From Macrostomum lignano (taxonomy: Eukaryota): a stretch of 64,000 nt of DNA. Where the stretch lies: NCBI GenBank assembly GCA_002269645.1, contig NIVC01000333.1, positions 1 to 64,000 on the forward strand. The letters run 5' to 3'. The notes beneath the pieces are model-generated. The model was not told the DNA's origin. It made no database searches and was given only the letters and a program-made list of their open reading frames with translations. Positions within the stretch are counted from its first letter, which is position 1. The number at the start of each line of letters is the position of its first letter. The translations under genes were made by a program, and so were the position numbers. Positions 1 through 64,000 of the stretch are shown in pieces.

Positions 1-3000
1 CTCATCAGTGGCCATCAGCCTGGTGACGTCCATCCTCAGGGCACCCTGCTGCTACCCGACAGGTCGACTGGTGCCAACATCGACGCGTCAAAGATCCGGA
101 GCTGGGTCAGCTACGGCGACGCCCGTGACGACAGCGCTGGCTCCGGTGCTGCGTGACCTCGGCGGCGTTCCGCTGGTCAGCCCGTCGGCCAGCTCCGACG
201 GCCTGACGGCCCTGGGTCTTCCGCACCGTCAGCCAGCCAGCCTGTCGCAGGTGTCTGCCATCATCGCCGTCATCAACAAGTTCAACTGGAAGTGCGTCCA
301 GCTGGTGTACTCTAACAATGATTATGGAAACCGGCTGGCTACTGAGTTCCGAGTGCAGGCTCTGCGGGAGGAATCTGCGTGCCACGCGCTGCCTTGAGGT
401 CGGCACAGACGGTTCGGTGCCTCCATCCTGTCGAACATTATCCGTGAGTTATACTGCAGAGGATTTAATTTCAAATTTTGTATAAACTGACTGATGCGTG
501 AGAAGCAAGTTGGTGAAAATCTCAGCTTTTGGCTCAAAATCAATTTTCTATTTAAGACTTGTGAATCACGTTAATGTGAATAAAGTGCATTAAAGTGCGC
601 CGATTAACGAGCATAGTAATGGTTTCAAAAGGGTACCCAGCCGAGTGAGTGAAGCAGAGTTAAGCAGAGTCGGTCGCGGTTAGTTGGCAGCAGCCTGAGC
701 TGCAGTTGGAATACAGAGTGAGAGTTGTCAGCGAGTTGCATGTTACAATAGCAGCGCCCCAGTACACAGACATTTTTCTTAGTATTTCGATACTTCAAAT
801 CTCAATTTCAACCGGCTTCATTTCACAGTCGACATCTCCAAGACCCGAGTAGTGTGGTGCTGTCGGACAAATCGGCCGACCTCGTCCAGCTGACCGCCGA
901 CAACAACGGCCTCGTGTTCATCGCCAGCAACTACTGGGGCGAAATGACGCGCGACAGCGCCCTGAGCGGCCTGGGGCCGGGCGCCAACAACAGCTGGGTG
1001 ATGCAGGTGAACTCGCCCGACGTTGCCGGAGTGACGGCCCACCTGAGCGGCCTGTCGGCTGACAGCAGCATCGACAACCCGTGGCTGGTGCCCTACTACG
1101 AGGCGCTGTTCAACTGCAGCACCACGGGCAGTTTGGCTTACAGCTCCCGCTGCAACAACAGCTGGCCAATGGCTGCCTCGCCGCAGTTCTATCCGGGATT
1201 GTTCATGATGACAACCACCAATGCGCTGTTCAGCATTGCCAAAGCCTATGCGGATATGCTGGTCGCTGGTTGCAACAGCTCCTACACCTGTGAGTCACGG
1301 AATACGGGCCGATTGTGACGACTGTTTGAGCCGGTAGCAGGTGTTTAAATGGAGAATCATTCAGTGAGGTGGGGTGTTTAAATGGAGAATCAGTCAGTGA
1401 GGTGGGGTGTTTAAATGGAGAATCAGTCAGTGAGGTGGTGGTGTTTAAATGGATAATCAGTCAGGGAGGTGGTGGTGTTTATATGGAGAATCAGTCAGGG
1501 AGGTGGTGGTGTTTATATGGAGAATCAGTCAGGGAGGTGGTGGTGTTTAAATGGAGAATCATTCAGTGAGGTGGTGGTGTTTAAATGGATAATCAGTCAG
1601 GGAGGTGGTGGTGTTTAAATGGAGAATCATTCAGTGAGGTGGTGGTGTTTAAATGGATAATCAGTCAGGGAGGTGGTGGTGTTTATATGGAGAATCAGTC
1701 AGTGAGGTGGGGTGTTTATATGGAGAATCAGTCAGTGAGGTGGGGTGTTTATATGGAGAATCAGTCAGTGAGGTGGGGTGTTTATATGGAGAATCAGTCA
1801 GGGAGGTGGTGGTGTTTATATGGAGAATCAGTCAGGGAGGTGGGGTGTTTAAATGGAGAATCAGTCAGGGAGGTGGGGTGTTTATATGGAGAATCAGTCA
1901 GTGAGGTGGGTGTTTATATGGAGAATCAGTCAGGGAGGTGGGGTGTTTATATGGAGAATCAGTCAGGGAGGTGGGGTGTTTGAATTCCGAAGTTTCAAAA
2001 TGATCAGCGCAAAGCAACAATTACGATGAATTGGCTACACTTGCACTCGCACTGCACCCCACCTAGCCGTCTGCCCGAACTTCTGGTTGAACCCCGGACT
2101 GAACGGACAGCTGGCAGACAGGCTGTCTGCTGTCAAATTCCTAGCTCTCGGCGGCAGCAGTTTTGAATTCCGTTCCAATCGCGATGGCAACATGGGCTGG
2201 CTGGCGCTAAACCGGGTGGGCCCGGACTACCTTCCAGTAGGCAGGTACATGTTCAGCGTGCTCAGCGATCTGCCTGCGTTCCCCAGCCGCAGCTCCGTGT
2301 ACAGCTCAGTGCCAGCCGCCTGTGCCGATTGCACCAACTGTCCGAAATCGCTGGATAGGACGGAGAAGTTTCTCTATGTGCCCGGCCAGCTGCTGATTGG
2401 TGGTGAGTAATTTAGCTAGCGAAAGCATTTGTCTAAAGTCTACTCGTAATAATGAAGGTGCGAGGTGATGCATTTTATCTAAACTGAATGGGTGTGAAAT
2501 CTGTTTGAAAGAGATCTCGTGCTTCCTATCGGAAGCTAGGCTTTCATCCAATAGGGTGAAGCGAATAGAAATGTAGTGAGGTGGGCGCCCAGTGGCGTAG
2601 GAAACCCGCTGACAGCCAATGGGGTGAAGTGAATAGAAATGGAGTGAGGTGGGTGCCCAGTGGGGCAGGAAAGCTGTTGACAGCCAATGGGGGCAAAATA
2701 AATAGAAACGGAGTGAGGTGGGCGCCCAGTAGGTTAAGAAATCAATGAACAAAAAGGACTTATTTGAGAGAGGATGAAGAAAAAATAAAGTTAGAGAGAA
2801 GATATACTTTCACTCCTCACCCGCAGGCCTCTTCGATGTGCACTATTCCGGCTCTGTGCCGTTCAGCTGCGGCAGAGTCAACGGCCAGAACGGCTTCCTT
2901 CTGACGGAGGTTTTCAAATACGCCATCGAGTCCATCCAAACCAGTCCGATATTCTCTGGAAAACTTCGCGGCGTTAAGGTTGGCGGCATCGTCATGGACA

Positions 3001-6000
3001 CCTGCTCGTCAGCTGTGCGCACGGACAGCCTGGTGGCCAATCTGCACTCGGGCTCCATCGTGCTCAGGGACTCCAGCTTGAACCGAATTGACCCGGAAAA
3101 GGTCATGGCTTACGTGGCTGCCTCCACATCCGAGATGGCAGATCAACTGTCTAGGGTGGGTTTTTACTCAGTCAATTACCTGTTCGTCCCACACTCAGCG
3201 GTGATGAGAAATTGTTAAACTAACGGTCCATGGGTGTTTTATAGATAAGTATTAAGTAGCTGAGTAGTTTGGGTGATTTTTCGGGCTATTTCCCAAAAGT
3301 AGGATTTTTGGGCTTTTGTCAATTGCCTCCCGGAGGGGCGCAGATTACTAGTCCACATGTACTAAGTTTTTACGACGTGGTTTATTTACCAACTCAACTC
3401 GCCCCTGCGCACCTGTACAGGTCACCAACGTGGTGCAGGTGCCCGTGATCTCCTACGCGGCCACCATGAGCTCCCTTAGCAACAAGCAGCTCTATCCGTA
3501 TTTCTCGCGCACGGTGCCCAGCGACGACAAGGTGGCCTACGCTATTGTGGATTTCCTGAAGCGCTACGGCCTCACCAATGTACAATTCGTGCTGTCTCCC
3601 GGCGCCTACGGATCTAGCGGATTGCAGTCTGTTCAGCGAGCCATCGCTAACGAAGGCATCTGCATCAGTCACACTCTACAGGTAGATTTTCTGCTCAAAC
3701 AGAGATGGGATCAAGACGACACGGGGGTGTCTCGTACATGTATACTGTACGTGCATATGTAGCTCGGGGAGCTTAAAAGGTGCCCCCACAGGGGGGTCAT
3801 TGAATGCTAGTCCATATACTAAATGCTTAAATCTCAGCACTGTACAAGCAAGGAAAAAGCCAATTAAATCTAAATAAAAGTTTCAACTGGGCCCTGCCAT
3901 TGACTCTCACAGGTGAACCGCACCGGTCTTACCGCTGTTAACGCCGATCAAGTGGCCTCCGAGCTGCTGAAGAGGCCCCAGTCAACTGTGATTGTCACCT
4001 TCCTGCAGTCTAACGACCTCGCTGAACTTCTTGGCGCCGTGTCGCGAAATAATCTTACATACGATCGGTTCCTGTTTATTGGTAAGCGAACTTCGTTGAC
4101 AACAAGGTCATTCAGGTGCTTGCCTAGTTGAGGCCAGGGTGAGAAGAATTGAGACAGTCAGACAGACAGTAGAACATTATTACAAGTAGTTCAAGCAAGT
4201 AAAACTAGCCGAAAATAAGTGGTTGTAAAACTTGCAAGTACAGGGAATAACTGTAGTTAGCGGAAGCAACGATAGTACCGGAGGCAAAGATAGTACCGGA
4301 AGCAGCTGGTAGTACCGGAAGCACCGATAGTACTGGAAGAAGTTAGTAGTGCCGGAAGCACCTGGTAGTACAGGAAGCACCGATAGTACTGGAAGAAGTT
4401 AGTAGTGCCGGAAGCAACAGGATTAGTGTTGGTCTGCAAAGGAGATACACTAGAAAAAAACATTGCCTGCAGCATCTCCCAGTCGCTCATCTCAGTCTCC
4501 AGCTTACACCAGCTCTCCAACATTACCAACCCCACCTCACTCGCAAACCAGGCACGACCTACTGGGGCAACAGCAAGACTGTGCTGAGCAAAATCACCAA
4601 CGGCCGCTATCCTCGAGCCATCACGTTCGGCTTCGAGACCGCCGACCTCACTGACTTCGAGCGAAGCTACCTGCTGTCAAAGAATCCAACAAGTTACGCT
4701 TCAGTGAATCCCTGGTTCAATGAGTACTATGAGCACCTGTTCCAGTGCACCCTGTCCAGCAGTTCGCCCTACTACAGTAAAAGATGCAGCTCGTCTACAA
4801 TGTCGCTCACGGATTCTAGAAACTATTCACAGGTGAGCGCTAGAACCAAGGCAGCTTCATAAGAGCACATGAGATGCTGTAAAAATCTTGTAACTAGGGG
4901 CTCTTTCATGCAGGTGTTCAGCCCTGCTCAACACAACGACCCATTTTGTCATTCTAGTGTCATATATTGATATCAAACCCAAAGTTGCTTCAATAAATAT
5001 CTCAAAGTTTGTACGGGCTGATCTAGGATTTTTCCCGGCAAGGGGGTCAGCTGACCTTTTTGTGACCCTCTCCTGGATCTGCAATTGAACGTTTGTTCGA
5101 AAAGGGTGACGCGACACCGTTAAGACTTGTTTTAGAGAGATACAAGTATTTAAATACTAAATGGTATAAAACGATATTTGAGCGATTGGTAAAAGTTTGG
5201 GTAGAAAGTACATGATGTATGCATAAGTGAGATGCACATTTTGCGCGTTAAGCAGGGCACAAGGTGAGTTGAAGTTTAATAGTCAGTGACAGCCCTCACA
5301 TTACGTCATCTTCCTCCTCCAAGTCTAAAGAGCGATTGAATTAACAGACTTCACGGAACTGCAGTTCATTACTCTAGACGGCAGTCCTAGAGAGAGTTTT
5401 TAAAACATACAGTTTATGATCTTGTCTTCAAAAGCTTAGGAGAATTTGGAGTTCTGTGTCTGATCTTTAACACGTTAAACTGGGTATGATATCGACAACA
5501 TCCAATTGTCGGCTCATTTTCAACTTTTTTATTTACCGAAAACAAATTGAAAGAAACTGATGCCATTTTGAAAGAGCTGTAAACTTTTTTGATTGAAAGG
5601 AATTGCGAATAAAAGAAATAAAAGAATCCCCGCCCCGCCGTGGACACCCGCAGGACTCACTGGCCCTCTATGTTGTGAACGCTGTCTACTCCACCGCGCT
5701 GGGCATCCACACGGCTCTGCTGCGCATCTGCGGTCCGGACTACAACGGCATCTGCAGCGACTTCTACGGCTCCGGCGAGAAGCGCCAGTGGGTGCAGAGC
5801 GGCATCCGGTCGGCCGTGTTCGTCGACGCCACCAATTTGAACTTCACCGTCAACGCGGCCGGCGACAGCAACCGGGGCTACCACATCTACGAGCTGCGCA
5901 CCACATCATCGGGCTTCTTCTATTCCAGCGTCGGCGCCTACAACGATACGGCACTGCTAAAACTGCGCAGCGACTTCAGCCTGGCCTGGACCAGCAACTG

Positions 6001-9000
6001 CAGCCTGGCCGGCTCCTGCGACACCGTCTGCCCGAATCTGGGGCGCAACCTGTGAGTACTCCCGTCTAATTGGTTGCTATGGGGAATTTATAAGAATGTG
6101 GATAGACCACCCACTGACATCATACACCACCCACTGACACCCTACATCACCACTGACATCATACACCACCCACTGACATCCTACATCACCACTGACATCA
6201 TACACCACCCACTGACACCCTACATCACCACTGACATCATACATCACCACTGACATCATACACCACCCACTGACATCATACACCACCCACTGACATCCTA
6301 CATCACCAACTGACATCCTACACCACCCACTGACATCCTACATCACCACTGACATCATACACCACCCACTGACATCATACACCACCCACTGACATCATAC
6401 ACCCCCACTGACATCATACACCACCCACTGACATCATACACCACCAACTGACATCCTACACCACCCACTGACATCCTACATCACTCTCTGACATCATACA
6501 ACTCCTAATGACATCATACACCCCCACTGACATCATACACCCCCACTGACATCATACACCCCCACTGACATGATACACCCCCACTGACATCATACACCCC
6601 CACTGACATCATACACCCCCACTGACATCATACACCCCCACTGACATCATACACCCCCACTGACATCATACACCCCCACTGACATCATACACCCCCACTG
6701 ACATCATACACCCCCACTGACATCATACACCCCCACTGACATCATACACCCCCACTGACATCATACACCCCCACTGACATCATACACCCCCACTGACATC
6801 ATACACCCCCACTGACATCATACACCCCCACTGACATCATACACCCCCACTGACATCATACACCCCCACTGACATCATACACCCCCACTGACATCATACA
6901 CCCCCACTGACATCATACACCCCCACTGACATCATACACCCCCACTGACATCATACACCGCCAAACTGACATCTTGAAAAACCGGCAGACACCTTATGCC
7001 ATCAGATGTCAATCTGGATATCTACCGCTATCTGAATCACGCCCATCTTATTCAGACCAACCCTCACCCCGCCGCCAGCTCCGTGTACATGCAGGTGAAC
7101 TCCAGCAGCATGGACCTGAACCTCGTGCAGTTCCTGTCAGTCCACGGCAGCCGGTCCGCATCCCTGTGCGGCCCCATGAACCTGCAGTCCGGCTTCAACA
7201 ACCTCCTGGCCTTCCACTACGCCATCGACCTCATCAACAACAACAGCGACCCCGACGTCTCCGGCTTCAAATTCGGCGGCCTTAGCATCGATGTCTGCCA
7301 GTCGGAGGCTCGGGCGGCCACCTTCGCCTTCTCCTACACGTCCGGCACCGGCATCTGCGGCTACGCCGGCTTCACCGAACTTGTCGGCCCGCTGACCGCC
7401 GTCGCTTATCTCACCGACGGTTCGGCGGTCAGCGCCAGACTGGCAACCGTCGTGCCAGACTCCACCGTGGTGTCGCCGGATGCCACCGCGATTTCATTGA
7501 GCAGTCGAGCATTTTACCCGAGATTCCTGCGGGTGGTGCCGCCGGATAGTGTGCAGGTAAGGAGCGATTTTTTCGGGTCATAATATTCGTATTCTTATAC
7601 TAGAAGTAGTCGAGATTAGCGATAAAGTAGTCTACATAAGCACTTTCATTAACCTCTGTCTCAAAATCTACCACCTGCTCATCCACATCCAACCACCTGC
7701 TCACCCACATTTATAACCTCCTCACCCACATTAACAACCAGCTCACCCACATCCAACAACCTGCTCACCCACATTTATAACCTCCTCACCCACATTAACA
7801 ACCTGCTCACCCACATCCAACCACCTGCTCACCCACATTCAACCACCTGCTCACCCACATTCAACCACCTGCTCACCCACATCCCCAATGCCAACCGCCA
7901 GATCGACGCCCTCCTAGACGTGGCCAGCAGCTACAACTGGTCGGTGGTGTCCCTCATCCACGACACCACCCCGTTCGGCTTGGCCGGCAAGGCGGCCTTC
8001 GAAGCGGCGATCGCCCGTCGCAACGGCAGCCAGTCGGTTTGCATGAAGTACATCGGCGCCGGCGCTGCCGGATCGGCGATCAGCCTGGCCGAGGCCAAAG
8101 CGGCGCTGCAGTCGGCAAGCCGGATGGCGTACGTCAACGCGCTGATCGCCTACCTGCCCGAGCAGGACCTGCGCACCTTGCTGACCGCGGTGCGCGAGCT
8201 CGGCCTGCAGGGCCGATTTGTACTGCTCGGCTTGGACAGCTGGGCGGACAAGATGTCCGTGGTGCAAGGACTGGAGTCGGCGGCACTGGGAGCCGTGACC
8301 CTGCGCCAGACCTACTTCACTGTACCCGATCTGGACCGCTGGGTGGCCGAGATCGGACTGGCGCCGGCCAGACGGAAGGGCATCCCGGTGGACTGGCTGG
8401 AGGTGAGGGAGGAGGTCACGATGTGTCAAAGTTGATTGAATTTTTAAAGGCATCCGGTTTCAAGCGTGTGGGGTCTCTACCAGATTGCTCTCTCTCTCTC
8501 GGTAGAAGTGAGAACTTACAGGGGATAGGTGTAGGGTGATACAGAAGAAAATGATGAGAGAGAAGGAGAGAGGAAGAGAGGAGAGAGGGAGAGAGGAAGA
8601 GAGGGGCTATGCCTCTCCCTGCCATGCTCCTCCCTGCCCTGTACATTCACCCACCTCACTTCATCAATCTTGATTCTAATTGGCTGACGGGAGAGAGAGA
8701 GAGGGGAGAGAGAAAGAGAGAGGTAGATAGGGGAGAGGGAGAGAGGGGAGAGGGAGGGAGGAAAAAGAGAGGCTGATAGGGGAGAGGCAGAGCTCATTGA
8801 GAGCCAAAATCCCAACGAGTATTAAATGGCAATTTTTTCTCCTCAATCGCCACGAGTATACATGAATGGGCTCTGCCAATCTTGGAGAATCCTAACCCTG
8901 ACGCCTACACTGAACTCTCTCGCTCACCACAGGAATTCTGGCAGCACACGCTGAAGTGCCGTCTCACGGGCAGCTCGGTGATCCAGACTCAGTACGCCAC

Positions 9001-11514
9001 CGTCTGCGACCCGAGCGGCAGCCTGCCAGCGGGCGCGCTGACCCAGAACGGCGGCACCTACTCCACCATCCTGTCCGCATTCATCGCCGCCAAAGGTGTC
9101 GCCGATTTCCAGCGGGCCGAATGCGGCACGACGGCAACGGATGTGTGCCTGTACCGGATGCCGGCGGCCACTCGCCTGGCAACTATCTACCGCTATATTA
9201 GCAACGCGCAGTGGCGGGTGCTGCAGGGCCGGCTAGGCAACGACAGCCTGCTGTTCCGGTTCACTACAGATGGCTACGGAGATCGGGGCTACGATGTGCT
9301 CAATTTTGTCCGGTCGGGCTCCGGATATGTCTATAATAAAATTGGCTATTGGCGCAATAGATACGTGCCTCAAGCTGGCCAGAGGTGAGTACGATTCTAT
9401 TTTTAGAATTCCGTGATTACGTCACTTCGACATTATGCCCCTCCCTGCCCTGTACATTCACCCACCTCACTCCCTCTATCTAGATTTTGATTGGCTGACG
9501 GAATTCTAATCTCGCCTCACGAAGCCTGAATTTTCCGACCCCAGCGAACACTCCTGCCATTCAATACTATCAGCATTTTCAGACACACCATCAGCATATT
9601 GAGACACATTACGAGCGTATCAGCATATTTAGACACATTATCAGCATATTGAGACACATTATCAGCATATTGAGACACATTATCAGCATATTGAGACACA
9701 TTATCAGCATATTGAGACACATTATCAGCATATTGAGACACATTATCAGCATATTGAGACACATTATCAGCATATTGAGACACACTATCAGCATATTAAG
9801 ACACACTATCAGCCTATTGAGACACACTATCAGCCTATTGAGACACACTATCAGCCTATTGAGACACACTATCAGCATCGCTACATATCGGTGCCCTCAC
9901 CGCACTCTTCAGCCTGGCCACCTACGGTCCCGATGGCAGCCAGCTGGCCGCCACTCCGTCGTCCGCCTGTCCGACCGGCGTTGACTGCGGCTGTCCTGGC
10001 GACTCAGGCGACCCACTGGCCCTGCTGCCCAGGCCGAACGTGTGGGACCGGGCTCGAACCCCGTGGGGCGCCGTGCTGCTGGCGCTGACCACCCTTGGCG
10101 CCCTGGTGACCCTGGTCGCCATCGGCTTCTTGGCCTACGCGTTTCCCCGCAAAGTGCAGGGCACGGCCGGCACCAACTATCTCGGCTTCGCGTGCCTAGT
10201 CGGCATCCTGCTCATCTTCGCCATCAACATCGCGTTCATCGCCCACGCCACCCCGGTGGTGTGCACCATCCGGCGGTTCGGCCTCTCCCTGGTCTACTGC
10301 ATCGTCTACGCCAGCCTGCTGGTGCGCAGCGTGGTGAACTGGACCATCTACAGGGCGGCCGGCTCCCCAGGCGAAGGTCCATCCTTCACCGGCCTGAGCC
10401 ACCCGGTCAGCCTGCTGGGCCTGTCCATCTGCATCTGCCTGGTGTCGGCCATGCTCGGCACCGAGTGGCTGATCCTGCAGCGGCCGGACAGCGTCGAGCT
10501 GGTCGCCTACGAAGGCGTCGCCTGGAGCCGTTGCAGCCCGTCGAGTTTCTACGACGAAGGCCTGGCGCTCAGCTGCCTGTACCCGGCCGGCCTGCTGGTG
10601 GCTGCCGTGGTGTACTCGCTGCTCAGCTGGGACGCCGATTTGACCGACTCGCGTCAGGTGGCCCTCGGCCTGCTGTTCTGCGCAGGGGCTCAGCTGTGCT
10701 GGGGCTGCGTGTCCACCCTCACCGGCTATAAGTGGCGCGATCCGGCCATCTTCGTTGCTAACCTGGTAGCCGCCGGGGCAGTGCTGCTGTGTCTGTATGT
10801 GCGCAAAGTGGTGCAAGTCTGCCGGGTGAGCAGGGAGAAATCTTCATCTGCTGAGGATCAGAACATCGCGTCTGGCGGATATCCGACTAAGAGCATCAGC
10901 ATGGGTAGGTTGCGGCGGGTGTTCTGCTTGGTATCTGGGTGGTGGGTCGTGTCTCTTGATAAGACGAAGGGCCGAGGGTGCTCGATGGCTAAAGAAGAGG
11001 CGTCTCAAGGCTGAGGTGGAGGGTGTCTCAAGGCTGAGGTGGAGGGTGTCTCCAGACTGAGGTGGAGGGTGTCTCAAGGCTGAGGTGGAGGGTGTCTCAA
11101 GGCTGAGGTGGAGGGTGTCTCAAGGCTGAGGTGGAGGGCGTCTCAAGGCTGAGGTGGAGGGTGTCTCAAGGCTGAGGTGGAGGGTGTCTCAAGGCTGAGG
11201 TGGAGGGTGTCTCAAGGCTGAGGTGGAGGGTGTCTCCAGACTGAGGTGGAGGGTGTCTCCAGACTGAGATGAAGGGTGTCTCAAGGCTGAGGTGGAGGGT
11301 GTCTCAAGGCTGAGGTGGAGGGTGTCTCAAGGCTGAGGTGGAGGGTGTCGCAAGGCTGAATCCAAAGGTGCCTCACAGGCTTAAAAGATTAGCTCGTCTA
11401 TCGAGCCTGAATGTGTCCAAATTCTGAAGCAGGTGTCTCATTTCGTTTATTATGTGTATCTTGAAGTTGAGGCATTACTTCATTATTTCAGACGACATCA
11501 AAGTCACCTCCTAA
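1..11514 (+). CDS. Class C (metabotropic glutamate receptor-like) GPCR with at least 3 tandem Venus-flytrap (ANF_receptor) domains plus 7tm_3; 5' end lies upstream of the window. Exons: <1-443, 829-1289, 2067-2402, 2827-3155, 3421-3681, 3913-4081, 4552-4832, 5654-6051, 6989-7556, 7902-8402, 8933-9384, 9913-10904, 11492-11514 (about 1730 codons in the window)
   Basis: All introns are GT-AG, and exon phases join in frame from exon 2 to the stop (ending SISMDDIKVTS*). VFT motifs recur: PGQLLIGGLFDVH..C, PVISYAAT..LSNKQLYPYFSRTVPSD, NWKCVQLVYSNNDYG, VVSPDAT..FYPRFLRVVPPDSVQ, YNWSVVSLIH. Seven hydrophobic segments with the class C CTIRRFGLSLVYCIVYASLLVR motif lie in 10040-10830. Apparent indels occur in the first 870 nt. 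Confidence 0.9.
1340..1980. repeat. Intronic minisatellite, about 33-36 bp unit (GGTGTTTATATGGAGAATCAGTCAGGGAGGTGG)
   Basis: Direct tandem copies visible; fills GPCR intron 1290-2066. Confidence 0.95.
6105..6972. repeat. Intronic minisatellite, 19-22 bp unit (CACTGACATCATACACCCC)
   Basis: Homogeneous 19-bp period in the distal part; ends about 16 nt before the acceptor at 6988. Confidence 0.95.
7670..7885. repeat. Intronic minisatellite, about 22 bp unit (CCACCTGCTCACCCACATCCAA)
   Basis: Tandem copies in GPCR intron 7557-7901. Confidence 0.9.
9565..9876. repeat. Intronic minisatellite, 21 bp unit (ATCAGCATATTGAGACACATT)
   Basis: Tandem copies in GPCR intron 9385-9912; explains the repetitive ORFs at 9517-9984. 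Confidence 0.95.
10999..11360. repeat. Intronic minisatellite, 23 bp unit (GGCTGAGGTGGAGGGTGTCTCAA)
   Basis: Tandem copies in the last GPCR intron. Confidence 0.95.
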
Positions 11515-12346
11515 GTCTGCTGGAGCCAACGCAGAATGTTAATGAATAGTGGCAGAAACCACAGTCTGAAGTAATATTTCAAGACAACTATTGATACTGG
11601 AATTTATTAATATTTTTGTTCTAACCCCTTAACGTAATCTGTTTTTATAAACCTATTAGCTTGATTGCCTATTGGTACATGCATAAACTTTAATCAGCCA
11701 ATTATTTGCCATCAAGTTTTGTGATAACAATTTAGCTCTACACATTTTTATAGTGCAAAGATCCATGTACATGTATGAAGTAACCTGCCCTTACTTGCTG
11801 GATAGACACGGGTGTGCTCACCTCGAAAATTTTAATCTATGGTGAAAACTGTCTCTAAGCTGTTTCCGCTTGTTTCATTTGTTTCGCAACAATATGCGAG
11901 AGCGCTACTTTCAGTAGCGTAGATCATAAAAGGTTTTTAATATAAAATTTTTGTATCCACTTGATGACGTTAAAATAAAAGTTGGCTTTGAATAATAAAT
12001 GATTTTTATGAAAAATCAACGGAGCTCCTTAACTCACATGTTTAAATGCCATCTCCCACTTCTGTTTATTAATTTTCACAATAGAACTTAAGTTTTAAAC
12101 AGACAGAATTGAAGACGAGTTTTGAATCTTTGGCCTTATAAACACCTTTTTTCCTGCGGAGGGCTGCGGGCACCCTGGCGCAACGCCTTGGCGACGTGGT
12201 TCCGCAACCAGCGCTGAGCAATTCTGCCCATTCCGCTGACTCCTGAGCACCTGCAAGCGTGCCAATACTGTACGCACTCAATTAATTATTAATCAATAAT
12301 AATAATTGATTACACCTGCCCTAATGGACACATGTGCAACCGACAG

Positions 12347-12587
12347 CTCAGCCGCAGCTATTGCGCGGCGCATCTGAAGGCTGCGTACGGCTGTTCAGTC
12401 CAAGGACTGGGGGGTCGCCACACACCCTCAATTACCCCAGCTAATGCTGGCACCCATTTTACAGCTGGGTGAACTGAAGCAATGCAGAGTTAAGTGTCTT
12501 GCTCAAGGACACAAACTGTTCCAGTGGGATCGGGAATCGAACCCCTGACCATCAAGTCGTAAGTCCGACGCTCTAACCACTAGGCTA
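12347..12587 (-). mobile_element. tRNA-derived SINE (copy 1) with a CORE/Meta-like central domain
   Basis: The minus strand shows A box TAGCCTAGTGG and B box GGTTCGATTCC, followed by GTGTCCTTGAGCAAGACACTTAACTC...CCCAGCTGTAAAATGGGT, which resembles SINE core domains. A near-identical copy is at 63077-63303. Confidence 0.85.
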
Positions 12588-13959
12588 TAAACACACGCTC
12601 ACACAGGGTGTACCGCGGCCCTGACTTTCCAATTGGTCAGGCATGTACACTCTGTGTGCCTTGGTGTGGCACAAGTCAGACGCGTTTACCACTAAGTTGC
12701 CCTGCCTCATCTCTACCTATAAAAATCAAAACTCTGTGTGTGTGTGTGTGTGTGGACAATTTTGATCGCTATGGACTCCCAAACCGCTCAACCAAATTAC
12801 ACCAAACTTTACACCCACCCTAAACTTACTACGGAGAATGTCTTAGGCTACCTTTTAATTTCCTAGACTCAAGTCTTCCTACCTAAAAGTGCAAAAAACT
12901 GCTCAAAATGCGCGATTTTTTCACTAAATCCTCCATAGCGCCGCTCCACTTCTACCGATTCTCTTCAAATTTGACACAGACAATTTTCAACTATTTTGAC
13001 ACAATCGTGTAAAATTTCAAATCTCAAAGTTAATCCTGAGCGGTGCTGTGCACTTTTAAAGTTAGGCTGTTTTTTCAGCGTAGCAACCACCCCAACCTCC
13101 GCCCGCCTGCCTCTCTTTCCCGATCTGGACCCTGATGTGTAAAAGGGTTTCAAAATTGACTAACTTTCAGCTGCCATAAGTTTGCTCCACGTAAAGCGAT
13201 TGACTTCAAACTTGACACAATTCTTTATTGACTCATTCTCTGTCTAAATGTAAAGTTTCAACTCTGTAACTCAACCGAAAAAGAAACTGTAAGCATGTGA
13301 AGTTTGTCTGCTTTTTCTGTTGTTTGTGGCGCTCAACTCACTCATTCCCGCAGTCCAGACGAAGGGTGAGGCGATAGGGCTCAATGTACATAGCGAATGT
13401 ACAGTGTTTTGGAATAGCTTTATTTATAACCTTCTCTGCACCCCGAGAGTGGAGAGGCTACGTTTAGCCATAACAGTTTAGTGAGAAATTCTAACCACTG
13501 CCCTCCCCTCTGTATTGGCAAACTCTGCAGCAGTTTAACACTGGATGGCAATTGGCAAATCGAGGGAATCCAGCATGGTTTGTAAAAGCGAAAGATTTAT
13601 GAAAAGGCGATGCGATGCAATGCAATATAACCCTACTAAATTAGGCACACCATGGAAATTTTAGGTTTCTTTTAAAGGTACTGTGTAAATTTTAAATGGC
13701 CTCCTAAGAAATGCGTATTTCCTTGGTTGTTAGACTGATGCAGACTGCAGTGGAGCTGAAGATACAAAAATTCTTTTCAGGGCTTGCAAATTGTCAAGAA
13801 AGATGACATGATCAAAGCATGAGAACAGCCATGAGAGTACTACGTCCCACAAACTGGCTTTCCAAGCAGGAATGGGCAGACTTTTACCTCTAAGTCCAGA
13901 AAAGAATCCAGCTTATGGCTGAGGGCAGTTGAGAGTGGGGAGAAGAAGGAATAGACTAT

Positions 13960-15460
<1,501 letters not shown>

Positions 15461-16159
15461 GTCAGGGAGAGACCAGAGTTTAGCAATATATGTTTTAGAG
15501 TCAGACAGACATTGCCTGACATTCTGCGCAGTACCCCAGCCAACAATATCAACGTTTGCCTCAAACCCTAATTTTACACGAATGTGCTCCATTTTATGTC
15601 TACCTCTATCCTACTATTAATTTGTTAGTGTATGGCCTTAGATTTCAGAATACATGCAAAAGTAGTTCCGGAGATTAGAATTCCCCGGGTTCAAAATCCG
15701 CGGGTTTCAACAGCTTGTTTTTTCTATAATATCTAGATAATATTTATTTTACTTATTGATTTCAGTACTTAAAATACTCTTTTTACTATTAGTACTCAAA
15801 AATTGTTTTCAATTGTAAACAGGCAAACAGGTTTTTCTAGAAATTTCCAGAGACTGATAAATACCCCATCAAAGTGCTGGTACCCGCATATGACACAATA
15901 CTGATCCATCTAGAACCTCCGCACTGCCAAGTAAACTGCTCTATCAGCCAGCTCAAGCACCTGTGTACTTTCAAAAGTCACGTGACAGCTCCATTTATTG
16001 GTGTTACATAAACATGTATTGAATGAGAGCTTGTCCCGGCATGGACAGCTAAAGCACTCGCAAGTTTTGCGAGCGGCTCACTGAATATCCCTTGTCGCTA
16101 TTAAAGCTTTTCCATTTTTGGCACACTGTGACAAACAAGCAACTAAATTCGTAGTTATG

Positions 16160-16432
16160 TGCTGAGGTGGAGGGTGTCTCCAGATTGAGGTGGAGGGTGT
16201 CTCCAGACTGAGGTGGAGGGTGTCTCCAGACTGAGGTGGAGGGTGTCTCCAGACTGAAGTGGAGGGTGTCTCAAGGCTGAGGTGGAGGGTGTCTCAAGGC
16301 TGAGGTGGAAGGTGTCTCAAGGCTGAGGTGGAAGGTGTCTCAAGGCTGAGGTGGAGGGTGTCTCAAGGCTGAGGTGGAGGGTGTCTCAAGGCTGAGGTGG
16401 AGGGTGTCTCAAGGCTGAGGTGGAGGGTGTCC
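16160..16432. repeat. Minisatellite, 23 bp unit, same as the array at 10999-11360
   Basis: GGCTGAGGTGGAGGGTGTCTCAA tandem copies. Confidence 0.95.
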
Positions 16433-17264
16433 TAAGACGCATCTCAATTCTCATCATACCAAAAATGTTGAGGTTAAACAAAAGCACAGATCTTTGCAAA
16501 ATCCGTTTAGAAAACAAAACTCTCTAAATTTATGTTTTGGGAATTATGTTTTATTTTAAACTGAACGTGCATGCATAGTTTATAGCACATAATAAGTGCA
16601 ATCCAGGCTACCTTACTGATATATGGCGGTGTTTGAGTCAGCGACAGTTTTATAGTCTCATAGGACTCCAACCCTACTTATTATGACCAGCAGCTACCTA
16701 AGCTAATGAAATTTCCATACGCGATCGTTCCCTCCATTTCATTATGAAATTAACCGGTATGGGAATCTGGGTTGAGTTCAGGCCCGCAGGCTCATGCTGC
16801 TGACTACAGGCATATTTCTCTCACTGGCCCTAAATCTTTCCAGTGCAAACGCATGTAGAGGCTCGATTAAGACTGATTATTTATGCGTCCGCAGGCGCGC
16901 CCGGCAAACAGGATAAATGAGTCAGTATTGTGCAGTTAATAGGACAGTCTTACCTTACTCAGCTATGCTAATCTCGTATCCCGTATGTAGGCCAGCGCAG
17001 TTTTCAGACATCTGCCCTGTCAATCGGTTGCTACTGTATGGAAATCTGTCAGCCTCTTTTTTGATCGGATCTTTTCCATTCAAACCGCTGGAACCTCAGC
17101 AGTTATGCGACTGAACCTGGTTAATGCTGAGGGCGCAATCTTAAAATATAACAACTGCTGCCGCACATATTCTCAGGATGAGATTATCAATATAAATATT
17201 CTCCCAGGACGATGAAAGTACGAAATTCTCAGGTTGAGACTTTTCGTCAATAATTCTCATAAAG

Positions 17265-17585
17265 AGAGGCTTTCAGGGATGGTGTTCTCATGAAGAGAGA
17301 CTCTCAGGGATGGTGTTCTCATGAAGAGAGACTCTCAGGGGTGGTGTTCTCATGAAGAGAGACTCTCAGGGGTGGTGTTCTCATGAAGAGAGACTCTCAG
17401 GGGTGGTGTTCTCATGAAGAGAGACTCTCAGGGGTGGTGTTCTCATGAAGAGAGACTCTCAGGGATGGTGTTCTCATGAAGAGAGACTCTCAGGGATGGT
17501 GTTCTCATGAAGAGAGACTCTCAGGGGTGGTGTTCTCATGAAGAGAGACTCTCAGGGATGGTGTTCTCATGAAGAGAGACTCTAG
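17265..17585. repeat. Minisatellite, 31 bp unit (GAAGAGAGACTCTCAGGGRTGGTGTTCTCAT)
   Basis: About 10 tandem copies visible. Confidence 0.95.
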
Positions 17586-19044
17586 AGAGACTAAAATCAG
17601 GCCAATGAGAGGCCGCGTGACAACTCCACCGAGCATGATGTTGTACGCGAATTTGAGTGAACGGGCCAAGGCTGAAGGCTTAAAAGGCTTACTGCCAAGT
17701 CTTATCAGTGCCTGTAGCTCTAACTGTTTGCTTTAAGCAGGCATGGATGGGAGGGCTTTAGCTAATGTGTGCAGCCAGCAAATCTCAGTTTATCCGTGCT
17801 CAGCTCAAACAGAGTCAATAGTATAGACTCAAAAGCTCTAGCCAGCACAGATCGAGCACTTTGCGTCATCACCGCCTACCTGTGGCCAGGCTCTGCAATA
17901 GAAATACCGTACTGCTATGCACTTTTCGATCATATAAATTTTAACTAATGTAAAAATTGACAAAACTAAGAGTTAGTACTAAGTGAAGCTATTTTAGTAG
18001 AATTCATAAATGATAATATAGGGAAATACATTTTTAAAATACAATATAAGTCAATTAATGATTTACAACAATCAATTTTTTTTAAAGTTCTTCTTTAAAG
18101 AGTTGCCTGTACTTCTAAAGATTGAATTTAAAAATGAATTTACTATTCTCAGGATTTATGCTCCGACAACTGATAGTGACAGTATATCTGGAGAGGAGAG
18201 CTAGTCTAATCTCTAAAATCATGGAGCTCAAGTCATAGATTCTGGAGAGAAGAAGTGGCGATGCCCTAACTAAGCCATGATGATTCTGAAGAGGTAAACT
18301 GCGCATACACCATTATGGAGCTCTAATAATAGAATCTGGAGAGGCCAACTGGGGCATAAACTATTTTGGAGCTCGAATCATGCAATCTGGAGAGGCAAAC
18401 TGGCATAAACAATTATGGAGCTCTAATCATAGAATCTGGAGAGGTTACCTGGGCGCAGAAAATATGGAGCTCTAATCACAGAATCTGGAGATGGACTCTG
18501 ATTTGCACATTTAGAATTTATCAGAAATAATATTGGTTCCTAATAGACAAGAACATTCTGAAAGTGCACAAATCAGTAAAACAATTGATTACAAACAAGG
18601 AGCACGTTTACCATATGCACAATAGTGAAAAATGAAAATGCACAGATGAAAGTTAGAACAGATAATTTTATACACAACACAAGCAAGAATATGGGACACA
18701 GAACTCAGTATTAAATGTAAATTAAACGAGACAAGCATTCCATTTGACGGCATCAATGATTATGACAGAATTGAAACTTTAAAATGTTAAATGTTAATTT
18801 CTAATTGCAAAGCTTTTCGAAACTATGAAAATATCATTACAAAATCGATGAGTGCGAGGTTCTAAAATCGTGAAAAAGTTTATGAAGGACTGTCATAAAT
18901 GTTCACAAAACTCATGTAATTTTATTTTATATCGGTATCTCGCGAATGCACGGGAAAAGCATGCCTGTCGTGGACTACCGCAGTTCATGGAATTTGGACC
19001 ATCGTCCAAATTTTAAAACAGACCGACACGCAGAGGGACACCCA

Positions 19045-19410
19045 CCCCCAAAAACTTCACCCCAAGAACACCCACTCCCACAAACACCAACCCCCACAAT
19101 CACCCGTTTCCCAACTTAACGCACACCCCACAAACACCCATTCCCCATCAACGCACGCCCCACAAACACTCATCCCCCATCAACGCACACCCCACAAACA
19201 CCTATCCCCCAAAAATTCACACCCCACAAACACCCATCCCCCAACAACGCATACCCCACAAACACCCATCCCCAACAACGCATACCCCACAAACACCCAT
19301 CCCCCAACAACGCACACCCCACAAACACCCGTCCCCCAACAACGCACACCCCACAAACACCCGTCCCCCAACAACGCACACCCCACAAACACCCGTCCCC
19401 AACAACAGCG
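19045..19410. repeat. C/A-rich minisatellite, about 32 bp unit (CAAACACCCATCCCCCAACAACGCACACCCCA)
   Basis: Tandem copies just downstream of the NCS stop codon. Confidence 0.9.
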
Positions 19411-19541
19411 CTTTCCTGCTATTGCATTTAAGAAACAAAAAAGGACTCCACTAAAAATACAAAGTTTTGGAGTTCAGCGTCCTTGTTATTTAGTAGTCCT
19501 TGCAGAAATACAGCTTGAATTATGACCGATGCACCAGGTCG

Positions 19542-26632
<7,091 letters not shown>

Positions 26633-27944
26633 GGGCCGATGGGGGCTGATGCAAGCCGGGTAATTCGTCTAAAATTATATAGAATAATACCGCTAAAATA
26701 AACTAATAAAATGCCAGTATATTATTCTTTGTGTGCATTATTCTTCATTTAATTTTTTTATGAAAACTAAACAGTAAAATAATAATTGCTAAATTCCATA
26801 GTTTAAAATGGAAATCATACAATAATATATACTATGAACATATCTTACTTAAGCAGCAATTTTAAGAAAAAATTTCCATGAAAATATTTCTCAAAACTCA
26901 CAAACTCTATAAGTAACACCTCAATATTCAACAACTGACATTTTATTTAAACTGTTTTTTTCACCCAGGAATGAATACATTTCTGTTTCGGCCATTCAAA
27001 AGTTAGTTACAAATAATCTGCATGCTATACATGTAAATGCTACAATGTACATGCATTTTTAAATGCAACTTACCAGACTCCAATTCCTGGGGGAAACAGT
27101 GAGATGTCTTGTTGTTTGAATTTTTTTAGTATTGTTATCCTATGATGCTTTTTTATACCGTTGCAAAAAACTTTAGGTCGTATGAACAAATTCTACAATG
27201 AAATTATGTTACTATCTGCCTCCACTGTATTGACTGTCACATTGACATTTGCGCAGCAAACCGTTCTTTGCAATTAGAAAAAAATTGAGTGCTTCCTTCT
27301 CGTTTTCTGTCAAATATCTTTTTAGGCAAGGGAGCATTGCTGCTTCTACGTACTTGTAGACTTAATGCAAGGATGTATCGAGAAAGTTTAAAAAAGTCCT
27401 TTACATTTTATCGATGAAAATTATAACAAAGTTTGAACTAACCTTTGTAGGCATGCTTAACTAAATTACCTTTGTAAAACACGTACAGCGAATTTTATTT
27501 CGATATGCTTTAAATATTATTTAAGTTATATTTTTATTGTTAACAGTGAAGACGGGCATAATAACGGATGGCAAGGCATATTAGGTGATTTCGGTCTTCA
27601 ATGTACCCTAATTCCTAATGAGTCGCAATTTACATGCGCGTCGATGTCAGCGGTAAAATATCCAGGGAAAACGGAATGCTGAGAAAGGTAAACTAATCGT
27701 GATTGCAAAGTTGTGATTTATGCGAAATAATCGATTTACTTGAAAAAAAACGTTTAAAATAATGACAAGACCAATTTAACATGAAAAATCAATCATGCTT
27801 AGAGCAGCATGTGAGACACAAAATAGTGTGATTAGGACTTTCTCTGACACTGTTAAGAGACCCAATCACTGTTTTAGTGTTGAAAATCGTGAAATTTCCA
27901 ATCTCCGTAGTGTATTTTTCCGGTGAAACCTGCCTTTAAAACTA

Positions 27945-28177
27945 TTTCTGAACGAAAAGCTTTATGAATATCGATAGAGCAATAAGAAAGGCACAACATA
28001 TCAAAAGATGAACACTGGATCTGCCTCCTATCAAAAGCAATAACAATTTTTGTGCTGAAAAAATTAAAACCTCCTATCTCTGTAGTGTATTTTTCGGCGA
28101 AAAGTTGCCTTCAAAACATTTACCATAGATTTCGAGTGTTGCGTCCTATATATATGTTACTACTTGAGTAGTCCTTG
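27945..28177. mobile_element. Solo arm / partial copy of the long-TIR MITE family at 37050-37737
   Basis: Shares TTTCTGAACGAAAAGCTTTA..ATCGATAGAGCAATAA..GGCACAACATATCAAAAGAT..GGATCTGCCTCCTATCAAA and ends in CTACTTGAGTAGTCCTTG. Confidence 0.8.
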
Positions 28178-28677
28178 TATCACATCAGCAAAAAATCTAG
28201 AGAATCAATCTCTTAGCTTTTTTATAAATCACTACTTTAACTTTCCCCAGTAGTCGTATCTATAGTTGGTCCCCAAAAATTATCAAAGATGATTGTGCAT
28301 GGTACATGTAATTAATTAGCTCCTATCAGTGTACGAGCGTCGAGCGTATTGCAGCTTTTTTACTATCCGATGAACTATACGGACGATTGATTTACAAACA
28401 GAGCGATGTACGACTAAATCTTAGCTACTTTCTACATGTATAGATGCAAAATATGAGAGTACACAATAAGCGGTTTTAGTTGCGCATCGAAACCTCCCAT
28501 TAGAAAATATTCTCTAAGCCCCTGGAGGCGGAATTCGTACACACGCTTTGTATTGAACAACGATTTACTGAACGACTCTCACACGTACCGAATTAAGTTG
28601 ATGGATTCGATTCCGTTCGCGGCAACATTAATATTTGCCTCTTACACGAAAATTGTCCTGCTGGGGCTTAATATTGT

Positions 28678-28860
28678 CGTGTAATTCATCGGCCATGGGT
28701 GCGCGCCGCCACCGAGGTTGCATCGTGTAATTCATCGGCCATGGGTGCGCGCCGCCACCGAGGTTGCATCGTGTAATTCATCGGCCATGGGTGCGCGCCG
28801 CCACCGAGGTTGCATCGTGTAATTCATCGGCCATGGGTGCGCGCCGCCACCGAGGTTGCA
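28678..28860. repeat. GC-rich 46-bp tandem repeat, 4 copies
   Basis: GTAATTCATCGGCCATGGGTGCGCGCCGCCACCGAGGTTGCATCGT at 28681, 28727, 28773 and 28819; no spacers. Confidence 0.95.
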
Positions 28861-29346
28861 AAGCAGTTTTTATGCCCAATTCCGCTGCATGATACCCGAT
28901 CATGCACGCACGTCGCACACGCACGATACGCTCCATGTACGCAGACGCCCTCGGCCAAACAAAGTGCACTGCAGTTGCATCATTCATTACTCGTATCAGC
29001 AAGCTAGCATATATAAACATATGTAGACAGTAATTTCATTTGGGATAATGCGACTGTCGATCGCAGCTCGATTTTTGGCGATGCCCAAAAGATCCCTTCT
29101 GTAGACTACATGTACAATGTAGGAGGGTGTTTCCGAGACCTTTAGCCATATTACGAGTACTTTTTCCCGGCCCTTTGCATAGAAATTCCGAACACAATTA
29201 TTAACGAGTATGTATTCATTTTTGAATCAATCTGGCTAATTACGTTCTATATATTCTGTAAACTTCTTTTTTATATGAAAAAATGCAAGCTGCTAAGAAT
29301 ACCCGAGCAGGTATTTTGATACTATATGACCATTTCAGCATACAAC

Positions 29347-29525
29347 CAGGGACTACTCAAACACCGGGACGGGAAACTAGGATTTTTTTACGAGGCTGGT
29401 CTATCATCAGCAGTAGAAAATAACCATAGACAACAAAGTAACACAGCATCTCTCTAATGAAAATAATTGCCAGCCAGCCTCGTAAAAAATTTTTGTTTCC
29501 CGTCCAGGTGTTTGAGTAGTCCCTG
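29347..29525. mobile_element. Short palindromic MITE with CAGGGACTACTCAAA termini
   Basis: TIR CAGGGACTACTCAAACACC..GGACGGGAAAC versus GTTTCCCGTCC..GGTGTTTGAGTAGTCCCTG, plus an inner inverted match TTTTTTACGAGGCTGG / CCAGCCTCGTAAAAAA. No TSD seen. Confidence 0.75.
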
Positions 29526-30837
29526 TACCCGAGCCTAGCCATCATGTGCATGTTCTTTCTCTGACAGGAAGGGACCAAGCCAGGAAGGGGTCCATGAGAA
29601 TTGCCCGTCGAGATTTGTCCGCCCAGCTTTTCCAGCCGAGATTTGCCCGCAATGCTTTTTCCTGTAGCGCATTAGCCACGCGGCAGATCTTGTCTGCATT
29701 GCCCCCATGCTTAGTAATTGTCTTACATGTAATAAAAGATTTTACCCGATGGTTGCAGTATGGTCGCCAACCAGAACCAAAAATGAACAATCCCGCTAGC
29801 TCGGTAGGTTGTCAGCTAGCCCAGTAGGTTGTCAGCTCTCCCGGAGACTACCCAGGCTACCCAGTCAAGGCCCATACTGTTCCCTGGGTGATCCACATTG
29901 ACTTCCGCGAATCAGACAGATCGATCAAACGCCGTCTATTACGCTGACCTACTCAGGTGGGCCAATTTGCCACAAAAACTATAGCTGAGAAACGGCCTGG
30001 AAAGCTCGGGCTCATGCATGCTCGGGGCAGCTTCTCCACAGTGACAATGCCCGGCCTCAACCGATCGTCTGGATCCCTTCGGGCACTATTTTATCTACCT
30101 GACTGAGGTGAAACACAAGCTGAACGCATGACTACACCAATAAGCTTCTTATTGGACGGCCTTCGCAAGTTCGTGCGTCAAGAGGTCAAGAGGCTTGCAA
30201 CAACTTTCTCTAATTTGAGTTCTTATTTCGAGCAACTGAATTCCTGTAGTAAGTAACTTGAGAAGCATTGAAATTATTGAAATTACTTCATGCCCAGACT
30301 GTGAGTAGTGGCAGTCCAAGGACACACAAAATCGTGGCTTCATTTATTGTTATTTTTAACGTCTGAGACACAGCAACAATTCTATGTACGCAAAACTAAT
30401 GGGCTAATTTGACAAAAAGGCTAGAGAAATACAAATACCCAAATAGCATTTTTAACTGATAACGCGAATAATAAATCAAAAAGGGCTTGAGAATAGTACA
30501 ATCATTCAGAGCAGGAGAGAGGAAAATGTTGACACAGGAAATACACCGAATTGCAAAATGATTAAAAAAACTCAACAAACAGAAGAAAAACTCTATTGTG
30601 ACTGCAATGTGATCTGCTACTTTTGTGATAACAATGACCCAAAACCGCTGCTAGTCCGCCACTGACAAGTAATATGCAGATTAAATTAAAGTTTGCAAAT
30701 CTGCAATAGCAATGGAAACTATTGAAGTTAAATATAAAGATAACCAACTAGTTAGTTTGAAGTCTTAAAGCAGAGCAATTGTCGGAAATTTTGATCCATA
30801 GGATGCAAATAATGATGCTGGTGCAGCCAAGCATGAA

Positions 30838-33800
30838 TCAGTTGCCCAGGTACGATCTGGAAATTTGATGAGGTAAATATTGTAAAAATGGTTTTCTTTT
30901 TTATATTAGAGTATATTGAGATTCCAGATAAGGAGATTAAAGATCCCAGATTAGTTTATTAGCATAACAGATTAGGATGATGGGATTCTAGATTAGGACA
31001 TTAAATTTCCAGATTAGGATATTAGAATAACAGATTAGGATATTATGATTCCAAATTAGGATATTAAATTTCCAGATTAGGATATTAGAACAGATTTGGG
31101 TATTAGGATTCTAGATTTGGATATTAGACTCCAGATTAGAATATTACTCGTAGGATTCTAGATTAGGATGGTGGATTCTAGATTAGGATATTGGGATTCT
31201 AGATTAGGATATTAGTATTCTAGATAAGGATTGGAATTCTAGATTAGGGCATTATTATTCTAGATTAGGATATTGGGATTCTAGATTAGGATACTGGGAT
31301 TCTAGATTAGGATATTGGGATTCTAGATTAGGATACTGGGATTCTAGATTAGGATACTGGGATTCTAGATTAGAATATTGGGATGCTAGATTACGAATAG
31401 GATATTTTGATTCCATATTAGGATAACTGGGATCTTTATGGGTCTTTGCCAGTAAAAGCTTCTTTCAGTTTATTGTCATAATCCTAGCCTTAATCCTACC
31501 AATGCCAAGCTCAACAAGCCTCAATAAACTTACGGCAGCTTGAACTTGATAAACACCCGGCTAACAAAGAATCCAACTAGGATGGCCAATAGGCCAATAG
31601 CCAATAGGATAATCCGGTTCAGCTTAGGCAGGCTAGGCTTGTTAGTCTGATCCAGAATGATGAAGCCGCAGCCGCCAAGCAGAAACATGAAGCTGGAGGC
31701 CAGGCCCTCCATGATGTATTGGCCATTGATACGGTAAGCCATGAAGGCAACCTGGATAAATAATAATGAGAAGTAATTTAAGAGTAAAAAGTATTAATCT
31801 TTAAGCAGATAACTGATGCATTAGATTTTAACTTACAGGCTTGCTCTTGCCATTGGCATCTGTAGTTGATCCAATTGATGGCGGCTCAACAATTACATCA
31901 TAGATGACACCTACAGATAGTACAAATAGTGACATAGATTAGATTACTGTAATATAGCCCATATTTAAGCCCATACTAAAACCTTCTAAGGTATAGATTT
32001 GGTAGCAAATAGTGATTATATTTTCACATAATTGTAGTTGATTTATTATGATTTAGTTTTTATAGACTTGCAATTAAGCAAATTTGTTATCTAAGGTTTA
32101 ACTAACAAAACTAATAAAATAATTAGCCATAAAAATAGTCTGTTAATAAGTATTAGTTCAATAATAAGCATTACTATTTACTAAGCATCAAGGTTTTTTT
32201 CTACTAACAAATCTTCAGTTCTCAAACAATAAACATTGGTAACATTATGCTTGTAAATTAGATTAAAATCTATCAATAAAACAATAAGAATATAAAGGGA
32301 CTTTTTAAAGGGACTATCATTTAAAGGGACTTCAATGTTATCTAAATAGCACCATAGCAAGGGTACATTTTTGGACTAGTATTTTCAAAGAATGCTATCA
32401 AGGAATGATATACTATAGACTTGCATTTTCACAAGTGCCAAAGCTATTGCAAAGGAGGTACTACAAGTTTTTGCAAATCTTAGCAAACATATTTTAATAT
32501 AATTCCTATTTAAAAAAACAAAAAACAATTGTGGATATATTTTTCTGTTCATTTCCTATGTACATTGCTTCTATAGTTAGGATCATGGCAACACCTGTAC
32601 CAGAACAAATCCTATAAAAAAGTTAGCTTGTGCTGTGTTTTGGAGCTATTCTTATCAAACAAGTTTGCTTATACTATGTATTAAACTATTCTTTGTCAGA
32701 AAAAACTACAACATACCACCAATTTTTACAATAATCTTGCAAGTATAACTTGTGTAACTATAAGTGTAAGAGAAATTGTCAACTTTAATAATAAAAGCTA
32801 AAGCCTAAATTTATTTTTTTTTGTTTTTTTAATATGTTTTATAGAAGCTACAATACTGATATATTTTAATTAAAAAAAGCAGTCAATATATTTTCTATTA
32901 GCAAAAATAATGTCAAATTAAAATATCTTATCCTATACCAAATTTCACTGATTTTTTGTCTTGTTCCATACGGTGTTGATTTTTTTCTTTGCATGCCATA
33001 GTCAAGAAAAATGCATATATGCTAAAAATCTCTAGGGTATGTTTAAGTATTTGGTATATACATTTACCAATTATATTGGCTAGTTATTGGCCAATTACAT
33101 TATAAATAATTGTCACAACAGTTGTCTATGCATTTATAATCATAAATTTTGATAACTAATTAATGCAAAACTAATTTCTTTGTTTTTTACAAGGTAAAGG
33201 TATGGATTTCTAACAAAAATATAAATTTTGATTTTTGTTCTTTATATACATGAAACATTATATAAATATAACTACTATTTTAGTTTCTAAGGTTCAAAGA
33301 AAATTGGTTGAACAGTTTCTTTCTGAAATCAATCACATACCTTTACCTACCTAGATATTGACAAACCAATTTTTAGTATATAGACTTTGTCTAATTGAAA
33401 TTGAATATAAAAATCACTAGTCTAATATAAACATTTCAAGACTGACAAATTTACAGCTTTGCATAAGGTACTATATTGGCATATAGAAAAATTTAGGTCC
33501 TCTTTTTTTCTAAGATATATATAGTGTTCCAAACTTGGCCTACATGCTAATATGCAAAAATGTACTAGCAAAATGCATGTGCAACACCTTTTTGCACTAT
33601 AATTTTTCTATGAAAAAGGTCATTTTTCTGTCTATGGCACTGCATATACATTTGTAATTAATAATTAATTACAAAACTGCTTCATAAAAAATCTAGAAAA
33701 ATTACAATGTTTTGTACAATTTAGATTTAGAAAATGCTTATAATTTTAATATATAAAGAACACCTTTGTCAGCTAAAATTATTTTTAAAATGCTTTTTGT

Positions 33801-36716
33801 ATATAAAATACTAAGTTTTATGCATAGGCCCCTATTGCACTATTATTTATTTATTGTTAATTCAAAGTAAAAAATGGTTCAAATTCTTTAAATTCTAAAA
33901 AAATAACTTTGAACTTGAAAAAGATTTAAACTTCTATTATTGAATAATAATAATTGCTAAAAATAAATTTTAAACAGTCTTTAGGGTCTTCTAAAAATAA
34001 TTAATTGTTTTGTACAATTTAACCTAAGGCAAAGCTTAAACTATATAAAAATAGTATTAGTGACATCATTTATTTTACTTTTAGCCCATAAAAGCTTGCA
34101 TTACCAAATAACAAAAAAGCTATATATTATACAGTTTCTTCTTAGTGCATAATGATTTCATTCTATAGTTTATTTAAATTTCATTCTATATTTTTACAAA
34201 AAATAATTATACAGTTTGGCAAAATCCAAAAATGTGGGATAAAATGGTAAAACAAATCTGTGGACATTTGATAGAAGGTAATGTAACTAAAAAAGCTCTT
34301 TGAAAGATAGATATTAGACTTTGAAAAAAAAGTTCTGGATAAAAACTATTGTTTTCATGCTTTATATTACTGAATACATGAGTAAAAAACCACAAAAAAG
34401 TATTTTAAAAGTCTAAGTTAACCAATTTGCAATTTTTTGTTTCATTTTGAATTTATAAACAATTAATTTTAAGACTTGTAGACCTTAGAGAAGGCTAACT
34501 TTTTCACTACTTACAAAACAGAAAGTATTCAGTGTTTTAATTTTTATTTTATTCAAAAAGATGAAGTATTTCTAAGGATTTCTAAGTTTTTCTAAAACCA
34601 TATAAAGTTGCAAAAATTCATACTAATTTAAAGTGCAAAGTTTGCCAGCAAACATCTTTCTCTAAAAGTAAATATACCGCTAAATCCTTGTTGCAAAATA
34701 ATCTTTAAGTTGTTTTCTTTCATTTAAATATCAACTTGTATGGTATTAGTATATAGGCTATAATATGCCTATATTTAGACTTAAAATTTTTGGGTAAAAA
34801 TGGTACCACAAAATATGAACCCGGCATCCAAATCAAATCCTTTCTGTAGGCTTATGAGGCAATTACACTGAAACAATGAAATTACACTTAATATATATCA
34901 TTGCAGGGCATATACAAGAAAAAAAATAATTTTCCAAATTGCTTTAGTAGAAGCTAAGTAAAATGCAATTTTCAGATCCTTATGGTTCCAATATGTTACC
35001 TGGCTTCCAAATTAGATGTTTACCATATGTTTATTAAGCAATAAAGAACAATGAAATTATACTATAAAAATATGTATCATTGCGGCATATATACAGGAAT
35101 TTTTTTTTCCAAATTGTTTCAGTAAAAGCTAAGACCTAAGTAAAATGTAATTTTCCAATCCTTATGGGAATTTGTGTGCTTAAATAATAAACTTAATGTT
35201 AAATACAGTATTAATTGCAAATTAACTCTATAAAATACACATTGTTAATAGTAACAAGTGATAAACAAATAGGCCTAAACCCTTAGGCTATACATTAATA
35301 ATTTGTGCTTTTATAGATACTTCTAACTTTTTAAGCTCAAATAAATTAATTCTATAGCTTTATTGATTTCAAATTGTCAAAAAAACGAATTTTCAAAAAA
35401 CTTGCCAACAATTTTGGATTTCGCCAGTCTACATCCTATAATTATAAGATATTATCTATTTTAGCTGTGTTGGGCACCAGTCCATTAATAGGCGTTAATA
35501 AGTGTTAAGATTTTTCATTAACATTAATAGACTGTCGTTAAGATTTTTTTGAACTAACAAATTAATGAATTTGTGTTAAAAATTTGTGAATTAATGATAA
35601 ATTCATAGTTAACGGTAATGTTTATGTTAATGACCAAAGACACAAAGAAGGAACGAAAAATAGAAGTCTTACAAGAAGTTTAAACATTACGAACGTATTT
35701 GAGCTTACCTATATGCCTAAATATAATCTCTTTATTTATGATGATGATTATACAGAGGTACATGTAATTAACAACTTCTTAAAAAATAAACTTTAAAATA
35801 ATGAATTAAAATAGTGTGAAACTTTTTTTCTTGCGCATGAGAATCAATCGCTTTGATTCACTTCTATCCCAATCTTTCGCAACTTTCTGCTGCACCTGCT
35901 AATGGTACTGAAACAACCTTATGCATATTTACTTATGAATTTCTTATTATTAGCTCTTAAGTTTCAAATAAAATTAGTTACTTTTTTACCATATGCTTTA
36001 CTTATAGTAGTATTATGCATGCAAGTTTTTAAAATGATTATTTATTACTTTTTTAGCTTTCAAATTGCTTAGATGACCTCTGTGTTTCGCTAAAAAGATG
36101 GAATAGCAAAGACGTGCAATACGAAGTCTGTTTTGGAAAAAATGTGCAAGATTTCCATATTTTCTGTGTTAACTTTAATGGATTAACACTTATTAATGAT
36201 TATCAGTTAACTTAACAAAATTAGGAGTTAAAAAGTTAAGATTTTTTTGTTTTAACGCTAACGCTTTTGCTATTAATGGAAGTTAAGATTTTCATTAATG
36301 GTGCCCAACACTGTATTTTAGTTATTCAATGAGTTTAGATCTACCTTTTGGTTGACTGCTAAGATATTAAATTTTCTTTTTAAAGCTTTTCGGCATGGGA
36401 CTAGCTAGCATTCTGACATTGCCTAATCATTGCCTAGGCTAAAACTAAATTTAATAAATTAATAATACAAAACGAATGAAAACGCGCACAACAAAAAAAT
36501 CGAGCACTGAAACATCTTAAAACCCTTTATGCCATTGTCTCAGCAATTAAATATGCACTTAAAAGTTACAAACTTACCTCCAGTTACAAGAAAGTATGAC
36601 ACCAAGATAAGCGCGAAGACAAACATTGGAGATGGCGTTTTAAGCCATGATGGCTTGCGTAATTTTAGATTTGGGCATATGAAAACTTGGAAAGGCAAAC
36701 TAAAAAGGGCTTCCAT
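30838..36716 (-). CDS. OSTC: Oligosaccharyltransferase complex subunit OSTC (DC2), 149 aa; exons 36716-36578, 31910-31837, 31751-31534, 30856-30838
   Basis: Translation [47 protein letters not shown]|[14 protein letters not shown]...KP|[21 protein letters not shown]...KLP|SYLGN*. All introns are GT-AG, phases are consistent, total 450 nt. Confidence 0.97.
30990..31420. repeat. Diverged AT-rich minisatellite, about 21 bp unit (GGGATTCTAGATTAGGATATT)
   Basis: Tandem copies in the last OSTC intron. Confidence 0.85.
35465..36313. mobile_element. Non-autonomous hAT-like DNA transposon in OSTC intron 1
   Basis: TIRs C(T/A)GTGTTGGGCACCA / TGGTGCCCAACACTG; perfect 8-bp TSD TATTTTAG at 35457-35464 and 36314-36321. 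Confidence 0.88.
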
Positions 36717-37049
36717 TCTCTGAATGACAATATAAATAATAATTAATTATAAAAAAATGAGTAGGCTCAAGTGCTGTGACCAAGTATCAATTACAAGTTG
36801 ATCCTCTTTGGTGGTCGGTCGATCTTTTGATTTTTCCAAGAAATGATAGGAAGTTCATACTCGTCAAAAGTCGTGGAAAATAAAATAAAACAATAGTTTG
36901 AACTAAATAGCATTTACTTAAGCAGTTAATGTAATATTACTGCTTTAGTGTAATTTTACAATAAAAATGCCAATTTTAAACACATTCATAATTAGTAGAA
37001 TCGCATTTATTAAAGGCTTACACGATCTAAATATCTTGCATCGTATAAT

Positions 37050-37737
37050 CAAGGACGACTTAAGTAGGACGGGAAACCTCGTTTCTTAGAAAAGTTTTGA
37101 AGGCACTTTTCCCGAAAAAAATACACTACGGAGATAGGAAGTTGTCATTTTTTCAGCACAAAAATTGTTATTGCGTTTGATAGGAGACAGGAGTGTTCAT
37201 CTTTTGATATGTTGTGCCTTTTTTATTGCTCTATCGATATTTATAAAGCTTTTCGTTCAGAAAATTAGGATTCTATGTTAATTTTTTATTTTCCGTATAT
37301 TTTCGCGTGTCTTGTGCTTGAAATACATTAGAATGCCACGGCTCGGCTCTTTGGTTTCATGAGTCTATTTTATCATTCTTACCCGACTGTGTAGCAAATA
37401 TTTGTAACAGAGATGATAAAATAGGTTCATAAAACCAAATATTGGAGCTGTGTCATGCATTTTTGTGATTTTGTAGATACAGGAAATATACTTAGAATAA
37501 AAAATTAACATAGAATCCTAATTTTCTGAACGAAAAGCTTTATAAATATCGATAGAGCAATAAAAAGGCACAACATATCAAAAGATTAACACAGGATCTG
37601 CCTCCTATCAAACGCAATAACAATTTTTGTGCTGAAAAAATGAAAACTATCTCCGTAGTGTATTTTTCGGGAAAAAAGTGCCTTCAAAACTTTTCTAAGA
37701 AGCGAGATTTCCCGTCCTTCTACTTAAGTCGTCCTTG
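37050..37737. mobile_element. Foldback-type MITE with about 235-bp terminal inverted repeats and an 8-bp TSD
   Basis: Termini CAAGGACGACTTAAGTAG / CTACTTAAGTCGTCCTTG; long inverted arms; TSD CGTATAAT at 37042-37049 and 37738-37745. Confidence 0.92.
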
Positions 37738-39079
37738 CGTATAATTCGCTTCTTATATCCGTTACTAAAATTTGCATTTAGAATGTTTGACTAGAGCGTT
37801 ATGGACATTCAAACATACTTTGTACAAACCTTAGATATTTAGTATATTTGGATTTTATTTGATACTCATTAAAAATAAATCTGCGACTTCTGGGTCACAG
37901 ATTCAAGCTATAATGCAAGGCACCAACATTAATTAATGTCAGTAAGTGCACTCGATTGTCAATAAATCAAGATTCGAAAATAACTTAATGACTCATGTCT
38001 GTCAACATTAATAAATTAATCATTTGAAAGTATCCTGATAAACATAAATAAACTAGTTGTAACCAGGGGTGAGGGGTCGGATCGATTTGATGGATTTAAT
38101 AAGATTATGAATCACACTTTCCTAGAGCGAAAAAATAAGAACCATGACGTCAAATTAATTAAACAAAAACGACCCACTTTAGTTGGATGCTAAAGATCGA
38201 TCCAGTGTAGTAAAAATAAACGCAAGTGACGCGCAGTTAAGAAATTTCCGCTTTAATAATCTGTTAGCTAAAGTGTGGCAATCATATGTATTTGGAAAAA
38301 TATTTCAAAACGCTTGATTATTAAATGTACGTAATGATAACCGAATTAAATTTACAAAAATTTACAAACCCACGGATCGACAAAGTCTACATACATGTAA
38401 TACCGCGACCAAAATAATCAGTTCTACACTGTAAAGGACAACACAAGACATAGATAGTAAATGAATAAGACAATATCTAGACCCAACAGAATTGAGCAAG
38501 TGTAAACTCCCGATCATACTGCGCATGTGCATGTACATGATGTCGAAGAAGGTTGGCTGGCAATTAAAACAAAGCATGGAAATAAATCAATGATTCCCTA
38601 AATCAAATATTTTGTCATTAGAGATGTGTCAAGTCAACCTATTATCTATTTCAGTGTCGGAATAGAATGACGCAGTGTACTTGTACTTCAAAATTGTTAT
38701 CTTAGCATCGTTATAACCATTGTCACCGTTATAAAAATAAATTATCCAGCCCGTATAAATAAATAAAACAAAAATGACGCGTATACCTAAAAAGTGGAAG
38801 GATGCGATGGTTAATCAATTTGAATGAGTTAATTAGGTCATTCATCTAGTCAATGCTAGAATACAGTGAGACCAATGATCTTGTACATGTGATCCTAATT
38901 TTGCAAGACACAGGGTAAATATAACTGATTTATGATAATTTTTATGGTTTTAAAAAGACATCAAAATCAACAGGCAATAGCAAAGGAAAAGTGAAAGAAA
39001 CAAAAGAAAAACGAAAAAAATCTCTTTTAAGTTTCGAGGTCAGTGTTACTTGACATAGGATAAATCTCTCGAATCTGAG

Positions 39080-39890
39080 AACTGGGTCAGAATCTGTAAT
39101 CTGGGTCAGAATTTTGAATCTGGGTCAGAATCTGAGATCTCGGTCAGAATTTGGGATCTGGATCACAATCTGGGATCTGAATCATAATCTGGGATCTGGG
39201 TCAGAATTTGGGATCTGGAACAGAATCTGGGATCTGAATCATAATCTGGGATCTGGGTCAGAATCTGGGATCTGGGTCAGAATCTGGGATCTGGATCAGA
39301 ATCTGGGATCTGGATCAGAATCTGGGATCTGGATCATAATCTGGGATCTGGATCATATTCTGGGATCTGGATCAGCATCTGGGATCTGGGTCAGAATCTG
39401 GGATCTGGGTCAGAAATTCAGAATCTGGGATCTGGGTCAGAATCTGTAATCTGGGTCAGAAATTCAGAATCTGGGATTTGGGTCAGAATCTGGGATCTGG
39501 GTCAGAATCTGGGATCTGGATCAGAATCTGGGATCTGGATCAGCATCTGGGATCTGGGTCAGAATCTGGGATCTGGGTCAGAATCTGGGATCTGGGTCAG
39601 AATCTGGGATCTGGGTCAGAATCTGGGATCTGGATCGGCATCTGGGATCTGGGTCAGAATCTGGGATCTGGGTCAGAAATTCAGAATCTGGGATCTGGGT
39701 CAGAATCTGGGATCTGGATCAGCATCTGGGATCTGGGTCAGAATCTGGGATCTGGATCAGAATCTGGGATCTGGGTCAGAAACTGGGATCTGGGCCAGAA
39801 ATTCAGAATCTGGGATCTGGGTCAGAATCTGGGATCTGGGTCAGAATCTGGGATCTGGATCGGCATCTGGGATCTAAGTCAGAATCTGAA
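39080..39890. repeat. Minisatellite, 19 bp unit (GGGATCTGGGTCAGAATCT), 3' of the SARA stop codon
   Basis: Tandem copies visible. Confidence 0.95.
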
Positions 39891-40028
39891 GGACTGGGTA
39901 GGAATATGAGATGATAATTACAATCTATGATCAGGTTGATAGCAAGGATCAGAATGACAATCTGGGATAAGAAATTTCGGGTTCGAGATGGCTAGCAGCC
40001 ATTAACAAAGACATCCAACGATAGTCCA

Positions 40029-43000
40029 TCACGCGTACAGGCAGACAAAGCGCAGCTCCAGCGCCAGCTCGGATCGCAGGCCGCGGCCCAGCTCGCTGAG
40101 CGCCGGCACAAGCGCCTGGTCGAGCCGTTCGGCGGCTCCTTCGGCCAGCAGGGTGGCACCGCCGCTGGCTGCCGCCTCGTAGTGCAGGCTGTCCGGGCCA
40201 AGGCGAGCTCGGACGGCCAGAATCCGCTGACCGTAGGCCAGGAGCTCCGGGGCGCACCCATCTAGAGCTTGACAGACGGCACCGGCCAGGTGTCCCGCAA
40301 TGCGCAGACTGTCGGCCGGGGTGCCATCGGTCTGGTCGGCGTCGCGCAGCAGGCTGGCCAGGGTCCACCGGATCCGCCTGCAGGACTGCCGCTGCCGCTG
40401 CTGCTGGCCGGCCGCTATGGGCATCGCCTGGCGCCCGGCGCCAGTCAGCGGGGCGCCATCAATCGGACTGACATCGGCGTCATCGCCGTCGAAGTCCGTC
40501 TCGTCGTCGTCTAGCCAGCGGAATTCGATCAATTCGCTGCCGTCGGGTACAGCCGAGAATCCGAGCGAGGCCTGCGCCTGCGGCTGCTGGCAGACGGCCG
40601 ACCAGTTGCGCATGGCCTTCAGCGAGTCCATCAGCTGGGTCAGCTGGGCGTCCGTCAGCTGCACCATGACGCCGTCTTCGACAATGCTGGCCCTGCTGGC
40701 TGCGAAGCCACCAGCGTTGAACACAACAAACAGGCCGGCCGTGGTGGCCAGCTGGCGGCTCTCCGCGCTGACAGCCTCGGTTGAGTAGTCGCCTGGGATT
40801 CGGGACGGGCGTGTGGGGCATACTACGGATTCTGAACATCTACGGGTAAATAAACAGGATAGCCGATATCTGTAGATGATATACATGGGATCTCAATGAT
40901 CGACACGGGATCTCAATGATCGACACGGGATCTCAATGATCCACACAGAATCTCAATGATCTATATGGTATCTCAATGATCTACATGGGATCTCAATGAT
41001 CTACATGGGATCTCAATGATCCACACAGAATCTCAATGATCTATATGGTATCTCAATGATCTACATGGGATCTCAATGATCTACATGGGATCTCAATGAT
41101 CCACACAAGATCTCAATGATCTATATGGTATCTCAATGATCTAAACGAGATGTCAATGATCTACGTGGGATCTCAATGATCTATATGGTATCTCAATGAT
41201 ATACACGGGATCTCAATAATCTACACGGGATCTCAATAATCTACACGGGATCTCTATGATCTACACGGGATCTCTATGATCTACATGGGATCTCAATGAT
41301 CTACTTGGGATCTATAATATCTAAATATGTCTTGGATCTTTAAATCTACATGAGACATTCCATAAATAGATGAGATTCGCAATGTAAATTCCCAAGAATA
41401 CCCTAATACCCAAAGTAAAGTTCACAAAACCGCGGCACCCGCACCAGTTTCCATATTCTGATGGCACACCAGATGGGCGTCGGCAGAGGGACTGAACTCG
41501 GCGCCGAATGCCAGCACCTTGGCGTCCGGCTGGCACTGGGCCAGCGCCTTCTGCACGGCGGCGTAGGAGGCGGTCGGGCACAGCACCGAGGTGCAGCCGG
41601 CGCGCAGATGGACGCGCAGGCCGGGCGGGGCAGGCAGGGTGTAAGTGAAGTTGCGGAAATCGGCCAGCAGGCCAATCAGAGAGCGGCCGAGTTCGCCAAA
41701 CACAGGCGCCCGGTCGCGCACGGAGACCAGCGGCGATGGGTAGAGGCGGCTCTCGGAGCCAAGGCGCAGCAACAGGCGCTCGGGGAACAGCTCGGCCCAG
41801 GGCGCTTCCCATCTGCGATTTGTTGTTGAATTGAGATGGAAATCGAATGGAAATTGAGGATCTACTCGTAGATAGACCTAATCGATTAACATTGGGATGG
41901 GATGGATCACAGTCTAACAAGGGGATCTGGATGAGATAAAAGTCTAACATGGGAATCTGGATGGGATGACAGTCTAACATGGAAATCTGGATGGGATGAC
42001 AGTCTAACATGGGAATCTGGATGGGATCACAGTCTAACATGGGGATCTGAATGGGATCACAGTTTAACATGGGGATCTGGGTGGAATCAATGTCTAACAT
42101 GGGGATCTGGATGGGGTCAAAGACTAACGTGGGGATCTGGATGGCGTCAAAGACTAACGTGGGGATCTGGATGAGGTCAAAGACTAACGTGGGGATCTGG
42201 ATGGGGTCAAAGACTAACGTGGGGATCTGGATGGGATCACAGTCTAACATGGGGATCTGTATGGACTTGCCAGTGTGGCAAGTGGCCCACAATAACAGCC
42301 GCATACCTGAGCACTAGCAATCCGCAGAGAAGCTGCCGACAGACCAAGTCAGCCTCCATGCCCAAATTCTGGAGGCAGTGCAGCCGGCTTGGCCGGAAGA
42401 ATAACCAGCCGGCGTTGCTACGGTCGCCTAGCAACGGCCGGCCGGCGTGCCAGCCAACAAATGACAGGTGCCGAGCCCAGGAGCCGGCGTAGGCGCGTTC
42501 GTACACGGCGTAGACCAGGTGCAACAGGTGCAACGGTGGCAGAATGGATTCGTCGGTGCCGTCAATGGCCGGGGGCCGGCGGCTGAGCAGCAGCAGCAAA
42601 TCGGTTTGACCAACCGAGTCCAGGCCGCGGGTGACCAGCAGCCAGGCTGACGGATGGCCGCAGCAGGGCAGACTGACTAAGCGGCATTGAGCAGAGATGT
42701 TCATCGTCACCTGGTAGGTTACCTGTTGATGGTGGGATAGACTACTATGGCAATAGTTGGATCACTAGTACTTAAACAGCAACACAGAAGTGTTAGACAC
42801 TGGTATAGGGTGTGTCGAAGGCTGCGCGCCGCTTTCAAGATCGACAACGAGGTCCAGTGTCTAAACACGGCGCTATATCGCTGCGCCGGCCTGGTCCGTC
42901 GCGCCGTCGGCGACACCCAGCTGGCAGGCCACATCGTCCTAACCACTACCCAGTCGTACTACAGAATCTGGAAGGGATCACAGTCGCACAGGGGGCCCAC

Positions 43001-46000
43001 AGGGGGATCTAGAAGGGATCACAGTCTCAAACGGGGATCTAGAAGGGATCACAGTCTCACACAGGGATCTAGAAGGGATCACAGTCTCACACGGGGATCT
43101 AGAAGGGATCACAGACCCACACGGGGATCTAGAAGGGATCACAGTCTCACACGGGGATCTAGAACGGATCACAGTCTCACACGGGGATCTAGAAGGGATC
43201 ACAGTCTCACACGGGGATCTAGAAGGGACCACAGTCCCATACGGGGATCTAGAAGGGACCACAGTCCCATACGGGGATCTAGAAGGGATCACAGTCCCAC
43301 ACGGGGATCTAGAAGGGATCACAGTCCCACACGGGGATCTAGAAGGGACCACAGTCCCATACGGGGATCTAGAAGGGATCACAGTCCCGCAGGGGGATTG
43401 TGATATCCCTTCTAGATCCCCTCCACTAAAAACGAACACACTGACCGATCCACCGTTCCGCAGAGCAGCTTCAGGCGACAGAGCGACGGCGCCGGAGTTG
43501 CTATCGTCGGTTGGCAGAGGCTCGTGCGGCGGGTAGCTCTCCCAGTCGGCCGGTAGCAGGCTCGGCTCAAGCGAGGATGACGACGAAGACGACTCGGCAG
43601 GAAAAGACGAGACCGCGGCGGCGGCGGCGACTCCTCCGACTGTGCTGTCGTTGACTTGAAAATCGTCGGCGTCACCCGCGTTATCTTCGAGAAGATCGCC
43701 GCCAGGACGGATGCCGTCGCTGAATACGACCGATCGACTGCGAACAACTGCGGAGTGAGGAAGTTCGAGTCTATTTCTAGGAAATCTGTATCTACATGTA
43801 GTTCTAAGAAAATCCTAACCCATATTCGTTCCTTACTAAGGAACCCAACTTAGTAAAAGAAAAATACATCGATTTCTGAAATGAAAATGACCTATTTGTT
43901 AGTGACTTTAAGACTACGTAGCTGCGAAAGGCCCTTTCTTTTTCCTGGACTTCCAGCTAAAATTCTCAAACAGATTATATATCTGCTATATAGCTTTGCG
44001 GGTTAATTATGTACATGAGAACTTCATATATAGAAGAGTAATGTGCTTTGACTCTGATTGTATAGAAAAAAGCATGCCTTAACAAAAATAAAACAAAAAC
44101 TAGGTTAAAAAACTTATTAAAGAAACCAAAGAAAAAGAATCTTTTTCTAGGAAGCAACTAAATCTTGTCCACAGATAATAAAACACTAGATATTTCACTC
44201 TGCATTGAGTTAAGCCATTTTTGTATTATAGTCTATGGCTTAAAAAAGTGTCTACTCTTTGGGTGAGCGTCAGCGTGCGCATGGCAAGAAAAATTGCTAG
44301 TTGCTCCAAAAATTAATTTTGACGCAAGGCACTGCTGTTTGATGCATCCATGTTCGTTCACGCTACTAACCAAAGAGTAGTTGCAAAAATCTAAACAAGA
44401 GTGAACTATCTGTGATCTTGTCTGGGAAATCAGCATTGTCGATCAACCATTTTCTAGGAAACAACTAAGCATTGTCAATCAACTGATTTCTAGGAAAAAC
44501 AAAGCGTTTTCAATCAATCGTTTTCTAGAAAACAATCAAGCCTTTTCAATTAACCTTTTCTAGGAAACAGCCAAGCCTCTTCCAATAACCATTTCTAGGA
44601 AACAGCCAAGCCTCTTCCAATAACCATTTCTAGAAAACAGCCAAGCTTCTTCTGTTAACCATTTCTAGGAAACAGCCAAGCCTCTTCTGTTAACCATTTC
44701 TAGGAAAAAGCCAAGCCTCTTCAAATAACCATTTCTAGGAAACAACCAAGCCTCTTCTGTTAACCATTTCTAGGAAACAGCCAAGCCTCTTCTGTTAACC
44801 ATTTCTAGGAAACAGCCAAGCCTCTTCTGTTAACCATTTCTAGGAAAAAGCCAAGCCTCTTCAAATAACCATTTCTAGGAAACAACCAAGCCTCTTCTGT
44901 TAACCATTTCTAGGAAAAAGCCTAGCCTTTTCTGTTAACTATTTCTAGGAAACAGCCTAGCCTCTTCCAATAACCATTTCTAGGAAACAGCCTAGCCTCT
45001 TCCAATAACCATTTTCTAGGAAACAGCCAAGCCTCTTCCAATAACCATTTCAGGAAACAGCCAAGCCTCTTCCAATAACCATTTCTAGGAAACAGCCAAG
45101 CCTCTTCCATTTACCATTTTCTAGGAAACAGCCAAGCCTCTTCCAATAACCATTTCTAGGAAACAGCCAAGCCTCTTCCAATAACCATTTTCTAGGAAAC
45201 AGCCAAGCCTCTTCCATTTACCATTTTCTAGGAAACAGACAAGCCTTCCAATTAACCATTTTCTAAGAGACAACCAAGCCTTGTTTAGGAAAGCAAACGT
45301 TTTCTAGGAAATAGCCAAGCGTTTTCAATCAATCGTAGTCTAGGAAACAGCTAAGCCTCTTCAATTAACAATTTTCTAGGAAACAGCCAACCCTTTCTAA
45401 ACAATCATTTTCTAGGAGACAGCCTTGTTTAGGAAATCAGGCGTTTCCTTGGAAGCAACTGAGCCTTATCTAAAAATCAAGCATCTGATAGAAAAACTTT
45501 CGTCCATATTAAAAACAGGCCAAAGTATTTTGGTCTCACCCTGCGACCTCGTCGACTTCAGCACACTGACTGGCGGCTGCTGACTGACGGACCGAGCCTC
45601 CGGATTGGACTCCAGCCTGATCAGCTCCTGGTAGCAGACGGCGCACACTCGCGCCTTGTCGTTGTCTAAGAAGGCCAGCCTGGCAGTGTAGGCAGCGCAG
45701 TTAGCGCAGAACACGCGGCCGCAGGCGCGGCAGTGGTGCCGCCGGCGCAGCACGGTGAAGCGAGCTTCGCACTGCATGCAAACTGGCGCTTCGCTGTCGG
45801 GAATCCAAGCCGGCTTTACCGAGCCAAGCGGCTGCTGCTGCGGCGGAGTCTCGGATTCCGCGACGTCCTCCGCGACGTCATTCTGAGACGGCAAGTCAGT
45901 CTGCAGCTCGGGCTCCGCGTCCGACTCCGCGGCGTCCGTCAGCTGCTGCGGCGGCGGCGGCGGACTGGGAGGCGACGTCACACCGCCGCCAGTGGCGCCC

Positions 46001-48102
46001 AGACTGGCCGGCTGCTGCCGCTCCTCCTGCAGACTGTACATCGGGTTCAAACCGCCTCCGCCGCCAACAGTGCCGGGGTTCGAATCGGCAATTTGAGACG
46101 ACGAAACGGCGGCCTCAGTTGCTAAGCAACCGGCGCCGCCAACTAGACCGTACATTGGATTGAAGCTGCTAGTCTGCTCGTCTTGTTCCGCGTAGTCTTG
46201 GTAGTTAGATCTAGACCATTGAGACTGCAGAACTGCTGATTGCTGAGTAGGTTGCGCAGGCTCCTGCTCGAGTATCAGCTCAAGATCGGCCTCGGTGAGG
46301 TCTGGCAGGCCCTTGGCCAGGTCGGCAAATCGAATAGAAGACACTAGCGAAGTTGGATTCGACGATGCTTCAGCTATACTGTTAGAAGCACTGGTGGAAG
46401 GACTGGCAACAGCTGCAGAGTTCGCCGGGTTATTAATTGCCTTGCTGGTATTCGTTGGGGCTGCCAAATTATTGTTTAATGCTGATTCTTCCTCGGCAGG
46501 TGCGCCGGCTGAAGCATTTGGCACCGATGTAGGCACAGGATCACTGAGCAGTGAGGAATCCATTGGAGCACTCAATAAGGCATTGACGGCTGTTGAATTC
46601 GCAAGACTGACCGGTGCTGAATAGGCAGGAGCACTGACCGGTGCTGAATAGGCAGGAGCACTGACCGGTGCTGAATAGGCAGGAGCACTGACCAGTGCTG
46701 AATAGGCAGGAGCACTGACCGGTGCTGAATAAGCAGGAGCACTGACCGGTGCTGAATAGGCAGGAGCACTGACCGGTGCTGAATAGGCAGGAGCACTGAC
46801 CGGTGCTGAATAAGCAGGAGCACTGACCGGTGCTGAATAGGCAGGAGCACTGACTGGTGCTGAATAGGCAGGAGCACTGACCGGTGCTGAATCCACTGGA
46901 GCTATGTCACTGGTTAGGGCACTGACCGGTGCTAAGCCCACAGACTCACTGACGGGTGCTGAGTCCACATCCACACGATCAATGACCGGTGCTGAATCCA
47001 CATGCTCACTGACCGGTGCTGAGTCCACATCCACACGCTCAATGACCGGTGCTGAATCCACATGCTCACTGACTGGTGCTGAATCCACAGGCTCACTGAC
47101 CGGTGCTGAATCCCCAGGCTCACTGACCGGTGCTGAATCCACAGGCTCACTGACTGGTGCTGAATCCACAGGCTCACTGACCGGTGCTGAATCCCCAGGC
47201 TCACTGACCGGTGCTGAATCCACAGGCTCACTGACCGGTGCTGAGTCCCCAGGCTCACTGACCGGTGCTGAATCCACAGGCTCACTGACCGGTGCTGAGT
47301 CCCCAGGCTCACTGACCGGTGCTGAATCCACAGGCTCACTGACCGGTGCTGAATCCACAGACTCACTGACCGGTGCTGAATCCACACCCACATGCTCACT
47401 GACCGGTGCTGAATCCCCAGGCTCACTGACCGGTGCTGAATCCACGGGCTCACTGACCGGTGCTGAATCCACACGCTCACTGACCGGTGCTGAATCCACA
47501 GGCTCACTGACTGGTGCAGAATCCACAGGCTCACTGACTGGTGCTGAGTCCACAGGCTCACTGACTGGTGCTGAATCCACAGGCTCACTAACCGGTGCTG
47601 AGTCCACTAAAAAACTGTCGAATGTATTAGACTGCGAATGCACGGCTTGAGGCCATCTAAGTTCAGGTTGCCATTGCTGTACACTATTGTCACTGCTGTT
47701 TGGCAAGGCTGAAAATAAGATGGCAAAAAGGATTGAGAATATTGCACTGTGCATACAAAGGCTTCCACCGCTTAAGCTACGCTGTAAAAAGGATGGAAGC
47801 CATCTTCCCGCTACACTGACAAACAAAGAGCTCTTAAGCCCGCAAGAAAATTTACCTGTTGGTTGCTGGGCGTAAACTATGGTGACACTGGTTGCACTGT
47901 GGGCCTGTCCATTGCAGTCTCCATTGGCTGCGCTAGCAGAATTTGAACTGGAAGCAGTCGGCAACTTTGATGCATCAGAAGACAATTCGTGGCTTGTACT
48001 ACTATCTAGTAGCATTGATTGCATAGGCTGTTGATTGGTTCCAGCCATTTCAGCCTCAAGCTGGTCCAGGGCGGCATCCAGGTCAACTGAGAATGCATCC
48101 AT
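40029..48102 (-). CDS. ZFYVE9: SARA/endofin family FYVE-domain protein (about 1417 aa); exons 48102-47856, 47708-45540, 43747-43446, 42710-42307, 41812-41445, 40792-40029
   Basis: N-terminal DLDAALDQLE. FYVE domain [44 protein letters not shown]. PP1-binding RSVVFSDGIRP. SARA C-terminal motifs WEAPWAELFPERLLLRLGSESRLYP, LLADFRNFTYTLP, HLVCHQN, SIVEDGVMVQ and SPIDG. Splice phases are all consistent. Co-orthologous to ZFYVE9/ZFYVE16. Confidence 0.93.
40885..41335. repeat. Intronic minisatellite, 20 bp unit (GGGATCTCAATGATCTACAT)
   Basis: Tandem copies in SARA intron 41444-40793. Confidence 0.95.
41890..42260. repeat. Intronic minisatellite, 30 bp unit (GGGGATCTGGATGGGATCACAGTCTAACAT)
   Basis: Tandem copies in SARA intron 42306-41813. 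Confidence 0.95.
42975..43410. repeat. Intronic minisatellite, 30 bp unit (GGGGATCTAGAAGGGATCACAGTCTCACAC)
   Basis: Tandem copies in SARA intron 43445-42711. Confidence 0.95.
44445..45460. repeat. Intronic minisatellite, about 35 bp unit (ATTTCTAGGAAACAGCCAAGCCTCTTCCAATAACC)
   Basis: Tandem copies in SARA intron 45539-43748. Confidence 0.95.
46608..47605 (-). repeat. Coding 27-bp minisatellite in SARA exon 2, encoding (VDSAPVSEP)n then (AYSAPVSAP)n
   Basis: Frame-preserving 9-codon units within the 878-aa ORF, upstream of the FYVE domain. Confidence 0.9.
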
Positions 48103-50852
48103 TAGCCCCTTAGCTGCTGGCTACTGCAAGTTTGGTACAGTGAATAGAGTCCAAGTTAAATAATCCATTTGAATTTTCTGCTTTATTTCCAAAAAGATCA
48201 ACAGGATGATAAACAGATCAAGCTGTTGCTTTGAACTGCATATGCTTGTATAACATTGATGAGACCATACTTTAAAACAGTCTCCTCTATATTTAGATGA
48301 ATATAGATTAACAACTTTGACTTATAAAAACATAATGTATACTCAAAAAAAATTTTGAAATGTTTTTATTAAAGATATACCCAGAAATATGATAAACATG
48401 ATCTTGCCATAAGTGGTTATATAACTTTTTGCTTATACAACTTTATATAGTCAGTACTATATAAAAAATGCTTGATAGTTTATTTAACCTATTTTCCCAA
48501 GGTTTGATATATAAAATTCAATATATTGTTCCTAAGAATCAAAATAATAGAGCAATTTGGTACCCTGAGTCCAAATTTAGGATACCAGCTAGCATTTTTT
48601 TAAGTTAAAAATTAAAATGTTTAATTAGAACAATACATTATTACACATTATTATATTATATATATATTAGAACAATTCTTTAGGCTCTATAAAATTTAAT
48701 TGATGCTATGCACTAGACTGTTTAATACTAGTTATCAATTATAGTCTAGGGTTATATCATACTACATAGTTATTTTAATGTAATTGACTAAATACTAATG
48801 TGAGACTTGAGACTATATACATTATCCTCTTAAATTTTTCAACATATGCTAAGCCACTTTCCCAACTAGGCTTATAAAGGCTAGCTATGGTTTAGCTTTA
48901 TCTAAGCAAGATTTTAGCCTATTAGATAGTGGGTACCTTATCAACTAACCTGGGAACAAAAATAGGCTAAATTATAATATATTTATAATGCTATAATCCA
49001 CTAAGATGGTGAATTCTGTTCTTCTATTTGAATGCTTTAATAGTTCTCTAATAAGCTTTTTTAGATTCTTTAAATAATAATTTTAAACAATTTTAAACAA
49101 TAAGAAAGATTTATACAAAATGCTACAAGATAGCCTAGCTAATTTATTTATGCATCTAAAAAATTAGTGATAGCAATCATATATGCTTAACAACCAGCTA
49201 ACCTAACCAATTTGACTAGGTGGCAAGAAGTCTAGCCAAGGTAAGTTGCAAATTACTATCCAAAAAATACATGCATAGTACTAGTACTACTTAGATAACA
49301 AAACATTTGATTTAGCCTTTGCAATAAAATTATTATTAATCTTTCTATTTACTCAAACTTATGAGTTATGACTTTTGTTAATCTTTGCTTTAGGGTTCTT
49401 TTATGGGTAATCAAGTTGCATTTTTGGTCAAAAAGTAGGTCACACAGCTAAGACTAGGTGAAACTTTGAAGTTAGGCATGTATGATTATAATAGCAATGA
49501 ATCTTCATAGATTTAATAAAAAGTAAAGATAAGGCCTAAAGTAATAGTGAGGCCTAGCTTAGCTATTAGAAGGTAGCCAATTTTTTAAACTCTAGCAAGA
49601 ATATAACATTATAAAGGAAATTATATAACTTTTAAAACAAAATTGGGCCTTTTAGTCGTAGTATCATTGCCACTTAAACTTAAAGGTCCTATATGCATTG
49701 GTAAGTCATACATGATACATGTCATCCATTGTCTACCATAAGTGTATTGACTATTAGTATTAGGCCCTAGTATTAAATGGTCTATTGTCTATTATTTAGA
49801 TTTTTTGCTGACCACTTTTACAGTATAATATACAGTAACAAATATTCTATTATTAATTTAACATCAATTTACTCTTATCTTGGTTTTGTTCTTGGGCAAG
49901 TCGCGACTGAGGTGAGTGTTTGCATGACAGTGTTTGCATGTGTTCTTTGCATGTTAGGCGTTAGGCCTAATTCTTGATTATTAAAATCCTACTAGTGAGT
50001 GAAAGCTTTAAATAAAAATGGACCTATCGATTGTTACATTTTTATTCTAACCAGTCATACCAATTTAGTCATGTTTCTAAAAGGATAATACTCGAAAGCC
50101 TAAACTTCAGTGAGCGATCTCTATAGGCCTAAGCTAGTGTGAAGCAGGTTAATATTATCAGGATTAGATTAGGCTTACCAGTAATAATAAACAATCAACC
50201 GATAGCAATAAGCGATAGGATAGGAGCACAGGACAACGAAACTTTAAAGCGCAATTCTAAGAAAAATCGGTGTCTTAGTTTTTTAAATCCATTCCTTCAC
50301 ATCATTTTAAGTTTTCGCTGTGATAATATTAACTTTTTAATTAGAGACATTACTCGGAGAGATACAGTAGCATAGATATTTATCATATTTTAGCATGCTT
50401 CTTTACAGAATATTATACGATAGAATCCAGAAAGATTGGAAAATTATTGCTTGGGGATTGAGACTGATTTCATTCGCTTCTTCAATCCTCAAATACCAGC
50501 TATAACAGCTCCCAACAGTGCATAGAACTTTGGCTGCTCCCAGATCTGATAAAGTAGATGAATTACATGAATTTGAATTTGAATTAAATTACATGAACTA
50601 CATGTAATATTACTTCAGCAGAAGAACGAGGCTTTTCACCAAAGGGCTTTTTCGCTGCACTAACAAGGTGGAGCTTTGGTTCTTGGGGATATGTGTTGAC
50701 TCGGATTTGGCTATAGACTATTTTAGCGAGATAGAGAAAAAATTCTATAGGTTTAAATTCGGTGCTGATTAAATCTACCGACCAAAAAACACCATAGACT
50801 AACCAATTAGACTACTGTAAACTTTGTAAACTCCACTTGGGAGTACGACGTA

Positions 50853-52080
50853 TTGCTTGCGGGAAGTTTGCTTGCCGAACTTTGCTTGCAGGAATTTTGC
50901 TTGCCGAGCTTTGCTTGCCGAACTTTGTTTGCGGAATTTTGCTTGCTGAAGTTTGCTTGCAGAAATTTGCTTGCCGAAGTCTGCTTGCCGAATTTTGCTT
51001 GCGGAATTTTGCTTGCCGAAGTTTGCTTGCCGAGCTTTGCTTGCAGGAATTTTGCTTGCCGAACTTTGCTTGCGAAATTTTGATGTCTGCTTTCTATAAA
51101 TTTGCAATCACACAATCGCAAGGTTTTAACTTGCAGAATTATTTTCTTGTTTGCTTGCTTGTTTTGATTGCTTGTAAAGTTGGTCAGTCAATTATTACTC
51201 ACTACAGATGCTTTGCAAGTGGATTCTTATCAGGGTCGACGTAAACTGACTTGACACTAAGCTTTCAAACTAGGCTTTTAGAGTTTCATTCTAAGAATGT
51301 AGTATATAGAATGCTTAGAGATTTAGTATAGGTAGATAGGGATCGGTAACAGTATAAATCTTTGTAGTTCCTGATTTCAGCACGATTGAGCAGGTATGAT
51401 AATTGCAGTGATGCTAATGTATAATAATGCATATACTATAATTATATTTTAGTATATAAAATGTAATTAATAATCCGCCATATCCTCATACAAAATCATA
51501 ACACTATAGGCGACTTCCACGAATCTTAGAAAATGAAAATTAGAAATGCAAGAGCTCAAAAATAGGTTAAGGTTCCGCAAAACTTTGGCTGGCAAACCTC
51601 GCAAGAAAATTTCCTGCAAGCAAAGTTCGGCAAGCAAATTTTCTGCAAGCAAACTTCGGCAAGCTTATGTGCAGCAAGCAAATTTCCTGCAAGCAAAATT
51701 CGGCAAGCAAAGTTCGGCAAGCAAAGCTCGGCAAGCAGACTTCGGCAGGCAAAATTCCGCAAGCAAAGTTCGGCAAGCAGACTTCGGCAAGCAAAATTCC
51801 GCAAGCAAAGTTCGGCAAGCAGACTTCGGCAAGCAAAATTCCGCAAGCAAAGTTCGGCAAGCAGACTTCGGCAAGCAAAATTCCGCAAGCAAAATTCGGC
51901 AAGCAAAATTCGGCAAGCAGACTTCGGCAAGCAAATTTCTGCAAGCAAAAGTCCCGCAAGCAGACTTCGGCAAGCAAATTTCTGCAAGCAAAAGTCCCGC
52001 AAGCAGACTTCGGCAAGCAAATTTCTGCAAGCAAAAGTCCCGCAAGCAAACTTCGGCAAGCAAACTTCTCGCAAGCAAAT
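50853..52080. repeat. Inverted pair of GCAAGCAA-based tandem arrays (about 50853-51075 and 51590-52080)
   Basis: The left array reads TTGCTTGCCGAA.. and the right array reads ..TTCGGCAAGCAA, its reverse complement. Confidence 0.85.
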
Positions 52081-52237
52081 TTCATAGACCCCTCCAACTT
52101 ACGTCAAAAAAGCTCTTAATGGTCTCATGGTCCGCTTTTTTTTCGGGAATATGCTTGTCTATGGCCACACTCAAGTATCACTGGACCATTATATAGAAAA
52201 TGGGCTTGCTGTCAGGACCATTATATAGATAATGGTT

Positions 52238-52339
52238 GGTTATTCGTAAGTGAGACTTTTGGATAATAGTCCGGCTCATGAGTGCGCTGCGTGTGTGTGT
52301 GCGCTGCGTATTATCCTAAAGTCTCACTTACGAATAACC
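52238..52339. mobile_element. Miniature hairpin element with about 30-bp inverted termini
   Basis: GGTTATTCGTAAGTGAGACTTTTGGATAAT versus ATTATCCTAAAGTCTCACTTACGAATAACC. Confidence 0.6.
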
Positions 52340-55301
52340 GCATTGTCGAATTTCAGTGGGGCCATAGACAAAAAGGGCATCGAAAGGAGAGAGGGGTTAC
52401 CGAGGAGAGAGAGACATAAAGACTGAGGTGGTTTACTGGAGTTTGGGCCATAGACAACGAAGTTGCAAACAGGCCGGGGGTTAAGAGGGTGGAAAGGAAG
52501 GAGATGTGGAGAGAAAGAGAATAAAACGTAAATACGAGCGTAGCTACATTCGCTTGGCCATGGAGAACCAGGCGTCATATCCGATCAACTGGGGCAATCT
52601 GCCTGTCGAAAGTTTAGCCAACGTATCTAGCAGCGAACTCAATTGGATCTCAAGACTTTCCACATCTCAGAAGGACATGAAGGATAACGAAGACTTTTTG
52701 AACTTCTTGCACTTTCTTGAGAGCGGTGATACTGCCGATGATTTGCCTCTGCTACCGGCCGAGGATGATGCTCCAGCTGAAGAGGATGGAGAGAATGAAA
52801 CTGAGCCGAAACGAGTTCCTTTGGATATGCAAGAGGCAATGACGAAAGATGAAATAGTGACATCAGGCTGCTGACATCAGCATCCAAAGTTTCATCGTGC
52901 AAGAAGCAGTGAGCGTGTCTGATGGTCGTCAGATGAACGGTCGGAATATCTTTATTATGAACAACTGCACTTTCAACAATTGCAATCTGTAATGGTCTTC
53001 GGCACTATGACAATTGCGCCATATTGATACTGCACTATTAACTTTCCATAGCGCTAATCTTTTGTTGTTGGTGTTTGCTGTTTTGTTCTAAAAATAGGCG
53101 TCCATTATCCCGAATTCGAAATCATTATCCTGAAGTTTAAGTGAAAAAATAAATGGAATGTGCTCATGGTTTAACCATAGACGATTGCATTATCCTAAAG
53201 GTTGATTTTTGACAATGGGCTTGTTAGCATATATGATGCACTGGTTCGTAAATTAGGAAACGTAAAGCAAATGTGTCTTCAGAAGGCAAACATGTATTTA
53301 ATAGCTCGTACAAAATAGCAAATAATTAAGATAATAGCAAATGACAGTTTGATCAATTAGCTTCAACCAAAGCTAATCTAAATCTGGATTTTATGACTCG
53401 ACTATGCCGAATCGGCCGTGACTCGAGCTCGCCTTGAGACCATCGTAAGCCTCAGTCTCAGCGATATAACAATTCTACTGGGCACCCTTGGAATCCGAAG
53501 AGGGTTTGCACCATAGACAGCCGCGCCAGGCATGGAAAGCGGAGAAAACTCATTATATTCGAGTCGCACAGGCCGTGGATTACATTCAAAGAAGCGCCTA
53601 ATACGAGGGGAGATGAGCCGTAAAGAATCTCCGAGGCGATCATCTCCTCATATCAGGCGATTCTTGTTTATAAATCCCGGAGCCGCGTGTCTAGGATACG
53701 CTCGTATGGATCTACATTACATGTAATGGTGGTTGAGATATATACCTATTTCGGCTAGTTACATGGTTTTTTTCATTTCAATTGGTGTGTGGCCGTTGAC
53801 GTAGCAGCGCGTAACAGAGATTTTACATAGACAAATCACAAAAAGCCACAGACACCGGAATCAATCTAGTTTTAACTACAGCTGGAGCTACATGTACAGC
53901 TGGAAGGTATAGCTGTAAAGAATAGCGCAGCAGAGAGGACCATGTTCTGAAATTATAGTCTGGTGCAGGGACAGAGAGAAGACAGTGAATGTATACATGA
54001 CTATTGGTTTGGAGTTTAAAGTTCGTGAAATGAACCAAATGGTGATTTCAGTTCTTTGTCTATGGTAAACATGAACTCTGCTGAGCACTTAATTGCGACG
54101 CACCAAATTGGACGCAGTAAAAACCACATTGGAGGCAAAAACGTATACTAAATATTCTTTAAAGATGTTTCCTGGACTAAACGGCAGGTTTAATGAAATA
54201 GATCAGACAGAAAGGAACAAGTTAGTCCTTCCGTCTGCATGGATTGACTGGGTGAATACCATAGACTAATATCAAACAGTCGTGTTTCACTGTTTTCTAG
54301 AACTTTTTAGGGAATTTAAAGCCATAAACTAAGCTTAGAAGTACTTTTATTACACGTAAATTCTATATAAGTTATAAACACACTACACAGCTATGGTTCT
54401 AATCAAATGGTCGCATCTACCTGTAAACAGTCTCAACAGAGTATCTACGGTAGTAATCATAAATTAGAGCTATTTATCCGAGATTAGTTTAAAACGACCA
54501 TCAACGTGATTCTGTATTGACTGCATTTGTCGATGCGCCATCAGTCGAGACCTTGACAAGTTTTTGCGTGGACAATACAATTGAAGACTGCACTACGATG
54601 CCTTTGTGTACACCTTTTTACCTCCTATTTTGAACAAACTCCCCTTTTATTCAAACAAGCGGACACACCAATTCAGACACTGATTCAGACGTAAGGGTGT
54701 TTGTTTGCCTTGATTAATTTTCTGCAAGCAAAATGCAACACAGACTATGTATGCTGCTGATTGACATGTCTGTGCTGCACCTGCAAGGCTTGCAGAGATT
54801 CAATTAAGACACTCCCTTTTCTATTTAACAGAACCTTTTGAATTCAGTCAGAGCCAAAGTGTCTATGGCCAAACCTACATATGATCCCCACCGCTTCGCT
54901 CGAAAAGAATTATCTGTACTACGTGTAAGAGGACATGTGCTAGACCTTTCATACGCAGAAGAAGACCGAAAGAGAGAGACAGCGATCCAGTTTGCTTTGA
55001 AAAAGGCTTTGAAATCAACTTTTCGGTCGGAAATTTACATCAGGGATATGTAGAAGAAATTTTTGGCAGTAAAACTTTTCGACTATGCTCTGTCAGATTC
55101 AAGCAATCCCAAAACACTGCCACATGATGAGCAGCAGAGTTGAGCAAAATGAGGCAAAGACAACTCAGGCAACACGATGGTGCAAATGCGGTTCGCAGCT
55201 GCAGCAGCAGGTCTCGTGTATTTCTGCTAGTTAACCAGCCATACGCTGGTACTCAGCATTGCTGCAGTGGAAAATCCCCAGTCCAAGGTCAGTCCAGCAG
55301 T

Positions 55302-55969
55302 TTAGCTGTCGGGGGTCGGCAGGCCCTTGGTCTTCTCGCTGCACGGCTTTCTGCCCTCTCCGCGCTTCGGCTTGTAGAACTTGGCGCTGGCGCACAGCTC
55401 GGGCAGCTCGAAGTACTTGTCCTTGGGCTGGTGGAAGCCGAAGAAGAAGAGAATACCGCCGGAGCACTGGCCGTTCTTCCTGTACTTCTTCTTGATGAGG
55501 ATCGGCACGCAGCGGTCATCGATGACGCCGCCCAGCTTGATGGAGAGGTCGCCCTTGGTCATGCGGCCGCAGTGCACGCTGATGGGCACCTTGCGGCTGG
55601 TGACGGTGGAGCGGGCCACCACGCGGTTGTTCGGCCACATCTTGGGGCACAGGGTGAGGAAGTACTTGGCGTGGCTCACGGGATCTTCACGCACCGGGCG
55701 TTGGCGGCGCTGGTGCCCCAGGCGTAGTAGCCGACGCCGGCCTCGAAGTCGAACATGGTGTAGTGGTGTCCGGAGTAGTTCTGGGACTTCACCTTGAAGT
55801 AGGCGGCCACCTTCTTCTTCTCCTTGGAGCCGGCGATGCCTCCCAGCAGCTTGAGGTAGGTGCCGTTGTGGTAGCCGAGACCGGCCACTCCGATGGCTCC
55901 CTCTCTGGGCGGGTTCTCGCAGGCCAGGGCGGTGGCCACCAGGGCGGTGAGCAGCAGCAGCAGCTTCAT
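55302..55969 (-). CDS. Intronless secreted Cys-containing Lys-rich protein, probably ependymin-related (about 222 aa); apparent 1-bp frameshift at 55680-55682
   Basis: Signal peptide MKLLLLLTALVATALA-C and strong GC3 codon bias. Adding one C to the CCC run joins RCVKIP to VSHAKYF. Cys spacing and motifs (N-terminal CxxP, CVKIP, CVPI, YFELPELC) resemble EPDR proteins. The family call is less certain than the CDS call. Confidence 0.7.
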
Positions 55970-56047
55970 CTTGAGTCAGAGAGTCTGGATGTCCGGCAGT
56001 GAGAAATCGAGTGGACTTGATGGACTCTGGTCGCTGGCCAGGGGTGC

Positions 56048-56055
56048 TTTTTATG
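56048..56055 (-). promoter_or_regulatory. Candidate TATA-like box (CATAAAAA) for the secreted-protein gene
   Basis: About 80 nt upstream of the ATG at 55969, in a GC-rich context. Confidence 0.35.
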
Positions 56056-56574
56056 CACCTGGACTGCTTGACCACCTGGCAACTCGGCGTTCAAACATTT
56101 GGCAACAGAATTTGTTGGCAACCAGCAGGTGCGCAAATTGATGCTCATGGCTACTGCCGGTGTTTGCTCGGGGATCGATGGTCAGCTGACTTGAGCACCG
56201 CTTTTCTGCTTGCCGATTCCATAGCGCTCTGAACACGGCGCCAGAAAGTTTCTGTTGAATTTTACATTGTGACAATCGAAGCCTTTGTTTGCTTGACTTT
56301 GCACGCAGAGTTTCAGCTGGCTCACCCGCGAATACTGCAGGTAAAGTTGCTGAGATTGCAGAAATTGATTTTTTCAGGTGAATTGAGAATTTTCTGAATT
56401 TGTTTGACAGGGGTCGCCGACAGCGAGAGGAAGGCGACGGGGCAAAGGTTTTGAAGCTTGATGTTGAAGATTCAATTTCATTGAGACTAATTTGTTTTCA
56501 ACGTTTAAGCTTTTAAACCAATGTGTGTTTGATCCAAATCGCAGGCAAATAAAGAAAATATTCCTGCGGAAACC

Positions 56575-56935
56575 CCTGTGCAACCCTCCCTGCCGAGAAA
56601 CCCTCCCTGCCGAGAAAGCCTCCCTGCCGAGAAAGCCTCCCTGCCGAGAAAGCCTCCCTGCCGAGAAACCCTCCCTGCCGAGAAACCCTCCCTGCCGAGA
56701 AACCCTCCCTGCCGAGAAACCCTCCCTGCCGAGAAACCCTCCCTGCCGAGAAACCCTCCCTGCCGAGAAACCCTCCCTGCCGAGAAACCCTCCCTGCCGA
56801 GAAACCCTCCCTGCCGAGAAACCCTCCCTGCCGAGAAACCCTCCCTGCCGAGAAACCCTCCCTGCCGAGAAACCCTCCCTGCGGGGAAACCCTCCCTGCG
56901 GGGAAACCCTCCCTGCGGGGAAACCCTCCTACGAA
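56575..56935. repeat. Minisatellite, 18 bp unit (CCCTCCCTGCCGAGAAAC)
   Basis: Tandem copies; source of the 56492-57025 ORF. Confidence 0.95.
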
Positions 56936-57609
56936 GAAAGCCTCATATGGGGAAACCCTCCTGGGGAATATTTCACAGGAAACTCGGCTGTAGGAAACTC
57001 TCGTGCTCCGGAAATTAGTGCATAATAAATTGCATATTAATTATTGTATATTAAATTGCTAGTGCTAAGGCCAATAAGATCAATAACACAACTGCTCACA
57101 TGTCATGATAATTCACAGTTTTAAGATAGCCAGCCACTAAGCAATAAACTTGTGACAGTCATATTTATTTTTTGCAACTAATTGCTGAGCTTGCAGAGTT
57201 AAAATATTAGCTATCAATCAAAAGACTACTAGCAGTTCTATTTAGCTGGAACGCAAAGAAAAAATGTTTGTCGGTGATAAACAGTTTTACATCGGAGCAA
57301 TAATAGAGATAAACGGGTGGAAAACTTGGCAGAGAGTCAGTTGGTAAGCGATTCGTTGCGAATATCGGAAATCCTAATCGTTGCCATATCTGCGTGGGAA
57401 TAAGAGTAGATTTCACACCTCATACAAACTTAATTACTGAAAGGTACATCATCAAAGCAAGGCCACTAATAAAGCACATATAAATAAGGGATTATATTCG
57501 TGCAGTTGGAATAAAATAAAATAAATAAAATTTGAAAAAACCTAAACTAGACACAAAATTAAAATATGGGTCTGCGGCAATTTACTGTCAGCCACACTGC
57601 CGACCCCAA

Positions 57610-58196
57610 TCCTAACCTAAAGCCTAACCTAAACCTAAACCCTTATCTAAACCTAAACCCTAACCTAAACCTAAACCCTTATCTAAACCTAAACCCTTAT
57701 CTAAACCTAAACCCTTATCTAAACCTAAACCTTTATCTAAACCTAAACCCTAACCTGAACCTAAACCCTAACCTGAACTTAAACCCTAACCTAAACCTAA
57801 ACCCTAACCTAAACCTAAACCCTAACCTAAACCTAAACCCTAACCTAAACCTAAACCCTAAACTAAAAATTTATCCTAACCTAAACCTAAACCCTAACCT
57901 AAACCTAAACCCTAACCTAAACCTAAACCCTAACCTAAACCTAAACCCTAACCTAAACCTAAACCCTAACCTAAACCTAAACCCTAACCTAAACCTAAAC
58001 CCTAACCTAAACCTAAACCCTAACCTAAACCTAAACCCTAAACTAAAAATTTATCCTAACCTAAGCCCTAACCTAAACCCTAGCATAAACCCTAGCATAA
58101 ACCCTAACCTAAACCTAAACCCTAAACTAAAAATTTATCCTAACCTAAACCCTAACCTAAACCTTAACCTAAACCCTAACTTAAACTCTAACCACA
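57610..58196. repeat. Interstitial telomere-like array, 18 bp unit (CCTAAACCCTAACCTAAA)
   Basis: The minus strand reads TTTAGGTTAGGGTTTAGG repeats. Confidence 0.92.
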
Positions 58197-58517
58197 CCTT
58201 AGATACACACTAAATGAATCCTATACGTATTTTAACAGTTTATGGTAAAAATCCTAACTCTATTGAAAGGCCAATTGACTGATGTAGACTAAGCCATAAT
58301 CAATATTTTGGCTACGAAAAATATCTAGGTAAAAAGCAAGGCAGTAAAAGCGGTTTCTAGCTCGTATACTATAGTAAAGTAATTTTATGTAGGAAATTTT
58401 ATCCAATATAATAGTCAGCATCGCCCATGCCAAAATAAGCTGGTTAACTTCTAACAAATTTTCGGCGCCAATTTAAATGACAAATACTCTTGAATCAGTA
58501 TGGTTGCCAAATTGCCT

Positions 58518-61088
58518 TTATTCATCTTGCACAGTGCTGGTTGTCTCTCGCTCCTTAGTGTAGGTGTTGCCCTCTGGAGTGCGATAGGTCTCCGTGTGCA
58601 TCACTGTCTTTTTGTTTCCGGAAGTCTTTGTAGACATCCGGGTGCCCACCAGCTGATCGGCAGGGTCATTGGGCCCAATCACAGCCTCCAGCTTGGCGCC
58701 GGGCATTGGAGCAGTTTTTCCTGCTCGGGGAATTCAGTTGGATTTTCGGGCTGCGCAGTGTTTCGTCTAAATAGTGCGATGTTGAGAGGCTGAAGGATGC
58801 TGAGAGGGGATAGGGGATGTTGAGAGGCTGAAGGATGCTGAGAGGGGATAGGGGATGCTGAGAGGGGATAGGGGATGCTAAGAGGGGATAGGGGATGCTG
58901 AGAGGGGATAGGGGATGCTGAGAGGGGATAGGGGATGCTGAGAGGGGATAGGGGATGCTGAGAGAGGATAGGGGATGCTGAGAGGGGATAGGGGATGCTG
59001 AGAGGGGATAGGGGATGCTGAGAGGGGATAGGGGATGCTGAGAGGGGATAGGGGATGCTGAGAGGGGATAGGGGATGCTGAGAGGGGATAGGGGATGCTG
59101 AGAGGGGATAGGGGATGCTGAGAGGGGATAGGGGATGCTGAGAGGGGATAGGGGATGCTGAGAGGGGATAGGGGATGCTGAGAGGGATAGGGGATGCTGA
59201 GAGGGGATAGGGGATGCTGAGAGGGGATAGGGGATGCTGAGAGGGGATAGGTGATGCTGAGAGGGGATAGGGGATGCTGAGAGGGGATAGGGGATGCTGA
59301 GAGGGGATAGGGGATGCTGAGAGGGGATAGGGGATGCTGAGAGGGATAGGGGATGCTGAGAGAGGATAGGGGATGCTGAGAGGGGATAGGGGATGCTGAG
59401 AGGGGATAGGGGATGCTGAGAGGGGATAGGGGATGCTGACAGGGGATAGGGGATGCTGAGAGGGGATAGGGGATGCTGAGAGGGGATAGGGGATGCTGAG
59501 AGGGGATAGGGGATGCTGAGAGGGGATAGGGGATGCTAAGAGGGGATAGGGGATGTTGAGAGGCTGAAGGATGCTGAGAGGGGATAGGGGATGCTGAGAG
59601 GGGATAGGGGATGCTAAGAAGGGATAGGGGATGCTGAGAGGGGATAGGGGATGCTAAGAGGGGATAGGGGATGCTGAGAGGGGAAAGGGGATGCTGAGAG
59701 GGGATAGGGGATGCTAAGAGGGGATAGGGGATGCTGAGAGGGGAAAGGGGATGCTGAGAGGGGATAGGGGATGCTGAGAGGGGATAGGGGATGCTGAGAG
59801 GGGATAGGGGATGCTGAGAGGGGATAGGGGATGCTGAGAGGGGATAGGGGATGCTGAGAGGGGATAGGGGATGCTGAGAGAGTATAGGGGATGCTGAGAG
59901 GGGAACAATGCTGGTTCACTGCTGACAGCCAACAGGCTGACCGCACTAACCCTGTTCCGTCTCGGGCAGCACGATCTTGCCATCAGCCGGCGGCAGGACG
60001 TTCTTGCCGAACTCGCCCATGTAATTTCCGGCCGGCCGGTAGCGGCTAACCACGTACACTCGGCCAGATTTGGACACGGCCCGGCCAAAGCCGACCTCCT
60101 CTGAGGCTTTCCACACCACCTGGGTGAAGTGGCCTGTCGTAAGAATGGAGAGCAGCCGGTTGTGATTAAATGTGACACCATCCCACCGCCAACCTCCCAG
60201 ATCCTCAGTTTCTGGACCACCGCCAACATCCCAGATCCTCAGTTTTTGGACCACCGCCAACATCCCAGATCCTCAGTTTCTTGACCACCGCCAACATCCC
60301 AGATCCTCAGTTTCTGGACCACCGCCAACATCCCAGATCCTCAGTTTCTGGACCACCGCCAACCTCCCAGATCCTCAGTTTCTGGACCACCGCCAACATC
60401 CCAGATCCTCAGTTTCTGGACCACCGCCAACATCCCAGATCCTCAGTTTCTTGACCACCGCCAACATCCCAGATCCTCAGTTTCTGGACCACCGCCAACA
60501 TCCCAGATCCTCAGTTTCTGGACTACCGCCAACATCCCAGATCCTCAGTTTCTGGACTACCGCCAACATCCCAGATCCTCAGTTTCTGGGCCAGCCTCCC
60601 AGATCCTTAGTTGTTGGGCCAGCCTACCAGATCCTCAGTTGCTGGGTCTCTTCCGCCCTCCCAGATCCTCCCTCCCAGCCTCCGAGCACTCACCGCACTG
60701 AATCTGGTCCTCGACATTCCCCTCAAAATTGTAGTCCTCAATTTCTCGGTACCAATAGTCGGTAAACAGGTTGCCTGAGAATGGTAACATTGCTCGCATA
60801 GAAAGTCATATGAATCTAGCACACACTCTACTATTGTTAGTAGCTATCAGCGCAGGTTAACTAACCCGGAAAGTCGCTGTGTACGGAGCTGTACTTCATG
60901 GCCACATTCTCGCCAATTTTGTCCTTCTGGCACTGGGTATCGTGCTCCAGCTTGTCGTTGCCGGCAATATGCTCAGCCCAGCTCTGGGCGGACTCGGTCA
61001 GGTCCTGGCTGAGTCGCAGAGCCGGCGCCTGGTGCCGCTTCCGGTAAGCATTGTGCGAGTCCAGGATCTCCTTGATGAACTGCTCCAT
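58518..61088 (-). CDS. GAPR-1/GLIPR2-like CAP (SCP/TAPS) protein without a signal peptide; exons 61088-60866, 60774-60694, 60133-59951, and a last exon starting at 58720 (or 58766 with one indel) and ending at 58518
   Basis: [60 protein letters not shown]. The His/Glu/Glu/His tetrad is intact. The first three coding exons are phase-consistent; the last-exon acceptor is ambiguous. Confidence 0.9.
58795..59905. repeat. G-rich intronic minisatellite, 20 bp unit (AGAGGGGATAGGGGATGCTG)
   Basis: About 55 copies in the last CAP intron. Confidence 0.97.
60180..60680. repeat. Intronic minisatellite, 34 bp unit (CCCAGATCCTCAGTTTCTGGACCACCGCCAACAT)
   Basis: Tandem copies in CAP intron 60693-60134. Confidence 0.95.
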
Positions 61089-61169
61089 CCTGGCTTTGGT
61101 CTGCATATTGGAAAGTACCAGGTGGAAGGCGATGTGATAATAAAAGTGAGATGTCAAGTGCCCACATGA

Positions 61170-61612
61170 TACTCAAACCGAGAGGTAACTCTACATGCGG
61201 TACTCAAACCGAGAGGTAACTCTTCATGCGATACTCAAACGAGAGGTAACTCTACATGCGATACTCAAACCGAGAGGTAACTCTTCATGCGATACTCAAA
61301 CCGAGAGGTAACTCTTCACGCGATACTCAAACCGAGAGGTAACTCTACATGCGATACTCAAACCGAGAGGTAACTCTTCACGCGATACTCAAACCGAGAG
61401 GTAACTCTTCATGCGATACTCAAACCGAGAGGTAACTCTACATGCGATACTCAAACCGAGAGGTAACTCTTCACGCGATACTCAAACCGAGAGGTAACTC
61501 TTCACGCGATACTCAAACCGAGAGGTAACTCTTCACGCGATACTCAAACCGAGAGGTAACTCTACATGTGGCACTCAAACCGAGAGGTAACTCTACATGC
61601 GATACTCAAACG
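61170..61612. repeat. Intronic minisatellite, about 31 bp unit (GATACTCAAACCGAGAGGTAACTCTTCATGC)
   Basis: Tandem copies in the 5'-UTR intron of the CAP gene. Confidence 0.95.
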
Positions 61613-61726
61613 AGGGACAGTGAGCCTCACTCATAAATACTCGACTACTCAAATCCAAAAAAATCAATAGAATTCAATCAAATAATTTGACACAAACCCA
61701 AAATAAATTAAATTTCGGTCACTTAC

Positions 61727-61814
61727 GCCTGTATGAGCTGCTTGTGAGGGCCGCGACTGGGAGTAGAGATGAAAAAGTATTAGAGCAGCTAATTAAAAGC
61801 CGGGTCCTTATATA
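61727..61814 (-). promoter_or_regulatory. TATA box (TATATAA, 61814-61808) and non-coding first exon of the CAP gene (about 61780-61727)
   Basis: Canonical TATA about 30 nt upstream of a short ATG-less segment ending in a GTAAGT donor at 61726; matching acceptor at 61101. Confidence 0.65.
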
Positions 61815-63076
61815 GGCCGACAGAGATGGATGAACTTGATACCAAATACGAGCGTAGCTATTCCAAGGCTTCCCCAAACGCCAATTCAGTTAGCTGGCTG
61901 GCGGCGCTAACCGCATTGGGAGGAGGAGCAACGCTATACTATTCTATAGCTGTCGCAAAGACTGAAAAATCCCCCCTCGTAGTCGCCATCAGTAACTGTA
62001 CAGCCAGTGGTATTGATCCGGCACTGTACCTCGGTCGCTGCACTGAGAAACTTCAGTGTCCGCATGAGCAATAAGCGCACACTCCGTGCTGGCAGGCTGA
62101 GTATAGTCTCCGCCCAACAACAAGAACAGTGTACAGTCAAGGCACGTGCAAGGCCTTGAAGTCTAAACTGCTATTGGTCTGCAGGGAGCTGTAGCCTCTC
62201 TCTCTGTCCCAACCTCTCTTCCTCTGCCACTCCTCTATGCTCTCCATAATCTTCCCATCAGCTAATAAATAATCCGAGGCAATACTAATTTGCTATTCTT
62301 CTGCGGATTCAGTAGCTCTATGCGATAAAAAACGCAATTCTTTTTCAGTTACTTATTTAGTTGAAAATCGTACAGCTGTCCATGCGCAACACTGCTATCT
62401 GACTCTTATCTGCATTGCGAAGGGGGTATTTCGGATTTGAGCACGGTCTTAACCTGAAATTCAACGAGTCTAATTGAGCACATGCAATGCCCAAATCATT
62501 TAATAGCAAGATATTTTATCGTAACTCACCATTTCCAATTCTAAAATTGCAGCTATGAACTAACATAAAATGAATTCCACTCAATTCATAGCTATAGGAG
62601 TGTTGCAGTTTCGGTAGAGTACAGATAGCATTTTTATACAATTCTTGCTTGAAGTCTCGCCTACAAAGAGAATCAGTGTTTGCCCAGTATTACTGGCTGC
62701 GAGTTCCACAGCATGGCAGCGGCGGGGGGGGGGTTGCTATGCGCAGGCAATGAAGCGCTGGCTCGTCGCGCAAAAACTACGTGTGTGGCAATTGAAAGAA
62801 GAACGACAAAGAACAGAGACAGCAGAGCAAAGAGGGAGACAGTGAGAAAAGCGAAAGCATCGAAGGCAGGATCAACACTGCATGAGCTGGCTTGGCCAGT
62901 CTCTCACCTGTAGAGTTGCAGGCCATGAAATTCCCCGTGCTCCAAGAGCAGAGCTTCAAAAGTCTTAGTTGAAATGGGAATTTCGAGCTTTTCCTAGCCT
63001 AAATCTGGTAACTGTCTGATGGGAGGCCAGCTTCACTATACATAGGGAGATGTGGTTTAATCTGCTTCAATGGAAA

Positions 63077-63303
63077 CTCAGCCGCAGCCATTGTGCGGCG
63101 CATCTGAAGGCTGCGTACGGCTGTTCAGTCCAAGGACCGGGGGGAGGGGGGGGGGTCGCCACCCTCAATTACCACAGCTAATGCTGGCACCCATTTTACA
63201 GCTGGGTGAACTGAAGCAATGCAGAGCTAAGTGTCTTGCTCAAGGACACAAATTGTTCCGAGTTGGGTCGAGAATCGAACCCCCGACTTTTCAGTCGTGA
63301 GCC
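63077..63303 (-). mobile_element. tRNA-derived SINE (copy 2, 5'-truncated)
   Basis: Near-identical to 12347-12587 and retains the B box GGTTCGATTCT; the A-box end is missing. Confidence 0.85.
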
Positions 63304-64000
63304 CATTATTTAATACTAAATTCACCCAAGGAACATATCCCAACGATATCCTAGCAAGGCATACCGAGTTCTTAGCGTAATCAAACCAGTAATCTAAACC
63401 ACGCAAGGTCATAAACAAGGACCACTGTACTCGTAGTATAAAATGTCAAACTATGATCGTGCACTTTTGGAGGCCTTTCTTTCTAAGCTATAAAATCAAC
63501 GATTGCATTTGATCTGGGCAGTGAAGATTGTTAAGAACATTATGAACATTTTTTCATTTTTAGTAGCTCGTAACATGCGCTGTATATGCTAAATTAACTA
63601 AAGAATTTAAAGAATAGATCAAATAAAATAATTGATTTTGTGATGAAAAAAGTAATTTTCCTATCTCCGCAGTGTATTTTTTCCAGGAAACAGGCCTTCA
63701 AAATGGCACGATCTTTGGTCCAGGCCCTCGGTCATAAATTTTAAAACATCACGGTATGCCGCTAAAAGTGGCACTTCACTTCACAGTGAGTTTGGCATCG
63801 GTAAAATTATATTTTTTACACCTAGTATAATTATCAGAAAATGATGCGGATTATATGTTCACAAGTAAAAAATTTACCGCTCTCTACTGCGTACTGCGCA
63901 ATTAATTTGGTTGTCGCGCTGAAAATCAGCTAATAAAACTGCATACGCTTGTATATGTAAAATGTTAAAGAGCGGTAACAAGCTGCTAGGCATAAAAGTG

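Follow-up and report, generated by a model that had tools for sequence, protein, structure and literature searches.

The gene at positions 1-11514 (+ strand) of the window encodes a class C (glutamate-family) G protein-coupled receptor (GPCR) chain with at least three Venus-flytrap domains (VFTs) and one seven-helix transmembrane domain (7TM), a result supported by the profile matches described below. The window is the whole stretch of DNA which was analysed (64,000 nucleotides), and the gene is present in it as the 3′ part of Mlig023709g2 of Macrostomum lignano on contig NIVC01000333.1. Canonical class C receptors (mGluR, CaSR, T1R, GABA-B) carry one VFT per chain. We infer that the complete protein consists of a signal peptide, five tandem VFTs and a class C 7TM with a length of approximately 2816 aa, and the share of the window in it is half of VFT3, VFT4, VFT5 and the 7TM. 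It is likely that this is a giant five-VFT class C GPCR which is the flatworm ortholog of a bilaterian-wide receptor family and which works in the way proposed here.

The GenBank CDS of the gene (PAA85355.1) spans 854-11514 (+) and is marked as partial, and the translation is identical to PAA85355.1 from 854 onward. All exon borders are GT/AG, and the stop-free segments of the + strand, on which all exons lie, splice into one open frame. The first half of VFT3 (unit A) is in the exon 1-443, whose 5′ end is lost at the contig end; its donor and the next acceptor were placed by mapping from the paralogous contig L002 (5902/6289). A gene model joining donor 378 to acceptor 829 was in frame and yet wrong, as the comparison with L002 puts the end of this exon at 443. 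The middle of VFT3 is in the exon 829-1289, in which 1 bp is deleted at 853, and the exon 2067-2402 carries the end of VFT3 (..GPDYLPVGRY, 2219-2248), the linker CADCTNC and the start of VFT4 (FLYVPGQLLIGG, from 2369) in a single open frame (frame 2, stop-free over 2030-2407, with splice sites ctag/CC and TG/gtgagt). The VFT4 (unit B) exons 2827-3155, 3421-3681, 3913-4081, 4552-4832 and 5654-6051 are followed by the VFT4/VFT5 intron (6052-7078), which starts with gtgagt, ends with ccgccag and carries a TGA in frame at 6053-6055; a 19-bp minisatellite (6110-6973) fills it. VFT5 (unit C) is encoded by the exons 7079-7556, 7902-8402 and 8933-9384, and the stalk and the seven-helix domain (Pfam 7tm_3) by the exon 9913-10904. 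The last coding exon, 11492-11514, encodes ..DDIKVTS and the stop, and the donor at 10904 (GG/gtaggt) with the acceptor at 11492 gives the GenBank C-terminus. A 23-bp minisatellite (11002-11359) is located inside this last intron (10905-11491). The landmarks reported in the initial annotation were found at their places, namely FLYVPGQLLIGG, LVQFLSVHG at 7122-7148 and the CDS end at 11514.

The initial annotation had read three VFTs ahead of a single 7TM in the spliced in-frame CDS, and had named ANF_receptor (PF01094), NCD3G (PF07562) and 7tm_3 (PF00003) as the profiles by which this reading could be checked. The Pfam search returned three ANF_receptor matches, one 7tm_3 match and zero NCD3G, which agrees with the reading and excludes the outcome of a single ANF_receptor hit. 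ANF_receptor was found in unit A (5.7e-10, partial), unit B (2e-42, full length, VFT4 covering positions 4-350 of the 353 of the profile) and unit C (2.5e-22). The match of 7tm_3 in the last large exon reached 2.4e-24 and 86.8 bits against a cut-off of 33.5 and covered 4-247 of 251 profile positions; all the matches in the window exceed the gathering cut-offs. In the protein of the window Pfam reports nothing besides 7tm_3, which lies in the last large exon, and ANF_receptor and Peripla_BP_6, which both lie in the VFT units; NCD3G was not found in the spliced protein at E up to 0.1. The possibility of a sub-threshold NCD3G domain was also considered and ruled out, the stalk being too short and having three cysteines, not nine.

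This stalk before TM1 consists of CPTGVDCGC only (9968-9994) and belongs with the other three-cysteine linkers of the window, CADCTNC (2321-2341) and CSLAGSCDTVC (5999-6031). The linker motif C-x2-6-C-x2-C was present at the recovered VFT junctions in five species, with a similar short cysteine motif preceding TM1, and the linker aligns to the cysteine-rich domain of mGluR at its first pair of cysteines (‘SQCSDPC’ of the mGluR3 CRD). Seven hydrophobic segments were located in 9913-10904, with TM1 from approximately 10064, the TM3 motif VCTIRRFGL at 10259-10285 and the end of TM7, ..LLCLYVRKV, at 10784-10810. In the alignment with the 7TMs of mGluR3, CaSR-like and GPRC6A-like receptors the class C hallmarks are kept, that is the TM3 Cys, the ECL2 Cys, the TM3 basic residue, the TM6 Trp and the TM7 Lys (motifs VCTIRRFGL, ..RCSP.., LLVRS, QLCW and YVRKV). 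TM7 has RK in protostome members where the vertebrate receptors show PK.

The presence of units A, B and C on one transcript is supported on the basis of short-read-derived transcript models and orthologs, and we adopt the single-chain reading because of the shared exons, a 734-aa exon of L002, four GenBank models, the layout of the relatives and an uninterrupted 8.4-kb ORF. In the exon 2067-2402 the end of VFT3 is connected to the start of VFT4 by a linker of 40 residues, in which no stop, start or signal peptide occurs, and on L002 a single 2.2-kb exon (3709-5910, 734 aa) covers the end of VFT1, the whole VFT2 and the first half of VFT3. The 6051/7079 junction is used in PAA85355.1, PAA70592.1 and PAA46492.1 and also in PAA54223.1, there in another frame; the Mlig_3_7 GenBank annotation was built from a genome-guided RNA-seq transcriptome (PMC5730564). 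The older ML2/UniProt models cut the gene at the VFT4/VFT5 intron, A0A1I8I0J7 (2001 aa) stopping at ..CPNLGRN and A0A1I8IJG1 (842 aa) beginning at an intronic ATG (6996), in a stretch where frame 3 is open from 6978 across the acceptor 7079. Such a cut, along with the approximately 7% of M. lignano transcripts which are multi-gene precursors (PMC5730564), would suit separate products, coming either from adjacent single-VFT genes or from a polycistronic precursor cut by the spliced leader, with VFT5 and the 7TM as the receptor and VFT1-4 as a secreted binding protein. However, the 842-aa product (MPSDVNLDIYRYLNHAHLIQ...) is without a signal peptide, no membrane anchor is present in the 2001-aa product, whose end coincides with a splice donor, and the passages from A to B and from VFT1 to VFT2 to VFT3 are each within single exons. 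The annotation pipeline, which cuts at experimentally supported trans-splice or poly(A) sites, left the gene whole in several copies (PMC5730564), and the fused layout is common to relatives in at least seven phyla, one of them with the uninterrupted ORF. Separate products are highly improbable.

The initial annotation had also supposed that further VFT units lie upstream of the truncated 5′ end, and two more were indeed recovered from L002 and A0A1I8I0J7. The latter protein has a signal peptide and four ANF matches, and its C-terminus is exactly at the end of VFT4.

The 5′ end of the window needs separate treatment. Positions 1-853 were compared with L002, which is 98.6% identical, and this comparison gave 11 indel events and 1 substitution; approximately 8 small indels break the frame in exon 1 (1-443) and one more is at 853. 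The residues 688-837 of PAA70592.1 align to 2-451 of the window only with frame changes (tblastn). The ‘partial’ CDS of GenBank begins at 854 because the true frame switches several times in 1-443 and once at 853. The single continuous frame read through 1-400 in the initial annotation is open partly by accident, and the indels against L002 disturb the true frame. Over 854-1300 there are zero differences from L002, and the exon 829-1289 is 100% identical to the paralog protein from 854; the 4656 coding bases from 854 show 0 indels and 8 substitutions (5 of them synonymous) against the paralogous copy, and the whole aligned locus, including introns and gaps, is approximately 1.4% divergent between the copies. 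Most likely the indels of 1-853 are long-read errors at the contig end; the assembly is recorded as a PacBio/Canu one polished by Pilon (PMC5730564). If the frameshifts were real, the window copy would be a decaying duplicate (pseudogene) of a functional gene on another contig; the 11 indel events in 853 bases, with 8 in the coding exon 1 and one at 853, would fit with this, and so would the chromosome duplications and the 180 Mb of duplicated blocks in the sequenced DV1 line (PMC5730564). We consider it improbable, since 11 indels to 1 substitution is an extreme ratio, the indels are confined to the first 853 bases of the contig with an abrupt end before 4656 indel-free coding bases, and such a pattern is expected where the long-read sequence of a contig end has been weakly polished. 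Even if the indels were real in all copies, the window copy would be a pseudogene and the family would be unaffected.

Multi-VFT class C receptors are, as judged from sequence comparison, a bilaterian-wide and so far uncharacterised family. Five ANF matches along with 7tm_3 are present in each of the proteins from Tubulanus (2787 aa), Sinanodonta (2798 aa) and a Logan contig (2802 aa), the last of which is the uninterrupted 8.4-kb ORF, on a cDNA-like contig of 9030 bp. Approximately 30 more long multi-VFT proteins were found in molluscs, Lingula, Limulus, scorpion, tick, mite, crayfish, Saccoglossus, Branchiostoma and Diadema. The number of VFTs is about 5 in nemerteans, molluscs and brachiopods, about 4 in the sampled chelicerates, crayfish, acorn worm and sea urchin, and 3 in amphioxus. 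Multi-ANF predictions in other invertebrates had been mentioned in the initial annotation; they exist and are orthologs of Mlig023709g2. The flatworm VFT1-VFT5 matched VFT1-VFT5 of the nemertean Tubulanus best on the diagonal, with 165, 139, 206, 360 and 276 bits, against off-diagonal values of 63-131 (VFT3), 85-227 (VFT4) and 63-112 bits (VFT5). An assembly artefact from collapsed tandem genes was ruled out, as the modules inside the flatworm protein are alike at only 23-140 bits and each of them has its own ortholog elsewhere. The module-by-module scores gave no clear one-to-one match between the four-VFT protein of Diadema and the spiralian modules. Vertebrates, insects and nematodes may have lost the family, which is suggested because the approximately 30 names of relatives looked up included no insect or nematode member and only two Polypterus models from vertebrates. 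No description of multi-VFT class C receptors was found in the literature searched, which covered few subscription journals.

The modules were further compared with known structures and with the ligand contacts of mGluR. In the PDB sequence search VFT4 had its best match in mGluR3 (2e4u, 3.3e-56) with an end-to-end alignment, and VFT5 together with the 7TM matched mGluR4 and mGluR2 at 1e-40. The AF2 model of VFT4 and VFT5 has a mean pLDDT of 77.7, mostly 75-92 in VFT4, and Foldseek of this model returned mGluR extracellular domains with a TM-score up to 0.89. The pTM is 0.51 and the linker pLDDT is below 50 with an alignment of only 7 sequences, so no conclusion is drawn on the packing and orientation of VFT4 and VFT5. 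By alignment, GICGY in VFT5 (7350-7364) holds a loop cysteine at the position of the inter-protomer disulfide of mGluR, which is absent from flatworm VFT3 and VFT4; among the five-VFT proteins this cysteine is present in VFT1 of 12 of 13 and in VFT5 of all 13, and in VFT2, VFT3 and VFT4 of none. The consensus of the alpha-amino-acid ligand site is best kept in VFT4, where its five positions are retained in 13, 11, 12, 9 and 8 of the 13 proteins. In the pocket of the flatworm VFT4 the alignment shows S, T, D and Y kept, with T at the second Asp (D318 of mGluR) and L at the Lys position, in flatworm VFT5 F replaces the Y of the glutamate-contact set, and flatworm VFT3 has lost both of its Asp positions. 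The complete set consists of Ser, Thr, Asp, Tyr and a second Asp, along with an Arg/Lys for the distal carboxylate.

The flatworm receptor probably acts as a class C dimer, for which the loop cysteines of VFT5 and VFT1 are an indirect hint. VFT5 would relay the conformational change to the helices, a role proposed because it keeps the mGluR-type dimer-loop cysteine and is joined by a short cysteine stalk to the 7TM. VFT4 may be the most probable small-ligand site because it is the best conserved module and has most of the alpha-amino-acid consensus (S/T, T, D, Y). The loop cysteine of VFT1 may form a second, distal dimer contact, and the middle and distal VFTs might add ligand sites or allosteric control in the manner of the amino-terminal domain of iGluR or VFT1 of BvgS. 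A putative role as a multi-ligand or coincidence-detecting chemoreceptor was proposed in the initial annotation. It is also conceivable, though rather doubtful, that the chain is real and its extra VFTs are a rigid stalk, spacer or adhesion module and not ligand sensors: flatworm VFT2 has lost 4 of 5 consensus ligand-contact residues and VFT3 2 of 5, the four-VFT relatives keep the consensus poorly in most modules, and the cysteine linker behind every module could stiffen the chain. Against this, VFT3 and VFT4 retain the S/T, T/S and D positions in 10-13 of the 13 five-VFT proteins, VFT4 is the most conserved part of the ectodomain (41% identity between flatworm and nemertean, other modules 27-32%), and the AF2 linker is of low confidence, which is not rigidity. 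A more far-reaching view, which we hold to be unlikely, sees here an ancestral bilaterian class C receptor with 4-5 VFTs, a covalent dimer at VFT1-VFT1′ and VFT5-VFT5′ and several pockets jointly read by one 7TM pair, that is a multi-input (coincidence- or ratio-sensing) GPCR; if true, its activation route would depart from the textbook model, in which a single flytrap is combined with one cysteine-rich domain and one 7TM.

Among the known receptors mGluR2/3/4/5 match every module of the flatworm receptor best, in sequence as well as in fold, and the cysteine of their inter-protomer disulfide loop has its counterpart in the flatworm VFT5 and VFT1. Unlike mGluR with one VFT per chain, the flatworm receptor has five (three in the window), and its glutamate-contact set is incomplete by alignment. 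Receptors of the mGluR/CaSR/T1R/GPRC6A type have the nine-cysteine NCD3G, whereas the flatworm receptor is without it and only a three-cysteine remnant follows each of its VFTs. In GABA-B, an obligate heterodimer, every subunit has a single VFT, which as in the flatworm receptor is connected to the 7TM through a short stalk lacking NCD3G. The similarity of these subunits to the flatworm receptor is far below that of mGluR, with no GABA-B chain among the best 60 matches listed in the PDB sequence search. In iGluR, two clamshells are likewise stacked in one eukaryotic chain, the distal one being of the ANF_receptor family; the amino-terminal domain there is an allosteric and assembly module, taken here as an analogy only. 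iGluR differs in having a channel pore and not a 7TM, two clamshells of differing types, and a tetrameric assembly. The bacterial BvgS/EvgS, the only case of tandem VFTs in one receptor chain that turned up in the literature searched, have two tandem periplasmic VFTs per chain and are dimers in which the membrane-proximal VFT transmits and the distal one modulates (PMC4352136). They are histidine kinases, and their homology to the flatworm receptor is limited to the general fold.

The family provides a candidate sensory or neuromodulatory receptor, unexplored, for the biology of flatworms, molluscs, ticks and crustaceans. In models of class C activation each subunit has one flytrap; it closes, the dimer reorients, and the cysteine-rich domain relays the change. 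With five serial flytraps and no cysteine-rich domain it may be asked how distal closure travels across the domains, whether the modules bind different ligands, and why many invertebrate phyla have retained this layout for over 500 million years.

These genes also expose an annotation problem, as multi-VFT genes are split in some databases and ‘mGluR3’ is the label of at least one ortholog. The relatives are labelled uncharacterized and the ortholog of Octopus vulgaris ‘metabotropic glutamate receptor 3’, a label which is not justified by the five VFTs, the lack of NCD3G, RK in TM7 and the incomplete glutamate-contact set of the receptor described here. The two Polypterus senegalus models, both named ‘CASR protein, partial’ (KAG2462629.1, 3927 aa; KAG2462797.1, 3171 aa), have many VFT matches and score far lower, at 213 and 148 bits compared with 751 for Tubulanus. 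They belong to a gene family of vertebrates for which tandem arrays are known, and appear to be adjacent genes merged by the annotation.

The first 64 kb of Macrostomum lignano contig NIVC01000333.1 (assembly Mlig_3_7, GCA_002269645.1) match the window exactly. An exact look-up of the protein led to the locus record L001, which coincides with the start of the window and begins at base 1 of the contig record, so that the receptor gene is truncated by the contig end and not by the window. Stop-free segments of the plus strand were joined in one frame via canonical splice sites into exons at 829-1289, 2067-2402, 2827-3155, 3421-3681, 3913-4081, 4552-4832, 5654-6051, 7079-7556, 7902-8402, 8933-9384, 9913-10904 and 11492-11514, the last of these being the final coding exon; they are preceded by an exon at 1-443, cut at its 5′ side by the contig end, whose bounds were mapped from the near-identical paralogous contig L002 (NIVC01001224.1, same assembly). 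From 854 onward the translation is GenBank protein PAA85355.1 (partial CDS 854-11514, Mlig023709g2, 1551 aa), and the receptor gene itself is already public, annotated as a hypothetical protein. Pfam search of the spliced protein, as proposed in the initial annotation, detected ANF_receptor in three successive Venus-flytrap (VFT) units, partial in unit A, full length in unit B (2e-42) and also present in unit C (2.5e-22), and 7tm_3 in the large exon 9913-10904 (2.4e-24), while no NCD3G match was found in the spliced window protein. A short stalk is followed by seven hydrophobic helices. The proposed chain of at least three VFTs ahead of one 7TM was therefore confirmed in one spliced frame, and further upstream units, which the annotation had suggested as possible, were also found, since joining of the N-terminal part with the window part gives a 2816-aa protein with five VFTs, in which units A, B and C correspond to VFT3, VFT4 and VFT5 (V1-V5 below).

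The same annotation had described the CDS as in frame throughout, which holds from 854 on; the single frame over 1-400 is open by accident, as judged from indels against L002. The two copies are 98.6% identical. Window 1-853 differs from L002 by 11 indel events and one substitution, 854-1300 shows zero differences, and the coding sequence from 854 on has 0 indels and 8 substitutions (5 synonymous). The assembly was made from PacBio reads by Canu and polished by Pilon, and the source line has duplicated chromosomes (PMC5730564). We read the indels in 1-853 as contig-end errors; they disrupt the frame in exon 1 several times, which is why the GenBank CDS begins at 854. A donor at 378, at first used in our own gene model, was rejected, as its frame is open by accident and the paralog comparison puts the end of exon 1 at 443.

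Five observations favour a single chain over several genes. Unit A ends (..GPDYLPVGRY) and unit B begins (FLYVPGQLLIGG) within the exon 2067-2402, separated by a 40-residue linker, and no stop, start or hydrophobic signal was found in it between the two units. In L002 a single exon (3709-5910; 2.2 kb, 734 aa, one frame) runs from the end of the first VFT through the entire second one into unit A, of which it covers the first half. The splice that joins units B and C in phase has its donor (gtgagt) at 6051 and its acceptor, rich in pyrimidines, at 7079, and this exact junction is found in the GenBank models of four gene copies (in PAA54223.1 in a shifted frame). The source of that annotation is a genome-guided RNA-seq transcriptome, divided only where experiments support a trans-splice or poly(A) site (PMC5730564). 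The older ML2/UniProt models divide the gene at the B-to-C intron, and neither half is complete: in the 2001-aa part a signal peptide and four ANF domains are present without a membrane anchor, and the 842-aa part begins at an intronic ATG without a signal peptide. The fused layout is also present in related proteins of other phyla. Public annotation of the family is inconsistent; of the two ML2-based models divided at this VFT4/VFT5 intron (A0A1I8I0J7, 2001 aa, and A0A1I8IJG1, 842 aa), the first looks like a secreted protein.

To search for the family, VFT5 and 7TM together served as query for a full HMMER scan over 1.84 billion representatives. The best matches were proteins 2200-2900 aa long, in each of which 3-6 stretches matched. 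Names were retrieved for about 30 of them, nearly all labelled 'uncharacterized' or 'hypothetical'; they come from the nemertean Tubulanus, bivalves, gastropods, a chiton, octopuses, Lingula, Limulus, a scorpion, a tick, a mite, Procambarus, Saccoglossus, Branchiostoma and Diadema. Five ANF domains with 7tm_3 were detected by Pfam in Tubulanus, the bivalve Sinanodonta and a protein from a Logan contig; the sea urchin Diadema protein has four with 7tm_3, and also a signal peptide. The Logan protein is encoded without interruption by an 8409-nt ORF; its 9030-bp contig has untranslated flanks and resembles an assembled mRNA. Among the fetched proteins, 12 have about five VFTs with 7TM, 13 about four and 4 about three. 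An Octopus vulgaris ortholog (P0188, 2632 aa, about four VFTs) is labelled 'Metabotropic glutamate receptor 3'. Two Polypterus senegalus entries named 'CASR protein, partial' (P0054, 3927 aa; P0072, 3171 aa), which contain 5-8 VFT equivalents and no more than one 7TM match, are probably neighbouring receptor genes fused by annotation and not true multi-VFT receptors. Recent surveys of metazoan glutamate-family architectures list ANF with NCD3G, ANF alone and Cache with EGF; the multi-ANF type is absent (PMC12716839). No description of a multi-VFT class C receptor family was found in the literature searched. The sequences themselves are public, and what is new here is their recognition as a conserved family and not a one-off prediction.

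Each of the flatworm modules V1-V5 finds its best match in the nemertean module of the same number (the diagonal: 165/139/206/360/276 bits), and the Logan modules give the same pattern. With the bivalve the diagonal stands out clearly for V1, V4 and V5, and for V2 and V3 bivalve V4 scores about as high as their own counterparts. VFTs within the flatworm protein score only 23-140 bits against each other. The diagonal scores with this low internal similarity indicate that the five-module array is older than the flatworm/nemertean/mollusc split, and they rule out recent duplication or an assembly artefact as its origin. Pairwise scores gave no one-to-one match between sea-urchin and spiralian modules.

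At the VFT junctions recovered by motif scan in five species, each VFT is followed by C-x(2-6)-C-x2-C, and about 10 residues further the next VFT opens with [FY]x[YF]xPG[DQ]..GG.F; a similar short Cys motif is present at the flatworm V4-V5 junction and in the stalk before TM1. By PDB alignment the linker falls on 'SQCSDPC', where the cysteine-rich domain of mGluR3 has its first cysteine pair, and is best interpreted as what remains of this domain. mGluRs are the nearest solved structures for every module (PDB sequence search), and class C hallmark residues are kept in the aligned flatworm 7TM. In the suggested AlphaFold modelling, VFT4 and VFT5 came out of AF2 as two well-folded flytraps (mean pLDDT 77.7), and the TM-scores of their superposition on extracellular domains of mGluRs reach 0.89. 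With low confidence in the linker and a pTM of 0.51, the model gives no packing of neighbouring modules.

In mGluR, CaSR and GPRC6A, the loop that connects the DxC motif with the GxxG(S/T) strand holds a cysteine, which forms the inter-protomer disulfide. In the five-VFT proteins (n=13) a cysteine in this loop is present in V1 of 12 and V5 of all 13, never in V2-V4; in the four-VFT proteins (n=11) it occurs in V1 only (8/11). V4 best retains the five consensus positions of class C flytraps for the alpha-amino-acid moiety (13/11/12/9/8 of 13), V3 being next, and it is the most conserved module (41% identity, flatworm versus nemertean). These alignment patterns suggest that the receptor may be a class C dimer, in which VFT5 beside the 7TM would be the covalently paired transducing module, VFT4 and perhaps VFT3 the main putative small-ligand site, and VFT1, at the tip, another point of pairing; the other modules may be modulatory or structural. 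For such roles, possible parallels exist in ionotropic glutamate receptors (amino-terminal domain) and in BvgS (VFT1).

Five of the 11 receptor introns carry a minisatellite of 19-34 bp period (1340-1985, 6110-6973, 7673-7884, 9618-9878 and 11002-11359) and shorter arrays lie in three others; the 23-bp repeat unit found in the last intron reappears 5 kb downstream at 16161-16431 and is expanded to more than 1 kb in L002. Downstream of the receptor gene, 14040-15412 is a low-complexity array of GA type, rich in purines (GC skew 0.6, AT skew 0.5). A 21-bp minisatellite at 19975-25118 (245 copies, 5.1 kb, 93% matches) sits between exons of a minus-strand EF-hand/neuronal-calcium-sensor-like gene (coding pieces about 19545-19847 and 26162-26668). 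The L002 copy of this gene encodes 191 aa within only 2.25 kb, so the array is either greatly expanded in the window or collapsed in L002. G+C is very low at 32000-38000 (25-32%, against 44-55% in the gene-bearing flanks). Minus-strand open frames at 59949-61172 resemble, by eye, a CAP/SCP (CRISP-type) domain protein and are flanked by 20-bp, 34-bp and 31-bp minisatellites. At 57614-58191 an 18-bp tandem array (AACCTAAACCCTAACCTA, 32 copies) has telomere-like CCCTAA/CCTAA units in an internal position.
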